From Sphaerodactylus townsendi (taxonomy: Eukaryota): a DNA stretch of 64,000 bases. The position numbers were made by a program, and so were the translations under genes. The stretch spans positions 27,714,001 through 27,778,000 of the forward strand of contig NC_059425.1 of NCBI RefSeq assembly GCF_021028975.2. Direction: 5' to 3'. The notes beneath the pieces are model-generated. The model saw only the letters and a program-made list of their open reading frames with translations, had not been told where the DNA came from and did not search any database. Positions 1 to 64,000 of this stretch are shown here, one piece after another; the stretch's first letter is position 1; every line of letters begins with the position of its first letter.

Positions 1-101
1 AGCAATCCTACATATTATTACTGGGAATGTTAAGGCAATGATCACATGAAAACTGCCTTATGCTGAATCAGATCTTTGGTTCATCAAAGGCAATATTGTC
101 A

Positions 102-204
102 CAACCTGCGGCTCTCCAGGTGTTCATGGACTACAAATCCCATCAGCCCCTGATGGGAATTGTAGTCCATGAACATCTGGAGAGCCACAGGTTGCAGACC
201 CCTG
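102..204. mobile_element. Palindromic hAT-type MITE (centre deleted) inserted in a tRNA-derived SINE
   Basis: Inverted arms caacctgcggctctccag..ctggagagccacaggttgcagacccctg; same family as 3602-3744. Confidence 0.75.
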
Positions 205-380
205 GTCTACTCAGACTGGCAGCAGCTCTCCAGGGTCACAAGCAGAAATCATATACAACATCGACTTTCTGATCCTTTTTTTAAAAAAAAATTGGAGCTG
301 TCGGGGGTTGAACCTGGGATTTAGATGCTCCACCAACTGAGCCACAGCCTCTCCTAACCATTTTTCCCTGTCAAGTCTCA

Positions 381-532
381 GGCCACTTCCGCACATGCAG
401 AATAATGCACTTTCAATCCACTTTCACAAATTATTTGCAAGTGGATTTTGCTACTTTGCACAGTAAAATCCAGCTGCAAAGTGCATTGAAAGTGGATTGA
501 AAGTGAATTATTCTGTATGTGTGGAAGGGGAC
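381..532. mobile_element. Palindromic MITE (ggccccttccgcacatgc ends; possibly PIF/Harbinger-type)
   Basis: Long inverted arms; an internally deleted second copy at about 12083-12156. Confidence 0.7.
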
Positions 533-544
533 ACAGCTAAGTTA

Positions 545-725
545 TGTCAACCCCATAGGGTTTTCAAAGCAAGAGATGTTCAGAGACAGGTTGCCAATTG
601 CCTGGCTCTGCATAGCGACTCTGGTATTCCTTAGTGGTCTCATATCAAACACTAACCAAGGTCAACCCTGCTTAACTTCCAAGATCTGATGAGGTCGAGT
701 TAACCTGGGCTATCCTGGTCAGTGT
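545..725 (-). mobile_element. 5S rRNA-derived SINE (5S-Sauria-like)
   Basis: Minus strand gatcttggaagttaagcagggttgaccttggttagtg resembles the 5S rRNA internal region, followed by an RTE-like tail; second copy about 37665-37865. Confidence 0.65.
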
Positions 726-1032
726 AGGCTGCTCTTCTACTATTTGCACAATTTGTGCATAGTAACTTTGGCCCAATTACTTCTGCCTTTCTGAAAACAG
801 GTCTTTGCTTGTTGGGGCCTTGAGCGCTACATAGCTTTACAGTGCGGATCTGGTCTATTCTGCCTGGGGAAGGCAGTAGGCATCCATGAGGTTACCATCA
901 GGGTTCTCTTGGTCAGAATCTGCACATCAGACAGGCTTATCTGTATGCCACTTCTAGGGATCAGGACTAGTAAGGTCTAGATGCTGGTAGGCCACACTTT
1001 GCCTTACACACACAATTCATCTCAACAGTCTT

Positions 1033-1424
1033 CAGAGGTGGGATCCAGCAGGTTCTCACAGGTTCCCGAGAGTAGGTTACTAATTATTTGTGTGTGCTGA
1101 GAGGGGGTTACTAATTGGTGATTTTGCCATATGATTTTTGCCTTAGTTACTCCCCTCCTCTCAGCAGTAGCGCACAGAACTTGAAGCAGTCTAGCAGGAG
1201 GTGCACCGGCGTGCGTGGCAGCCTGTGCCTGCGTGCATTTGTTTCCTGCCCAAGGTCCGGCGCAGCGGCTGCGTCCTTGCCAAAGCCCAGCCCAGGAATG
1301 CCCCACCCCTGGAATGCCCGGCCATGCCCCCATCGTGCCCCGCCCAGCCCCATTGGCGCTATGCCACAGTTTGAATCCCACCACCATGGGAACCTGTTAC
1401 TAAAATTTTTGGATCCCACCACTG
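1033..1424. mobile_element. Non-autonomous hAT transposon
   Basis: TIRs cagaggtgggatcca / tggatcccaccactg; perfect 8-bp TSD acagtctt (1025-1032, 1425-1432). Confidence 0.9.
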
Positions 1425-1434
1425 ACAGTCTTAC

Positions 1435-1501
1435 CTTGTTCAGATCTTCTATGCCCAGGAGCGCACTGTCCTCCGTCCCCTCATGTGATGCTACAAGAGC
1501 C
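1435..1501 (-). CDS. GCKR: Glucokinase regulatory protein, coding exon 6 (gene continues beyond left edge)
   Basis: tag|g..aag|gtaag boundaries; encodes (R)ALVASHEGTEDSALLGIEDLNK, matching human SVVASREGTEDSALHGIEELKK; 67 nt, in phase with exon 5. Confidence 0.95.
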
Positions 1502-1726
1502 CTATGAGAAAAAGGTGGTTGTGAGGGCTTTTATTACGATCCCTCAGATGTGGAATTCCACAGCCAAGAACCCCGTCAACCCCATCACACACAAAATGGA
1601 ATCCCTTATTCAGCTGGCAGGGCCACATCCTCAAATGGGGGTACCACAGACTCCACATACTGAATTAGCAACCCCCAACCACCAAAGTGACCATTTTTCT
1701 CAGCCCCCATTGCGAAACACTCTCAC

Positions 1727-1800
1727 CTGTCTCCCCCAGCAATGATGTATGTATATTGTGGTGGCTGCCCCAGGCCCTTCAGAAGCTTGTTAAAGGACAC
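1727..1800 (-). CDS. GCKR: GCKR coding exon 5
   Basis: cag|..|gtgag; VSFNKLLKGLGQPPQYTYIIAGGD(R) vs human VSFNQLMKGLGQKPLYTYLIAGGDR; 74 nt. Confidence 0.95.
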
Positions 1801-1850
1801 CTGGGAGAGAAAGTAGACAGACAATGAGAAGCCCAGCTACACTTCCCACA

Positions 1851-2242
1851 ATACTAGAACCAGGGGGCATTCATTGAAAATGCTAGGGGGAAGAATTAGG
1901 ACTAATAAAAGGAAACACTTCTTCACGCAACGTGTGATTGGTGTTTGGAATATGCTGCCACAGGTGGTGGTGATGGCCACTAACCTGGATAGCTTTAAAA
2001 GGGGCTTGGACAGATTTATGGAGGAGAAGTCGATCTATGGCTACCAATCTTGATCCTTCTTGATCTGAGATTGCAAATGCCTTAGCAGACCAGGTGCTCG
2101 GGAACAGCAGCAGCAGAAGGCCATTGCTTTCACATTCTGCATGTGAGCTCCCAAAGGGACCTGGTGGGCCACTGCGAGTAGCAGAGTGCTGGACTAGATG
2201 GACTCTGGTCTGATCCAGCAGGCTAGTTCTTATGTTCTTATG
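1851..2242 (+). mobile_element. CR1 LINE 3' fragment
   Basis: End of ORF2 (RGHSLKMLGGRIRTNKRKHFFTQRV) + 3' UTR + (ttcttatg)n tail. Confidence 0.9.
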
Positions 2243-2635
2243 TACTCCCCTGACTAAGAGGCTACAATTCAAAATGTTTTCATGGAAGGTAGCAATTCTC
2301 TGGCAGCTCCCTACACTCCTGTACACTCATCTTGTCTTTCAAGAATGTATTTAGATAAATATTTACACCCCACCTTTCTTTCATGGCTCAAAATGGCTTA
2401 CAAATCCAATTTTTGAATGTACAGAAAGGCATTTTCCCAGCACATTTTTTGTGAAGGCAATAAACCACTGACACTACCACCGGCTGACCTTTCACTAATG
2501 CAAAGGTAACTTACACAGCCAGGGCGTTGTAGGGGTCACAGTGTTGGACTAGGACTGAGGACAGTTTGGTTCAGCTCCCTAATCTGCCACAAAGTTTACT
2601 CTGAAGACTTAGGCCAGTCATTTTCTCTGAGCTAT

Positions 2636-3098
2636 TGTAACCCCCATGCCCAGAATGGGTTGGCCCAGAATGGGTTGACCCAGTAAGGGGGTGGAGACTC
2701 AGAGCAGCAGAAAGGCTGAAAGAGCTCTTTGCAGAAGACAAGGCTACCAGACTCGGACCTTGATCTCTATAAGCCCTTAACACCTTGTTAAGGGTTTTCT
2801 TTTGTGGTTGTAATGGGTGAGAGTTCTCCTGGAGACCTTCATCATGTTGCAACCTGTTCATCAAGCCCTTGGAGTCTTCAGGAGCCAGCCAACTTGCAAA
2901 GAAGAATTTGGACTTGGCAATATCAGTAGACTGTAAATAGAAGGACTTGAAATGCAACCTGAACAGGACCTTGAATTGTAATGTTAAATGTTGATGTTTA
3001 ATGTTATTTGTAAAGAGAAGTAAACTGTTTTGTTTAAATTTGGTTCTTTGCAACTCCTTCCTAGTACTGCCCCACAGAACCCACAAGCTGAGGTTACA
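2636..3098 (+). mobile_element. Solo LTR inserted in an older SINE
   Basis: tgtaacc..ggttaca termini, 4-bp TSD ctat, TATA-like ctataa near 2767, agtaaa near 3019. Confidence 0.8.
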
Positions 3099-3601
3099 CT
3101 ATCTTGCAGGATTGTGTGAAAAAATGGAGGAGAAGGGAACAATGTATGCCTCCCGTGGAGGAAGGGCACAGTAATAATCAATGCATAAATAAATGATAAA
3201 ACTGCACCAATAATTGATGATTCTAATGGGACCCTTGAAGAGTTTCAATTACAGAGAGCAAATAATTGATGGATTTGTCAAACTACAGCTTTCAGGAGCA
3301 TAAAATAAAGGCATGGGAAATCAGACGTAATGTTGTTTTGTGGATTTGCAGATAAAAAAGTTATTACTCCCTTTTGAGGGAATTATAGTTGATGAAAAAA
3401 GAACTTGAAAATGCCACGGTTTGATAAAATATTGTGGAAGGGTGCAAGTAAAAGTGATATCACGGGTTTATGCCTAATAAAGGTTTACTGTACTGTACTG
3501 ATATCACGGGATGAGACCTGCGGCAATATATCAGTTTTTGAGATCTGGTGATTTCAGTATTGTTTTTGCATTATAATGATTGAAAGAAGAATGCTATAGT
3601 G

Positions 3602-3744
3602 CAAGGATCTGCAACCTGTGGCTCTCCAGATGTCCATGGACTACAATTCCCATCAGCCACTGCCAGCATGGCCAATTTGCTGGCAGGGGCTGATGGGAAT
3701 TGTAGTCCATGGACAACTGGAAAGCCACTGGTTGCAGACCCCTG
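3602..3744. mobile_element. Palindromic hAT-type MITE
   Basis: Arms with ggactacaattcccatcagcc / ggctgatgggaattgtagtcc. Confidence 0.8.
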
Positions 3745-4096
3745 CTTAGGAGCAATGATGATGTAGCATAGTGTACAAAAATGATTGCATAAAATCTGAG
3801 GTAATTTCAGCCTTCTAAGTTGACAAAACTGGAAATCAGTTTATTAGGTAGCAGAAGAGGACAGATCCATTAACTGGCATGGAAGACAGTTCCAAAACTA
3901 CGTCCAGTGCAGAATACTTCTGCAAGAAGCCTCCATAGGATGGGCTGCCATGACAATGTTGACTTAGTGGTACTTCAATTGCATAGGCTTCCAATTTGTT
4001 TATGGGTTCATTTCTAAATGCTAGTTTGGACCTTCAGGGCCCTACATGGACTGGCTCCAGAGTTCTCAAAGGACCATCTCCACTTGTATTAACCAG

Positions 4097-7000
4097 CCTG
4101 AAATGCGTGCTTAGATGGGACATGTGATCCATTTGACAGCTGGACACCCTCCCAGTGCCGTGTGTAACCAGTGCAGGTGCATAACCAAGCAACGTGTGCA
4201 AAGACTGATATGGTAATGGGTAATCGGATTGGCACCTGGTTTGTATGCATTAGTAGACATAGTCCACGGTGAAGGAGTTTGGAAATAGCTGTGTCTCATG
4301 GAGCACTCTGGTGGTGCTAGTAAATAAACGGATCTGAACGGGTGATCAGGTCTTGCAGTTCCCGGTTTGCCCTTGCACCCCTAAGGCGGTCCCATGTAAG
4401 CTGGCTTGCTTCCGACAGGTTATGGGCCCAGATTCTGCCCTTTAACTCTCGAGTAGCTGTTTTGCTGTTGCAAGGGAATAGTTCCCGCTGCACCATGGCT
4501 GCTTCTTTGCTTGCCTATCTTCGGAAAGGCTGACAGAGTACAAATCCATGTGACCTGGGTGTCTTGGAAGACGAAAGCCCATCTCCATGGAGGGATTCTG
4601 TGGATCTTGTGTCAGCCCCTACCCGCTGCAGCCTCCAAGGCTGGAGATAAGATTGAGGATGGGCAAGAGCATCCATCATCCTGGCAGAAAGCCCCCAACC
4701 GCTCTATATCAAAGATGCAGCTGGGCCTGGCCTGGAATGCTGGAACCTACTCCAGAGGCCTACCAGCGTGAGTCTGCTTGGAGGGAAGTCCTACTTCACA
4801 AGACAGTTGCACTACCTCAGGCTAATGGAAGGCGGACTCCGGCCTCTGATAACCTACAGAAAATGCAACGCTATTCTCTGAGCTGGCTGATCGTGGTCTG
4901 TTCTTGCTGAGGGACTCCTGCCATAAAGCCTACTCCGCTGACTTGGGCTGCTGATCTATCTGGTGGGAGTCAGCTGGTCAGCAGCCTCCCAGACAGTCAT
5001 GGATGCCACCTTGACTCTGACCACGCCACCTCGGGTTGCTGGACTTGTTACAGAGGGAATTCCAGGCCGCTTGCCGAGCCCCAGAGGGGAAACAACTCCT
5101 GAGAGTCTGCCCTCACGCGGGCTCCGCTGCCTGTGCCACCAGGCGCCACCGCGTGGAGCTCCCGGGCCACTTAGCCAGAGCATGGAAAGTGCTGGACTGG
5201 ATCGGCTTCTTCCAAACAGACAAGAAGGGTCCTGGGAGAGGGACTCTGCCTTCCTTCACTCCGTTTCTTTGGTTTTCACGCGGTAACTGACAAGGACATT
5301 AAGAGATGGAACTTGGCTCCATTGACTTCTTGCCTGTTCTATGCACATCGGAACTGTGAGCACTTGTTTACAGAGGATCTACGTGATTCTGTGACATCAA
5401 ACACGTAGTTTGGCAAACGGGACTCCAGTCCTGTGGAGAAGCAAGGAACAGCTTATCGGCTCCGCTTTGTAAGGGATTAAGCATTAAAACAACCTTTATG
5501 CTCTGTCTGGGATTTCCTCTGTTTGGCTCACGCCGCTAAAATGACGGATGGGTAAGGTTGTTACTATTGATCAAACATGTACAATATCTAAAAACGTTGT
5601 GTGCGTAAGGGAAATTGTTAAATGGCTTGTATTTATTTAGAATACAGTGATAATGGTACCGTCTGTATGTCTGAGAAGGTAGCAAACCGTGTCGCGTCTA
5701 ATGTTCCTCCCCGCGACCAATGCATCTTACTATTAATGCATCGCGGGTAGTTTGGATACAAGGAACTTCAGAGCACTAGCCAACCTAGGGCAAAAGGGTC
5801 TGAAGGTAAAACCCTGCAAAGTTTTTTTGGAGAGGCTCTGTGTGTGGTAGAACCAAAGTGAAGGCGATCCTTCAACCGCTAGAAGTACTCCAGAGGAGTC
5901 TGTCCGTCCAATTCTAACCAATCATATGGATCTCAGCAGGACTGCTCCTCAACCTGGGGCCAGGGGAAAAGCTGGCAACGTAATGGTTCTCCTGTGTGAC
6001 GACTTTTAGTAGGTGCGCTAATTTTACCTTTCCTAAAGTCGATATTGAGGTATCGCAAAGTTCAAGAACTGGGTGGAAATGATAGAGAAGGAGCTGGGCT
6101 GAAGGATTCGCGCGGTAGACGGATAGGGGAGAATGGACAGGTAATCAATTTCAGTCTCTGGCTGGAAAGTAAGGGGAATCCAACACCGCAAAACGAATCC
6201 TTATCGGGAGCTCCATGAGGAACGCGATCGGAAAGAAAATAGCCAATTTTAAAAAATATGAAAGAAAGTATGCTTGTTAGATGCTGATTTGCCAGAATAA
6301 TTTGGGTAGAAGCAATAAATACAGCCACATATGTGCTGAACAGAATGTGGTCTTCTGTAGTGAAACAAAACTCGCTTTTCCTGTTGTATAAAAAATCCTG
6401 ACTTGTCAAAATATGAGGATTTTGGTAGGTTTCATGTGTTGGTGCCACCTACAGCAGAGAAAGACAGGTGACCCATGGCAACCTGACCTTTGCTGGTTTC
6501 TTGAAACCACTGGACGCAAAGGGGATTTCTGCTTTCATCATTTTGGACGGGTTGTCATCTCCGGAGTGCTAATTTTGTTAAGCATGCTAACTGGGAGAAA
6601 ATCCACCTAAAACACAGAAGGCGTTACTCTCCTATCAATTGAGCCTGAAATAGTTAATGGACAGTATTTGCCAGCCGCTGTTCAAGGTCAGCGCCAGAGA
6701 GTGTGTGAAACGTCCGAGAAATAAACAAACCGTCTCCCCAGTGAAGATCAGAAGGGGAGGAGGTGGAAATCTAACTATCCCCGCATCCAAAAGGATAAAC
6801 AAGGGTGTACCCTACACCTGACCGGGTACGGGTCACAGCCAGAATGCTCTATGTGTGTCAGACTCTGCTCTTGAACCATTCCTCCCATGCAGAGATTTTA
6901 TCTCCTCTACCGAAGAAAGAGAGGGCTGGGAGGGAAGCTATGGAGGTGGAAACATAGCACCCTGTTAAACAAAATGCGGGTTTGTGGGCAACTGCACCCC

Positions 7001-8800
7001 CCGGCCAGAAAAAATAATCGCCCTAAGGGTATTTGCAGAGAAAAAAACTAAGCTGCCCGGTTAAGCCAGGCTGGATTTATAAGGCAAGAATTGTTGCCTG
7101 GCTCAAAAACCGGAGGGAGGAGAAAGGGCCCTCCCTACAGCCAGACCTACAGAGTCTCTTTACTGGTCTGTCCCGTTCTAGCTAAGCAAATATGATGCTG
7201 AGGTGGCATGCCGCATTTCCTGGATTTTCAAATGTGCTTTACCCAATGCCCACCTAAGGCAAACGTCTATATGGTTTCTGCTGGTTGGTGAAGGCTGGCG
7301 ACCCAAACATGGTTTATAAGCTGCAGCGCTCCCCTGTATCGCCTTGATCCAATCTGGGGAGGAACTGGTACCGCTGCTTAGATGCAAACTGAAAGAGGTG
7401 GTTTTATCAGACTCTCCGGCTGATGCCTGTGCAGAGGTCAAGCATCAGGATAGAGAAACTAAGTACTGGTGTATGCTGATGATATTTGTGTATGTACTAA
7501 GACTGACCAGCAGGAAAACATCTACAAAGAACCTTGCAGTGGAACCTTGTGTGGAAAAGATCTAGGTGAAATAAATCCCACTACCTAGGTGGCAGTATGA
7601 CATTAAACAAGTAGTGAATCAAGGCTTCTCTCATGTGCCAGAAGAAGAAAAATAGCTTAAGTAGTCAAGAAAGCTGGAGTTAGATCAAGAGGAGAACTAC
7701 AAGTACACCGGATGACTGTAGAGTCTTGTAAAGGATCCGATACAGAAACTGCAGGATCCAGAACTATACAGGTCTCTATTAGGAAGCTTACTTCATCGCG
7801 AACTGGACGCCACCTTCGACCTGGCTTCTTTGGCCAGTATTGCTACCGGCTACGCTGCTAAGCCAACGCGAAAGGACTGGATATATCTGACCTGTGATAA
7901 TGACATCCGAATGGTAACTGGCTGAACTTGGATTTCACTGGGTCAGCAGAGAAACAGAGTAACGCGGTTTTCAGTGCAACAACAGATAACGCCTCTTTGG
8001 TTGACGGTGAGAAATCCAAAAAAAAAGCTGCACAGGGCTCAGTGACTTATGCCAATGTACCAGTATCCTGGCAGTCCCATAGACAGACCCTAGTTAAATT
8101 GGATCCGGTTGAGGTTGAGGTTCTGTGCCATCTCTGGAAACATCTAACTGATCTGGTTGGAAAGCATTGTTACTGGGAGTTAGGGGAAGAGTACAACAGC
8201 CAATCCCCGTGGTTAGGAGGATTCAGACAGCCATTCATCTAGCAGAGACAGAGAATCTAAAGGCTAGAACTAAGTACATAGGGCGAAATATGAACACAGG
8301 TAACGCAGGAACTTGGTAAGCAATGTGGGTCTACTAAGCTGCATGTGGATTCAAGCAAGTCAATGTAGCTGACGCTCTAACCAAGCCTACTGCTAAAGAA
8401 AAGTATGTACTTTTAAGCGTGAGCAAACTGAATGTACCCGTCCGTATCCAATGTGGTAATATGTAAATGTCCACAAACCGACTAAGGTGCTGGAAACATG
8501 TGCTTAGATGGGACATGATCTATCTGACAGCTGGACACCCTCCCGCTGCAAAATCCAAAGCAGTGCATAACCAAGTAACGCAGCAAAAGACTGATATGGT
8601 ACGGGCGTAATTGATTGGCACCTGTCTGTGGCATTAGTAGACACAGTCCACTCCAGTGGAAGGCTGATTTGGAACAAAATGTCTCATGGAGCACTCTTGC
8701 GGTGGTTAAAATAAACGGATCTGAACGGGTGACTGCGTCTCGTGTCCTTGTTTGTCTTGGCACCCCCCTGCTGCGTCCCCACTGTAAGCCACTAAGCTCA
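4097..8800 (+). mobile_element. Ty1/copia LTR retrotransposon, degenerate or error-laden, in GCKR intron 4 (antisense to GCKR)
   Basis: LTRs about 4097-4417 and 8488-8800; PBS GGTTATGGGCCCAG 4418-4431; integrase IWVEAINTATYVLNR near 6300; RT YKARIVA near 7078 and YRSLLGSLL near 7767; RNase H VSWQSHRQ near 8063 and VADALTKP 8365-8388; IN before RT. Confidence 0.9.
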
Positions 8801-8855
8801 TGTTGAAGTCTGTATGGGTGATACCTTTTGGCAACAAATGACCTGATTGTTGGTT

Positions 8856-9072
8856 AGGGATGCCGGCTTCAGGTTAGGAAATACCTGGAGATTTTGGGAC
8901 TGGGGCATGAGGAGGGTGGGATTTGGGGAGGGGAGGGACCTTGGTGGGAATTAATGCCATACAATCCACCTTCTAAAATGGCCATTTTCTTCAGGGGAAC
9001 CGATCTCTGTCGCCTGGAGATCCACTGTAACAGCAAGAGATCTCCATCCATCACCTGCCAGTTGGTAACTCT
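8856..9072. mobile_element. TAGGGTTGCCA-ended non-autonomous DNA element
   Basis: Shared internal sequence and ggcaaccct-like ends with copies at about 10498-10899, 11000-11190 and 31520-31668. Confidence 0.55.
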
Positions 9073-9224
9073 ATCTTCTAGAGGTTGTACAAATTACCCT
9101 TGGTAGCTCCCCATGTACATTGGAGACCCCTAGTACAGTCTATTTTAAGGCACTTTTTAAAAGCCTGTTATTTACAGACACAGGAGGGAGGAGGGGAAAG
9201 AGGTGAAAAAAGGGGGGAACTTAC

Positions 9225-9293
9225 AGCCATGAAGAATGCCAGCCGGCCAGAAGCGCCACCACCACTCAGGACAATGAGGGTGTTGTCTGGTTC
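9225..9293 (-). CDS. GCKR: GCKR coding exon 4 (SIS-domain ligand loop)
   Basis: cag|..|gtaagt; EPDNTLIVLSGGGASGRLAFFMA vs human EPDGGLVVLSGGGTSGRMAFLMS; 69 nt. Confidence 0.95.
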
Positions 9294-9457
9294 CTGCGGA
9301 AGGAAGAGAAGAAAGGGTGAATGGAGGCCAACCTCCTTCCCTGGTCCAATCTTGACACCTGGATCCTTTGCACAAACTCTGCACAAAGCACTGTTAAAGA
9401 GGGACTCCCCACCCACATTCAATCCCAGTCCACTGGGCTTGCTGTCAAGGAAACTGC

Positions 9458-9560
9458 TGCCTCGCCTCTGGGGCGTGTCCTGCCTCACCTCTGGGGTGTG
9501 TCCTGCCTTCTCAGGTGTGTCCTACCCTGCCTCTGGGGCGTGTCCTGCCCTATCCTGCCC
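9458..9560. repeat. Short minisatellite, about 23-bp unit x4
   Basis: Repeats of gcctctggggcgtgtcctgcc variants. Confidence 0.75.
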
Positions 9561-10207
9561 TGGCCACTTGCCATTGTCTACAAATGGCAGACATTTTGTA
9601 CATCGTCTGCCAAAATGCACAAGCATTTGCAAAGTGTAAATGTGGAGGGGGGGCCTACTCCAGGTACCCACCAAGTATGTATTGCAAGGGGAGAATATAA
9701 TGACCAAGCTCAGAGAGACAAGCTAGCCCTACAGCACAGAACAGAGCTTTGTGAATCCCTGCTGTCTCACTTAGCTCGCTGCCTCACAATCAGGACGCAG
9801 TCTCAATCAACCAAGCTTTTTCAATCATGGGAGAAATAAATAAAGAATTTAAAAATGACCTTCGTTCTGTTCTTTCCACTGTATGAAAAAAAAAATCCCA
9901 TCAGACCACCATCAGCCTAAAAGTGGAAAGTGGAATAAGCAGATAGAAGATAGATGTTGGCAAATCACTCCGTGAAGAGCTCAGTTTGTGTGGATGCTGC
10001 GATCAGTGCAGAACAGGGTACAGGGCAAGAGTACAGAAGCTGGACTTCCCTGATTAAGAGACAGACTAAACTCACCAAACTTTGAATTTAAGAACTCTGT
10101 TGGGGAAAGGAGGCGCATTCAATTACAGTGGCTGCAAAAACTTTGCTGGGCCTAGCCTGTGTACTGTGTGCACTGGATCTAGCACTGTGTACATCCACCT
10201 ACCATAC

Positions 10208-10276
10208 CTTCAGCATCTCTTGCACTTTTGCAATGATGTCCATCATGGTCTTCAGTACTGAGTCACTGTACAGCCT
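10208..10276 (-). CDS. GCKR: GCKR coding exon 3
   Basis: cag|..|gtatg; RLYSDSVLKTMMDIIAKVQEMLK vs human RLYSESILTTMVQVAGKVQEVLK; 69 nt. Confidence 0.95.
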
Positions 10277-11298
10277 CTGAGGAAGACACAATAAAGACCT
10301 GAGCACCTTATGTCTCAACATTGAGCTCACCCTGATTTCAGGCCCAGGCCAGAGGTTGTTAACGAAGCACACTGAAGGGACACAGATACCTTAACGAAAC
10401 CTCTATGCCTGATGGAGTTCAGATAGATCTCTCTCTGGTTCAGGGTATAGGATTGTGGGGATAGGATGGTGTCTTACAAAAAAAAGAACTCACACAATAG
10501 GGCTTCTACCTAACATTGCCTACCTTCACGTGCAGTTCGGTGATCTCCGTGAATCACAACTGAGCTCTAGACTGGAGAGATCAGTCCCACTGGAGAAAAT
10601 GACTGCTTTGGAGGGTGGAATCTATGACATTATACCAATGGCGTAGCGCCTTCGGGATAGGGTGGCACAACGCCCCAGGTACACGCTGCAGTGGGGACAT
10701 GACCAGGACATTCCGGGGTGGAGGCGGGCGGCACCAAGGCAGGGGCACAAGGCATGCACGTCCATGCCCTGGACACAGTTTCCCCTCACTCTGCCCCTGC
10801 ATTATATCCTGCTGGGGTCCCTCCCCTCCCCAAACACTGCTCTCTCCAGGTGCCTCACCCTAATATCAAACAATTTCTCGACCCAGTACTGACAACCCTC
10901 CTTTCACCTTTTCAACATAGGAAAGACCCACAAATCTGTATAAGCTGGGGTGCCACAAATTGAAACTAATCCACAGTGTATCAGCTCTGCCAGATGATGA
11001 GCCAACTTCAATTGAAGAAATTCCTGGAGATGGGAGGGGGGCTGTGGAGGGTGGAGTTTGGGGAGAGGAGGGAGCTGAACAGGGCTGTGATGCCATAGAG
11101 TTTATCCTCCAAAGTTGCCTTTATCTCCAGAGGAAGTTGGAAGTGATCTTTACAGGAACTCCAGGGGGATTGCAGGCTGGCAAACCTGGACACGTTACAG
11201 GATTCCAAGAAAAGGCGGTCTAAACTTGCTCAAGATCTAAGCAGTGGATCACATCCTGATCCTCCCTCTGGCATGGGGTGCTTGGCAGGAAGAGTTAC

Positions 11299-11454
11299 CT
11301 TATAGTTGACCAAGGCCTCATCCTCTTCCTGGAAGATCTCAGCATCACAGTCCTTAAGGAGCTGGACAATCTGTGCAGGGTCAGCTTTGTCGATTTCTCG
11401 TGTGATGGGGTTTGACTTCTCTGTGATCGGCAGGGCTGCCTCGTAACCGGCCAA
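11299..11454 (-). CDS. GCKR: GCKR coding exon 2
   Basis: tag|..|gtaac; LAGYEAALPITEKSNPITREIDKADPAQIVQLLKDCDAEIFQEEDEALVNYK; 156 nt. Confidence 0.97.
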
Positions 11455-12927
11455 CTAGAAGACAAAAGGCTTTAAAGTCACAGGTGGATCAGGGCCTGAG
11501 GAAAGTACTGGGCAGAAGGATGGCGCACAACAGCAGTTAGCTTGCCCTTGCCGAAACAACATGCCAAGCTTCAGACAACTCCAAACAATCATGTTTACCA
11601 CTTGAAATGGCAGTCCCTGAAATTTTTGTCCACAGCATTTTGCATCGGGTGCCACATCTAAATCTCCAGTACCAATCCAGAGATCCACCTAACTTGGAGT
11701 GTGTGGTGTGGTGAGGCAGAGTTGGGTGAAGACTCCTCATAGAATTCAGCCCAGCCTGCACCCAGCCACTGAAGGGGTATGGTAGGGTTGTATGGTGTAT
11801 GTCTGTCTAAACACAAGTGCCATTGGGTCCATGAGCAGAGGTGGCTATGAAAGCTGGTGTGACATAGCAGTCAGTGAGTCAGACTAAGATCGAGAAGATC
11901 CTGACTCTGTCATTACACTTGCTGAATAACTCTTGATCAGTCACTTTTTCTCAGCCTAAACGACCTCACAGAGTTGTTGAAGATAAAATGAGGCATAGAA
12001 AGCTGTTGTTCTTGGAGGAGACGAGGGTGAAAATATGCTAGACAGTGTGTGAACCTTCTAATTCAAAAGATATCACCACTTTGGCCCCTTCTGCACATGC
12101 AAAGTGCATTGAAAGTGGATTGAAAGTGCATTATTCCACATGTGCAGAAGGGGCCTTAAGTTGAATGGTTGTTGACATTAACTGCCAAGAAAGAGGGGGG
12201 TGGTAGAATTTGGATTCCTGTCATCTGCAAAGAATACATTTCTGTGTGCTTTTTGGTACTAACAAATGGAGTAAAATAGAAACCCAGTGATATGGGGAGA
12301 ATCCCTTAAAAATAACTCACAAAGCAACCCTATCATAAAAGACCTGGTGTAGCATTTAAATGAGCCAGAGTTCAACCTTTGCTACTCTTAAAGCCTGGTC
12401 TGAAGCACTTCAGAGAGGAAGGGTTTGCCTGGCTTTCAAAGAGCTGGTTTGGCTGTTAGCCATGGGGAGGAGGGCACTCTCGGGTGATTTCAGGGCCCAA
12501 CAACATGATGTCCCCCCCCCCCCCATGTCATCCTGCAGTCTATGCAACCAAATATGTATTGTGAGTTCTGTGCAAGGAACTTAATCTTTGGCCCAGATAG
12601 GCCTGATTTAGATCAGGAGGAGGACCACACCATTTTAGTGATCTGAAAAGGTTTCAGGGGGCTTATTTAGATTAGATTTTAAATTAGATGTTAATCTGTT
12701 TTTACTGTATTTATTTGCAATATATGTTGGAAGTCACCTTGATACCATGAGGGAAAGGGTGGCACATAACACAAATAAATTGCCCCTGCCCCATTGGGGG
12801 CCCCATGTACTCTAACGAGCTATCATTTCCTCACTGGGGCAAATAACAACCCAGGGCCACTTCTCTAGGGGAAAAAACACCTTTATTATTTTAAAATTAT
12901 TTGTTTGTATATAGCTGTAATTGGCCT

Positions 12928-13295
12928 ACCTTACAGAGCTGGGGATGTTTCGTCTGGAGAAGCAAAGGTTAAGGGGGGGACATGATAGTTATGTTTAAAT
13001 ATTTGAAGGGATATTATGTCGAAGAGGGAGCTAGCTTGTTTCCTGCTGCCTCAGAGACCAGGACACGGAGTAATGGATTCAAGGTGCAGGAAAAGAGATT
13101 CCATCTAAACATTAGGAAGAACTTTCTGACCGTCAGAGCTGTTTGACAGTGGAATTCACTGCGTCCGAGAGTGGTGGGAAAAAACCCTTCTTTGGAGGTT
13201 TTTACACAGAGGCTGGATGATCAATATGTCAGGAGTGCTTTGATTTTGTGATTATGTGTTTCTGCATGGCTGGGCTTGATGGTCCTTGTGGTCTT
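12928..13295 (+). mobile_element. CR1 LINE 3' fragment (different subfamily)
   Basis: ORF2 end: ELGMFRLEKQRLRGDMIVMFKYLKG..TRTRSNGFK. Confidence 0.85.
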
Positions 13296-13727
13296 GTTAC
13301 CACTGGAGAAATGAGTCTCTTCCAAATCTATGGCAGATTCTGCAGATGGCTGTAAATACAGCAGTGTGAAAACGTGTGTGCAAAGGTTTGCTACCCATTT
13401 CTCACAACTGCTTGGCCACACCACTGTTTTTGGCCCATGCGGAATCCACCTATGATTCTATTTCAGCATTCGAAGGGGCGTATCTACACCCAAGACTGAA
13501 TCTGGGGCGCACCAGCACCTTCACCAAACGATGATGGCCGGACTCATTGGGAGAAGGTGTGCCAGTTAATCTGGTAGAACATTAGGATCACTGCAGCTAA
13601 TAATAGTAATAGTCATGCCAATTATGAAAGCAGCAAAATCAGGCCACTCAAAGACAAGTTGGGACTTTCTGTTTACTCTGGGAACTTTCCCCAGGTATCT
13701 AGGAAAATAGGAGTTTGTACATTAACC

Positions 13728-13992
13728 CATGCCACAGAGTAGTAAGCTGCAATACTGCATTCAGAACTCTGCTCCCAGTTTGATCCTGATAGTTTCAGTT
13801 AGCTGGCTCGAGGTTGACTCCGCCTTCCACCCTTCTGAGGTTGGTGAAAATAGTACCCAGCTGGAGGTAACTGGGGAAGGCAATGGCAAACCACACCATG
13901 AATATAGTTTGCTTAGTAAATGTCATGATGTGATGTTAGCCCTTGGGTCAGTAATGACCTGGTGCTTGCGCAGGAAACTACTTTTACCTTGA
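13728..13992 (+). mobile_element. Sauria SINE
   Basis: Core ggttgactccgccttccacccttctgaggttggtgaaaatagtacccag and BovB-like ggaaggcaatggcaaaccac. Confidence 0.8.
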
Positions 13993-14328
13993 CATTAATC
14001 CAAAGGAAAAGAAGACTGTCTCCCCACCCCCACCACACACAAAGCAATCTAATAAGGACAGAGCAGGCAACAGGAGGAATATTTTTTTAGCACTGAGAGT
14101 CACTTAAAGGCAAAAGAAAATACAGGAAACGGGGAGAATTACCCTGCTCCTGCTCTTGAATATTTACAGTACCCTGCAGGGGATTTCCAAATTGTCTTTC
14201 CCACCCTCCTGGGATTCCTCTGAAGCTTTCAGATTTAAGGCTTGTGATATAGACATAGGCTGGTATTATAGGAGAGTAAAACATTCCCTCCAGCAAGACC
14301 AGGTGACTAGCAGTTTGGGTATGCACGC

Positions 14329-14330
<2 letters not shown>

Positions 14331-14388
<58 letters not shown>
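14331..14388. repeat. (GT)n microsatellite
   Basis: About 29 perfect GT units. Confidence 0.98.
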
Positions 14389-14390
<2 letters not shown>

Positions 14391-14777
14391 CATTTCATTT
14401 TCAGTTTTAAGCACTCAGTTTTGCAGGGTCAGTTCAGAGATGCTGCAGCATCCTTCCTTTGGGGGTTTCTGCTTTGAATATGTGAAGAAGACCTCCAAGC
14501 TTGTTTAAGTTTTGGGCAGAGCAAGGGAGGCGTTAGCTGCTTCCAAAACAGCAATTCCACATTACTTTCACTGCTGCTGCAAATCGTGTGCATTAGTGAC
14601 AGAGCTTACACACATGGGAGTATTTTGCACACTTTGCTCTTTTCTTTAGACATTTCCCTTCCAGACATGCTCCATAATTAATCCAAATTACAGTTGGGGA
14701 GGAGGTCATTGTGCTGCTGTAAGTGGACTTCATTGGGTCCCCCCCTTTTGTTATTTCTCTTTATATGTTCCCTATAG

Positions 14778-14927
14778 GTTTGCAGGGAGTGACCCTTATG
14801 GCACTCCAGATGTTATGGGCTACAATTCCCATCAGCCCCTGCCAGCATGGCCAATTGGCCATGCTGGCAGGGGCTGATGGGAATTGTAGTTCATAACATC
14901 TGGAGTGCCAAAGGTTCGCCACCACTG
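14778..14927. mobile_element. Palindromic hAT-type MITE
   Basis: Central palindrome ..gcatggccaattggccatgc..; flanked by ccctatag on both sides. Confidence 0.8.
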
Positions 14928-16323
14928 CCCTATAGCATTATAAGTGGAAATAGATCATATAGTGCGATAGCACAATAGCAGTTCCCATTTTTTAAAACTG
15001 CATTGGCACAGCATGAGATAATGTTGGGGAAATAGCACCCAGGAGAGGCTAGTGATGGGGAAATGAAGTAAGCACAACTTTTGTACTCTATTCATTCCTG
15101 ACAGACTCAGAGTGCTAATGCAATACTGTATTTTCCCACAAAGGCTGGTTTAGGAAAGAGTGTAGTGTGGACAGTGAACATGTGGGAAGAGGACACTTGG
15201 GATAGGTTGTATGGATGGTCACAAACAGAAGCGCTCCAGTTTGGAAGCCAAAATGGAGAAAAAACATTCCATGCAGAAGCAACCAGTTGTCTTTCATGTT
15301 CTGTAGAATCAGATTCCAATTGTCCTCTACATAGCTATGCCCAAACTCACATAGCCCATCGATGACAGTGCTCCGTAACCTCGAGACACATCACTATTGA
15401 TTCCACTTGTTCCTTTACAATTTTTGTTGGATTCTTATACTGCCAATTCAATGTAAAATGAAGGGGCGCCTTTAAGACTAGCTGAATTTATCCCAGTATA
15501 AGCTTTCATGAGTTCAACTTCATTTCCTTGGATATATAAAAAGGAATTAACGAGAAAGACATTCAATGAGAAACCAATAGACAGATAGCTAATCTAATGA
15601 AACGTTGTTTATGAAATTCCCATAGTGTAAAAGTATGAAAGGTAATACTCCTTGCATGCACAGGCAAAATAACTGCAAAAGGAAAGCAATTCCAGATTAA
15701 CTTCTAGGCAATGGTTTGATAGACATATGCCAAAACAAAGAGGCCTTCTACAGAGTCAGGCCATTCATTGGTTCATCTATTGTCTACTTTGACTGGCTGC
15801 CACTCTCCAAGGTCTTGGGCAAAGGAAGGTCATCATTTGAACTGGATATGCGCCCAAAGTTACATTTGAGGCTCTCTTCTGAATGCAAAACATATGCTTT
15901 CCTACAGACTGAAAGCCCCTCACACGGACGACAGATGGTCCTTCAGACAGGTACATGGGACGCAGGACTAATACCACCATCTTCAATACACTTACTTGGA
16001 AGGACTGTCAAAATAAACTAAGACTTGTTTCCAATTAAACATACCCCTCTACGATTATGTCATAAGGCCCTGTTTTGGGAAGCAGTGATCTTTCCTATAT
16101 ATGGCGGTAAACCACTCCCAATAGATCATCCTCACAGACTGGCAACAAGTGGCTCCCATTTACCAGAGCAATGCTGACCGAGCTCCCACTTCCCTTCATA
16201 TCACACTGTTCCCATTTTGCCCTTTGCGGACGCAGTCGGCCAGTCAGTCTGAGACATGCTGGTTTGTGGTCTCCAGTGGCAGGCATGAGCCAGCCCCCCT
16301 TAAGCCTCTCCTTTTGCTCTTAC

Positions 16324-16383
16324 CTCCCATTTGCCGGGGTCTGGTGTGTCAATAACATGAGAATATTTCTTGGTGCCCCTCAT
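16324..16383 (-). CDS. GCKR: GCKR coding exon 1 (start codon)
   Basis: ATG at 16383; MRGTKKYSHVIDTPDPGKWE vs human MPGTKRFQHVIETPEPGKWE; donor gtaag. Confidence 0.95.
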
Positions 16384-16454
16384 ACTAGTTCGTGGCCAAG
16401 TGCAGCTCTGAGCTCCAAAAGGCTGCCTTTGCCCTAGCCTTATCAGGTCTCTGC

Positions 16455-16467
16455 AGTAATGATTAAT
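16455..16467. promoter_or_regulatory. HNF1-like site in GCKR proximal promoter
   Basis: AGTAATGATTAAT resembles GTTAATNATTAAC, 72-84 bp upstream of the ATG of a liver-type gene; motif match only. Confidence 0.4.
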
Positions 16468-17148
16468 CCTTCGCAGTTAAATTTCAAGCTCCTCTGTCTT
16501 TCTACAGCCCACTGGTGGGCAGAAGTCCTTTATTTATCTCCAATGGGGACCCAAACTCTGCCCTTACCAGATCCCAGAGGACACAGCTGCCTGGTTGCGT
16601 CATTCCTGGTTTTCCTAGAGGAAACGGACACGCAGGGCACAGCCGCGCAGCCGCACTCCATAACACATCCATAAAGGAGAGTGTGGAAAAGCTGTAGGCT
16701 GAAAGAGAATGGGAGGCTTCCCACGCAGCTGTTTGAGTCTCTGGGTCCGGCAGGTGGCAATACACCTACTTCTCCTTTGAAACCCCCCCCCCCCCCCATC
16801 TCAGGATTCCAGATGCTGGAGAGATCGAGTAGCCAGGGATCGGAAGCCCAGGACAAGATTGGCAAAAGGATTTTAAATGCCAACAACTGGCAAAAAGCAG
16901 AATTGGGGGACTGGAATTTACAGGTCTCCAACATGTGGCGTCCTCTTGTTTTGCTCGTTGGCTTGGTTTATCTCAGTCAAAGCTGGTAAGACAGACACGC
17001 TTCACAGGGCTCCTCTCATAAAGGCAGAGCTGACCACTATACATCTGCTTGTGTGAGAGCTGAGGGCAGATATGCTGCTCAAATGCAGCGCCCATCATCT
17101 ACCCATGGGTGCCCGCCCTCGAGCCTGGGACAGACAGCAAAACAAGTT

Positions 17149-17177
17149 TGTTTGCACCAGGTCAGGGTCAAGGGCCA
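17149..17177. promoter_or_regulatory. FOXA-like site plus nuclear-receptor half-site array (DR0/DR1) upstream of GCKR
   Basis: TGTTTGC (17149-17155) followed by AGGTCA-GGGTCA-A-GGGCCA (17159-17177); motif match only. Confidence 0.35.
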
Positions 17178-17743
17178 TCACATGATGGTGGCATGTGTCC
17201 TCACCTTCTAGCGGATGTCAGAGTCAAGGACAGCACATGGCTGCTGTGCCTCAAATAGCAGCAGGGCTGGAACTGAGATTTCAGGGAAGGGGGAATGACT
17301 CAATGGTGAGTATTTATTTTGCATGCAGGAGGTCCCAAGTTCCATCCCGGGCACCTTCAGTTAAAAGAGTAGGAAAGACTTGAGAGACCCTGTAGAGTCA
17401 AGTAGACTGTGCAGGCTTTAATAGACAACTAGTTTTACTCAGTGTAAGGCAGTTTCGTGTGCTGTGCTCACATGTAATACGCATCCCAATTACACAGTCC
17501 AGCTCCTTGCAGGAGTGCGGGAAGATCATGGCTTGGATCTTGTGGAAAATGTTCATAGATGGAAAGAAGGTGATTTTTACAATTTCTCTTCCCACTGCAG
17601 ATCTATGGCACACCCCCATGCTGCTGCAGAGGGGTCTTTTTTCCAGGAGAAACCCTTCATCGGGGGTGTCTTCGTTCGCTCACTGCTGCCCACTCATTGC
17701 TGAAATCACTGAAATCACTTCTTGTTGCCCTGCCAGCGGGTAA

Positions 17744-18680
17744 TGTTACCGCCCAGGAAAATAGTCAAAATATTTTCCTGAAGTCAAGCTACATGGCTGC
17801 ACTGGCTCCGTGTCGGGACGCAGAGACCTGTGTGGTTCAGAAGCCCCCTTAGAGTTGAATTTATGATTTGCCCGCTGTTTAGGATTTTAGTTTAACTAGG
17901 TTCCCCAGTTACCTTAAGATTTTGCTATTGTTAAGTTAGGAGATTCTTATGTGCTTGTATTGTATTGTTTTCCCTAATGTTTAAGTGTAGAAAAGTTATT
18001 TTGATATTTGTGCTAAAAGCAGTAGCCTGTAGAAGCTGATATTAAGGGACAAGGAAGTCAGCCCTGGAATGCAGCTCAGACCAACACCTAGCCCACTCCT
18101 TAGCGAGGACAAAGACCCCTTTGGATTTGCAAATTAAAATCTGCTGGAAGCACCCAAAGGTCCCAGCCGTTGGAGGACATACAGGGACCACCATTGGACA
18201 ATTTGAACTCTCTTTTGTTGCGGAGTTGAGGTGTTGGAGCCTCAGGACATAACTGAAGGAAACAGCCATCTGATAAAGGAGATAGCTGGGTGTGGTAGCG
18301 AGCCCACCCAGATTCCCTGAATGGACCTTATCTGCTCTCCCTTCAGCACCATTGTGAGATCTTGTCGGAAGACATTTGACAGCGGGATTTCGTGATCCCA
18401 TTCAAAAGTTGTAATTGTATCTTCCTTTTGTATTGTTGTTTTCTTATTGGTGTTTGGTAAGGGACTTGCCCCCTTACCTCCCCTTTCTACCTGCCCCTTT
18501 GCCCCTTTGATGTTTGTGAAAAAAAGTTCTTGCACTTGTTTGCAAGGTGCGATTCTCCTGCCTGAGCTGTGACTCTCACCTCCGAATAAAATCCTTTGCT
18601 TTGAAGAACGCCAGCTTCCTGCGCCTCATTACGTTGCTGAGCTGAAATCACTTATTGTTACCCGAGCCACAGCGGTAACA
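17744..18680 (+). mobile_element. Solo LTR (937 bp) between GCKR and FNDC4
   Basis: Perfect 9-bp terminal inverted repeat tgttaccgc..gcggtaaca, 4-bp TSD gtaa, AATAAA at about 18585. Confidence 0.85.
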
Positions 18681-18780
18681 GTAACAGTTTCTAATTCTTA
18701 TAACTAAATCATGCTTATTTATGCCCCTCTTTTTTTCCCCCGTGGAGACCCAGAGTCCATTATTACATTGTTCTCCCCAT

Positions 18781-19070
18781 CAATGGTGTAGTGGTTAAGA
18801 GCAGGTGTGCTCTAATCTGGAGAACTGGGTTTGATTCCCCACTCTGCCACTTGAGCTTTGGAGGGTTATCTGGGGAACCAGATTAGCTTGTGCACTCCAA
18901 CACATGCCAGCTGGGTGACCTTGGACCAGTCACAGCTCTTCAGAGCTGTTTCAGCCCCACCCACCTTATAGGGTGTTGTGGGAGAGGGGGGAAGGGAAAG
19001 GAGATTGTAAGCCCCCTTAACTCTTCTTACAGGAGAGAAACGTGGATATAAATCCAAACTCCTCTTCTTC
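18781..19070 (+). mobile_element. tRNA-derived SINE (Squam3-like)
   Basis: A box tggtgtagtggtt, B box ggtttgattccc, (ctt)n tail; other copies at 26293-26438 (+), 41222-41465 (-), 47566-47868 (-). Confidence 0.8.
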
Positions 19071-19394
19071 ATTTTTTCTCACAACAACAATCTTGTGAGG
19101 TGGATTAGATTTGAAAGAGTGTGAGGGGCTCAAAGTTACCTGATTGGATTGGAACTCAGTTGCCCCAGGTCCAAGTCTGACACTATCCCATGTCACCTCC
19201 AAACTTTATCGGTTTGCTAGCTGTCACCTTCACTGAAAAGTAAGCCCTTGCCGTGGTTGACAGCGCAGAGATTACTGTGCTGTTTCTGGGGTTGTCTCCG
19301 ATGACTGTTTGGCCTGGCTGGCTCAACTGCCAGACTGTTATATGAACAGCTGGCTCAGCAGCCACACAGTTATGTGGACATTGCTTATGGAGCA

Positions 19395-19510
19395 CTTATC
19401 CTGCCCATTTTAAAAGTACATGGGCTGTCAATTCATTTCCAAGCACAATTCAAATTGCTTCTTCTTACCCTGAAAGCCCTGAACAGTTTGAGATCAAGAT
19501 ACACACTCCT
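19395..19510 (+). mobile_element. L2 LINE ORF2 C-terminal relic
   Basis: ILPILKVHGLSIHFQAQFKLLLLTLKALNSL resembles the L2 LHWLP..FK.L.LTFKAL motif; a similar relic near 3980-4090. Confidence 0.6.
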
Positions 19511-20250
19511 ATGTGTGCCTCCCTGCAAAAGAATAGACTCACAAGTGGCTCCTGTTCTTTCAAATTGGTCCCTGGGAGTTTGGAAAACCTTTACTGCTGA
19601 GCACTTCATTTCTTCTGATGCTGGTTTCTGTTTTGTCTCATTTGAGAGTTGTAAAATGTTCTCACGATATTTTCTTCCTATTCAGGCAGCTATGTTTTCT
19701 TCATCCTTGATAACAACCTTTAGACTGAAGGGATTCAAGAAGCAGAATATGACAAGTAGGGGGGGACTATGAAACCCATGGGTGGGATGCCATCTCTCCC
19801 TTGTTGAGTGGGATCTCATCTCCCCCTCATGGGGGGAGGAAGCAGAGAGCCGGAGTGCCCGCCCCTGAAGCAGCCCGATAAATCTTCCAAGGTGGCAGTC
19901 CAACCCAGCAGCCGTTACCGGCATGTACTGCCGTGGCCTGGCCTGACAGCCAACCACACCATTCTACACAGATAATACTTTTCTATGAATCAGGGTGATT
20001 AAAACCTTTCAGGGGTATTTTTTCTGCATACCCTAAGTATGACTGTACCCCCATCAACAGATTTAAGTATCTGCAGAAAGGGGACATACTTTAAAATTAG
20101 ATATATCGTTCTGAAAGGCTGAGAAATAATGTTCATAGCTAGTATGGTGTGGTTAGAATATCAGAAGGGGGAGAGGTTCCAGTTCCCATTCTGACACAAA
20201 TGTGAGGTGCTGTCCTCCAGCTCTGTGTAGGTTGTGGCTCCACCCAGTGG

Positions 20251-20381
20251 NNNNNNNNNNNNNNNNNNNNNNNNNNNNNNNNNNNNNNNNNNNNNNNNNN
20301 NNNNNNNNNNNNNNNNNNNNNNNNNNNNNNNNNNNNNNNNNNNNNNNNNNNNNNNNNNNNNNNNNNNNNNNNNNNNNNNNN
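20251..20381. other. Assembly gap (N run)
   Basis: 131 N. Confidence 1.
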
Positions 20382-20440
20382 CCAAATATGATTCACGAAG
20401 GCCTTTTTATAAAAACAGGGATCAGAATTCCAGCACAGGG

Positions 20441-20645
20441 AATCATAGAAATGTAGAGTAATACAGCTGGAAGGGGCCACAAAGGCCATCTAGTCCAACC
20501 CCCTGCTCAATGCAGGGTCAGCCTACAGCATCCTGGATGAGTTTTCGTCCAGGCATTGCTTGAAGACTGCCAGAGTCAGCCGATTCCACTGCTGAACTAC
20601 TCTGACTGTAAAAAATATTTTTTGTAATATCCACCCGGTGCTTTT
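20441..20645 (-). mobile_element. CR1 3' fragment
   Basis: atcatagaa..ggaaggggccacaaaggccatctagtccaacccc; related copy about 57087-57212. Confidence 0.7.
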
Positions 20646-22002
20646 CCAAGGAAAAGTTCAATAGGGTCGTTTTATAAGGGAATGAGATTGCAGTTTGTTG
20701 TAGAGTCTATTATATTTACCCCCTTGCTTTTACTGCCATGTCACACCTTGGTCAGTTTTTGACTTGCATTGTTTTCTAATGCAGTAATTGTTATCCTGTT
20801 TATTGGACGCCCTGTACTGTTTAATTGCTTTCTACATTTTGTAATCTGCCATGGGTCTTAGTGAGAAAGGGAAGCTCTGCATGACGTGAATAAAGAAATA
20901 TAAAATACTGTATCATTGCCCCTTCTGCACAACATCACTGAAAAAAATATGCAGCTTCCCAAATTGCCTTGGATCCATTCACAGCAATAATCCTCAAAGA
21001 AGCTGTGTGTGTACTCACAGACACTTGCACATTTGTAAACCATGACAAGCAGATGATTTTAGGTCAGTCGCAGGTAGGGTTTGACACAGAGGGTGGAAGA
21101 GGAAGAGGAAGGTGAGCATGGAGAGGTAGATTTGTGGCCTCTGCATAATGTGCAAAAATCACCAAGCAATACTACCTGTTACTTAGTAATGCCATATATT
21201 TATAAATGCTAAACATGAACTACAATATGTGTTCAGTGTTAACTGATATGAGGTTCCGGCTTTTTATGTTGGGATGGGGGAAAGGATTATAGATTAATTT
21301 TTTAAGTGGGTCCTAAAAAATAGTCATTTTGGGAGTTGGAGATCTGCTTCCTTATGTTATATTCAGAAATGGAATAAAAGTGATTAATTGGAAACTTTTT
21401 ATATTGTTTCTAGAGGGAGATTATAGTGACCATTCCAACTTCTACCCAACTGCTTGCATTTTCCCTGCTTCCACCAGCATCACCCTTATAGGGTAACAAG
21501 GAAAGGGGAAGATCAGTGATGCTGTTTATAGACCTTGGTTGGGGGGCTGAGCTCTGTGCCAAAGTTTTTTGAGGTGAGGTGACCCTTGAAAGGAAACCAA
21601 GAGAAGACCAGGAATAAAAAAATGTGCCTCAGAAGAATCCACCCTTCTCTCTAGTAAGGTAAGGTGGGTGTCAATTATCTACTGCTTATCTGATGAGCAC
21701 TGAGCTAGTGGCGGCCAAACTAAACTGTACACCGCCCCAACCCTGAGCCTACTCCTGCAAGTAGCATAGTGTATGTTAACTTCTTTGAACAGCTACAAAA
21801 ACGAGTGGTAGCACAACTTCGCAGGGGTAGCCTGCAGAGGTGTTGCCCCTGTCCCTGAGCCCACTGGGCAGTGCAGGGTTACTCTGAGCAGGGAGGGGGA
21901 ACGGGTCATAGGACTGAGAGAGAAAGCACTGTTTGGAAGGTGAACTGGAAGCACCGACTGGCCCTCCGTCCCACGTGTGACTTGGGGTCAGCACTGCAGC
22001 CT

Positions 22003-22261
22003 GGCTGTTGTGAGTTTTCTGAGCTGTGTAGCTGCGGTCTGGTAGTTTTAGCTCCTAATGTATCACCCACGTCTATGGCGGCACTTTCAGAGGCATGTCG
22101 TGGAAAGATCTGCCTCCCTGCACATCTTACCTGGGATGCCCCTGAAGATGCCAACCATAGATGCGAGCGAAACGTTAGGAGGGAGACCTACCAGACCGCA
22201 GCCACAGAGCCCGGAAGACCCACAACAGCCCGCTGATGCAGGCCGGGAAACCCTTCGACGA
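22003..22261. mobile_element. Penelope-like element remnant with inverted arms
   Basis: Inverted repeat 22003-22095 / 22140-22230 containing ctgaagatgcc..gcgaaacgttagga; related deleted copy 53086-53259. Confidence 0.7.
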
Positions 22262-22399
22262 AAGCAGCAGACTGTTGAACGTGGCCCCTTGCAGTGCACC
22301 CCCCCACGCCCTGGTGGCAGCTCAGTCCCACGCGGGAAGGGACGTCGCGTGCTGGTCCTGGGGCAGCTCCTTTCCCCCAGAGCCGTGACCATTCCAACC

Positions 22400-23150
22400 T
22401 CTTTGCTCGGGGTCGGGGATCGGTGAGGCTGCCCTTGGCTGGGAGGGGACCCGGAGGAGGCGGGCCGCTTGGCGGTGGCCAGGCGGGGCGGGGCTCGGCG
22501 GCCCCGGCGTGGTTGGCGCTGCGGGACGCGCCGCTGCTGCTGCTGCCGCCGCTGCCAGCCGGGCCAGTCCTTCCAGCGGGCCGGGGTCAGGGAGCTCTGC
22601 AGGCTGCAGCGGCTGGGCTGGGCTGGGCCGTCCGGGCGCGGGGCCGTCGGGGGCTGCTGCCCGCCTGGATGGAGGAACGGCGAGGAAGCGGAGGCGGCGG
22701 CGCCGGCGCCGGCGGCGACACCTCTCCGGGCGAGGGGAGCGCGGCGCTCACCCCCGGCCCAGCGCGCCCCTTGCCTTGAGAGCCCCCGAAGCCTCGCCCG
22801 GCTCGATGAGCAGCTGCGTCTGGCCGCGGCCATGGCTCCGATGCCCGCGTACCTCAACCCGGCCGCCGTCCTGGTGCTGGTCAGCTGCGACCTGTGCCTC
22901 GTGCGCGCAAGTAAGTCGCGGCTCGGGATCGCGCGCGGCCTCCCCCCGACCCCAGCCCGGGCGCAGCAGGGCAGGCGGCGGCCACGGGGCTCTCGGCTGG
23001 GAGCGGCTGCCCTCTCCAGCCGCCGGGCCGAGACCAGCCACCCATTGGTGCAGGGGGAGAAGGGCAGGCAGGAGGGGGCGCGGGTGGGGGCTGCCGGGTT
23101 GGCCCGGGCCACAGAGCAGGTGAGAACGGGGGCTGCGTCACTGGGACTAC
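22400..23150. promoter_or_regulatory. CpG island / promoter and 5' UTR of FNDC4
   Basis: Very GC- and CpG-rich, GC box GGGGCGGGGC near 22485, spans first coding exon. Confidence 0.85.
22832..22910 (+). CDS. FNDC4: FNDC4 coding exon 1 (signal peptide)
   Basis: Strong Kozak gcggccATGG; MAPMPAYLNPAAVLVLVSCDLCLVRA vs human ..PYLSPTVLLLVSCDLGFVRA; donor gtaagt, phase 1. Confidence 0.9.
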
Positions 23151-23331
23151 AGGAGCCACCCAGCAAACCCCCCCCCCCCCCAGTCAGGGTGAGCAGGAGC
23201 CTTGGCTTACCCCAAACTCCCCCTCCCCTGCAGAAACCTTCCCTGCCTTTCTGTTCCCAGCGGCAGGAGTGAACATCCCAGCCAATTTCATTAACGTAAA
23301 AGCCTGACTCAAGAGAAGACCGCTGCCAGTT

Positions 23332-23391
23332 CTTGAGTGTGGAACATCTTCCCACAGCCTCCCCTTGAGTGTGGAACATCTTCCCACAGCT
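23332..23391. repeat. 32-bp tandem duplication
   Basis: cttgagtgtggaacatcttcccacagc twice. Confidence 0.85.
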
Positions 23392-25036
23392 ACAGCCACA
23401 GCCGGGGACACGCAGGAGCTTCACGCCCTGCAGGGCACCCGGGAGTGCACAGGCAGGCAGGCTTCCAGTTCCCGGGAGGAAACGTCTTCGGCTGGCAGGA
23501 GGTCAGGGAGTCAGTTGCCTCCCTTCTGCCCTTTTGGGTGATCCACCGGCACTTGCAGCTTGTCAGATTTGCAAGGAACTGGGCCAGAAAGGACAGTGCC
23601 TGGCTGCTCACTTCCTGATGTCCACACTAGGATCTCTAGGGAGCTAATACCTCATAAGCAGGGAGCCAGGGGGCTTCCAGACAGCACCCCAAAACAGTGA
23701 TTAAAAGGCTGGTGCTGAAACAGGGACAGGACCTGCCCAGGGCGGCTCTCTGTGGAAACTGCCCTGCTTCAGAGTAGCACATCTCAATGTTTTGTACAGA
23801 AAATAGTATTATATTGGGGGAGAGGAGCTCCACAGTATTAAGCCAACAGCTATTCTGTCATGCTCAGCTGAGAATTCCAAGCCTCTTCGTTTTATTCTGA
23901 AGAGCAAAACTTGAACGTGGCCACCTGGATCATCCCACTGGGGACCTGGAGTCCCTGCAAAGGCACTGGCAACACCTAGCCTGTTGTGCCAAACTCCTTC
24001 GTAAATATGATGCAAACCCCAGCAAAATGTAGTTGTTGCTGGAACAGCCTGTTGTGTTTCGTAAGCGTCTGACTTCTGCACATATATACACCTTCTTGTA
24101 GACTAAATTGCCGTGTCTTCTGGTTATACAGTTAGGTATCACCACAAGTACCCAGAACAAAAATTAAGGATTTGGATTTAAGGATCGGGTGGTAGGTGAT
24201 GGGAAAATTCCTCTGCTTGAAGAACTGGAGAGCAGCTGCCAGCCACAGTAGACAATACTGACCTTGCCCTGTCTATGGTGTGACTCACCGTAAGGCAGCT
24301 CCAAATGTCCAGATCTAGCACAGATTCCTCATCAAGACTTTCAAAGCCCAGCATGGCCTCTTTATCTCTCCTGTCCCAATAGCTCCCTTCAAACCCCTGA
24401 GTAACAGTCCACATGCATCAATCTTGCTTATCATAACTGGAGGAGACATCTCAAGACTACCTAGAACAGCCGCGTAACTGGCTCAAGATTCCCAGACTGA
24501 TGCTGCCCCTGCCTCAAAGAATGAATCCCCACCATTTATTTCCCTTGGTAGCCACTCCTTTTTACAAGCATGAGTATTTTGCTTCCAGAAGCTTTGATTC
24601 TATGCCTTGGCAGTTTCTGTAGTGGGTGAAATCACTGGTCGTTTGTCTTTTTAACAGATGCTGATAAAATATTCAGAGGTCTCTCCATACTCTTGTTTTC
24701 GGGCGACTTATGTGCAGTCCCGCCTCCACATACCACAAACCGTTCCAAACTATCCTCAGGAGCTCCCCGACTTGTTCCCATTTGCATAAAAGGGCAGGCA
24801 AACATCCCTTCTCTTTGCAGATTGGCCCAGTACCAAGCAGAAGAGGGACACAATTAAAATTCAGACATATCGATGATGGTCCTGAAAGATGCAGTTGTAC
24901 CCCAGAGACAACATGTGCTGTCACAGTGAGCATCCCGAGGGAATCCTTTGTAGTACTAATGTGCAGCCAAGATGCTCTTGTTCCGTGTCACTATTCCCAC
25001 TTTCCAGTGTAGCAACCCCTAACCATTTGGCATAGG

Positions 25037-25554
25037 CAGAGGTGGGATCCAGCAGGTTCTCACCAGTTCCCGAGAGTGGGTTACTAATTATTTGTGTGTG
25101 CCGAGAGAGGGTTACTAATTGGGTCCGCTTTTCCATCTCCATGCCCTTGCCTCCCTGAGAGGCATACTGCCTTTGAACGTGAAGGTTCCATATAGCAATT
25201 GCGACTAATAATGTAGCTCCCTGAACTGGGTTAATCCCTTTCAGGTTCTGCAATTCATTGATTCTCAGCCTTTCGTACCTTTTATCTCACCAGTCTCTAT
25301 CAAAGAACCTGTGTGTTTCACCATTGCTGTGTTCAGATTTGTGAGTTGGGGCATTTTCTATAATGTGATGATGATTTAGAAATGACCTGGTGCAAAAAAA
25401 ATTTGGGGGGTCGTGGTGGGGTGGCTGCCCATGGGGGGGGCATCCAACTCAGGTTTTGCCCAGGTCTCAGGTTTGCCTAGGTACGCCTCTGCCCCCTTTG
25501 CTGAGGGGGGCTGGTGAGGGAACCTGTTACTAAATTTTTTGGATCCCACCACTG
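25037..25554. mobile_element. Non-autonomous hAT transposon (same ends as 1033-1424)
   Basis: Same TIRs and subterminal sequence; perfect 8-bp TSD ggcatagg. Confidence 0.9.
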
Positions 25555-26438
25555 GGCATAGGAGATCGTTTCCACCCCATGTCCAGGTTCCCAGGTTCCT
25601 ATCCCAAACCCACCACACCACCCCTTGCATCCAATGGGCTCCAACTGAGGTAAAATGGAAAAATTTCCAGGAGGGTATTGGAAATGCACATTCCACATTC
25701 TGCAGTTGCATTTAGGAGATGGTGTTGTGCTTCAGAACAGCCCCAGGGGAGGGTCTTTGGTTCAATGGTACAGCATCTGTTTTGCCTGCAGATGGAGCAG
25801 AAGGTCCCATGTCCAATCTCTGCCACCTCAAGTTTAACAAAGACTCAGGTAGGAGATGATAGGGAAGATTTTCATCTGACCTTGCCAGTGCCAGGTAGGG
25901 TCAAAGGTCCTCCTGATTCAGTAAAAGGCAGCCTCACGTGTCCTTGTTCTAAGAAGTTTGCATGCAGTGTGCAGTTCTATTTCTCTACCCCTATTGCCAT
26001 CCAATTATTTTTTAAAAGACGTTGAAATTTACTAGAAAAAAATCTGCCATCTTTAATGGCATCCATAATCTGAGTCTTCCGCTTCGGTCATGGTAAAGCA
26101 GCCTGTACTTCTGTGACCCTTGCTGGTCTGAAACAATTGATGAGCCTGTCTCACGTATATTTGTGCTTCCAGCTGCTAGAACTATGCGTCAAAGGTGTTT
26201 CAGAGCCGGTGTATTGTGACGGTTAGACAATTGGACTAGTGATTAAGGAGGCCTGGGTTCAAAATCCCACTCAGTCATGAAACTCACTAATAGAGCCATC
26301 ATGGTGTAGTGGTTAGGAGCAGGTGGATTCTAATCTGGAGAACCAGGTTTGATTCCCCACTCCTCCATTCGAGTGGCAGAGGCTTGGTGAACCAGATGTG
26401 TTTCTGCACTCCTACATTCTTTACAGGAGAGAAAGGTG

Positions 26439-26655
26439 NNNNNNNNNNNNNNNNNNNNNNNNNNNNNNNNNNNNNNNNNNNNNNNNNNNNNNNNNNNNNN
26501 NNNNNNNNNNNNNNNNNNNNNNNNNNNNNNNNNNNNNNNNNNNNNNNNNNNNNNNNNNNNNNNNNNNNNNNNNNNNNNNNNNNNNNNNNNNNNNNNNNNN
26601 NNNNNNNNNNNNNNNNNNNNNNNNNNNNNNNNNNNNNNNNNNNNNNNNNNNNNNN
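26439..26655. other. Assembly gap (N run)
   Basis: 217 N. Confidence 1.
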
Positions 26656-27391
26656 AGTAAACAATTGAAAAATCTAAGTAGGATTCTGCACAGATCTGCT
26701 TAGATGGTGCTGTAAGTGACCGTGCTCCAGTCACTCTATTTTAACCTAACTTGCCTTGCAGGACTGTTGTACTGATAAAATGGAGGAGAGATCCATACAT
26801 GTCATTTTGAATTTCTTGAGGAGTTGGTTTTTATGCCTCACTTTTCTATAAAGGGAACAGAATTGTACCTCAACAGTACAGTCCTATAAAGAGCTATACT
26901 TTTCTATGTCCATTGACTTCAGTGGAGCTAGAAGAGTGTAACTGTGCTTAGGAATGCACTATGAATGTCTGAAAAATTCAAGCAGCTTATTAGACTCTCA
27001 CTTACTTACTTAAATATTGATGTTGCTTAAATAGTCAAAAGGCCACAAGGAGCATCACGCTAATATAATCCCCAAAATTAACCCCTTTTGCAATTGATTA
27101 CCACTCACAAAAATGTAGCTACTAAATAATGTGTTTTTATTATCTTTGTCAGATAATAGCCACTGAATTAAGATTTGTGAGGAAAGATGGGATTTATAAG
27201 AGAAATGTTGCCCTAAATATTTCTGCCTCAGATCACCCCAACAGCAGAGCAACAAACTGTGTTGTAGAGTCTCTGTATGGCCATTCCCACATTCACAACT
27301 TTTATCTGATTAAGGAATGCCTGCAAAAATGCCATTTGGTGACCCTAGATGGAAACATGTTCAGCCTAGCTAACACGAATGCTCTTCTTGG

Positions 27392-27590
27392 TATGGCTAC
27401 CAATCTTGATCCTCCTTGATCTGAGATTGCAAAGGCCTTAGCAGACCAGGTGCTCGGGAGCAGCAGCAGAAGGCCATTGCTTTCACATCCTGCACGTGAG
27501 CTCCCAAAGGCATCTGGTGGGCCACTGTGAGTAGCAGAGTGCTGGACTAGATGGACTCTAGTCTGATCCAGCAGGCTTGTTCTTATGTTC
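27392..27590 (+). mobile_element. CR1 3' UTR fragment
   Basis: Near-identical to 2036-2242. Confidence 0.9.
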
Positions 27591-28245
27591 CTGTATTGAT
27601 GTGCTGTTAAATTCAAGACATATTGTGGAATGGAATTAGAGGAGATCAAGCCATAAATGGCAACTGAGCAAACTCACCAAAACCACTCCTGTTTAATGCT
27701 GGAGCAAGAGATGTCACCATTGATTTGATTTCATTCATCTTGTACGCTTTTCTGAGATTAAAACCCAACATCTGCAATCTATTTACAGTAACCTTCCCCC
27801 CCCCCCCCAAGAGGACACAAATTGATCTTTTCTAATAAGGCTTATAAACCCATCTTTAGACACACGCATCTTACAGTATAGTGAAAAGTCATTTTGCCAC
27901 GCAAGGGCCTCCAGGGATTTCTGACCTAATTCCACTCTGAGAGCTACGCTGAAAACTCAGTTTGGCATCCCCACAACAGAAGGGAGCAATTGCATTAAGA
28001 ATTAATCAATTCCTTCACCTTCCACATCAATCGAGACTCAAGTAACATACAATAATTGGGGAGGGGGGAGAGATCACCTTGGCTATTGCACTGTTAGTTT
28101 TGTATTACACTATTTTTGCTGCAGTGTTTAAAATTGTGGTAATCTCCCTTGAGTTTCAGCACCACCCAATGAACACTCCCCAAAGACTGTTGTGCTCTAC
28201 TGGAAACAGCATATTGGTAATCTCTGACCCAAAAAACATCTAGCT

Positions 28246-28320
28246 CAGGGGTGTCCAACTCTGGCACTTCAGATAGTCATAGACTACAATTCCCATCAGC
28301 CCCTGCTGGCTTCACCCCTG
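28246..28320. mobile_element. hAT MITE, right arm mostly deleted
   Basis: caggggtg..cacccctg with perfect 8-bp TSD atctagct. Confidence 0.85.
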
Positions 28321-28373
28321 ATCTAGCTGTGCTTGACCAGAGCCAGGAATTTTTGGGCCTAGCCTGGTGGAAC

Positions 28374-28573
28374 TTGATCCTCCTTGACCTCCTTGATCTG
28401 AGATTGCAAAGGCCTTAGCAGACCAGGTGCTCAGGAACAGCAGCAGCAGAAGGCCATTGCTTTCACATCCTGCACGTGAGCTCCCAAAGGCACCTGGTGG
28501 GCCACTGCGAGTAGCAGAGTGCTGGACTAGGTGGACTCTGGTCTGATCCAGCAGGCTAGTTCTTATGTTCTTA
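28374..28573 (+). mobile_element. CR1 3' UTR fragment
   Basis: Near-identical to 27392-27590, ttcttatgttctta tail. Confidence 0.9.
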
Positions 28574-29463
28574 ACTCTGTCAAATGAGACCAGAGCCCTG
28601 TAGGATTTACCTCAGTTCTGCCTGTAAGACAGAGATGTTCTGCCTGTAAGACAGAGATGTTCTGCCAGGCCTAAGGTTGAGATGGTCTTACATCAATTGC
28701 CCTCCCTTGCTGGACCCTATTAGAGTTATACATCTCCCGATGATGGCATTGTCTCTGAGAAAATTTCACCCACAGAAGGATGATTTCCCCTTTAGGTGGG
28801 TTACAACAGTGTAAAGAGGGAATTTATTGATTAGTGCCCCATTCCTTGTTGCTTAGGTTTTTAAAAAAATATTTAATACAAATATATGAGTAGGTTTTAC
28901 AGTTTTATATAATTTTATATAACTGCACGGTTAGCAGCCCTGAGCCTGATCTCATCAGGAAATTGTGGGATACAAACCAATCAATCAAACAAATAAATAA
29001 GACTATAAATGAAGCTATTATTATCAGTGCAAGTAGCAGCATTAATAACAATAGTAATAATAATAATAAAGAGAAGGTCCACAATTTACATGTGTATCTC
29101 CCCTAGCCAGATGGCAGAGAGAGGGGGCGGAGAGAAGCAGGTTGGTGTCATAGGCTCAAATTCAATCCAAACTCCAGACTCCCCTTCATCCACTGGGCAG
29201 GAAAACGAATAATACTTCAGTCCTATCAGGTTTGGAAGGCCATGAAGTGCTCACCCGTGCACGGTGAGCATCACCAGTTCCTGAAAGGCAGCAAGGAGGA
29301 CACGCTCCATTCTGCTTCAACGGGCAGAGTTCAGCTTTTGCCCTGACTGCGCATCTCCTCTGAGTGCAAGGCAGAGTGCATGATCCAAGCCAAGCAATTG
29401 GCACAAGTTGGAGGTTTGCTCCAGCGGCAAGACTGTGAATCGGCAATTCTCAAGACTTGGTAT

Positions 29464-29887
29464 CAGAGACGTAGCTAGGCCAGAGTGCATCCGGTGCACA
29501 CTCTGGCTTTTTGGCCCCCTCATCAAGAAGATCTGTTTCTTTAAAGCAAAGGAGCAGTGCAGTTGGAGAAGAGAGCCTGTTTCAGCCCTTTCCAGGGCTG
29601 CAGTCGACCTGGTGGGAACTACATTTCCCAGAGTCTCCTGGGGAATGTAGTTCCCACCAGGCTGTTTGCAGCCTGAAAGGGAACACAGGCAGGCCTCCTT
29701 TCTAGCCTGCTCCATTTGTTAAAGTAAGTGTGTGTTGTGGCATCGTGGGGGGGGGGGTGAGTTGAGGGGCTGACCAATGAGGGGGGAAGAGGGAGGGGTA
29801 GGGGGAATTTTCTGCCCCCCACGTGACCCAAAGCCGTGCGCCTGGTGCATGGCGCACCACCCCAATCCCCTGGTAGCCCCGCCACTG
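29464..29887. mobile_element. Older hAT-type non-autonomous element with internal palindrome
   Basis: Ends cagagacgtagcta / tagccccgccactg; TSD cttggtat/cttggtgt; internal hairpin 29586-29681. Confidence 0.7.
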
Positions 29888-30009
29888 CTTGGTGTAGTTT
29901 GAATTGAGGGACATATCTCAAGTCTTGTCAAATCTGGAGTGCCTACTAAGTACCTGAAAATTTTCCATTCCCTGCCCTGACCTCCTCTGCCTTTTCTTCT
30001 TGGTTGCAG

Positions 30010-30125
30010 ATAGACCTCCTCCCCCCGTCAATGTAACTGTCACACAGCTCAAAGCAAATTCAGCAACTGTCTCCTGGGATGTCCCCGAGGGAGATGTCAT
30101 TATCGGCTATGCCATCTTACAGCAG
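30010..30125 (+). CDS. FNDC4: FNDC4 coding exon 2 (FN3 domain start)
   Basis: cag|..|gtaagt; (N)RPPPPVNVTVTQLKANSATVSWDVPEGDVIIGYAILQQ. Confidence 0.97.
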
Positions 30126-30355
30126 GTAAGTCTGAGACGAGCGTCACTGGTCTTTGGCTTGCACAGCATTGGCCCTTTAGGCCCCTACCTCTCTGGGCTC
30201 CCTATTTCTCCATGGCAGGACCCTGAAATCCCTGGGAGAAATCCCCCCAAACCAGGCCTCCGGTGGAAGGCTAGGAGTGGCTCCTTTTCTCCATATGGAG
30301 AGTGGCTTGCCCCTAGCCTGGCTGGCCCCTCTGATCACCTCCCTGGTTCTGGCAG

Positions 30356-30560
30356 CGGCAAGACGGACAGATGCAAAGATTCATCCGAGAGGTGAACACC
30401 ACGAACCGGGCCTGTGTGCTGTGGGACCTGGCGGAGGATGCAGACTACATCATACAAGTACAGAGTGTCGGTCTCTATGGAGAAAGCCAAGCCAGCAAGA
30501 GAGTCCATTTCCGCACCCTGAAGCAGAGCGATCGCCTCCCATCTAACAGCTCCAACCAGG
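30356..30560 (+). CDS. FNDC4: FNDC4 coding exon 3
   Basis: cag|..|gtagg; RQDGQMQRFIREVNTTNRACVLWDLAEDADYIIQVQSVGLYGESQASKRVHFRTLKQSDRLPSNSSNQ. Confidence 0.97.
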
Positions 30561-30728
30561 GTAGGCAGAGCAGAAAAAAAAAGATTCTGTCCCCTTCCCC
30601 TTTGTCTCCTCCCCAACCTGGCTGCTGTTCTTTGGAGACCTACTTTGAGCATGCAGTAAGTTTGACTTCTGAGGCGGTTCTCAGTGTGGTGGATCAGTAT
30701 CTGTAAATACATCCGTCTCACTCTATGG

Positions 30729-30915
30729 CAGTGGTTCTCAACCTGTAGGTCGGGACCCCTTTGTGGGGTCGAACGACCCTTTCTCAGGGGTCACCTAAGA
30801 CTCTCTGCATCAGTGTTCTCCATCTGTAAAATGGATAAATGTTAGGGTTGGGGGTCACCACAACATGAGGAACTGTATTAAAGGGTCCCGGCATTAGGAA
30901 GGTTGAGAACCACTG
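30729..30915. mobile_element. SPIN (Space Invaders) hAT MITE, URR1-like
   Basis: cagtggttctcaacct.. and ..ggtcaccacaacatgaggaactgtattaaagggtcccggcattaggaaggttgagaaccactg; perfect TSD ctctatgg. Confidence 0.88.
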
Positions 30916-31052
30916 CTCTATGGCATATCTCCTATTAATCCCTGGACCCATCCTGATAGGGAATAAAATCTTGAACTGCCTCCTCCTGGGGCCAGGTCTA
31001 TCATGACCTGGCAGCAATCAAGCAAGATGACGGAGAGGGTGGAGATGAGGGA

Positions 31053-31215
31053 GGGACCATGGCTCAGAGGCAGAGAATCTGTTTGGCATGCAGAAGGTCA
31101 CAGGTTCGATTCTTGGCATGGATCAGGTAACAGGCGACATGAACGATCTGTGCCTTAAATTCTGGAGAATCTATACCGGTCAGTTGATGATAGTGACCTT
31201 GACAGCTAGTCAGTA
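31053..31215 (+). mobile_element. tRNA-derived SINE with CR1-like tail
   Basis: tggctcagaggcagag..caggttcgattcttggc head; related copies about 17251-17460, 38690-38865 (-), 44555-44735. Confidence 0.65.
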
Positions 31216-31383
31216 CAAGGGAGGGAGGGAGGGAGGGGTGCTGTTTTTCCAAGTGTGTGAATATTTTGTGCCCCGTCCCCCTCCAAGCTTCAGAACTGAG
31301 CACCAGAATGGTAAATAAGTTTCACAAGTGAACTTCAGCGAGTCTTAGCTCCATCTCAGCCATGTGTCTTTGCATCCATACAG

Positions 31384-31473
31384 GAGACATCACTGTGGAG
31401 GGGTTGGACAAAGAACGCCAGTTGCAGACAGGGGAGATTATCATCATTGTGGTGGTGCTGCTCATGTGGGCAG
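31384..31473 (+). CDS. FNDC4: FNDC4 coding exon 4 (transmembrane start)
   Basis: cag|..|gtgagt; GDITVEGLDKERQLQTGEIIIIVVVLLMWA. Confidence 0.96.
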
Positions 31474-31724
31474 GTGAGTTAGCTGGACAGCTGTTCTCCA
31501 CACTATAGAGATGAACTTCCCCAAAGGGAGTGGCAGCTTGGGAGACCGGGAGAGAAGGGACTATCTTGGATAACATCCCAAGCTCCCTTCCCTCCCCCAA
31601 ACTCAACACTCCCCAGCTATCACCCCCAGATCTTCAGGAATTTCTCAAGCCAGAGTTGGCAACCCTAACTGTAGTGGGCCACAGCCTATCCAATCACTCA
31701 CTTTTCTGCTTTTCTGGTGCTGAA

Positions 31725-32100
31725 GCAATCAAGGTATTAGAATTGGCTGAAATGACCAAGTTAACTTTGCTACTTAAAGTAAAGAACTTAAGTTCATGGA
31801 CCACCGGAAACCCTTGATAGAATGTCTAGATAAAATAGAAGAAAAACCCCCAACAAATTGATGACTAGTGTTTTTGAAGATTAAGAATTGTTAAATTAAG
31901 ATCTAATAGAGAAAAGTGAGACATTTATTAGTAATGATGCTAAAGATTTAATTTCATTTTGATGCTTAATGATCAAGTGCTGAAAGTGAAGGGTTTAAAA
32001 GGGTTAATATTTGGTGTAGAAGAAACTGGAAGTTTATATAAAATAAATACTGTATAATTTGGTGAACTTCTGTTTTTGTGCATGACTTTGATTTCGAAGT
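31725..32100 (+). mobile_element. L1/Tx1-type LINE 3' relic
   Basis: KVLELAEMTKLTLLLK followed by AT-rich 3' UTR-like sequence. Confidence 0.5.
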
Positions 32101-32313
32101 ACAACTTGTGTTTTTTTATAAAAAGCACGTAGCGGGTGTTTAGAAGCCTCTTGCGCACAGGGCACCAAGTTTGCAGGCAGGCGCAAATATGGCGGATCCT
32201 CTGATAAGAGGCTGAGAAGAGAGATGATTGGGGGGAGGTAACAATTAGCCAGGCAAGGTAGTTAAGCGATGCTGTCTTTTTCTCCCCCACCCACCTCTCT
32301 GGTGACATCCTAG

Positions 32314-32447
32314 CGGTCATTGCGCTCTTTTGCAAACAATATGACATCATCAAGGACAACGATTCCAACAATAACAAGGAGAAGACCAAGCCTTCTTCAG
32401 AACACAGCACTCCAGAGCGGCCCACCGGGGGCCTCCTGCGCAGCAAG
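32314..32447 (+). CDS. FNDC4: FNDC4 coding exon 5 (TM end, cytoplasmic tail)
   Basis: tag|..|gtgagt; AVIALFCKQYDIIKDNDSNNNKEKTKPSSEHSTPERPTGGLLRSK. Confidence 0.96.
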
Positions 32448-32694
32448 GTGAGTGTGCCCCCAGGGGTGGAGAGGGGCGGACAAAGGCTAGATTGGGCAGT
32501 ATGAAGCAGAAGCACTGCCCTGCACACAATACTTATTTTTTGTTGAAGGAATACTTATTCTTTATTTACACAATTTATATTCCAGCTTCTCACCCAGTCA
32601 GGGCCCTCAAGGTGGCTAATGAATAAGAACAAAACTTTATGAAAACACATCCTTAAAACCATTAAAATCCAAACTAAAATATGCATGTGTGTAA

Positions 32695-35230
32695 GTGCTG
32701 TCAAGTCACGTCCAACTGATGGGGACTCTATGAACTAATGTCCTCCAAAATGTCCTATCATTAAAAAAAATTCTTTGAAGGAATTTGTCATCCTTTCATC
32801 TCTTCTGCATAGTTCTTCCGTGTATGGTTCCCAACTTTTCTTTAATTTATCTGTTGAGTTACTATATTTCCATGGCTGATTACGCAGCAGCCACTGCATG
32901 CCAGCATCTAAGGCCTGAAAATGAAGAAAACTTGTACCAACAGGCTACAATAATGATTTCAAAGAATTAGTTCTCCCACTGGAGTAGCAATTTCCTTGTA
33001 AGTAACCAAAATAATTTTACAGTTTTACAAACAGTGACAAAATGTTTTGGAAAAATTGTTTACATTCTCCCATTGGAGTAATATATATAAACACAAGTTA
33101 GAACGGCACGGCACTGTAATCTAAATATAAATATAACAGCTAGCCAGATTCTAGATAATTAACTAACTGGCCTCGTTAAACTTCACGGCTGTTAAAGGCA
33201 GATCAGGGTTTTTCAAAGTACTATAATGGTTACAATCAGGGAGGACAACGCTCTGCAATTGGTTTATTCTCATGCCTCTCGAAATGTCCTAGGAAAACCC
33301 TGATCTGCCTTTAACAGCTGTGAAGTTTAATGAGGCCAGTTAGTTACAATTTTTCCAAAACATTTTGTTACTGTTTGTAAAATTGTAAAATTATTTTGGT
33401 TACTTACAAGGAAATTGCTACTCCAGTGGGAGAACTAATGTTTTGAAATCATTATTGTAGCCTGTTGGTACAAGTTTTCTTCATTTTCACCTTGGTGTGT
33501 ACCTTCCCCTTTTGCATAGCATGGAAGCATCTAAGGTCTGGCATGGCAAACTTCTGTGTACTGACGTCCAAGGAAGTTTCCGCATGCAGGGAGTGCATGG
33601 CAAACTTTCTTGTACCAACGTGCAAAGAAGTTGCCATGCGCCTCCTGTTTATGCTCTCAGCTTTCCTTGTGGAAAGCAAGAACACTTCAGGCATGTGCCT
33701 GATGCCAGGGTGGGGCAGAGAAGAGGTAAGCTCTTCCTTCCATAATTGGCCCATGTTGACCTTTCAGCATGTCTAACTGTGCTTTGGATCTCTCTTTGAT
33801 TTCTTTGGTCTTATGGAATAGATCTCTCATTCTTCTTTTTGTTGTTGTTCTCTTCTATTTCTTTTCACTGGTTATTATAGACTATCTCTATATGCTAGTA
33901 ACTGGAAAACTATAGACTTTTGATTGTCACTTTTTACTTTTGCTTCTCATCTTTAGCCATTTTAAGAGATTCCTCAGTCATCCATCAAGGCTTTCATTTC
34001 TTTGGGCTACGGGAATAGTCTTTGCGCATTCTTCCGTGATAAAATCTCTAGTTTCAAACCATGGTTCTTCTGGTTTACATTCTCTTGAACTTGAATGCAA
34101 ATCTGTTCTTTCCATGGTGTTTAAACTCTTTTGGAATGGGTCTGAGATTCTGTTTTGGCACTATGAATGTTCTGGTGTTTTTCTTCAGCTTTAATCTAAT
34201 TTTCAATATTAACAGTTCATCACAGTTGGCTCCTGGTCTTGTTTTAGCAGAGAGACTAGAGCTGCTCCAGCTTCTGCTTCCAATTATGCAATCTATTTGA
34301 TTTCTGTATTGGCTATCCAGTGATGTCCATACATACAATCATCTATTTGGTTGCCTATATTTCATGCTCCTAGCCCAAATCTGGCAACAATACTTGGTTC
34401 TGCTTTGTTTCCTTCTTTAGTATCCCTCTCACCTATGATTATGATCATCTTATTGAGGTGTGTGATCAATTTCTTTCTTATCAGCATCTCTATTTGGGGT
34501 ATAAACTTGAATGATGGTTATGTTGATAGTCTTTTCCTGAAGTCTAATTGACATTATTTGGTCAGACTGTGCATTATAACTCCTGACAGCCTGTGCTACA
34601 TCTCACATCACTATTAAAGCAACTCTGTTTCTTCTGTTTTTGTTATTCCTCAAGTAAAACACTTGGTAATTTTCTGACTAAAAATATCCTAATCTAGTCC
34701 ACTTTAGCTCATTCATTCCCATGACTGAAATATTTAAACAGTTTACAGTTTCAAGCTTACTTTGATACATTCTTCTCACGTTCCGTTGTTCATATTATAT
34801 GCGTCAAACCATTTTGGACTTTCCTTTTACTTCCATTCATGTCAACAACTGAATGTTCTTTTGGCTTTAGTACAGTCACATAATTAAGAACAGCATTACT
34901 CTTATTTGTCATCCGCTCTTCCTCAGTAGCTGATTGAGTGCCATCTGACCTGGGAGTACCATCTTTTGAGCACTGTATCTTTTTTTCATTTTGGATTGTC
35001 TCATCATAGGGTTTTGGAGTTTGGTCAGAAGTGGCTTAGCATTCTGCGCTGTAGTAACCAGGATTAGCTGTAGGGGTACTGCCGTTGTCTACGAAAGATC
35101 CTCCACCAGTGTCACCTTCCACTACTGCTACCGCTTAGTAGCTTCCCTTCAGGGATTCCTCCACCCGCATCACCATTGGAACTGCCTGTTCTCTTCTGCT
35201 GATGTAACCATTGATCCCTGAAGGGGGTGG
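32695..35230 (-). mobile_element. Degenerate RTE/BovB-like LINE, interrupted by nested insertions
   Basis: ORF 34075-34338 YVWTSLDSQYRNQIDCII..SAKTRPGANC..KIRLKLKK matches the RTE endonuclease; RTE-like 3' end near 32695. Confidence 0.75.
32916..33489. mobile_element. Unclassified foldback element with about 200-bp inverted arms
   Basis: 32916-33059 + 33160-33214 are the reverse complement of 33293-33489 with few mismatches. Confidence 0.85.
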
Positions 35231-36506
35231 GCACATCTGAGTCTGGTGTCACAGCTGCAACCATTCTGCCTCGAGTAACTCTGCTGGCACACACAAGCCC
35301 CACCATCACTTAAAGCTGTGTGTCCAAAAGGAGGCAAAGTAAAATACGTATATAAAAATGTAAAACCAGTGATTAAAACATAGGGCAGGAAGAGAGGCTG
35401 GATGGCCAATTGGCCATGCTGGCAGGGGCTGATGGGATTTGTAATCCATAAACCTCTGGAGATTCGCAGGTTGCAGACCCCTGCTTTGGAATATAGCCTG
35501 CCATCCTCATAGTCTTTTGCATCTCTACTACAAAGCATGCAAGTCCAACAGTTTCCAATAGGTGGCAGCACATGCAATGTATATGAGGTCACAAAATATA
35601 AAGAAATAAGTTAGTTCTGCCCCCTTGACAGTTTTGGAGCTATTTGAATACTTAAATTAAAATAATTAAAATCACGTTGCCAGGAAATGTTATGGAGGAG
35701 AGTCTCTATGCGATAAGGTAATCTGAAGCTAATCAGACTGTGAAGTTCAACACTCAGGAGTTATGGCCTGGAACAACTGGAAATCAAACTGTGCTCTCCC
35801 CAGGCAAATCCCATTGGCCTGGAGCAAAATGTTTTGCTCCTTAGCAGAGGCTTAATGTACAGAAATGTGCAGCTTTTCATGGCATCCAGATAAGTAGCAC
35901 CACCTGATACCTAACAACACATTAACCTTTTATTAAAGGGACAGGACATCTCTTTTAAACCCAGGTAGTTGGCAACCCTAATGACATACAGTTCCAGACA
36001 GCCACCTTTGGCCAGAAAACAGATTAAGACAACATTATTTTTGTGTGTGCGTTAATAGCTATTGCTTTTCCACAGTGGCCTGTACTTTTCCCATCTCCCT
36101 TTTTAAACACTGGTGTTAACATTTGCTTCTTTCCAATTAGTAAAAGAACAATCTAAAGTTAGAGACTGCCTATTTCACACCTGAGTTGTGCCAGGCCTTT
36201 TTTGGGAGGGAGGGGGGAGTGAGCAGTACAACATCCTGTTTTTGTAAAAGTAAAGGTCATCCAATGAATGTGGCTGGCAGTCAGCTGAAGACTGCAAAAG
36301 TAAGTGTTTTTCCATACAGTGAAGAAACATACTGTCACAAAATGTGTTCACTATTACAAGCACCCATACCTCTATCAAATTTCAGAGCTTTTTCAGTGCA
36401 GCCTGGTTTCCTGGTAATCTAGCAATATGTAAACAAGAATGGAGGGTCAAGGACAGCCATTTCACATATACCTGTCATCTCACCCTAAGAGTGGACAGTA
36501 CTAGAA

Positions 36507-36700
36507 ATAAGAAAGAGCCTGCTGGATCAGACCAGAGTCCATCTAGTCCAGCACTCTGCTACTCGCAGTGGCCCACCAGGTGCCTTTGGGCGCTCACAAG
36601 CAGGATGTGAAAGCAATGGCCTTCTGCTGCTGCTGCTCCCGAGCACCTGGTCTGCTAAGGTATTTGCAATCTCAGATCAAGGAGGATCAAGATTGGTAGC
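36507..36700 (-). mobile_element. CR1 3' UTR fragment
   Basis: Reverse complement of the 27392-27590 family. Confidence 0.9.
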
Positions 36701-37986
36701 CACCCAAACAACTGGCCCTCCACACCCCATATAGGTGCCCAAATCCCCTTCAGCCACTTTCTCCTCCTCTTGCTCCTCCATTTTCACAAAGGATTTTTGT
36801 TAAAAAATATATCTTTTTCATATTGAATTAGCAATGTAACATTAGGGCAGAGGATGATTCTGAAGTGGGGGAACAATTGCAAAAGAGTGATAAGGCAGTT
36901 GGAAAGAACACTAGGAGTAATTGCTGCATGTAACTGGGGACTGCTGCAGTAAAGATCAAATTTAACAGGAAAATGTGTGTGTGTGTGGGTGCTACATGTT
37001 TCTGTTCCTTTAGGTAATGGCACCTGCTCTAAGGAGATATTTTTGCCTCCATTTTGGGTTGGTACCACCTTGAACCTAAAAGGAGAGGGGGGGGCAAGAC
37101 AAAAAAATTAAATAAATAAATAGCAGAAATGGAGGCTGAGACATTTTTGAATTGCTGCTTGAAAACGTCACTGTGCAGTAATACTAGAGTGCTTGTGTGA
37201 AATTAAAAAAAAAGGTTGTTCTTCTGTGTCCCAGATGACGTCCCGCCATCATCAGGAATAATACGTTTTCAGCAGCAGTGTGGAATAAATGCAACTGAAT
37301 AGACAAAGTGGGGAGGGACCTAACACAATGGGGGGGGGGGGAAGGAGGTGTATAGAGCAATTTCACAGAAAATGTTTCTTCCTGGACCACTGGAAAAATC
37401 TGTGGTAAGCTGTGCATGCAGAAACGGCCAGTGTGTAATAACCGGGTGCTGATGCTGATTATCAGTGCCAGGAAGAAACATCTGGGAAGGCCTTGGCCTC
37501 TCTGCCCAGTTTGCTGGGCATCGAGGGTTTGGATGAAACAGGATGCTAGACCACCATTGTGATTCAGCAGGTTGCTTTGATGTTCTTAGCTGATTGAGTA
37601 GCACAAAGAAGAGATCTGGAAAGATGCCTCCAGTAACCATTGGGTGACGGTGGTGGGAAGTGCTGTCGAATCCCAGCTGACTCATGGCCACCCTGCAGGG
37701 TTTTCAAGGTGAGAGGTGAACAGAAGTGGCTTTGCAATTGCCTGCCTCTGTGTAACAACCTTGGACTTCCTGAGTGGTCTCTCATCCAAGTGGGCACCAG
37801 GACCAACCCTGCTAAACTTCTGAGATATGATAAGATCGAATTAGCCTGGGCTATCTAGGTCAGGGTGATAACCATCTGGGGGCACCCACTTGTAATGGGT
37901 CATCTTCCATACTGTTCTTAAGTATCCCACTTCGATTCTGCTGGTCCCGGTTCTAGGATCTCTCTCTCTCTCGCTTTCTTTTGCAG

Positions 37987-38022
37987 AAGAAAACACCATC
38001 TGTCAATATCATCGAAGTGTAG
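37987..38022 (+). CDS. FNDC4: FNDC4 last coding exon (stop)
   Basis: Polypyrimidine tract + cag; KKTPSVNIIEV* vs human KKSPSINTIDV*; NAGNAG acceptor (cag-aag). Confidence 0.92.
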   Translation, partial: KKTPSVNIIEV

Positions 38023-39280
38023 CTGTTATCACAGGTCAGGAGCCTTCTAGGACTCTCGGACCTCACTGTGCTCCACGCCTGGCTCCGCACCTGCATGCAA
38101 AGAATTCATGCTTCTTGCCCCCCATCGAGGAAATCTGCATGGAGCAGCTGGCGCAGGGTGCATGCAGAAGCCAGTCTCTAACCCTCCTGCCCAAAAGCCA
38201 CAAGAAACTCTGGCCTGCGGTTGGTGCGGCCACAAGGGGCAGCCGCGAGAATCCTGTGGAAAGAGTAGCATCCAGAACCGCGGACAGCTACTGCCTGAAC
38301 AGTGTTGGTGTGGCCTTATTTCTGCCTGGTGTGGGAAGCCAGAGCAGTGGACTGGAGTCTTTCCCACCCTCTACCCTGTGCCTGGATGAGTGCTGAAGGC
38401 ATTGCTTACTACTGGACCCGGACCTTTGAGTTGTGCAATTTGGTTGGCCCACCTAAAGGAAGAAGCTGTGCAGCTGGCTGGAAAGCAAATGACTTTTGAT
38501 GAGGCTCCTTTCAATGTAGCAACTTGATGGGGACTGTGGTGCATGTGTGCAGAGAGTGGAGTGCTTGGGATGGTTGTGGGGGGCGGGCAGTGCTCTACCA
38601 AGTCTGGCAGGCAGCTACTTCCACTGGGGAAGCAAAGGGACATAGGGCGAAGATCCAAACACACAACACTGCCATATTAGAGTCCAACCATTTGTCTGTC
38701 TAGGCCAGTATTGCCAGCTCTGACTGGCAGCAGCTCTCTTAGGTCTCAGGGCTGAGGACTTTCACATCTTCTGCAACCTGATCCTTTTAAGTGGAGAGGG
38801 TGAGGATTGAACCTGGCACCTTCTGCATGCAAAGTGGGTCCTCTCCAATTGAGCCATGGTCCCACCCTACCTATCTGGACTAGTTAACATTCTAGAAGTG
38901 CCCTGAAAAAGCATTAACTCCAAGGAGGAGCTAGATACTGAAACTCCTGAATGAATGTTTCTACGTGTTTCCAGGTCCAATGGAATAGGAAGGCAGGATC
39001 AGTTTGTCCTGGTGGACAAGCAGCAGATATGCTGTGGAAAGAGCTCTTTCCCTTTCCCCACCTCCAGCAACAAGAGCTCACCGGGACTGTAGGAATCTGG
39101 CACCTCCCTGATGCAAAAAAACCAAACAAAAACCCAGTTCCCACAGATCTATCTTTTGTACCAAAGGCTCTGGTTGGTGGCATCTCTGCAAAAAGACAAG
39201 GGCTTGGTCATGTATCCTCTGCCTCAAGTACACAGCCATTCCTCCTCCTAATCCTGGGCCAGAATTCAGTATGTCTATTC

Positions 39281-39428
39281 CAGGGGTAGGGAACCTGCGG
39301 CTCTCCAGATGTTCAGGAACTACAATTCCCATCAGCCCCTACCAGCATGGCCAATTGGCCATGCTGACAGAGGCTGATGGGAATTGTAGTTCCTGAACAT
39401 CTGGAGAGCCGCAGGTTCCCTACCCCTG
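39281..39428. mobile_element. Palindromic hAT MITE in probable FNDC4 3' UTR
   Basis: Near-perfect 148-bp palindrome; perfect 8-bp TSD gtctattc. Confidence 0.92.
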
Positions 39429-39874
39429 GTCTATTCTATCCTCCCCCACCAGCCAGAGGAGCAGCAACATCTGGAGTCTCCTTTCGTAGAGTCCAACTGC
39501 CCAATTTCCACTCCCAAGTGTTCCCCAAATGGCATTCCTAGCCTGGTTCGGTGCCACAGGAGAAACTGGAAGCTGCCCATGTTCTCCACCGCCCCACACA
39601 CACTGCCAGTTGAAGCCAGAAGGCTGCTGGGCCACCCCAAGGCACGCGCACCAGCATCCACTGACCGTCTTCCAGTAATCCAGCTCTTCCAGCCCAAGGC
39701 CACAGCTCAGAGTGTTGCACAGGGGGTGTGAGAGAGGTCAGCAGCATCTGAGCACTGTGGGAGGAGCATGCAGGTGAGTCAGGAAGGGAGAAAGAGAGCT
39801 TGCAGCTAGGCTGTCCCTTGGCTTCCATAGGGCATTGGGAGGGGACGATGTTGCTGCTCAGTGAGGTCCTTTTC

Positions 39875-39880
39875 AATAAA
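39875..39880 (+). terminator. Candidate FNDC4 polyadenylation signal
   Basis: First AATAAA I found downstream of the stop; an alternative lies at 40972-40977. Confidence 0.5.
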
Positions 39881-40296
39881 AGACTCTTCCGACAAAGGCA
39901 GCGCCACAGCCTGTGCTCTCCTATCCCCCACCCAGAGGGGCCTGAGCAGGCAGCAACAGGGTTGCCTCACAGGTGTGTCTTACACAACTGACCACTGGCA
40001 TTGGTTTGGTGGGATGCATTTCTTCTGAACAACTAAATGGCTAGTCCTTGTGGCTGATGTTTTGAACACACAGCCAAGAGCCTTTTTGAAGAAACAACTG
40101 GAAGCCACACATGTGCCTCCTCCCCACACCATGGTGTCTGCCTCAGGGCCCTTGAATAGATTTCCACCAAGAGGCCAGGCTGTATTTTTCCTCCTAACAT
40201 TGCCACAAAGTAGGATTCTACCAGCAAAATACCCAAAAATTCTGCTATTAACATCCCTGCAAAACGTATGAACAGATAATCTATGTCCATTCAAAT

Positions 40297-40442
40297 CAGG
40301 GGTGTCCAACTCTGGTGCTTCAGAAGTTCATGGACTACCATTCCCATCAGCCCCTGCTGGCATGGCCAATTGGTCATGTCATCAGGGGCTGATGGGAATG
40401 GTAGTCCATGAACTTCTGAAGCACCAGAGTTGGACACCCCTG
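40297..40442. mobile_element. Palindromic hAT MITE
   Basis: caggggtgtccaac..gttggacacccctg; flanks attcaaat / atttgaat. Confidence 0.9.
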
Positions 40443-41630
40443 ATTTGAATCATCTGACAACAGACGTAGGGATCCTCAGCCCTGTGCAAAAGGCCTTGAG
40501 CAGAGACCACAGCCCTCCACTCCTGGAAGATGACCATCAGAAGTGAACGCAGGTTGCTTCATGCCCAGGCCGTTTTGTGCACTCCGGTGATCTAGGGCAG
40601 GTGAAGTCCTTGAGGTCTTTTATCAAGTCAACCATTAGGCTATCTAGCTCACTGCTTATTCTGACTGGTGTCTGTTCTTCAGGGTCTCACACAGAGAAAA
40701 GGTCCTTCCTTACCCTGACTGCCTTCTGCTTGCCAGCTCTGGGCGCCATTGTTGGACCATGGCCTTCTCCTCAAAGCCGCTTACAGAGGAAGTTACCGTA
40801 TTCCTGGCTGCCATTGCCGCTCATCTACCGAGCTCCACAATGCTCTCGAATCCTGTGATTGTGAGGAAAATCACTCCTTGAAAAGCCACAGTGCCAGCAC
40901 TCAGGAATCCTGGGCACTGTGGCTAGCTCAGGAGGACCTCTTCCCAAGTAACTAATACCCAATATGAAAGAAATAAACAGGGGATGGGGAACTGCCTTTC
41001 TTGGTCCCCTGATTCCAAGTGTGCCACTCCCAAATGGCCAAATCTGTTTGGTTAGCCTCCCTGCTTCTTCCTTGGACCAGCCTACTCTTGCTGGGACCAC
41101 TCAGTAGCACTCCCTCCTCTCTCAAGGCTCCATGATATACCAAGCTGCCCCAGGCCAGTAACTTCTTGAGAACCTCTTTGCTGGGAGTGGAGGACCTCAC
41201 ACTACCACCACTATTCCATCAGAAGAGGAAGAGTTTGGATTTATACCCCGCCTTTCTCTCCTGTAAGGAGACCCAACATGGCTTCCAAACTCCTTCCCCT
41301 CTCCACAATAGACACCTTGTGAGGCAGGTGGGGCTGAGAGAGTTCAGAGAGAACTGTGACTGGCCCAAGGTCATCCAGCAGGCTTCATGTGGGGGAGCAG
41401 GGAAACAAATCCAGTTCACCAGATAAAAAGCCCACTGCTCTTAACCACGACACCATGCTGTCTCTCAAAAGGGTGGGAGAAGAGAGATGAGGGAAGAAGA
41501 GAGAACCTACATGAGCCAGTCCAGTGGAAACTGAGTCCTATGAGCTGGGGAGACCGATGCTTGTCCTCACTCACCAATCTGGACTGAGGGTGCTGCAAGA
41601 AATGGCGCCAAAATACAACAGTACAAATTG

Positions 41631-41636
41631 TTTATT
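41631..41636 (-). terminator. Candidate polyadenylation signal of the LDLRAP1-like gene
   Basis: AATAAA on minus strand followed by a GT/T-rich tract (ttgtactgttgtattttgg). Confidence 0.55.
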
Positions 41637-42117
41637 TCCCTTTAGAAAAGGACATGAAAAACTAACATCTTTTTGCTACAAAGCTGATTTGGCAGTGATG
41701 AGAGACGGGGACAGAGGCGGGGCGGGGCTGCCACCTTCCCACTGGACCACAAGGAAAGCTGGCAGAGAGGCTAGAGTTCCCCTGTACCCCCACAACACAC
41801 AGCTTCCTCCAAGAAGCAGGGGAAAAGGGGATTGAAACTGATCTCCCTGTATAGTAGCATGCCTGACCAGAGGCGGGATGCACCCCTTGGCCTGCAGGGG
41901 TGGGGTCTTCAAACAAGGCCCAGCCCCATTACCCAATATACCCACAGGAGGTCCTGGAGCACCCCCAGCTACAGGCAGAGCCTGGCGCAGTCTACCCTCA
42001 GGTGACTCAGGCCAAGCCGCAGAAGAACTGCTGGTGACCCAGAGGCTAACTGAGGCTCGGAGTGAAGTAAGGTGATGCCAGCCAATCAGGGAGCTGCGCC
42101 TGGAGAGCTGAAGGAGA

Positions 42118-42298
42118 TCAGCTGGTCCTTTGTGTGCTACAGAAGAGTGGTGCTGGAGATGGCGAAGATGGCGGTGTCAGAGTCCAAGTTAGAAAAGCAT
42201 CCCTGGGGGCAGGTGGCTGTTGGGGTGGCCACTTCCCATCGTCGCCTCCGACTGGAACTGTGTGACTGGGGAGCTCCCGAAAGCAACGCAGCCCACAT
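42118..42298 (-). CDS. LDLRAP1-like adaptor, putative terminal coding exon 8
   Basis: Acceptor ctgtgtttcag; a phase-2 join gives GCGLRCFRELPSHTV..STQRTS*; no recognisable ARH homology, supported only by splice signal, phase and downstream polyA signal. Confidence 0.45.
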
Positions 42299-42781
42299 CT
42301 GAAACACAGGCGGGCAGAAGCAGAGGGACTGAGAAGAGTGACACGGGGTGGGGAGGAGCACACCAAGGGGTGGGAAAAATGGGGAAATCAAGAACCCCAA
42401 AAGCTCGGTTACCTGTCGCAGAGCAGCCACCTTCTTCTGTGAAACTTGGGGCAGAGAAAAAGAGACGTGTCAGAGCAAGAGAAGCAGAGCCTTCCCCCCC
42501 CCCCACACACACACACAAACGCCAAGGAGCTGGGTGACCTCTCATTCCCACCACAATCCTGCAGCCATGACTGAACTCCCTCCTTGCCATCCGCTCTTTT
42601 ATTTATTTAGATATTTATATCCTGCTTTTCTTCCCAGTGGGGGCTCAAAGCAGTGTACATCATCCTCTCCTCCTCTTTTCCATCCGTTCCACAATCACCG
42701 TCTGAGGTAGGCTAGGCCAAGAGAAAGTGAATGGCCAGCCAAGCAAGCAGCCATGGCAGAGCACTGTGGCCTCTCACCTAC

Positions 42782-42840
42782 CCAGAAAAGGAGTCGGGGA
42801 GATCGCTTTCCTCCTCTTCTTCTTCCTCCTCATCCTCCTC
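42782..42840 (-). CDS. LDLRAP1-like exon 7 (acidic)
   Basis: tag|..|gtaggt; EEDEEEEEEEESDLPDSFS(G), phase 0 to 2, like the ARH exon ELDDGLDEAFS(R). Confidence 0.7.
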
Positions 42841-42966
42841 CTAGCACCAGAGAAGAAGAACATGTGGTTGCAGCCCCCGGCCTCCTCTGAAGGCCTCCAG
42901 AATTCACTGCCTCCAAGGCCTGGGAGAGGGAAGGCCTCACAGCCCCAGTCCCCTCAGCCCTACTTC

Positions 42967-43067
42967 CAGTGATGTGATTCCAATAATTTAACAACCGGTT
43001 GTTTACAAGCACCATTTTAACAACCGGTTCTGCCGAAGTGGTGCGAACCTACTGAATCCCACCACTG
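42967..43067. mobile_element. Short hAT MITE
   Basis: cagtgatgtgattc..gaatcccaccactg; perfect TSD cctacttc. Confidence 0.85.
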
Positions 43068-43177
43068 CCTACTTCCCAGGGGGCAGCAACACGCCAGGAG
43101 GGAGGAGTGCACACTCGCCAGCACACAGCAGCTTAGTTAGGGACCAAAGGGGAAGGGGCCTTTGCCCAACACCATAC

Positions 43178-43281
43178 CTCAAAGTTTGTCTTAAAGGGGG
43201 GACTGCCCATGGGTGACCTGACTGGCTGGCAGGTACTTTCCACAGGGCACAGCATGCTCAGCGAGTGCTCTTGCCGGGAGC
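43178..43281 (-). CDS. LDLRAP1-like exon 6
   Basis: tttcag|..|gtatgg; GSRQEHSLSMLCPVESTCQPVRSPMGSPPFKTNFE; phase 1 to 0 bridges exons 5 and 7 in frame. Confidence 0.65.
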
Positions 43282-43672
43282 CTGAAACAAGATCAGGGAA
43301 AGACCAAAGGGACATCTCAGCGCTCATGTGATTGTTACAAGCTCAACTGGGGAGGGGGCTGGTCTGCTTCCCTCCCTCACCTCCTCGACAACTTCTGCCG
43401 AATCAAGAAAGAAATGCCTCTGAGCATGTCAGGAGTGCCCTCCCCTCCTCCATGTCCACCCATTTTGTGATCAGGGGGTAAAAAATTAAGCCCCTGCTTC
43501 TGTGCCTCACTTGGCCTACCTGGAAAAGGACAAACCAGGGACAGTGAGGCAGGGCAGGAGGACAGGCCCTGCAGGAAGGTTAGTGGAGTCGCTGATGCTG
43601 CACCAGGGCTCGGCCTCACCAGGGGAGAGAATGCGTGTCCCCACCCACCCAAAAAGGCAGACATGTTCCTAC

Positions 43673-43745
43673 CTGCCTGGGCAGCCTCCCAAAGATCCAG
43701 AGCTACCTGGAAGGCCTGCGCCACAGTCAGCGTCACAGCTTGGGC
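43673..43745 (-). CDS. LDLRAP1-like exon 5 (PTB C-terminal helix)
   Basis: AQAVTLTVAQAFQVALDLWEAAQA vs ARH AQAVTLTVAQAFKVAFEFWQ; 73 nt. Confidence 0.93.
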
Positions 43746-43990
43746 CTGGATGTGGGGAAAGAAAACCCATGTGCCTGAGAAGGCAGCCAACCTGGACATA
43801 TCCCTGAGACAGAATGTGGGGAGGGGGGAAAGGCAGGCAACAGACAAGGCAGAAGGCCAAGACACGGAAGCCACCCCAGGAACCAGCCAGCCTGCACTGT
43901 CTCGTCTAGGCAGCACGTGGAACCACCCCCTCTTCCTTCCCCAAGCCCCTGCAGTCCCCACAGGGGAAAGCAGTCCACAGAGGAGCTTAC

Positions 43991-44105
43991 GATCTTCTTC
44001 TTGGGTGACAGAAAAGCATGGCACTCAAGCGCACCGCTCTGCGGGTTCTGGGCCACGTAGGCAAAGACTTTGTTCTGCAGCTTGTCCGTGGTGCAATAGG
44101 AAATC
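43991..44105 (-). CDS. LDLRAP1-like exon 4 (PTB)
   Basis: ISYCTTDKLQNKVFAYVAQNPQSGALECHAFLSPKKKI vs ARH ISYCTADKMHDKVFAYIAQSQHNQSLECHAFLCTKRKM; 115 nt. Confidence 0.95.
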
Positions 44106-45080
44106 CTAGGGGGAGAGGGCAGGAAAGGTGTTCAGTGCTTCCTCTGGGCATGTTACTACAAGCAGGGGAAATGAGCAGTCCTCACCAAAAACCAGAGGAG
44201 CCTGTGAGCCGCAGGGACAGAATTTGAGAGGGGGGAGGGGTTGGGGGTGTAGCATATGAAAGAGTCCACACGCAAAAACAACAGGCTGCAAACCATCCAC
44301 AGCCAAGAGAATAGAAGCGAGCCAGAATGTATATCTCCTCTCTTCCCAACAGGTCTGGGAGCACTACAGGTGGACCAGAGGTCAGCCATGCTGCATGCAG
44401 ACAGAAAACACTTCCTTCCAAATAAAGGAGCGGTCAGATTAAACGCAAACCCAGTAGCACTTGAAAGACCAATCACGTTTACTCCAGCAGAAGCTTCGGC
44501 AGGTCAGAGCTCACTTCGCCAGATGCATCTCAGACTCACAAAAGCTGAGCAGAGGGATTGTGGGTCAGCGATAAAGCATCAGCTTAGCACACAGAAGATC
44601 CAAAATTCAATCCCTGGATCCCTCCAGTTAAAAGTATCAGGTCGTGTGAAAGGGCTGGAGAGCTGCTGCCAGTCAGAGCGGGCAATACGGACGTTGATGG
44701 ATCAAAGGTCTGATTCCATACAAGGCAGCTTCACGAGTTCAGGCCTCTGCTGGAATAAACTCTCTCTTGAAGGGGCCACAGGACTCCTGTTTAACGTTGT
44801 TAACAATAGACTAACATAACTGCCTGTCTTGAATTACTATCAGGTAGGAAGCACACACAAGGATGCCAGTCAGAGCCCCCAGATGGCTCCCTCATCTTTC
44901 TCCTCCTCAAGGAAACTCACAGCCAGGTCTGTGTGTTCTGGGCACTTCCCTTCACACCAGGCTTTAGGTTTCTACACATCAAAGTCTAAGGTTCTTTTGC
45001 ATGATTTTGAACCTGCTCAAGATCATGATGCTACAGCTGCCAGTGGTAGGTGAACCTACCTACAAGGAGAACCTGGGTGA

Positions 45081-45306
45081 NNNNNNNNNNNNNNNNNNNN
45101 NNNNNNNNNNNNNNNNNNNNNNNNNNNNNNNNNNNNNNNNNNNNNNNNNNNNNNNNNNNNNNNNNNNNNNNNNNNNNNNNNNNNNNNNNNNNNNNNNNNN
45201 NNNNNNNNNNNNNNNNNNNNNNNNNNNNNNNNNNNNNNNNNNNNNNNNNNNNNNNNNNNNNNNNNNNNNNNNNNNNNNNNNNNNNNNNNNNNNNNNNNNN
45301 NNNNNN
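45081..45306. other. Assembly gap (N run)
   Basis: 226 N. Confidence 1.
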
Positions 45307-45570
45307 TCGTCAAATCCATCCGTCCGTCCAATCCATATCCGTCCATCCAAGTCCAAAGTCCAATCCAAATCCCGTCCCGTCCGTCCAATCCAATCCGTCC
45401 ATCCAAATCCAAATCCGTCCCCGTCGTCCATCCATCCGTCAAGATCCATCCAATCCCATCCGTCCAATCCAATCCAATCCAATCCATCCGTCCGTCCGTC
45501 CATCCAAAGTCCATCCATCACCGTCATCCGTCCGATGATCCATCCAATCCATCCGTCATCCCATTCATTC
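45307..45570. repeat. Degenerate (ATCC/GTCC/AATCC)n microsatellite
   Basis: Low-complexity repeat abutting the gap. Confidence 0.9.
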
Positions 45571-45936
45571 CCCACCGTCCCAGACATTTGATCCCCGATC
45601 GAGGACTCTGGGCGGGTTACAACAAGCTTAGAACATTAAAATATGGCACTCAGCTCAAACTGGCTGAACACACCATTAACAACCAGCGGCCCATGCTGGA
45701 AAATGATGGTCTTCTCACAGTCAATGGGAGGCAAACCTTTTCTTGCCCAAAGACAGTCTCCAAACAGGGCCTGGAACAAACCAAAATCTGTCCTCATATC
45801 CACTCATTCACTTGTTCATTTGCCAATGTTATACAGGCTGTCCAATGTCAGCAGTGCCCTTCCACTCGAACACTGCCTGCCCACCCCACCTGCAACACTT
45901 TTCCCACAGCGCATGCCCTCTTCTCTGGTGCCTCAC

Positions 45937-46049
45937 CTGTAGATGGAGACATTTTCAATGGTCTCCTTTGTCTCGGCATCCTGTAGAGAAAGGCCCCGGG
46001 GCGACACAGTCAGAATCACCTTCTGGAACTTCTTCGGTCCCACCCGAGC
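45937..46049 (-). CDS. LDLRAP1-like exon 3 (PTB)
   Basis: ARVGPKKFQKVILTVSPRGLSLQDAETKETIENVSIY(R) vs ARH AKASGKKLQKVTLKVSPRGIILTDNLTNQLIENVSIYR; 113 nt. Confidence 0.95.
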
Positions 46050-46484
46050 CTAAAGACAGGGAGAAGCAGCAGGGGAAGAGAGATGGGGGCCATGTGCTCA
46101 CCAGCATTTCCCCTCACCAGTGATTCTAGCAACCAGCTGAAGTACATAATTTTCATGGCAGAGGAAGGTAGGGTGGGTGTGAGGACTGCTTCCTTCTCTC
46201 AGCAGGCAGCCACCTGACACCAGGCACTTTCTGGAGGTGACATCAGGCATCCAAACTTCCCAACAGTGTCCTGAAAAAGCTATCATCAACCTCCCCACTC
46301 CAGTCACACTGACTCTCCGCGCTTGTTCTCCCTACAAACCAGTGCTCAGAATGTCACAGAAGACTTGCCAAATGCTAACAGAGGAGGGGCGGGCAGAGAG
46401 GCAAAGGGGAAGGCTTTCCTTGGCCTGCTTTAGTCCAAGTTGTGCTTCATTTGCCTGGCTCTCTTCTAGGCAGCCACAACCTAC

Positions 46485-46627
46485 CATGGTAATGATCCGG
46501 TGAATGGCTGCAGTCGCCATATCCTCCCCTTTAGGTTTCTCCACCAACGTCATGCCCAAGTACTTGAGCGCAAACCCCATGCCCTCCAGAAGGGGCTCGC
46601 GCATGTCAGCCCAGGTCTCTGGCAGTT
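46485..46627 (-). CDS. LDLRAP1-like exon 2 (PTB start)
   Basis: QLPETWADMREPLLEGMGFALKYLGMTLVEKPKGEDMATAAIHRIITM vs ARH KLPENWTDTRETLLEGMLFSLKYLGMTLVEQPKGEELSAAAIKRIVAT; 143 nt. Confidence 0.95.
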
Positions 46628-47220
46628 CTGCAACAGAAGGTTAACCGAGGGAAGAGGGGCACAAGAAATGCCTTTTGGTACAGTGCTATACTTATTAATT
46701 TACATATTTATACCCTGCTTTCCACCCAATGGGAACCCTAAACTGCTTATGACAGAAGTCTCCAACATGACAATCTTCAACCAGAGGTGAAAATTGGGGG
46801 GCAGAGGGAACAGTATAAAACTAGAGGCGGACAGGCTCTGTACTCAGTTTGAGCCTGGTCTCACCCAGGCTTGGATTCAGCTCTAAGCTGCAGGCTGGAA
46901 GCAAACAGGCCCGTGTTGTTTGGGTGTCCGAAACTCCACATGGAGATGGGGGTGGAGCAATCCCTGCTCAGTAGTGCTCAACTGTGCCCTTATCCTGAAT
47001 GGGACAGGGGCGCAGTTGGAGGGGAGAATGCAGCACCTGAGGGGAAATTCCCGACACCGTTTTAAGTAGCTACGTCCTATGCAGAAGCCATTTTGTGGTT
47101 GCCCCTGCCTCTCTTGGCAGCCATTTTGTGGCTGCAGTGCACCCACCATATTGTGGCTGATCCTGCCGTGAACAGGGGTTAGACTAAATGGCCAGTACTG
47201 CCCTATCCAACTTTATGATT

Positions 47221-47520
47221 CTAAATAGATGTTTCTTGTAGAATAATAATTCCATAGTCATGTTGGAAGAATGGGACATCTTGATAGGTATATAGACAAC
47301 AGTTCCACCCTGCCACATTCCATGAGATGATTTCAAGGGATTTCAAATAGATGAATACATAAATTTCTGAAACTCTTGTCCATATCAGCACGGTTTCACT
47401 GTCGTGAGCATGCCATTTTTCCCACTGGGCCATCTGAGGGCATTTGGCCAGTTTTAAAAAAATCTGTAGTTACTAGAAGCATATCACTACAGCATTAGGT
47501 CACAACTACCCTTTTAAAAG
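47221..47520 (-). mobile_element. LINE AP-endonuclease N-terminal relic (L1/Tx1-like)
   Basis: LEIISWNVAG..GIIILQET motif. Confidence 0.65.
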
Positions 47521-49656
47521 CCTGCAAAAAGCCCTTGGGCAAAACTGGGCTGGGGAAGGCAAATGAAGAAGAGGAGTTTGGATTTATAACCTGCCTTTCT
47601 CTCCTGTAAGGAGACTCAAAGGGGCTTACAAGCTCCTTGCCCTTCCTCTCGCCACAACATACACTTTGTGAGCTAGTTGGGGCTGAGAGAGTTCAGACAG
47701 AACTGTGACTAGGCCAAGATCACCCGGCCGGCTTCATGTGTAGGAGCGGGGAAACAAATCTGTTTCAACAAATAACAGTCTGCCGCTTATGCAGAGAAGT
47801 AGGGAATCAAACTTGGTACTCCAGATTAGAGTCCACCTGCTCTTAACCACTACACCACACTGGCTCTCATGGTAGAAGGCCAAATAAAGTTGTTAGAACT
47901 GCCACATAGTTGCTTCATGGCCACTATAAATGTCTCTGCACTTAGAACATGAAAGAGTTCAACACAGAATCTCCACTGTGTGGATGCAGCCTTCATGTTT
48001 CATCAATATTTAAACAGAACTTCTTCCAAGTCTGTCTCTTTGGTGAAGTTTAAGTAAATTCTACCTTGTTTCCCAGGGGAAAAAAATTATTTGTTTCCAT
48101 CAGGGAACAATTAACTGCTCAGTGGTTCCTTCTCTCTGCCCCTCTTATCCTTCAGTTCTTCCTGAGAGTAAGTGTGCATGATGCTCTTTTGCTGAATGTG
48201 GGACACAAACGCCTCATGCCGCCTTCTGTATCTGTGTCAGGCTGGATTCCCTTTACCTGGGCTCCCTGCTGCCACACACATTCCATGTGAGACATAAATA
48301 TTCATGGCCCAGAATGAGGACAGCCCTGATTTCTGGGGCAGGCAATTTCCAGACTCTGAAAGGAGACTTTCAGAGAATCAGCAGCAGCCCCAACACTCAG
48401 CTCATAAAGCCTTGGGGCACAGAGTGAACAGAAGGGAGAGCCAGCCTATACAACAGCAGACCAGGGCCTTGTGGGATCTGGCTCAGTTCCTCAGGGTCTG
48501 CCTGCAAGATGGATATGTTCTGCCAGGCACATGATTGAGGACTTCTGGCAGCGCTGTTACATCCATGGGGCACTGGGGAGAGCCCCCCCCTCTATGCCCC
48601 CTCCTCACTTTTTGGAGTGTTGCTATTCTCATGAGTTTGCTCTGCTGAGCATTTAGGGCACCATCTTATTCGTATTTTATGGATTTTAATCTATTCTATT
48701 TTTTCTCTTTTAAAATGTATTTGATGTGTTGTTTCCTGCCCCGAGCCCCCTTTAGTGGAGGAGGGATGAGATATGAATTTAAAATATAAATACCTAAACA
48801 CCTAGGGGACAAATCCTGGGAATCAGTTTTCTAGCATATTAATATTAATAATGTTATGAATATAGCACTATCACAGTGCACAGTGCTTCTGTATAGCAAT
48901 TATCTCCCTTGCAATTCCACCCCTAAGCCAGTCTGTTGTTTGACTTGCCACATGTAAGATCACAAACAGAAACACAAGAAGATCCCCTTCAGCAATCATC
49001 TACTCCTTTCCGGCACTCTGTTTTATCTCTGTTCCCCTGAGAAACCCTACCTGTAGACTGAGGAAGCTGCCTTCTGCCTATTCAGGTGATGGGGCAGCTA
49101 TCCCCCAGTGGGCGACCCAATATTCCCAGTTCCATTGGGTCTGCCTTCCTGGAGTCCACGTTAAAGGGGAGGGGGGAGAATGAAAGAAGGATACAGGTGT
49201 GGACATAGGAACACCCATCAGGTTGAATACCTGGCTAGGGTGATGCCTCTCTTGGCAAGGCTCCCGCCCGTCAGGCACCCATCGGCTCACCCCCTTCTCC
49301 AACATGTCCAAGAGGTTGAAGTCGGAAGGGGGGTTCAACAGGTACCCAACCGGCAGGTCTGATTGGAGGAGGTCATCTCAGCAGAGCCCAGTCTGAACAG
49401 CCCCCCTCCCCGAGTAGCTGAGCAACAAAGAGAAGGAGGAGGAGAAGGGACTCGGCGGAGCGACCCCCTTCATGCAGCCCCATGCACATTCCCTAGGCAG
49501 AGACCCGTGGGGCGCGCTCCGGAGGATGCTGCTGGCTCAGCATCCCGTTTCCCAACAACCGTTCCAGCATCCCATGATCACCAGCCTCCCTCCGGACGGG
49601 AACTGTGGATCCGGGGAAAGAGCGGATCGGCTCTGCTCCCACCCGTATTAACTCAC

Positions 49657-49753
49657 GCTGCCGGTGCCGGCGAAGGCGGGAGACGCCCAGGCGATGCCGA
49701 GCCAGGCTGGGGCTCCTGAGCACAGCCCGTCCCGCAGCCCGCAGCGCCTCCAT
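49657..49753 (-). CDS. LDLRAP1-like (low density lipoprotein receptor adapter protein 1-like) exon 1, start codon
   Basis: MEALRAAGRAVLRSPSLARHRLGVSRLRRHRQ vs ARH MDALKSAGRALIRSPSLAKQSWGGGGRHR; donor gtgagt, phase 1. Confidence 0.93.
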
Positions 49754-50034
49754 CGGGGAAACCAAGGGAAGAGAGGGACCAGACGGTTGGGCGGAGCCTC
49801 GACTGAGCGGGCGGGGCTTGCCCAGGAAGGGCGGGGCTTTGCCTGGCTCCGTCGCCAACTCTCCTCCTCAGCTTCGAGCGCTACGACTGCGCATGGCCGT
49901 CTAACCAAGCTCCTAGTCCCGCCCCTCCTTCCGCGCGTCGCCGTCGCTGTCCTCAGCGGCGGCCTGTTCCCGGTGGCTGTTGCCTAGGTAACGGGCGCGG
50001 ACGCGACGCGGACCTCGAGCGCCTTGATCGGGCC
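49754..50034. promoter_or_regulatory. Bidirectional CpG-island promoter (LDLRAP1-like / IFT172)
   Basis: 281 bp between divergent ATGs; CpG-rich; GC boxes near 49789, 49809, 49828; TGCGCATG near 49889. Confidence 0.85.
49979..49992. promoter_or_regulatory. RFX X-box
   Basis: GTTGCCTAGGTAAC fits the palindromic X-box consensus, 42 bp before the ATG of a core ciliary gene. Confidence 0.8.
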
Positions 50035-50073
50035 ATGCCTCTGAGGCACGTCCGGACTCTGCTCACCCCGCAG
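50035..50073 (+). CDS. IFT172: Intraflagellar transport protein 172, exon 1
   Basis: gccATG; MPLRHVRTLLTPQ vs human MHLKHLRTLLSPQ; donor gtgaga. Confidence 0.93.
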
Positions 50074-50119
50074 GTGAGAACCGGCGAGCCGGGAAATGCT
50101 GTTCACACGAGCTATAGGT

Positions 50120-50526
50120 CAGGGATGGCGAACCTTTTCGAGACCGAGTGCCCAAACTGCAACCCAAAACCCACTTATTTATCGCCAAGTGCCAACACTG
50201 CAATTTAACTTGAATACTGAGGTTTTGGTTTAGAAAAACGGTTGGCTCAGAGGCGCACGTTACTCGGGAGTAAGCTTGGTGAAGCAACCATGCAACGCTT
50301 CGAATGGGTGAATCACGATCCTAGGAGTGTTTACTCAGAAGAAACCCCATTGCCAGCAACCGAGCTTACTCCCAGGTAAGGATCGTGCCCAGGCCAGCCT
50401 AGATGTGTGTGTGGGGGGGTGGGGGTGATTTTCCGCCCCCCCCCCCATGAACTGTGTGCACGTGTGCCCACAGAAAGGGGTCTGAGTGCCACCTCTGGCA
50501 CCCGTGCCATAGGTTCACCACCGCTG
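50120..50526. mobile_element. Non-autonomous hAT transposon in IFT172 intron 1
   Basis: cagggatggcgaacct..aggttcaccaccgctg; TSD ctataggt/ctataggg. Confidence 0.85.
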
Positions 50527-51218
50527 CTATAGGGGGTCAAACCGAAGTAGAAGCGGAGTTACAATGGGGTTGCACGTGTGAGGAATAGGCTGTCTGTGCA
50601 GTCTCTTCTGAGTGGGGCAACAACATGAATTGGAACGGCTTGGAAACGAAGACAGACCAGTTTTTCAGGAGACCGGTGGTATCTTAACCACTACCAACAT
50701 CTGCCATGAGATTTCGTGAGCCACAACTCGCTTCTGTGGGTGCTGTATGGGAGGAACTAATTTTGCAGACTTTTATAAGGAAAATTACAGAAGAACCATC
50801 CCTTCTGTAAGAGTCACACACCAAAGAAGAAGTTAGAATAGGGTTGGATAGAGAAGGGCTAAATTTGAATCCTGTCATAAATCTTCCAGGTGTGATTCTT
50901 TGTATAAGGATCTGAAATGGATTAGGTTGCTACGTGTAATGGGTAGTGAAGTCAGAGATTCCAGCCTCCCTGTCATGACATACAAACAAACATAACTTGA
51001 AGTTGAAAGGGTGTCCCAGGTTTCTCCGAGAAACCATTAAGCAACTGCCTGCAATACAAACATCAAAAATGAATGTGATAATCCATAATCTCAGCCAGTT
51101 AACTTAATCCTCGGATGTGCTGCTGTCCAACCCATGTTTGAAGAAGCTGGGGTTTCTGATGGGCCGCAGTAGGCCCATGCCCCTAAACTGTGTGATCATT
51201 ATCCTACTTTTTTTGCAG

Positions 51219-51362
51219 GAGGGGGCAGCCAAAGTAACATGCATGGCCTGGGCCCCAAACAATTCAAAATTTGCTGTCTGCACTGTGGACAAAGTGGTTC
51301 TGCTATATGATGAACATGGCGAACGGAGGGACAAGTTCTCCACGAAACCTGCAGATCCAAAG
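51219..51362 (+). CDS. IFT172: IFT172 exon 2
   Basis: [48 protein letters not shown]; ag/gt, 144 nt. Confidence 0.97.
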
Positions 51363-51866
51363 GTAGACCCCAGTTGCTTCCTGAACTCTAGGGAGTGGGT
51401 TGTTCCCTTCCTATTTGGCCTCACAAAGAAAGTAGTCGTGAGTCAAGAGTGCATCACAACTGTCCCGCTTGAGAGTTGACTGGCATCTCCCAGTACTGAA
51501 TTTTGTGCCAGATATCAAACTTTGCACTTTTGGCTGCGTACACATAAACTAATAGTAATAACTACAACCAGGATGTGTATACTGCCATATAATAATGGAA
51601 AGGGGCTAATCGTTTTATCGTTATTAGGGGAATATGAGTGAAGGAGAATCTTGCTCTGTTGTACTTGAGAAGGCTTCACCTTTCAAGGGCAGACCATGGT
51701 CAAGGATCCACAAACTTTGGCAGACTATGGCAATTTCTGCCTGTTTCTGGGCTGGAATATGTCTTACCATTGACTCTGCCTCCACAAGAGTGGAGGGATT
51801 GCCTGCCATTATCCTGAGTTTTGGAGCTGGCTTTCCTGCCTTTATCTTCACTTTCTTTCTTTCCAG

Positions 51867-51979
51867 TATGGCAGGAAAAGCTATGTGGTGAAAGGCATGG
51901 CATTTTCCCCAGATTCCACCAGTATTGCTATTGGGCAAACCGATAACATCATCTTTGTCTACAAGATTGGAGAGGAATG
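51867..51979 (+). CDS. IFT172: IFT172 exon 3
   Basis: [37 protein letters not shown](W); 113 nt. Confidence 0.96.
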
Positions 51980-52416
51980 GTAAGGGCCTTTATATGGGGA
52001 GGGTGGGCCATTGCAGGAGCAAGCACCAGGCTGAGTTCCTACGATAGGCCCCTGCTGATTGGGTTGCTGCTGTGTCTCCACTCCAGATCTAACTCTGGTT
52101 GAAAGGCATGTAGACTTGGTCTTCATTCCTGTCTCTTTCAAATCTCCTGAGAGATCATGTGGTTCATTCTGCTTTTTCAGATTGCTAATGGGTTAAACAT
52201 GCCCAGTCACAGATCTCCCACATCTCAGCTAATTTTCAGCTTTGGGGTGTAGTCAGGCCCTGTAGATACACAAAAGTGATGCCTTTCCATGGGCAAGGAC
52301 AAGCTGAACTCAATCAGCATTGTTTCCTCTAGTGGGAATCCCTGGGTACCCCTGTATCCCCATAGAACCTTTCCTGGTGACCTATGGCAACAATACTCTT
52401 TTTCCCTGTTGTGCAG

Positions 52417-52456
52417 GGGTGATAAGAAGGTGATCTGCAACAAGTTCATTCAGACG
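52417..52456 (+). CDS. IFT172: IFT172 exon 4
   Basis: GDKKVICNKFIQT; cag|..|gtaag, 40 nt. Confidence 0.95.
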
Positions 52457-53085
52457 GTAAGACCTAGTCCTGTTAGAACTGGTAGCTTTTGCTGTGATGT
52501 CTGGGTCTCTTTAGAGCAGGGGTTTTCATCATGGCGTTTGGGGCACCACAATCTTTCTCGGCACCTACCAAGTGTTTTTAGAAAGTGGATGGGGTCAGGT
52601 GAAGTCCTGCCCAGTGGAGCTTCTGATTGCCCATTTGAGAGCTTATTGGCGGTATAGATTACACTATTTCAATGATAGCTGCAACCTCAGTTTCACTTCA
52701 GTTTTTCTTTCTCTGACACCTCTATCTCAGTGTATCTTCAAAATTTGCTCCTCTTATCTGCTGCACTTTAACTTCCTTTGTGTGTGTGTGTGGTTGGTTC
52801 TGCCCCTCACATGGCCACTTTGTGGCTGTGCCCACAACCCTGTGTCAGAATGGTCTAGGGCCTTCATGACTGCCTGTCCCGTTATGTCCCCCTAAGAAGC
52901 CCATGTTCCAGTGTGGAAAACCTCCTGGGTCCCTAGCCAAAAGTCAGTCCATCTATCTTGAACTAGGGCCAGGGACTTCTTGGCTGTGGACCCTGCCTGC
53001 TAGAGTGCTCTGCCTGAGGAGACCAGAGCCCCGTGAGATATCTCCAATTCCTCATAGTTTGTAAAGCAAAGTTGTTCTGCTAGTT

Positions 53086-53259
53086 GGTTGTGGTGGGTTT
53101 TCCGGGCTGTGTGGCCGTGGTCTAGTAGATCTTGTTCCTAACGTTTCGCCTGCATCTTCAGAGGTGTATCACAGAGGGAAGTCTGTTACACACGGCCACA
53201 CAGCCCGGAAAACCCACCACAAACAGTTGAATCTGGCTGTGAAAGCCTTCGACAATACA
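53086..53259. mobile_element. Penelope-like element remnant (internally deleted)
   Basis: Inverted arms ggttttccgggctgtgtggccg / cggccacacagcccggaaaacc; tail gaaagccttcgacaataca. Confidence 0.7.
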
Positions 53260-53924
53260 TTGTTCTACCAGACTTACAGTTGAGGGCAGCAATGGTTTAT
53301 ATTCCCTCTTTATTTGTAATCCGGGACTGATTGGAGTTTTAAATTATATTTTATCATACTTGTAAAATTGTATGTTATTGTATTTACAGTGTTTTAAAAT
53401 GGTTCTTATAGTATTTATTGTTTTAAATTAATTGTTATTAGCCACTCTGAGCCCACTTTGTGGTGGGAAGGTGAGATATAAATTGAAATGAATAAAACAA
53501 GCAAATAAATGAATTCAAAAGTTGCCACAGACTCAAAAGTTTGTAGATCTCTGCTTTAGAGCCTAGTTTTCTGCTGCCTCCTCTCCATGTTTCTCTATAA
53601 ATGAGATTCAGCATTCTGGCAGTGGGCTGATGGCCATCTGGTTTATTTAATCTTCCCAAGAACATTGTTTGAGGGGAGGGAAGGGGAGCATCAGCACTGG
53701 GCAAAGCAAAGTCGCAGTGAGCTGGGCAGAATAACTCAACTCGAATCTCATGTCCTTTGGAGGGAATGTGGGAATAAGGGTGAAAACCAGACTCCAGTTC
53801 TTAGAGAGGACAGTAATTTTTGAGCCCCATCAAAAAACAAGCTACATCGTCATCTACCTCATGTCAGATCAAGCAATGCTTCTCTGATGTTTCTGCTGAT
53901 TATTCTTATTCTGTTCGCCAACAG

Positions 53925-53990
53925 AGTGCTGTGACTTGTTTGCTGTGGCCAGAGGAGAACACCATAGTCTTTGGGCTCGTTGAGGGCAAG
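53925..53990 (+). CDS. IFT172: IFT172 exon 5
   Basis: SAVTCLLWPEENTIVFGLVEGK; 66 nt. Confidence 0.95.
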
Positions 53991-54176
53991 GTAGGAAAAA
54001 TGCTGTCCGCTTCTGGTGCTGAGTTGAGTGCTGGGATCAAGCACTGTCAGATGCTTACACCACGTGGTCTGTCTCAGCTGGCTGGTGCCCTCAAGACTCC
54101 CCCCAGCTTGATGTGACCAGAAGTGCCTTCTTGCCAACACAGGGTGATGAGTTGATCAGATTTTTCTCTCCCGAAG

Positions 54177-54256
54177 GTTCGTCTAGCAAACACCAAATCC
54201 AGCAAGTCATCCACGATTTATGGGACAGACTCCTATGTGGTATCATTAACCTCCAA
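54177..54256 (+). CDS. IFT172: IFT172 exon 6
   Basis: [26 protein letters not shown](N); 80 nt. Confidence 0.95.
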
Positions 54257-54503
54257 GTGAGTGTGCTACAGCGGGAAGAGAGAATCTCACTTCACTACCA
54301 TCTCTTTGCCCTCCCCAGGAATGGCAAGCTCTATTTTTTCACCTACTGACTTCATATCAGTGGAATGACCTTAACATGCCTTTTTGTTGTATCTCATTCA
54401 TTCTGTTACTCTGCTCTGTTACTACTACTTCTTCCTGCATTCTTGTCCTCCATCAACCCATCCCAGCTAGAAGGCTGTGAATATGAGGCCTCTCTGCTGA
54501 TAA

Positions 54504-54632
<129 letters not shown>

Positions 54633-54637
54633 TAAGC

Positions 54638-54747
54638 CAGTGGTGGTGAACCTATGGCACTCCAGATGTCCAATTGGCCATGCTGGCAGGGGCTGTTGGG
54701 AATTGTAGTCCATGAACATCTGGAGTGCCATAAGTTTGCCACCACGG
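54638..54747. mobile_element. hAT MITE, left arm partly deleted
   Basis: cagtggtggtgaacctatggcactcc; perfect TSD gtctaagc. Confidence 0.85.
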
Positions 54748-56196
54748 GTCTAAGCAGCCTCTTTCTCCAGTCCAGTCAGAGCCACAAAGTAGCTGGGTGG
54801 TTTGTTTGGTTTTTTACATTCTGGTTGTTTCCATAGGGAAATATTGGCATGTTTGCTTCCATTCCCAGGAGTCATAATTTCCCGTGCTAAGTGGAGTTTC
54901 TGGGAAACAGTGATTGTTTCTTCAGCAAGCACATCAGCTGCATGTGGGGTACAGGCTTTAGAAGAGCACCATTTATATGAAGCCTGTGAGGTCACTGGTC
55001 TGAGTGACAGAGTCCCTCACGTTCCCTACGTGCTTCATCTTGTGCCTCGCAAGGTGGGGGGGGGTGTGTGGAGTAATATTTTTCCATTAGCATGCTTTTA
55101 AATTCTGCAGAGGTGGAGTATTTCTCTATCGTAAAAGTCAGGTAGCTCTTTAAATAAAACTGGTTGTGGGGATACTCTCCCCTTCACCAGTACTGAGTTG
55201 TATTATGCTTTTTTCATTTCTCTCCCACAAATCCCCCCCACCCCACACAACCTCTGGAGGCAGTGTGCTTCCTCACTGTCCTGTAAGATGACACTTTCTA
55301 AAAAAGGATGTCATACAAGATGTTTGTGCAGCTAGAAATGTCTCACACAAACCCATCAAAAAGTTGTAAGTCTGTTTCTTCTGCAGCTTTCTCACTGGAT
55401 GGCTAGCTAATGATCTCAAGCGTATGGCTTCAGTCCTACAGAACAAAGCATTTTTCCACTGCAGTCAGGGTGGGAAGGAAAGTATGGTCCTCAGCAAGTT
55501 TGCAGAACTGTTTATTACAGAGGAGGCAGTTAATGCTAAGGTTATGGGCCCAGAGGGCAAACAACCTGTAAGGGAACTGGGTAATGAGTAAGAATATGAA
55601 TATTTTTTTCTTCTAAGCTTTTTTGGTTAGTAGCATTACCCACAACAGTTTAGCCACAAGAAGCCCCAATGGAAATCAGACCATGGATATTTCCCAGGGG
55701 AGATGAGCCCTCATACTGCTAACACCTCCTGATTTGTCTGGTTTTAAAGTGGCAGCTCTGTCCCAGATAATTGTCCTGTGGTTACACAGAATACTATTTG
55801 GAAGGGGAATAATCTTGTTTGAAATTCTTATCAATGCCAACGGCTGGGAAAAGTTGGGGGGATAATCACTGTCTGAAACAATGCATTTACAGTGTCCTGT
55901 TGCATCTTTCCTGGCACCGATCCCATTCATTTGCAGTATGAGATCAGGGTACACGATAGAAAGGGAACCTTTGATCTGCCATTTGGGAGCAGGGTCCAGC
56001 TGTGACCCTTGACTGAGCCTTGCAGTTGTAAAATAGTCTCAGCTTAATGTTGCTGTTGCCCAAAACAAAATGATACAACAGCCTGCAGCGTCTGTGGAGC
56101 AAATGCTCATTTGGAGAAATACTGGGCACAATCTTAGCTGGCTGCTGTATGGCTTGGTCCCTGCCTCCTGCCCCACTGTCCCTGCTTTATCCACAG

Positions 56197-56411
56197 GGCA
56201 AATTGGTGATGCATCCCTGTCCCCCTTATGCCTTGGCATGGGCATCTAACAGTATTGTGGCTGCTGGCTGTGACAAGAAGATTGTGGCCTACGGGAAGGA
56301 GGGGCATGTGATCCAAACCTTTGACTACAGCCGAGACTCTTCAGAGAAAGAGTTCATGGTAGCAGCTGCCAACCCTGGGGGACAATCTGTGGTAATCGGC
56401 AGCTTTGACAG
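56197..56411 (+). CDS. IFT172: IFT172 exon 8
   Basis: [43 protein letters not shown](R); 215 nt. Confidence 0.96.
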
Positions 56412-56501
56412 GTGTGTTTTGGGGGGGAGGTACTGTTCCACAGGGCAACCCTGCTCCCTGTTTTCCCGCTTGGTTATTCAGTCCTCCATCTGTTCCTGCA
56501 G

Positions 56502-56625
56502 GCTTAGGGTTCTGAACTGGAGTCCCCGTCGGAGTGCCTGGGAAGAAGCCAAACCCAAAGAGATCCCTCACCTGTACACGATCACAGCCCTGGCGTGGAA
56601 GCGGGATGGCTCACGGCTCTGCGCG
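56502..56625 (+). CDS. IFT172: IFT172 exon 9
   Basis: [41 protein letters not shown]; 124 nt. Confidence 0.96.
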
Positions 56626-56790
56626 GTGTGTATAACACTTGCGTGGCAGCCTTTTGTGGCTTGATTGTGCCTGATTTTTGTGGCGGCCCCCGTGAGTCCT
56701 TCCATACCAGATAGGTGGCCAAAGAGCAGGCTTGGCAGGTTTGAAGGCTGGCCAGGGGCTGCAGAAGAGGTAGGAGGTCTTGTTTGATGA

Positions 56791-56976
<186 letters not shown>

Positions 56977-57293
56977 TAAAACCATTTATTAAAACATTAG
57001 AAAAGACAGCACCATGCAATGAACCTAAGAAATTAGCAGCAGAATAAAATGTCTGCGGATGGAAGGGATGTTCCTGTAGAATGAAAAATCATAGAGCTGG
57101 AAGGGACCATACAGGCCATCTAGTTCAACCTTCTGCTCAATGCAGGATCCCTGACAGGTGTGTGTCCAGCTGCTGCTTGAAGACTGCAAGTGAAGGGGAG
57201 CTCATAACCTCCCTATATTGGCAAGTAACAGCAGTGTATAGGCAGATACAGAACAGCAACGATGCATTTTCCTCCATCTCCCTCTCCCCACAG

Positions 57294-57455
57294 GTCATTG
57301 TGAAGAATCTGTCCACAGGGACGCGAGTGGTGTTGAAATCCCACTATGGCTATGAAATCGATGAGGTGAAAATCTTGGGGAAGGACCGCTACCTTGTAGC
57401 CCACACCTCAGACACCCTGCTTCTGGGAGACCTCGGTTCCATCAAGCTTAGCGAG
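57294..57455 (+). CDS. IFT172: IFT172 exon 11 (gene continues beyond right edge)
   Basis: [54 protein letters not shown]; 162 nt. Confidence 0.96.
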
Positions 57456-58721
57456 GTACTGCACGATGCCTGTGGGAACCTGGGGAGCTCAGCTTGGCAA
57501 TTCAGTGTTCAAAGGCAAAAGGGGGTGCAATTGGCTCAAGTGGCACCTGGATTGCCTAGCAGTGCTTGGGTGTCCTGAGGCTCAAATCAGTGGAGACAAT
57601 TTGACCAGACCAGAGTAACTGAGCCAAGATAATTGACCTTCAGCAAGCAAAGCTCTGTGCAGAAGCTCTTTGCATGGTGTGTTCTTCTGATGTTGTTTTT
57701 CCTTTCACACTCTCCTGGGGGCACCTCTCTGTTCCCAGTCATTTCCCACTGAACTGTTGCAGCAGATGTAGGCTTTTTTTAGCGGCACTTCAGTGCCTCC
57801 AGGTCCATTAATTCTGGTTCTGTTCTTCTTCAGGCTGTTTCCTCAGCCTCCATGTTCTGATTGGCTAACGTCCTTGTTCATGCTATGCCCTCTGGCTTTC
57901 AGAAGGGGAGCATGCATCTCTCTTTGTCTCTCAGCCCATCCCAGATTTGTGTTGCTTAGATCAGTTTTTGCTACTTCTGTATGAGAACAATTTCTGATTC
58001 CAGAAACAAAGAGATCGGGTTGTTCTGGGCACAGCTTTGCAGGGGCCACACATGTAGGCCGCAAAAGTCATAGGAAGTGTCTGTGTTCCTCTGCTGTGAC
58101 TCTAATGGGATGTTTTACTCCTGCATCCAGTTCAAGAATCTGAACAGTTCTGTTTAAAACCTCTACCAGCAAATATCCTAAGAATTTATGTATTAAAGGC
58201 CACTGATCAACCTTTAAATCAGATCATACAAACAAAATAATTGTGAGTTCTGTTCTTTGAACATAAAACAGCAAACCAGGCTGAAAACCCTTCAGAGAGT
58301 TTATCTGTTTAAGAAAAAAGAAATAATTATCTTTATTAGGCAAGATATTAGAAAACACAAGCACGTGAAAACTAACCCTTATAGCTATTGTAAAAACAAG
58401 TGCTAAGCTTATGAAAGTTCCTGACGCTTCTTAATTATATCATAGTAAGTAATATTTTGAAGCAAACCAGGTTTCAGATTACTGTATTAACATTGCTTAT
58501 AGGGATTTTTGTATAATCCCAAATCACACACACAGGCTGAGAAATCTTAACTAATCTTCTTATGGGACTTCCACCCACAGAAATAGGATTATGGCAAAGC
58601 ATTTTTACAGAAAAATATCCATCTTATCGTGCTCTAAATCTCTTCTGTTTTAATCATGTGATTATTATCTAGATAACTGATTCGTTCTTAGCAGGTGCAT
58701 ATATGCATTCATCCGATATGT

Positions 58722-61700
58722 CATAAGAACATAAGAACATAAGAACAAGCCAGCTGGATCAGACCAAAGTCCATCTAGTCCAGCTCTCTGCTACTCGCAG
58801 TGGCCCACCAGGTGCCTTTGGGAGCTCACATGTAGGATGTGAACGCAATGGCCTTCTGCGGCTGTTGCTCCCGATCACCTGGTCTGTTAAGGCATTTGCA
58901 ATCTCAGATCAAGAGGATCAAGATTGGTAGCCATCAAATCAACTTCTCCTCCCATAAATCTGTCCAAGCCCCTTTTAAAGCTATCCAGGTTAGTGGCCAT
59001 CACCACCTCCTGTGGCAGCATATTCCAAACACCAAAATCACTGCGTTAGCATTGAAGGGTGTTTTCCTTTTATTAGTCTAATTCTTCCCCCAGCATTTTC
59101 AATGAATGCCCCCTGGTTCTAGTATTGTTGAGAGAGAAAGAATGTCTCTCTGTCAGCATTTTCTACCCATGCCATAGAATTTTGTAGACTTCAATCCCAT
59201 ATCCCCCCTCAGCCGCCTCCTCTCCAAACTAAAGAAAGGTCTGGCAGCTGCCAGCCTCTCCTCTCATAGGGAAGGTGCTCCAGTCCCTCAATCATCCTTG
59301 TTTGGCCCTTCTCTGCACTTTTTCTATCTCCCTCAATATCGCTTTTTTGGAATCTGTGACCAGAGACTGGACACAGTACTCCCAAGATGCGGTCAGCACC
59401 ACTGCTTAGCATATAAGGGCATGACAATCTTTGCCAGGTTATTATCAAGTTCCTTTTCTAATGATCCCCAGCATAGAGTTTGCCTTTTTTTCACAGCTGC
59501 CATTACATTGAGGTTGACGATTCCCATGGAACTATCAACTAAAGCGCCTAAATCCCCTTTCCCTGGTCTGCTTGACTGATAGCACTGACCCCTGTAAGCG
59601 TGTATGCTTGAAGTTTGGAGTTTTTTTTTTGCCCTATATTGCATCACTTTACATTGCTTTACATTGGAACTGCATTTTACCATTTCTGAGCCCACTCACC
59701 CTAATTTATCAAGATCCGCTTAGACTCTTACATAATCCTTTGTGGTTCTCACCACCTTACATAATTTGGTATCATCTGCAAACTTGGCCACCACGCTACC
59801 CACCCTACTTCCAGGTCATTTTATGAATAGGTTAAAAAAGAGCACTGGTTACCCCAAAGCGGATCCTTGCAAGGGACACCACTCCCGACATCTCTCCATT
59901 GTAGGGCACTTCCCATTTTACACCCACTCTTTGTTTCCTGTTTCTCAACCAGTTTTTTAATAATCATAGGGAGGGACTTCCCCTCTTATTACCACTTCAT
60001 TGCTGAGTTTTTCTCAACAGTCTCTGGTGGTAGGAACTTTGTCAAAACCTTTTGGAAATCCAAGTAGAACAATGTCCACCGGTTCACCCTGTCCACATGC
60101 CTGTTTACACCCTCAAAGAACTCTAGTAAGTTTGTAAAGACCCAGGATTTGCTCTGCACAAAGCCATTAACTGACTCTTTCTCAGCAGGATCTTGCTTTT
60201 CTACATGTTTTATAATTTTATCTTTAATGAAAGTAGATTCTACTAATTTACCAGGAACAGATGTCAAACTGACTGGCCTGTAATTTCCAGGTCCCCCTAG
60301 ATCCTTTCTTAAAGATTGGTGTGACATTAGCCCAAATCTTCCAGTCTTCAGGGATGGAGCCTGATTTCCAGGGATAAGTTGCATATTAAAGTGAGAAGAT
60401 CAGCAATTTTGATGCTTGAGCTCTTCTTAAGAACTCTTGGGTGAATGCAATCTGGGCCAGGGGATTTGGTAACATTTGGTTTATCAATGGCTGCCAGAAC
60501 TTCTTCCTTGTCTACCACTATCTTAAGCTAGTTCCACCGGATTAAGCCTCCCTAAGAAGCTTGGTTCCAGGTGCAGGAATGTTTCCTCCCACCTCCTCTT
60601 GAATTGAAGACAGATGCAAAGAAATTCATTCAGCTTCTCTGCAATCTCCCTGCCATCTTTAGCACCGCCTTTGTTCCTTTGTCATCTAATGGGGACCTAC
60701 CGCAGCTTCCCTTGCTGGCTTCCCTGCTTTTTTGATGTACTTGAGAAGAACTGTTTGTTGCTGTGGGTCTTGATGTTACGCGGCAATGCGTTCCCTCATA
60801 AATCCTTTTGCCTCCTTACCAGCTAACTTGCTTCTCTTTTTGCCACCATGTTTGTGTTCCCTCTCATATTCTTCATCAGCCAAACTGGACTTCCATTTTT
60901 TCTAAAAAAGACATTTTCTTTTTTCCTGATAATTTCCCTCAACCTCTTGTTGTTAACCATGGTGGCTTTCTTTTGGACTGAGTGCTGCCTTTTTCTAACC
61001 TGTGGAACTTTTACATTTCCAGCTGAACTTTTATTACTGTGTTTTTTAAAATAACCTCCAAGCATCCTGGACAGTTTGACTCCTCTTGATTTTTTTTTTC
61101 CCTTTCCAGCTTCACCTGCACTATCCCCTCATCTTTTGAGAAATTTCCCTTTCTGAAGGCAGATGTAACTACATTTAGTAGTTGCCACTTGATTGCATGC
61201 TGAAGGATGCCAGATCTGACAGCATTGTGGTGGCTGTTCCCTATCAGCTCAACAACACTGGACTTCCTGCACCGGGCTGTCCTGGGTCCCCACATAGAAT
61301 TAGATCTAGGATCCGCTCTCTCCCCTGGTTGGTTCCACAACCATCTGCCTCTAAGCCACAGTCATTTAGCAAGCATATCCAGGAATGCTCCCTCCCTTAC
61401 TATGACCTGAACATGCATTTTTTCCAGTTTATATGGGGATAGATTAAAATCACCCATTACCACTACATTTTTTGTTTTTGTTGGCCTCTCTAATTTCTTT
61501 TTCCATCTCAGAATCCTCTTGTGCACTTTGGTCCGGGGGGGGGCGATACCATATTATCTCCTAATATTAAACTGTCACTTCACACCTGGTATTGATATCC
61601 ACAGTGATTCTGTAGGGGAACCAGCTCCCCTTGCATTGTCTATTTTATGTGATACTATATATAACTTTGATGTAAAGGGAACAGCTCCCACTTTAATCAG

Positions 61701-63260
61701 CTCTTCTGTCCTATCAGCTTCCTATAGAGCCTGTAGCCTAGGTATAACAGTTATATCCCACTGGTTCTCCCTCATTTCCACCATGTTCTGTGCCAATGCC
61801 CACTATATCAAAGTCCTCCTTGAAAACTCTGTACTCTAGCTCCCCATTTTAGTCCAGAAGGTTGAATGCTTCTACTATTAGCATAGAGACACCTGTATAC
61901 CCTTGTCTCTGTCCCTTAACCTGGGGATTTATGTGCACTTTACCCTCAAAGTCTTCTTGTGTGAGACACTATCCACTTCAGTCCCACATGCACATTGCTA
62001 TGTTTTTTCTCAGCTTGTATGTGGTTGATTTAGAAAAAACCTCCCTCTCCTGTCTGCATCCCCATAGATACTGTATTGTTGAGACGAAGTCACCTCCCAG
62101 TTCTGCCTGTCGGCTTTCCCCAGTGATCAGTTTAAAAGCTGTTTCTACCACCTTTTTTTTAATGTTGAGCCAGCTTGGCCTGGTTCCTCTTTGGTTAAGA
62201 TGCAAGCCCGTCCCGTTTTGTACACAGGCCTACCTTTGTCCCAAAAGGTTCCCCAGTTCCTGACAAATCCCTAGAACCCTCTGCCTTACACCACCTTCTC
62301 ATCCACGCATTGAGAGACCCTGTATCTCCAGCTTGCTTAGCTTCGCCCTAATGGAGCAGGTAGCATTTCTGAGAATGCCACCACCACCTTGGAGGTCCTG
62401 GACTTCAACCTGTTTCCTAGCAGCCTTCCAAATTTAGCTTCCAGGAACCCTCCGGCTACATTTCCCAATGTACGTTGGGTGCCAATGTGGGACCACAACT
62501 GCTTCAGACTCCACCCCAGCACTGTCTAAAAGCCTATCTAGACAGCATTTTCGCGACATCCGCATAACCGCGCACAGCAGGCAGGCAAGTCACCATCACC
62601 GGTCATCAACCTCTCACCAAACCCAACTCTCTACATTTCTAATGATTGAATCACCCACTACAAGGAGCACCCCACCTCCCTTCGAGGGGTATCCTCTCAG
62701 TGTGAGAGAGAGAGATAGCTGATCCTGCCAGTTAAGGAAGGGATCCCATCTAAGGGAGCATCCTTCCCCACCTCAGAACCTGGCACCCTCCATCCCCAAG
62801 GCCTTCATGCTCCTCACATGACATCTGAAGAGATGTCACCTTGGGAGGTGGGACCCCGGGCTGTTAGGTCCCCTGAGAGAAGCCTCGTCTGTCACCCTCT
62901 CTGCCTCTTTCAGCTTCTCCAGGAAAGCTCTGCCACCTTGGCTTCACAAGAGTCCACACGCGTTCCTTGGAGTGCCAGGAGCCTTTTCATTGTGCCAGGG
63001 CACACCCAATGCACTTCTGGGTCCTAGTGGCAGATGGTCATACATGTGACACTCAGTGCAAAACACTGGAAAGCCCCCCATCCCCCCTGCTGGCTTTCTG
63101 GCTTTTCCGCCCTTATCTGGATTTGTTTTAGATATTTAGATGTGGCTTTTAGTCACTGCCCCCCCCTGGAGCTATCTGCGGTACTGTATCATCTGTCAAA
63201 TGTGTTCCTTAGTAATTTAAAAAAACAAAAAATTAAATTAAAATGAAATGCCATTAGGCG
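58722..63260 (-). mobile_element. Near full-length CR1 LINE (ORF1 + ORF2, many indels) in IFT172 intron 11
   Basis: (ataagaac)3 tail at 58722; RT motifs FADD near 59775, LDFQK near 60055, YRPVSLTSVPGKLVES near 60250; endonuclease MGDFN near 61450; ORF1 zinc finger FCTECHMYDHL near 63040. Confidence 0.93.
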
Positions 63261-63264
63261 CCAG

Positions 63265-64000
63265 CTCACTGGTTCAGAGACTGAACTAAAGCCCCACCTC
63301 TCAGGACAAAAGCCCCACCTCTCAGGACAAAGAGGAACAAGAGATGAACTCTGTTAACCCCTGTTAAGCCCCACCTTCCAGATTCAGCAGCCTTAGAAGG
63401 AGAAAAGAGAGATAACCCCTGTTAAAATAACTTGCTGTTTTTAAAAGCTGTGGCTTTGAGAAAAGCCCTCCCAAATGAACACCAGCAGGTCACTAAGCTC
63501 TTCCTGGCCAAGTCTCTTCTGCTGCTACTCCTCTCCGCTGGTTCCAGAGACTGAACTAAAGCCCCACCTCTCAGGACAAAAGCCCCACCTCTCAGGACAA
63601 AGAGGAACAAGAGATGAACTCTGTTAACCCCTGTTAAGCCCCACTTTCCAGATTCAGCAGTCTAGAAGGAGAAAAAGAGATAACCCCTGTTAAAATAACA
63701 GTTTTAAAAGCTGTGGCTTTGAGAAAAGCCCTCCCAAATGAACACCAGCAGGTCACTAAGCTCTTCCTGGCCAAGTCTCTTCTGCTGCTACTTCTCTCCG
63801 CTGGTTCCAGAGACTGAACTAAAGCCCCACCTCTCAGGACAAAAGCCCCACCTCTCAGGACAAAGAGGAACAAGAGATGAACTCTGTTAACCCCTGTTAA
63901 GCCCCACCTTCCAGATTCAGTAGAGCCTTAGAAGGGAGAAAAGAGATAACCCTGTTAAAATAACACTTTGTTTAAAAGCTGTGGCTTTGAGAAAGCCCTC
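63265..64000. repeat. Tandem repeat, about 263-268-bp unit, at least 2.7 copies, running off the window; probable CR1 5' UTR monomers
   Basis: Units start near 63270, 63538, 63801; each contains aaagccccacctctcaggaca twice. Confidence 0.9.

What the first reader, a model, noticed from the sequence alone, without database searches (positions are those of the whole stretch)
42118..43745. The ARH paralog keeps the cargo-binding PTB but appears to lack the clathrin box and AP-2 motif: a possible uncoupled or decoy adaptor
Seen: the PTB helix TVAQAF is intact, but after it one 104-nt exon replaces the two ARH exons and has no LLDLE-like sequence. The exon equivalent to ELDDGLDEAFSR reads EEDEEEEEEEESDLPDSFSG and is not followed by LAQSR. 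Established: ARH links FxNPxY receptors (LDLR, LRP1, megalin) to clathrin through LLDLE and to beta2-adaptin through DxxFxxLxxxR. Inference: the paralog could bind NPxY cargo and phosphoinositides without driving clathrin uptake (a competitive brake), or route cargo to other machinery through its acidic tract. This could matter for lipoprotein or yolk handling in egg-laying amniotes. The C-terminal exons are my least certain calls.
Basis: partly seen in the sequence, partly recalled or inferred. Interest (0 to 1): 0.7.

Follow-up and report, generated by a model that had tools for sequence, protein, structure and literature searches.

The report
ARH twin unplugged from clathrin coat
This lizard gene is an ancient twin of the LDL-receptor adaptor ARH that keeps the cargo-gripping domain but lacks both motifs ARH uses to hook onto the clathrin coat, so it likely holds receptors without pulling them into pits; in fish and amphibian gene models a tiny exon splits one of those motifs, leaving it whole or broken depending on splicing.

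Summary
Observation confirmed. Contigs of one run join all nine exons, giving a 281-aa protein identical to a database 'LDLRAP1-like' record. The PTB matches the same genome's ARH at 93 of 147 residues and keeps the S117/F165 equivalents. The tail has no clathrin box, and the beta2-adaptin motif has lost its D and R positions. True ARH on contig C6 keeps both.

The gene is the ortholog of fish si:dkey-71h2.2 (tree), between FNDC4 and IFT172. New here: a 32-nt exon (42413-42444) sits inside the AP-2 motif and shifts the last exon's frame. An equivalent 23-32 nt exon explains 16 of 19 chosen isoform pairs from bichir to snakes. In many fish, lungfish, salamanders, caecilians and basal frogs, skipping leaves an intact motif; inclusion destroys it. 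Sauropsids lost it in both forms (0 of 170 records).

Best reading: a coat-uncoupled cargo binder descended from a splice-switchable adaptor. Binding and the 'brake' role are untested; Dab2 p67 is a precedent. No paper on this paralog's protein was found.

The parts
49657..49753 (-). Exon 1 (coding part, from ATG): ARH-type N-terminal segment; head-to-head with IFT172
   Evidence: joint 46627/49657 in X4; translation
46485..46627 (-). Exon 2: start of PTB domain
45937..46049 (-). Exon 3: PTB
43991..44105 (-). Exon 4: PTB, carries S120 (ARH S117 equivalent)
43673..43745 (-). Exon 5: C-terminal PTB helix with F168 (ARH F165 equivalent)
43178..43281 (-). Exon 6 (104 nt, phase 1 to 0): spans what are two exons in ARH; no clathrin box
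42782..42840 (-). Exon 7 (59 nt): acidic tract and first half of the decayed beta2-adaptin motif (F233 kept, D position is P230)
42413..42444 (-). Exon 8: 32-nt frameshifting micro-exon inside the AP-2 motif; equivalent exon inferred in fish and amphibian orthologs
   Evidence: joints 42444/42782 and 42298/42413; frame test
42189..42298 (-). Exon 9 coding part, read in the inclusion frame; inferred descendant of the ancestral LAxSR exon
41631..42188 (-). 3' UTR; X4 contig reaches 41747, an AATAAA lies at 41631-41636 (true end not shown by contigs)

Best explanation
The gene encodes an expressed, conserved ARH paralog with an intact ARH-type PTB domain and neither ARH coat motif, so it likely binds FxNPxY receptor tails and membrane lipids without coupling them to clathrin, AP-2 or AP-1. 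It would then compete with ARH and Dab2 for LDLR-family tails and keep receptors at the surface or divert their recycling, much as ARH R265A/R266A mutants do. History (inferred from isoform records and the tree): after duplication the lineage had no clathrin box but kept the beta-adaptin motif, and gained a frameshifting micro-exon inside it, so one gene could give an AP-coupled (skip) and an uncoupled (inclusion) form. In sauropsids the skip form's motif decayed and the inclusion frame became the main product. Shown: exon structure, motif absence, PTB conservation, paralogy, frame relation of isoform pairs. Inferred: cargo binding, lack of coat binding, competition, regulation of the splice choice.
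For: All 8 joints in X4 contigs; ORF identical to record P0520. PTB 93 of 147 identical to this genome's ARH, S117/F165 equivalents kept (their role from PMC2845073); best PDB match 3SO6, E 9e-54. PTB identity to python, turtle, alligator and bird orthologs 95, 90, 87, 86% against 61, 53, 37, 39% for the tail. Of 12 endocytic motif patterns, 11 have no match in residues 178-281; the only match is the deliberately relaxed pattern without the R. Strict clathrin box in 0 of 130 ray-finned, 0 of 3 lungfish, 2 of 63 amphibian and 0 of 170 sauropsid/other records, against 22 of 34 ARH records; full beta2 motif in 22, 1, 10, 0 and 15 of the same sets. Frame test: 16 of 19 isoform pairs fully compatible, 0 of 2000 shuffles each. 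R266A abolishes beta1/beta2 binding and blocks LDLR-CT27 surface delivery as a dominant negative (PMC3082197); R265A keeps dynein binding and sends megalin into fast recycling (PMC3704979).
Against: No binding or cell data. Drosophila Ced-6 binds AP-2 and clathrin as well as ARH does without extended homology outside the PTB (PMC3338440), so absent consensus motifs do not prove absent binding. The window product keeps F-x-x-F after a long acidic tract. R266A still binds clathrin, so its dominant-negative effect does not transfer directly to a protein lacking both motifs. The PTB has a long stem branch at the base of sauropsids (0.17) and differs from ARH next to the groove, so cargo may have changed. 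Isoform pairs are annotation models that I picked by eye, not reads; only the inclusion form was seen here, in one run of unrecorded type and tissue. The motif's R was also lost in several frogs and some teleosts, which fits relaxed selection as well as a switch.
Confidence: 0.5

Rival explanations
1. Signalling or transport scaffold rather than brake: the PTB has shifted to other partners (Dab1-like signalling, dynein/centrosome/cilium or nuclear roles known for ARH), and loss of coat motifs simply frees it from endocytosis.
For: Long PTB stem branch in sauropsids; N-terminal segment and PTB strongly conserved; ARH R265A keeps dynein binding; ARH has centrosomal and nuclear pools; the gene shares a promoter region head-to-head with IFT172.
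Against: Both residues known to matter for LDLR binding are kept; gene neighbourhood is no evidence of shared function; not exclusive of the best explanation.
Confidence: 0.25
2. Still a working clathrin adaptor through non-canonical contacts (acidic tract plus remnant aromatic residues, or a partner that bridges to the coat).
For: Ced-6 precedent; F233 and F236 sit at the two hydrophobic positions of the motif; the acidic tract is kept across tetrapods.
Against: The second F is seen only in the window's own species among 37 distinct sauropsid inclusion junctions listed; birds often have L for the first F; D and R positions are lost, and D-to-R alone costs 30-fold (PMC1540706); a frameshifting exon placed inside the motif suggests the inclusion form is a motif-less product.
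Confidence: 0.15
3. Slow neutral decay of a redundant duplicate: tail and micro-exon are unregulated and the gene is on its way out.
For: Independent losses of the motif's R; tail identity low; human and other mammals have FNDC4 and IFT172 next to GCKR with no such gene named (PMC3613411).
Against: PTB 86-98% identical across sauropsids; micro-exon position, frame and acidic content kept from bichir to snakes; intact open frame and clean joints here.
Confidence: 0.1

Closest known systems
ARH / LDLRAP1 (PTB-type clathrin-associated sorting protein; PDB 3SO6)
   Same: N-terminal segment, PTB (93 of 147 identical to this genome's ARH), exon phases of exons 5, 7/8 and the phase-2 junction inside the beta2 motif.
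   Different: Separate clade and locus; no LLDLE; motif D and R lost; acidic tract; micro-exon inside the motif (no acidic look-alike among 7 candidates in ARH intron 8); unrelated last-exon frame.
Fish si:dkey-71h2.2 / Xenopus MGC130936 / 'LDLRAP1-like' (orthologs, database names only)
   Same: Same clade (19 rows, 89/88), no clathrin box, same micro-exon; an LDLRAP1-like gene beside FNDC4 and GCKR is mentioned for coelacanth and beside FNDC and BLK for cod.
   Different: Skip-type records keep the full motif in 20 of 28 ray-finned, 1 of 1 lungfish and 10 of 15 amphibian cases; sauropsid records never do.
Dab2 p67 splice form; Dab1
   Same: PTB adaptor whose splice variant lacks endocytic motifs and only partly rescues endocytosis (PMC6912373).
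   Different: p67 drops a region; here inclusion of a tiny exon breaks the motif by frameshift, and one lineage fixed the motif-less state for the whole gene.
ARH R266A / R265A / F259A laboratory mutants
   Same: PTB intact, beta-adaptin motif dead.
   Different: The mutants keep the clathrin box; the paralog lacks both and is natural.

Membership tests
ARH/LDLRAP1 clathrin adaptor | N-terminal ARH-type PTB domain | tested here: met
   3SO6 E 9.4e-54 for the leopard-gecko ortholog; 93 of 147 to own ARH
ARH/LDLRAP1 clathrin adaptor | Cargo-critical S117 and F165 | tested here: met
   S120 and F168, mapped through P0152 and P0299; role. The full 3SO6 contact list could not be read.
ARH/LDLRAP1 clathrin adaptor | Clathrin box (LLDLE type) | tested here: not met
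   absent in product and in all minus frames of 38000-43745; present in own ARH
ARH/LDLRAP1 clathrin adaptor | [DE]xxFxx[FL]xxxR beta-appendage motif (definition: PMC1540706) | tested here: not met
   inclusion form P230..F233..F236...G240; in-silico skip form has C at both the L and R positions
ARH/LDLRAP1 clathrin adaptor | Orthology to LDLRAP1 | tested here: not met
   true ARH lies on C6; separate clades
ARH/LDLRAP1 clathrin adaptor | Binds FxNPxY tails and PI(4,5)P2; recruited to coated pits | not testable with these tools
   needs pull-downs and imaging
ARH/LDLRAP1 clathrin adaptor | C-terminal PDZ-interacting motif (noted for ARH) | tested here: inconclusive
   squamates and turtles end in a conserved hydrophobic tripeptide, birds and alligator do not; binding untested
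LDLRAP1-like / si:dkey-71h2.2 clade | Groups with fish and amphibian LDLRAP1-like proteins | tested here: met
   one side of a branch in 100% of 200 bootstrap trees; clade support 89/88, not starred; sauropsid set 100/99
LDLRAP1-like / si:dkey-71h2.2 clade | Linked to FNDC4 and GCKR | tested here: met
   coelacanth arrangement
LDLRAP1-like / si:dkey-71h2.2 clade | Frameshifting micro-exon at the phase-2 junction of the AP-2 motif | tested here: met

The most novel reading that the evidence does not exclude
Bony vertebrates have carried since their common ancestor an overlooked ARH twin whose regulated micro-exon toggles it between an AP-2/AP-1-coupled adaptor and a natural dominant-negative for LDL-receptor-family traffic; reptiles and birds locked it in the inhibitory state and mammals discarded it, so non-mammalian lipoprotein and yolk uptake has a built-in brake that mammals lack.
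Probability: 0.25. Interest if true: 0.75.

Novelty: new variant of a known kind. Interest (0 to 1): 0.5.

Why it matters
ARH is the textbook modular adaptor, and its coat-binding mutants are known only as laboratory tools. A natural paralog with that anatomy, plus an old splice switch inside the AP-2 motif, makes it directly testable in zebrafish, axolotl or chicken whether cells regulate LDLR-family uptake by an uncoupled adaptor. It also warns that databases often label this gene plain 'LDLRAP1' or 'ARH' in fish and birds, which can mislead expression studies. Relevance to human lipid biology is indirect.

Tried and rejected
Hidden exon with a clathrin box or LAxSR: none in three minus frames of 38000-43745. 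Pseudogene or mis-assembly: rejected, joints clean and frame open. Rescue of the motif by skipping exon 8 in this species: rejected in silico; no skip joint was listed in X4, but contigs drop rare forms, so this is no evidence of absence. Run search: no RNA holder listed; X4 is treated as RNA-like only because its contigs carry GT-AG joints that X1-X3 lack; depth was not used to rank expression. Same micro-exon in true ARH: 7 candidates in intron 8, none acidic. Frame test misses: lungfish 1 of 1 residue (uninformative), sturgeon pair 2 of 15 (a different isoform), a cross-species pair 13 of 15. One row (inv176) was left out of the tree. No mammalian record appeared in the 120 listed hits of each of three homolog searches (218, 1190 and 1475 hits in all), which does not prove loss; the Atlas gave phylum-level taxa only. 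No structure or complex prediction was run: a PTB-peptide job would pass by likeness to 3SO6. Papers not held: Mishra 2002, Dvir 2012, Lehtonen 2008. Earlier findings: nothing in three look-ups. Literature searches for the paralog found only the synteny mention in PMC3613411; no supplements were read, and gene lists in supplements may hold it.

Full report
Gene structure. The finding covers the 3' half of a nine-exon gene on the minus strand (ATG at 49753, stop ending at 42189). Four runs hold the region (none on record as RNA). Contigs of run X4, but not X1-X3, carry GT-AG joints at seven introns; laying X4 alone on 41480-44150 lists five joints, including exon 4-5, so all eight are seen. The spliced frame is 281 aa and is identical to database record P0520, named 'LDL receptor adapter protein 1-like isoform X1' of Sphaerodactylus. 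That record may come from the same genome and is not independent support.

The observation. Exon 5 closes the PTB helix. One 104-nt exon follows (phase 1 to 0), then a 59-nt exon with the acidic tract, ending in phase 2. This genome's true ARH lies on contig C6 and has two exons in that span, the second with LLDLE, then DEAFSR joined in phase 2 to LAESR. In the window product, residues 178-281 match none of 11 strict endocytic motif patterns and only a relaxed twelfth without the R; no clathrin-box or LAxSR pattern exists in any minus frame from 38000 to 43745. Against the published motif [E/D]xxFxx[F/L]xxxR (PMC1540706, passages) the product has P, F, F, G at the four positions.

The PTB. It is 93 of 147 identical to this genome's ARH and keeps the equivalents of S117 and F165, whose mutation removes or lowers LDLR affinity (PMC2845073, section 10). 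The leopard-gecko ortholog's best PDB match is the ARH PTB, 3SO6. Over 132 PTB residues the window protein is 98, 95, 90, 87 and 86% identical to gecko, python, turtle, alligator and guineafowl orthologs, while the 104-residue tail is 74, 61, 53, 37 and 39%. I could not read the 3SO6 paper, so the full contact list is untested.

What the gene is. Homolog searches return 'LDLRAP1-like' records from squamates, turtles, birds, amphibians, lungfish and ray-finned fish, the last named si:dkey-71h2.2. In a PTB tree of 35 rows, 19 paralog rows and 9 ARH rows fall on separate sides in all 200 bootstrap trees (paralog clade 89/88, ARH 90/81, neither starred). Neighbours are GCKR, FNDC4 and, head-to-head, IFT172 (FNDC4 is named from its match to FNDC5 plus the known gene order). 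The only other match to the FNDC4 exon lies on C6, 7 Mb from ARH, which fits duplication of a whole block; that this is the vertebrate whole-genome duplication is my inference from recalled human gene order. PMC3613411 (passages) mentions an LDLRAP1-like gene beside FNDC4 and GCKR in coelacanth and gives the human and mammalian order without it. Loss in mammals is likely but not shown here.

Motif history. Among fetched records with a recognisable PTB end, a strict clathrin box occurs in 0 of 130 ray-finned, 0 of 3 lungfish, 2 of 63 amphibian (both Xenopus tropicalis, in an extended tail) and 0 of 170 sauropsid/other paralog records, against 22 of 34 ARH records. The full beta2 motif occurs in 22, 1, 10, 0 and 15 of these. 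Records are isoforms and partial models, not species, and the 170 include at least four unnamed fish- or frog-like records.

The micro-exon. Fish and amphibian records come in two forms after the acidic DxAFS: one continues R-L-A-x-S-R, the other S plus 7-10 mostly acidic residues and a short new tail. I tested whether the two tails can be two frames of one exon. Of 19 hand-picked pairs, 16 are compatible over every residue compared (8 to 36) with 0 of 2000 shuffles reaching that; implied exon sizes are 23, 29 or 32 nt. Lungfish is uninformative (1 of 1), the sturgeon pair fails (2 of 15, another isoform) and a cross-species pair gives 13 of 15. The window's exon 8 is 32 nt at the same phase-2 junction, with similar acidic content. 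Among skip-type records the motif is whole in 20 of 28 ray-finned, 1 of 1 lungfish and 10 of 15 amphibian cases; it has lost its R in neobatrachian frogs, Xenopus and some teleosts. Turtle skip forms keep the L but have H for R; squamate skip forms lose both. So sauropsids lack the motif whichever way they splice. These are annotation models; I saw no reads for them, and only the inclusion form in X4. No acidic look-alike was found among 7 candidates in true ARH's intron 8.

How it likely works. ARH lacking beta-adaptin binding is not stabilised in coated pits (F259A), blocks basolateral delivery of an FxNPxY cargo (R266A, PMC3082197, passages), and sends megalin into fast recycling while still binding dynein (R265A, PMC3704979, passages). 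ARH and Dab2 compete for cargo. A protein with the PTB and neither coat motif would therefore most likely occupy LDLR-family tails without sorting them into pits or AP-1 carriers: a competitor or re-router (0.5). Rivals are a PTB scaffold with changed partners (0.25), non-canonical coat binding as in Ced-6 (PMC3338440, passages; 0.15) and slow decay (0.1). Nothing here links the gene to yolk handling in particular.

Novelty. The gene is annotated, and a motif-poor splice form of a PTB adaptor is known (Dab2 p67; PMC6912373 passages; PMC5122593 passages). Seven searches aimed at the paralog or such a switch (listings only, except the papers cited) found no description of its protein, its motif losses or the micro-exon; the library lacks most subscription journals and no supplements were read. 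PMC4317164 (passages) uses LDLRAP1 only as a structural template. Verdict: real feature, new variant of a known kind, function inferred; interest 0.5.

Noticed in passing
window 11233-11454 (-) and onward: GCKR exon; this lizard has the gene, which PMC3613411 reports deleted in birds and could not find in the anole assembly. Intactness not checked.
   Followed up: partly
window ~22600-32400 (+): FNDC4 exons; the paralogous exon matches contig C6 at 101.7 Mb, the contig that holds ARH.
   Followed up: partly
window ~49750-50100 and 51100 onward (+): IFT172 starts head-to-head with the paralog across a short CpG-rich stretch; possible shared promoter, exact IFT172 start not mapped.
   Followed up: partly
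window 42189-42298 (-): Compared with turtles, the squamate last exon appears extended by about six codons at its 5' end; the S-H-T remnant of the ancestral S-R-T survives in the skip frame.
   Followed up: partly
window 42189-42210 (-): Squamate and turtle inclusion-frame proteins end in a similar hydrophobic C-terminus, possibly PDZ-binding; birds and alligator differ.
   Followed up: no
window 39275-39419: An X4 contig covering 38000-40285 (probably FNDC4 3' UTR) omits this ~145-nt inverted-repeat element, suggesting an insertion polymorphism (table 8).
   Followed up: no
P0172 and P0169: A snail record and an unnamed ARH-like protein carry the beta2-type motif without a strict clathrin box, so the AP-2 motif may be the older of ARH's two coat links.
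   Followed up: no
G000:C16:22777149-22777757 (L011) and G000:C8:111780862-111781353 (L014): Two long single-frame PTB-like matches at 28% identity, probably other PTB families.
   Followed up: no

Follow-up and report, generated by a model that had tools for sequence, protein, structure and literature searches.

ARH, the LDLRAP1 product, is the textbook example of a cargo-specific clathrin adaptor for the LDL receptor. It acts as a modular adaptor (PMC12771596, PMC3338440), and GULP1/CED-6, Numb and Dab1/2 belong to the same family of PTB folds and presumably bind FxNPxY tails and phosphoinositides in the same manner (PMC3338440). Because mammals have one ARH gene, work on ARH presumes a single gene. 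A second ARH-type gene, strongly conserved and unstudied, appears to exist in most other vertebrates, zebrafish, Xenopus relatives and chicken among them, and could confound ldlrap1 knock-out and knock-down phenotypes in fish, frog and bird models.

Here we characterize such a gene in a window of 64,000 nucleotides from Sphaerodactylus townsendi (contig NC_059425.1). As an earlier note on this DNA had anticipated, annotation pipelines already label it LDLRAP1-like, a RefSeq name used across squamates, turtles and birds; databases apply the label to fish and amphibian genes as well. With entries in both RefSeq and Ensembl the gene itself is not new to databases, so the value of the finding lies in its interpretation rather than in its existence. 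The literature searched contained no paper describing LDLRAP1-like and no functional characterization, of which the earlier note had likewise known none. Taken as a whole, we read the locus as an old second ARH adaptor beside FNDC4, likely derived from the early vertebrate genome duplications (2R) and probably uncoupled from AP-2 and clathrin in the lizard, and we put the probability of this reading at roughly 0.75.

An intact ARH-type gene between IFT172 and FNDC4

LDLRAP1-like lies on the minus strand of the window, and its coding features are collected in Table 1. The eight exons named in the earlier note all have canonical AG/GT borders and read through without a stop or frameshift for 882 nt (294 codons), exon 1 ending in phase 1 before a GTGAGT donor. 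This part of the model was borne out; what it had overlooked is a micro-exon of 32 nt, with which the conserved product comprises nine exons and 280 amino acids. A run of Ns interrupts intron 3 and leaves the coding sequence untouched: exon 3 (...VSIY+AG) joins exon 4 (G+ISYCTT) in frame, and in every ortholog the two exons abut with zero residues missing. A degenerate tandem array of the ATCCA/GTCC type (45313-45558) adjoins this gap. Exon sizes and phases presumably match those of human LDLRAP1. With introns present and its coding sequence under selective constraint, LDLRAP1-like is a real second member of the ARH family and, as the earlier note had held, no retrocopy. The gene is intact and of the expressed type, its splice junctions in S. 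townsendi being predicted.

Table 1. Coordinates of LDLRAP1-like and surrounding features in the window
Feature	Position	Strand	Remarks
FNDC4 coding exons	about 30006-32470	+	convergent neighbour, ~9.7 kb from LDLRAP1-like stop
Last exon, 8-exon frame of the earlier note	42298-42118	-	micro-exon skipped; stop 42120-42118
Last exon, 9-exon frame	42298-42192	-	ends ...HLPPGMLF; stop 42194-42192
Micro-exon	42444-42413	-	32 nt, AG...GT; overlooked in the earlier note
Exon 7	42840-42782	-	59 nt; acidic run and SDLPDSFS-G, first half of former AP-2 motif
Exon 6	43281-43178	-	104 nt; tail, with conserved ...GSPPFKTNFE segment
Exon 5	43745-43673	-	73 nt; PTB domain ends
Exon 4	44105-43991	-	115 nt; PTB
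Assembly gap (N run)	45081-45306	.	within intron 3 (45936-44106)
Exon 3	46049-45937	-	113 nt; PTB; Pfam PTB/PID matches; 100% identity to gecko
Exon 2	46627-46485	-	143 nt; PTB domain begins; 98% identity to gecko
Exon 1 CDS	49753-49657	-	97 nt; first in-frame ATG at 49753
CpG island	49400-50400	.	GC 0.65-0.69, CpG observed/expected 0.7-1.0; spans first exons of both genes
IFT172 first exons	50035-57575	+	head-to-head neighbour; exon 1 ATG at 50035

The product of exons 1-5 consists of an ARH-type N-terminus and a PTB domain, in agreement with the earlier assignment. Exon 1, which is identical to its Eublepharis ortholog over 31 amino acids (100%), reads MEALRAAGRAVLRSPS... and carries, ahead of the PTB domain, the leader M-[DE]-A-L-x-x-A-G-R-A that is likewise found in LDLRAP1. 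The exon pieces match Pfam PID/PTB (exon 4 with E = 3.4e-5, above its cut-off), and exon 2 matches the rat ARH PTB structure 3SO6 with E = 5.6e-10. When the gecko ortholog, 98-100% identical in exons 1-5, was used in place of the window protein, residues 46-177 aligned to 3SO6 free of gaps with E = 9e-54, GULP1 following at 7e-18; GULP1/CED-6, Numb and Dab1/2 are thus far more distant (E ~1e-18 and weaker vs ~1e-53 for ARH), and they differ in their tails and sizes. Of 178 columns aligned between the LDLRAP1-like and LDLRAP1 clades, 82 have the same residue in both clades with conservation of 90% or more, and fixed differences are confined to eight columns, most of them conservative. The two genes also resemble each other in having nine coding exons, once the micro-exon is counted, and in an acidic ...D-L-x-[ED]-x-F-S segment at the position of the AP-2 motif. 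Unlike LDLRAP1, LDLRAP1-like occupies the locus between IFT172 and FNDC4, forms a separate clade and has a different C-terminus, with a terminal exon that is read in two frames.

The position of the gene between FNDC4 and IFT172, as the earlier note had placed it, is shared: both neighbours are in the window, and the order IFT172 / LDLRAP1-like / FNDC4 is kept in gecko, python, turtle and tinamou. On the IFT172 side, the neighbour in gecko and turtle is 1749 aa long and matches Pfam families of the IFT172 type, and on the FNDC4 side, gecko, python and turtle have an fn3 protein of 218-219 aa. Fugu retains the convergent FNDC4-type neighbour (72-81% amino acid identity) beside its LDLRAP1-like ortholog, as in the window.

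LDLRAP1-like belongs to a clade apart from LDLRAP1

In a maximum-likelihood tree that took close orthologs in place of the window's own protein, LDLRAP1-like grouped with amphibian "1-B-like" genes and the ray-finned-fish gene si:dkey-71h2.2 in one clade (support 100/99), separate from LDLRAP1/1b/1a and with an interior that resembles the species tree. The fish and amphibian members also share the layout of micro-exon and terminal exon and the diagnostic residues GEDMA, KKKIAQ and VALDLWE. Clade, exon-by-exon identity and FNDC4 adjacency all place the window gene in the si:dkey-71h2.2/LDLRAP1-like orthogroup. We read LDLRAP1-like as an old paralog of LDLRAP1 that the last shared ancestor of bony vertebrates already possessed and that has stood beside FNDC4 ever since. 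No mammalian LDLRAP1-like was among the matches listed (best 120 hits, 150 representatives), and the gene may be absent from mammals.

As to how the gene arose, zebrafish chromosome 13 is informative, where ldlrap1b and fndc5a flank col6a4b (PMC6934817). Because zebrafish ldlrap1b adjoins fndc5a and LDLRAP1-like adjoins FNDC4, an origin in 2R is plausible. Other gene pairs shared by 2p23 and 1p36-35 (TRIM54/63, SLC30A3/2) suggest a large-scale duplication. Most likely, the genome duplications of early vertebrates gave rise to LDLRAP1-like and to the FNDC4/FNDC5 pair alike. The strongest competing explanation is a segmental duplication of an LDLRAP1 and FNDC5-type pair on the bony-vertebrate stem, after the split from cartilaginous fish, which we regard as possible though clearly the less probable of the two. 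In its favour, a tunicate-rooted maximum-likelihood tree united bony-vertebrate LDLRAP1 and its paralog (94/86) to the exclusion of shark and ray genes; the position of the shark 1b genes, outside both bony clades, would fit a duplication after the shark split, albeit with weak support and very short branches. Among the matches listed, none from a shark belonged to the paralog clade. However, the tree does not fix the duplication relative to sharks and lampreys, and the lamprey falls inside the bony-vertebrate group, which shows the rooting to be unreliable; moreover, the stem branch of the paralog is long while LDLRAP1 evolves very slowly, and an all-gnathostome LDLRAP1 clade, the topology compatible with 2R, was not rejected in an AU test (p = 0.31). 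The gene pairs on 2p23 and 1p36-35 likewise speak for the larger event.

The micro-exon sets the frame of the last exon

The 32-nt micro-exon and its AG/GT splice sites are conserved in gecko and python, and protein models of gecko, snake, lacertid, anole and turtle contain it. When spliced in, it puts the last exon into a different frame and thereby yields the 280-aa protein ending in ...LPPGMLF, whose C-terminus (...LPPG[TM][LF]F) and stop position are common to gecko, snakes, lacertid, anole and turtles. Compared with gecko, the last exon shows pN/pS of 0.105/0.393 in the 9-exon frame and 0.168/0.204 in the 8-exon frame. One could argue that the 294-aa form, in which the micro-exon is skipped, is the main functional product in S. 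townsendi, given that it is open and spliceable in the window, that snakes and Podarcis have isoforms of this kind in RefSeq, and that both frames are equally conserved relative to python. We consider this improbable, as the 8-exon frame is broken in Eublepharis by an in-frame stop within the last exon and, past the stop of the other frame, the tails of other squamates are unrelated in sequence and length, whereas the 9-exon C-terminus is shared as described above. The 294-aa form is probably a minor or decayed isoform.

Canonical coat-binding motifs are missing from the lizard tail

A motif scan recovered the clathrin box L[LI][DEN][LF][DE] in Lacerta LDLRAP1, bowfin 1b and cichlid 1a; none was found in exons 6-9 of the window, in any frame used, nor in the 21 paralog-clade proteins scanned, so that LDLRAP1-like differs from ARH in lacking an LLDLE-type box. 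The AP-2 beta2-appendage motif [DE]n-x(1-2)-F-x-x-[FL]-x-x-x-R is absent from both isoforms of the window protein, and squamates have Fxx[FL]xxxR in neither isoform: the window tail reads ...DSFSG-FTEEGG... with the micro-exon and ...DSFSG-CGLRC... without it, the arginine at +7 missing from each and the latter frame not conserved. Fugu, sturgeon and frog use both frames of a single terminal exon. When fish and amphibians skip the micro-exon, the last exon reads ...FSR-LAxSR, completing the AP-2 motif, and when they include it, the frame shift destroys the motif. Among isoforms that skip the micro-exon, those of bichir, bowfin, sterlet, zebrafish and one caecilian carry the full motif (FSRLAESR and similar). 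These sequences support the view that the micro-exon would switch the AP-2 motif on and off in fish and frogs, with squamates retaining the "off" state only; in squamates, the window included, the micro-exon form alone appears conserved and the AP-2 frame appears to have decayed.

Given its near-unchanged PTB domain, the protein would still bind FxNPxY tails of LDL-receptor-family proteins, as ARH does, and phosphoinositides including PtdIns(4,5)P2, while its tail would work differently from that of ARH. As the clathrin box is absent and the AP-2 frame decayed, the lizard protein is likely uncoupled from AP-2 and clathrin. Judged from its sequence, it is most likely a cargo-binding PTB adaptor without canonical coupling to either. 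Such a protein might modulate or compete with ARH/Dab2-type sorting, or it might link another partner via its conserved acidic tail and C-terminus. LDLRAP1-like would thus offer a natural experiment in which cargo binding is uncoupled from coat binding, and the micro-exon a compact case of a dual-coding terminal exon controlling a short linear motif. We also considered a broader scenario, of a two-state adaptor in which an ancient micro-exon toggles between an AP-2-coupled endocytic adaptor and an uncoupled PTB protein, the uncoupled state having been fixed in squamates and perhaps in all sauropsids; this we hold to be rather doubtful. If true, the protein would naturally compete for LDL-receptor-family cargo, yolk receptors for example, or sort it by an alternative route, and a disappearance from mammals would accompany the loss of yolk uptake.

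LDLRAP1-like is under strong purifying selection

Across exons 1-5, dN/dS between the window gene and its orthologs was 0.018 (gecko), 0.026 (python), 0.061 (turtle) and 0.083 (tinamou), and in the tail 0.12-0.25. LDLRAP1-like is under strong purifying selection, with values of 0.02-0.08 in the PTB part that are far from the neutral value of 1 named in the earlier note. That the gene is a decaying or non-functional copy, as the faster tail and the missing canonical coat-binding motifs might suggest, is very hard to reconcile with dN/dS of 0.018-0.083 over ~175 codons, zero stops or frameshifts, and conserved splice sites that include those of the micro-exon. Equally far-fetched is the notion that LDLRAP1-like is the sole LDLRAP1 of the genome, moved to this place, or a recent lineage-specific duplicate, since the orthologs fall outside the LDLRAP1 clade and are joined by amphibian and ray-finned-fish genes, the gene holds the same position in python, turtle, bird and fugu, and both LDLRAP1-like and true LDLRAP1 occur, on different contigs, in five other sauropsids (Liasis, Rhineura, Pogona, Anolis sagrei and Eudromia). 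The phylogenetic check proposed in the earlier note speaks against a translocated LDLRAP1 as well as against a recent duplicate.

A CpG island is shared with IFT172

The ATGs of LDLRAP1-like and IFT172 are 281 nt apart, and the CpG island across the first exons of the two genes likely represents their bidirectional promoter. Of note, a palindromic X-box-like site is located at 49979-49992, inside the island.

A constrained ARH-like gene in the window

The LDLRAP1-like gene on the minus strand between IFT172 and FNDC4 (the ARH-like gene, after ARH, the LDLRAP1 protein) comprises eight exons within 49753-42118 with canonical AG/GT borders throughout. On paper, their joined length is 882 nt, or 294 codons. 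The eight exons proposed in the earlier note, with their sizes and stop, were thus borne out, whereas the model proved incomplete, since a conserved 32-nt micro-exon had been missed. Searched singly, individual exon pieces matched the Pfam PID/PTB domain and the PTB structure of rat ARH (3SO6); exons 1, 2 and 5, each searched alone, gave no Pfam match because they are too short singly. In both the tree and the PDB comparison, the window's own spliced protein was represented by close orthologs (Eublepharis and others). We found no RNA run containing the ARH-like stretch, as the four matching runs also cover introns (share 0.73-0.98) and are therefore DNA. Exon 2 also matches short 'Logan' proteins (P0001, P0004 and others); considered as spliced transcripts, these were rejected as genomic read-throughs into introns.

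Features of the ARH-like gene and its surroundings (window positions unless a locus is named)
Feature	Position	Strand	Remark
Exons 1-7		-	97 (coding part of exon 1), 143, 113, 115, 73, 104, 59 nt
Micro-exon	42444-42413	-	32 nt; AG before, GTAAC after; matches tail of ortholog models
Last exon	begins 42298	-	
Stop, nine-exon form	42194-42192	-	
Stop, eight-exon form	42120-42118	-	
Intron 3	45936-44106	-	1831 nt, estimated gap counted in
Assembly gap (N run)	45081-45306		inside intron 3
Tandem array	45313-45558		degenerate, ATCCA/GTCC type
SINE-like copy	41222-41467		
SINE-like copy	47565-47869		same strand as other copy
CpG island	49400-50400		GC 0.65-0.69; CpG observed/expected up to 1.0
X-box-like palindrome	49979-49992		GTTGCCTAGGTAAC
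FNDC4, last coding segment	32262-32501	+	
Terminal exon, two overlapping frames	fugu locus L002, 26210-26271		both used by annotated isoforms
Terminal exon, two overlapping frames	sturgeon locus L007, 49086-49157		both used by annotated isoforms
Terminal exon, two overlapping frames	frog locus L001, 52363-52413		both used by annotated isoforms

Substitution was assessed with Nei-Gojobori counts per exon, split codons being dropped and the counts then summed; exons 1-5 amount to about 175 codons. The intact gene of the earlier note is under constraint, with dN/dS in exons 1-5 of 0.018-0.083 in four comparisons, and on these ratios it is clearly functional. Its nearest relatives are the gecko orthologs, with 98-100% amino acid identity in exons 1-5 and a dS of 0.42.

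dN/dS of the window gene against its orthologs, and neighbours of each ortholog
Species	Exons 1-5	Tail	Upstream	Downstream
Eublepharis (gecko)	0.018	0.12	IFT172	FNDC4
Liasis (python)	0.026	0.25	IFT172	FNDC4
Emys (turtle)	0.061	synonymous sites saturated	IFT172	FNDC4
Eudromia (tinamou)	0.083	synonymous sites saturated	IFT172	FNDC4; annotation merges both into one model across the ARH-like gene
Fugu			IBR-domain gene	convergent fn3 gene, 72-81% identical over four exons to lizard FNDC4

The counterpart of intron 3, the intron that holds the assembly gap in the window, measures 966 nt in gecko and 973 nt in python. The end of exon 3 (...VSIY plus AG) joins the start of exon 4 (G plus ISYCTT) in an in-frame Arg codon, and the two exons abut in all orthologous proteins with zero residues between them. 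Judged from these alignments, the gap hides no coding sequence of the ARH-like gene. The tandem array directly adjoins the gap and is probably its cause. The two copies of a SINE-like interspersed element (73-86% identity over about 250-300 nt) lie within intron 1 and ~650 nt beyond the stop.

An ancient paralog of LDLRAP1

Searching representative proteins with exon 2 separated the matches into a group with 79-95% identity and another near 70%. The first comprises genes that RefSeq names 'low density lipoprotein receptor adapter protein 1-like' in snakes, lizards, geckos, amphisbaenians, turtles and many birds, a label of the kind the earlier note had guessed, together with '1-B-like' or '1-like' genes of frogs and caecilians; its diagnostic residues are also carried by the ray-finned-fish proteins that UniProt/Ensembl names si:dkey-71h2.2. 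The second group consists of the true LDLRAP1 of tetrapods and the 'ldlrap1b' of fishes and sharks. Both genes occur, on different contigs, in Liasis, Rhineura, Pogona, Anolis sagrei and Eudromia. Some RefSeq isoforms (P0002, P0011; from Podarcis and a bird) skip exon 3 or take another acceptor, with exons 4-5 out of frame; these had been picked as cluster representatives, so the family appears more divergent than it is.

In a tree of 66 rows over 178 columns from the N-terminus and PTB domain (IQ-TREE, LG+C20, tunicate root), the sauropsid and amphibian genes join the ray-finned si:dkey-71h2.2 genes at 100/99, and branching within this paralog clade mirrors the species tree (fish, then caecilian, frogs, and turtles plus birds with squamates). 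LDLRAP1, 1b and teleost 1a are placed outside the clade. This placement refutes both a recent duplication and a translocation of LDLRAP1 itself into the IFT172-FNDC4 interval. According to the tree, the paralog existed at the latest in the bony-vertebrate ancestor. Shark genes are basal without resolution, with lampreys inside, and an AU test did not reject an all-gnathostome LDLRAP1 clade (p = 0.31). No paralog-clade member from cartilaginous fish, coelacanth, lungfish or mammals was among the 120-150 matches listed, an absence that says little because birds and teleosts dominate these matches. An origin in the 2R duplications and a loss in mammals are each plausible. The existence of the gene is not new, and a literature search including the si:dkey-71h2.2 and LDLRAP1-like names found no description of it. 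The core of the earlier reading, an ancient, intact paralog labelled by pipelines and uncharacterised, holds by tree support, dN/dS and RefSeq names.

A micro-exon that switches the frame of the last exon

A common tail, ...FSG-C[ML]EEGG...TT-D... with LPPG[TM][LF]F or LPQGTFL at its end, is found in the protein models of Eublepharis, pythons, vipers, Podarcis, Anolis and Emys. The micro-exon, found with the same borders in the gecko and python loci, puts the last exon in the next frame and yields nine exons of 840 nt, or 280 codons, ending ...HLPPGMLF. Against Eublepharis, the last exon has pN 0.105 and pS 0.393 in this frame, compared with 0.168 and 0.204 in the eight-exon frame of the earlier note, which contains an in-frame stop in Eublepharis; against python, both frames score alike. 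Beyond the nine-exon stop, the tails of eight-exon models vary in sequence and length among species. On this pattern, we take the nine-exon form to be the conserved product, in which case the eight-exon form would be an alternative or decaying isoform.

In fish, caecilian and frog, the exon ending ...D-x-F-S can be joined straight to the last exon, giving R-LA[EKT]SR (degenerate in frog). In fish and caecilian this skip reading matches a complete Fxx[FL]xxxR AP-2 beta2 motif; inclusion of the micro-exon moves the reading frame of the last exon one base downstream and removes the motif. Both frames of the terminal exon are conserved across distant fishes, and micro-exon and terminal exon are predicted to form an old dual-coding splice switch. 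In contrast to the LAxSR-completed motif of fish, the skip frame reads FSG-CGLRC... in the window and FSG-CREPY... in snakes, and in birds even the Phe of the motif position is replaced. Downstream of exon 7 in the window there is no exon completing the motif with LAxSR, only a chance LALTR at 42479 without an acceptor site. A clathrin box was absent from every paralog-clade protein scanned.

The PTB domain of ARH binds FxNPxY tails and phosphoinositides, and its tail binds clathrin and AP-2 (PMC12771596; PMC3338440). The gecko ortholog of the ARH-like gene aligns to 3SO6 without gaps (E = 9e-54); the paralog clade and LDLRAP1 share a conserved, identical residue at 82 of 178 columns, and fixed differences occur at only 8, mostly conservative. 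Because its PTB domain is nearly unchanged, the paralog likely retains cargo and lipid binding. Squamates keep this domain, an acidic run, a conserved ...GSPPFKTNFE segment and the micro-exon C-terminus, with no canonical coat-binding motif. Going by these motifs, the squamate protein would most likely be a cargo-binding adaptor uncoupled from AP-2 and clathrin, whose role would be to modulate ARH/Dab2 sorting, to compete with it, or to bring in a different partner. What may be new is the frame-switching micro-exon, along with the squamate loss of the AP-2 arm.

Gene order and neighbouring genes

In the window, IFT172 begins on the opposite strand, its ATG 281 nt from the ATG of the ARH-like gene; at its 3' end, the ARH-like gene is met by a convergent FNDC4. 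Human FNDC4 and IFT172 are presumably adjacent, and we assume the further 2p23/1p36-35 paralog pairs cited in the earlier note. The position beside FNDC4, kept in Eublepharis, Liasis, Emys, Eudromia and fugu, is by this comparison ancestral; the 10-kb flanks of the frog and sturgeon ARH-like genes contain neither IFT172 nor FNDC4. On zebrafish chromosome 13, ldlrap1b and fndc5a are flanking neighbours in a published synteny figure (PMC6934817). The linked pairs LDLRAP1b-FNDC5 and ARH-like gene-FNDC4 are what would be left by a block or whole-genome duplication.

The CpG island spans the first exons of the ARH-like gene and IFT172, and the palindrome, of the RFX X-box type, lies 43 nt ahead of the IFT172 ATG. 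The distance from IFT172 exon 1 to the ARH-like ATG is below 0.6 kb in window, gecko, turtle and tinamou and ~5.7 kb in the python locus L006 (exon 1 at 4249-4341, ATG at 10001), so a shared-promoter arrangement is not universal. The merged FNDC4-IFT172 model in the public annotation of Eudromia elegans (locus L005; 1937 aa, fn3 and IFT172 domains) runs across the ARH-like gene on the opposite strand and probably reflects an annotation artefact. In lizard FNDC4, the last coding segment has ...STPERPTGGLLRSKV at its end and shares about 81% identity with the fugu neighbour (L002 30315-30455). We take this tail to be more like mammalian FNDC5 than mammalian FNDC4, whose C-terminus may be derived.

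What the first reader, a model, noticed from the sequence alone, without database searches (positions are those of the whole stretch)
49657..50073. Head-to-head promoter couples the ARH-like adaptor to ciliary IFT172 through a shared RFX X-box
Seen: the ATGs are 281 bp apart in one CpG island with GC boxes and the palindromic GTTGCCTAGGTAAC (49979-49992). Established: RFX factors drive ciliary genes through X-boxes; IFT172 is an IFT-B subunit needed for Hedgehog signalling; the ARH cargo megalin/LRP2 takes up SHH. Inference: the adaptor may be co-expressed with the ciliogenesis programme and act on NPxY receptors at the ciliary pocket, an undescribed link between lipoprotein-receptor trafficking and cilia.
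Basis: partly seen in the sequence, partly recalled or inferred. Interest (0 to 1): 0.7.

Follow-up and report, generated by a model that had tools for sequence, protein, structure and literature searches.

The report
IFT172 X-box beside ARH paralogue
In a gecko, the cilia gene IFT172 sits back-to-back with a little-studied duplicate of the cholesterol-receptor adaptor ARH that has lost its clathrin-binding motif, but the cilia-regulator (RFX) site between them likely drives only IFT172, as in other back-to-back cilia gene pairs.

Summary
The ATGs at 49753(-) and 50035(+) are 281 nt apart in one CpG island, and the X-box at 49979-49992 is beyond chance (40 of 20,000 shuffles). It lies 42 nt from IFT172 and 225 nt from the adaptor.

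The adaptor is not ARH. It is the si:dkey-71h2.2-type paralogue: NPxY-type PTB domain kept, clathrin box absent (0 of 97 sauropsid records), AP-2 motif cut in half. Canonical LDLRAP1 lies on C6 without an X-box.

Coupling is poorly supported. IFT172 is an RFX target in frog and mouse. The paralogue is 417 kb away in frog, about 290 gene models away in eel, and absent from the human interval. The same genome has this layout at IFT46/ARCN1. In frog Multicilin data, 0 of 9 head-to-head partners were significantly induced (pairs picked by me). One weak hint in favour: the frog orthologue rose 2.9-3.5-fold, not significant. No gecko RNA run was listed.

LRP2 at the ciliary pocket is already published, and this scan noted similar head-to-head X-box pairs on other DNA. 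Verdict: ordinary promoter, under-studied paralogue.

The parts
49979..49992 (.). RFX X-box, 14 nt, fits the strict consensus on both strands; 42 nt before the IFT172 ATG
49451..50200 (.). CpG island over both first exons (shared TATA-less promoter region)
   Evidence: (o/e 0.89)
49789..49834 (+). three GC boxes at 20-nt spacing, 36-76 nt from the adaptor ATG
49888..49895 (.). NRF1-like element (motif name recalled) at the middle of the gap; a same-spaced element can be read from turtle and Anolis-like gene-model extensions
49919..49924 (-). fourth GC box; changed at 49920 in the contig of run X4 (organism B)
49657..49753 (-). coding exon 1 of the LDLRAP1-like (si:dkey-71h2.2-type) paralogue
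43673..46627 (-). exons 2-5 (46627-46485, 46049-45937, 44105-43991, 43745-43673; 143/113/115/73 nt, same sizes as the canonical gene) encoding the PTB/PID domain
42189..43281 (-). exons 6-9 (43281-43178, 42840-42782, 42444-42413, 42298-stop 42189): diverged tail with an acidic run, no clathrin box, half AP-2 motif; predicted protein 281 aa; exon 8 is predicted from splice sites and homologues only
50035..50073 (+). IFT172 coding exon 1 (13 codons); the gene continues past 57476
22850..32447 (+). FNDC4 coding exons (synteny anchor; tail-to-tail with the paralogue)

Best explanation
The 281-nt gap is a TATA-less CpG-island promoter region between IFT172 and an old LDLRAP1 paralogue, and its X-box is likely the ordinary IFT172 RFX site that would raise IFT172 transcription with little or no effect on the paralogue. 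Shown: the layout, the motifs, their off-centre position, gene identities, and the loss of the clathrin box and half the AP-2 motif. Inferred: the central NRF1-like element and the GC boxes give basal transcription both ways, while RFX (with FOXJ1 in motile-cilia cells) boosts the IFT172 direction. Also inferred: the paralogue binds FxNPxY tails through its PTB domain but is a poor clathrin/AP-2 recruiter, so it is not an ARH-type uptake adaptor. It probably sits here because of amniote gene order (GCKR-FNDC4-paralogue-IFT172), not because of a shared ciliary programme.
For: Position: the box is 42 nt versus 225 nt from the two ATGs. IFT172 is a direct RFX target where the partner is not beside it. 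Frog: Rfx2 peak enrichment 18.5, log2FC -1.06 in morphants (PMC3889689 supplement). Mouse: the promoter X-box fragment was bound and transactivated by RFX4 (PMC5752003 passages). The pairing is not kept. In Xenopus the syntenic LDLRAP1-labelled model stays tail-to-tail with FNDC4 but lies 417 kb from IFT172. Eel locus tags are about 290 models apart. The two genes lie on different contigs in 3 of 7 teleosts comparable. The human interval lists IFT172, FNDC4, GCKR with no such gene (PMC2570409 passage). The same genome has IFT46/ARCN1 with ATGs 284 nt apart and a relaxed X-box 57 nt from IFT46 and 213 nt from ARCN1. In frog Notch-icd versus Notch-icd+Multicilin data at 9 h, 0 of 9 head-to-head partners rose significantly (0.49-1.85x) while 8 of the 9 ciliary genes did (8-34x). 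Tail motifs: clathrin box in 0 of 97 sauropsid and 0 of 120 fish-clade records; AP-2 motif in 1 of 97 and 16 of 120. Both motifs are present in the canonical C6 gene.
Against: The box is symmetric and within the +/-500 nt window in which human X-boxes work (PMC5838959), so it is in range of both starts. The frog orthologue rose 1.5x, 2.9x and 3.5x at 3, 6 and 9 h of Multicilin on low counts (padj 1, 0.90, 0.82), more than any of the 9 control partners. The two genes share a contig in 16 of 16 comparable sauropsid assemblies, and painted-turtle accessions are near-consecutive. An Anolis-like record keeps the GC box and NRF1-like spacing, so the tight layout may be old. The control pairs were chosen by me, mostly with abundant housekeeping partners, and X-boxes in those frog promoters were not checked. 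Start sites are unknown.
Confidence: 0.7

Rival explanations
1. The X-box is truly shared in sauropsids. The paralogue is an RFX-driven, PTB-only adaptor that caps NPxY tails (for example LRP2) without coupling them to clathrin/AP-2, and so would hold or re-route receptors at the ciliary base.
For: Symmetric box 225 nt from the adaptor ATG. Non-significant 2.9-3.5x rise of the frog orthologue. PTB 63% identical to the canonical copy (93 of 147), with Y117, needed for megalin binding (PMC3704979), conserved. LRP2 is at the ciliary pocket; ARH binds dynein and centrosomes. Same contig as IFT172 in 16 of 16 sauropsids.
Against: 0 of 9 partners induced in frog. LDLRAP1 is absent from the Rfx2 lists searched, though a paralogue may be missed by human-name mapping. 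The frog rise cannot come from the IFT172 box, which is 417 kb away. The gene is missing from the human interval although mammals use LRP2 at cilia.
Confidence: 0.13
2. Passive spill-over: RFX binding opens the island and raises the paralogue's RNA modestly in ciliated cells and testis, with no ciliary function for the protein.
For: Short shared island. Some control partners drift up: PPCS 1.48x, TNFAIP1 1.43x, THNSL1 1.85x.
Against: None of those drifts is significant, and five partners sit below 1x. Rfx2 binding alone rarely raised expression (Quigley and Kintner passage).
Confidence: 0.15
3. The 14-mer is a chance match with no function.
For: Two other strict matches occur in the window outside promoters.
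Against: 0.2% of shuffles. IFT172 is a tested RFX target in frog and mouse. Peptides in mis-extended IFT172 gene models of a turtle (strict fit possible) and two lizards (relaxed fit) allow a box just before the ATG.
Confidence: 0.02

Closest known systems
RFX X-box promoters of IFT genes (mouse Ift172/RFX4, Xenopus ift172/Rfx2)
   Same: Consensus X-box next to the IFT172 start in a CpG island
   Different: Here the neighbour starts 281 nt away; in frog the orthologous neighbour is 417 kb off and it is absent from the human interval
Head-to-head ciliary/non-ciliary pairs (IFT46-ARCN1, IFT80-SMC4, CEP290-TMTC3, HSPB11-LRRC42, ZMYND12-PPCS, WDR78-MIER1)
   Same: Divergent starts within a few hundred bases; gecko IFT46-ARCN1 has almost the same spacing and an off-centre X-box-like site
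   Different: The partner here is a lineage-restricted paralogue of unknown expression rather than a housekeeping gene; this pair is not kept in frog, whereas those pairs are
ARH/LDLRAP1 clathrin-associated sorting protein (PDB 3SO6)
   Same: N-terminus, PTB domain (E 9e-54 for the Eublepharis orthologue P0001) and exon sizes 143/113/115/73
   Different: No LLDLE clathrin box; AP-2 motif ends at the exon junction without the R265-bearing half; acidic run instead; separate gene from the C6 copy
si:dkey-71h2.2 / RefSeq 'LDL receptor adapter protein 1-like'
   Same: Groups with it apart from canonical LDLRAP1 (82/88 support); frog orthologue keeps the FNDC4 linkage; no clathrin box
   Different: Fish and caecilian records can keep the full AP-2 motif (16 of 120 fish-clade records); sauropsid records do not

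Membership tests
RFX X-box target promoter | Match to GTNRCC(N0-3)RGYAAC | tested here: met
   both strands; 40 of 20,000 shuffles
RFX X-box target promoter | Within about 500 nt of the start site | tested here: met
   42 nt from the IFT172 ATG; start sites themselves not mapped
RFX X-box target promoter | Conserved in orthologues | tested here: inconclusive
   indirect only: peptides in three mis-extended gene models can encode a box; unchanged in organism B, but 7 changes in 1,142 nt give no power
RFX X-box target promoter | RFX binding and dependence in this species | not testable with these tools
   published for frog and mouse IFT172
Bidirectional (head-to-head) promoter | Divergent genes under 1 kb apart in a CpG island, TATA-less, with Sp/NRF1 motifs | tested here: met
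   feature list from PMC10887517 passages
Bidirectional (head-to-head) promoter | Co-regulation of both genes by the shared element | not testable with these tools
   no RNA holder listed; frog proxy 0 of 9 partners induced
Bidirectional (head-to-head) promoter | Layout kept across vertebrates | tested here: not met
   frog 417 kb apart; eel about 290 models apart; human interval lacks the gene; sauropsids share a contig, orientation not seen
ARH/LDLRAP1 CLASP | NPxY-type PTB domain | tested here: met
   PF00640, 3SO6, 93 of 147 identical to the C6 copy
ARH/LDLRAP1 CLASP | Clathrin box (LLDLE; motif definition recalled) | tested here: not met
   absent in the window gene and in 0 of 97 and 0 of 120 records; present on C6
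ARH/LDLRAP1 CLASP | AP-2 beta2-appendage motif ending in R265/266 (pattern recalled; residue from PMC3704979) | tested here: not met
   first half only; no matching downstream exon found in 32500-42781; 1 of 97 sauropsid records, in an unrelated tail
ARH/LDLRAP1 CLASP | Binding to LDLR/LRP2 tails and to dynein | not tested
   no binding prediction or assay run

The most novel reading that the evidence does not exclude
Reptiles and birds keep an RFX-co-regulated decoy version of ARH. It grips NPxY receptor tails but has shed its clathrin and AP-2 hooks stepwise (clathrin box early, AP-2 motif switchable by last-exon choice in fish, gone in sauropsids). Switched on with IFT172, it parks LRP2-type receptors at the ciliary pocket and tunes SHH uptake, a layer that mammals lost.
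Probability: 0.1. Interest if true: 0.65.

Novelty: new member of a known kind. Interest (0 to 1): 0.25.

Why it matters
As it stands this is one more X-box at an IFT gene with a divergent neighbour. It is useful mainly as a caution that a shared X-box does not predict ciliary function for the partner. The more interesting by-product is the paralogue: a conserved non-mammalian ARH duplicate without coat-binding motifs, for which my library searches found no dedicated study. If it were RFX-driven and periciliary, it would give a chick-testable regulator of LRP2/SHH trafficking. The locus also allows a clean dual-reporter test of how a symmetric RFX site acts in one direction.

Tried and rejected
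RNA runs: no RNA holder listed, so start sites and expression were not tested. DNA contigs of X1, X3 and X4 were laid on 49000-50700 but are too close to test conservation.

A metagenome scan with a bird orthologue, aimed at seeing the layout in another species, found nothing. Accession adjacency was mixed: close in Chrysemys (5-8 apart), Gopherus flavomarginatus (27), Lerista (24 locus tags) and Pterocles (59); hundreds to thousands apart in four others. It shows no orientation.

Own-genome controls: the IFT20 family search found nothing; the IFT57 island had no match to my regexes and its neighbour was not examined.

Frog pairs: 13 looked up, 4 dropped. DYNC2H1 was not in the stored part; MNS1/TEX9 are tail-to-tail in frog (both induced); DNALI1/SNIP1 are not adjacent; BBS2/OGFOD1 are on different scaffolds.

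The zebrafish Foxj1 target table could not be searched, nor files 13-17 of PMC5245798, and files 7-9 were cut when stored; these could bear on the paralogue's regulation. Three primary ARH papers (structure, centrosome, clathrin) were not held.

A Pfam scan of 15 other window ORFs gave no hits. The ESM Atlas added only the same family. No fold or complex prediction was run: the PTB fold is settled by sequence, and a PTB-NPxY pair would pass by likeness to 3SO6.

Rejected: that the gene is LDLRAP1 itself; that the 14-mer is a perfect palindrome; that the box is chance.

Full report
OBSERVATION. The coordinates are right. The minus-strand ATG is at 49753 and the plus-strand ATG at 50035, 281 nt apart, inside a CpG island at 49451-50200 (o/e 0.89). 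The 14-mer at 49979-49992 fits the RFX consensus quoted in PMC5752003 on both strands and is 12 of 14 palindromic. Of 20,000 dinucleotide shuffles of the gap, 40 had a strict box and 161 had four or more GC boxes. The box is 42 nt from the IFT172 ATG and 225 nt from the other ATG. An NRF1-like element (name recalled) lies in the middle, and there is no TATA box.

THE GENES. The plus-strand gene is IFT172: one 70-aa exon is 100% identical to a Sphaerodactylus townsendi record and ten further matches line up along the window. The minus-strand gene has nine predicted coding exons and 281 aa. Its nearest records are sauropsid 'LDL receptor adapter protein 1-like'. A second copy on C6 is the canonical LDLRAP1: same PTB exon sizes, 93 of 147 PTB residues identical, LLDLE clathrin box and the full AP-2 motif across its last two exons. 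It has no strict or relaxed X-box within about 1 kb of its ATG. In a 26-row PTB tree the 14 paralogue rows (reptile, bird, frog, caecilian, and fish si:dkey-71h2.2) separate from the 7 canonical rows with 82/88 support, which is moderate; the tetrapod subgroup has 95/95. Among records with at least 45 residues after the PTB, the clathrin box occurs in 0 of 97 (of the 120 listed) and 0 of 120. The AP-2 pattern occurs in 1 of 97 and 16 of 120; both patterns are recalled. R265, needed for AP-2 binding (PMC3704979 passages), maps to the last residue of that motif in a canonical record and has no counterpart here, whereas Y117, needed for megalin binding, is kept (numbering offset assumed). So the protein likely works like the cargo-binding half of ARH but fails membership as an ARH-type clathrin adaptor.

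SYNTENY. The gecko order is GCKR(-), FNDC4(+), paralogue(-), IFT172(+). A human interval list runs KRTCAP3, IFT172, FNDC4, GCKR with no such gene (PMC2570409, one passage, Build 35). No mammal is named among the 120 listed of 217 hits or the ten representatives named. Loss in mammals is therefore inferred, and monotremes and marsupials are untested. Compared by eye, the two genes share a contig length in 16 of 16 sauropsid assemblies where both came from one assembly (two further species were not comparable); painted-turtle accessions are 5-8 apart. This shows linkage, not orientation. In teleosts 4 of 7 species share a contig and 3 do not; one search adds two more that share, but eel locus tags are about 290 models apart. 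In Xenopus laevis an LDLRAP1-labelled model lies tail-to-tail with FNDC4 on the IFT172 scaffold, 417 kb from the IFT172 start (PMC5245798 supplements). I take it as the orthologue from position alone. Mis-extended gene models give indirect promoter sequence. A turtle IFT172 extension can encode a strict X-box 27 codons and an NRF1-like element 47 codons before the ATG (gecko 147 nt). Two lizard extensions can encode only a relaxed box 5-6 codons before it, and several other peptides in these extensions can also host a relaxed box. An Anolis-like adaptor extension (species not looked up) keeps the GC-box and NRF1-like spacing.

IS THE BOX SHARED? No gecko RNA run was listed, so proxies were used. 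IFT172 is a direct Rfx2 target in frog, and its mouse promoter X-box fragment is bound and weakly transactivated by RFX4, although its mRNA was unchanged in the knockout. The gecko genome repeats the architecture at IFT46/ARCN1: 284 nt, with a relaxed box 57 nt from IFT46 and 213 nt from ARCN1 (ARCN1 recognised from its recalled N-terminus and the frog adjacency). In the frog 9-h Notch-icd versus Notch-icd+Multicilin table I looked up 13 pairs (12 from memory, one also prompted by an earlier scan note); 9 were divergent neighbours. Fold changes, ciliary gene / partner: IFT46 8.3 / ARCN1 0.98; IFT80 15.7 / SMC4 0.87; CEP290 12.3 / TMTC3 0.81; HSPB11 16.8 / LRRC42 0.87; IFT122 19.9 / MBD4 1.0 (2.9 kb apart); IFT20 2.4 (padj 0.075) / TNFAIP1 1.43; ZMYND12 33.7 / PPCS 1.48; WDR78 19.9 / MIER1 0.49; ENKUR 31.7 / THNSL1 1.85. 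No partner was significant. The sample is biased to housekeeping partners, covers motile-cilia induction only, and X-boxes in those promoters were not checked. Against my reading, the frog orthologue rose 1.5x, 2.9x and 3.5x (15 to 53 counts at 9 h; padj 0.82), while IFT172 rose 4.9x, 18.9x and 35x. LDLRAP1 is not in the core multiciliated-cell list, the Rfx2 overlap tables or the Foxj1 overlap table, with the caveat of name mapping.

MECHANISM. Best reading (0.70): a Sp/NRF1-type CpG-island promoter fires both ways at a basal level (such motifs are enriched at bidirectional promoters; PMC10887517 passages), and RFX at the off-centre box boosts IFT172. This step is inferred. Rivals: passive spill-over (0.15), a true RFX-driven decoy adaptor (0.13), and a chance motif (0.02).

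WHAT IS KNOWN. LRP2 at the ciliary pocket or periciliary membrane is published (PMC10172251 and bioRxiv 2020.07.15.205252, passages). ARH couples megalin to dynein and is reported at centrosomes and spindle poles (PMC6912373 and PMC13198606, passages; the primary paper was not held). The general link is therefore not new. Searches for LDLRAP1 with cilia and Foxj1, for the fish or paralogue gene names and for '-like'/paralog phrases listed no study of this paralogue; I saw only listings, and subscription journals are mostly missing. Earlier scan notes describe similar head-to-head X-box pairs elsewhere; none covers this locus.

VERDICT. Observation confirmed, interpretation partly supported, new member of a known kind, interest 0.25.

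Noticed in passing
window 50115-50530: A very high-copy repeat (summed contig depth in the millions) starts about 40 nt after the IFT172 exon-1 donor and truncates the CpG island on that side.
   Followed up: no
P0535/P0449, P0308/P0563, P0047/P0045; window 42782: Fish, frog and turtle paralogue records end in alternative last exons after the same junction. In fish one form completes the AP-2 motif and the other does not, suggesting a splice switch for AP-2 binding; the gecko seems to keep only the null form.
   Followed up: partly
L018 (G000:C12 about 25,679,000-25,679,400): Most of ARCN1 exon 2, with its acceptor, appears twice in tandem: a local duplication or an assembly artefact.
   Followed up: no
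G000:C12:25679560-25679847: IFT46 and ARCN1 are head-to-head, 284 nt apart, with an off-centre relaxed X-box, mirroring this finding.
   Followed up: yes
P0132, P0152 against window 22850-32447 and 51200 onward: Crane and naked mole-rat gene models fuse FNDC4 to IFT172 exon 2: read-through or mis-prediction that would skip the paralogue in the crane.
   Followed up: no
window 50038-50040: IFT172 residue 2 is Pro here but Gln in 13 of the 17 other records printed.
   Followed up: no
window 49920: The contig of run X4 (organism B) has a change inside the fourth GC box, while the X-box is unchanged.
   Followed up: partly
window 6468-6482, 52377-52391; G000:C4:45101992: Further X-box matches outside CpG islands: upstream of FNDC4, in IFT172 intron 3, and about 4 kb upstream of the IFT57 island.
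   Followed up: no
window 45307-45600: GGAT/GGAC simple repeat next to an N stretch in intron 3 of the paralogue.
   Followed up: no
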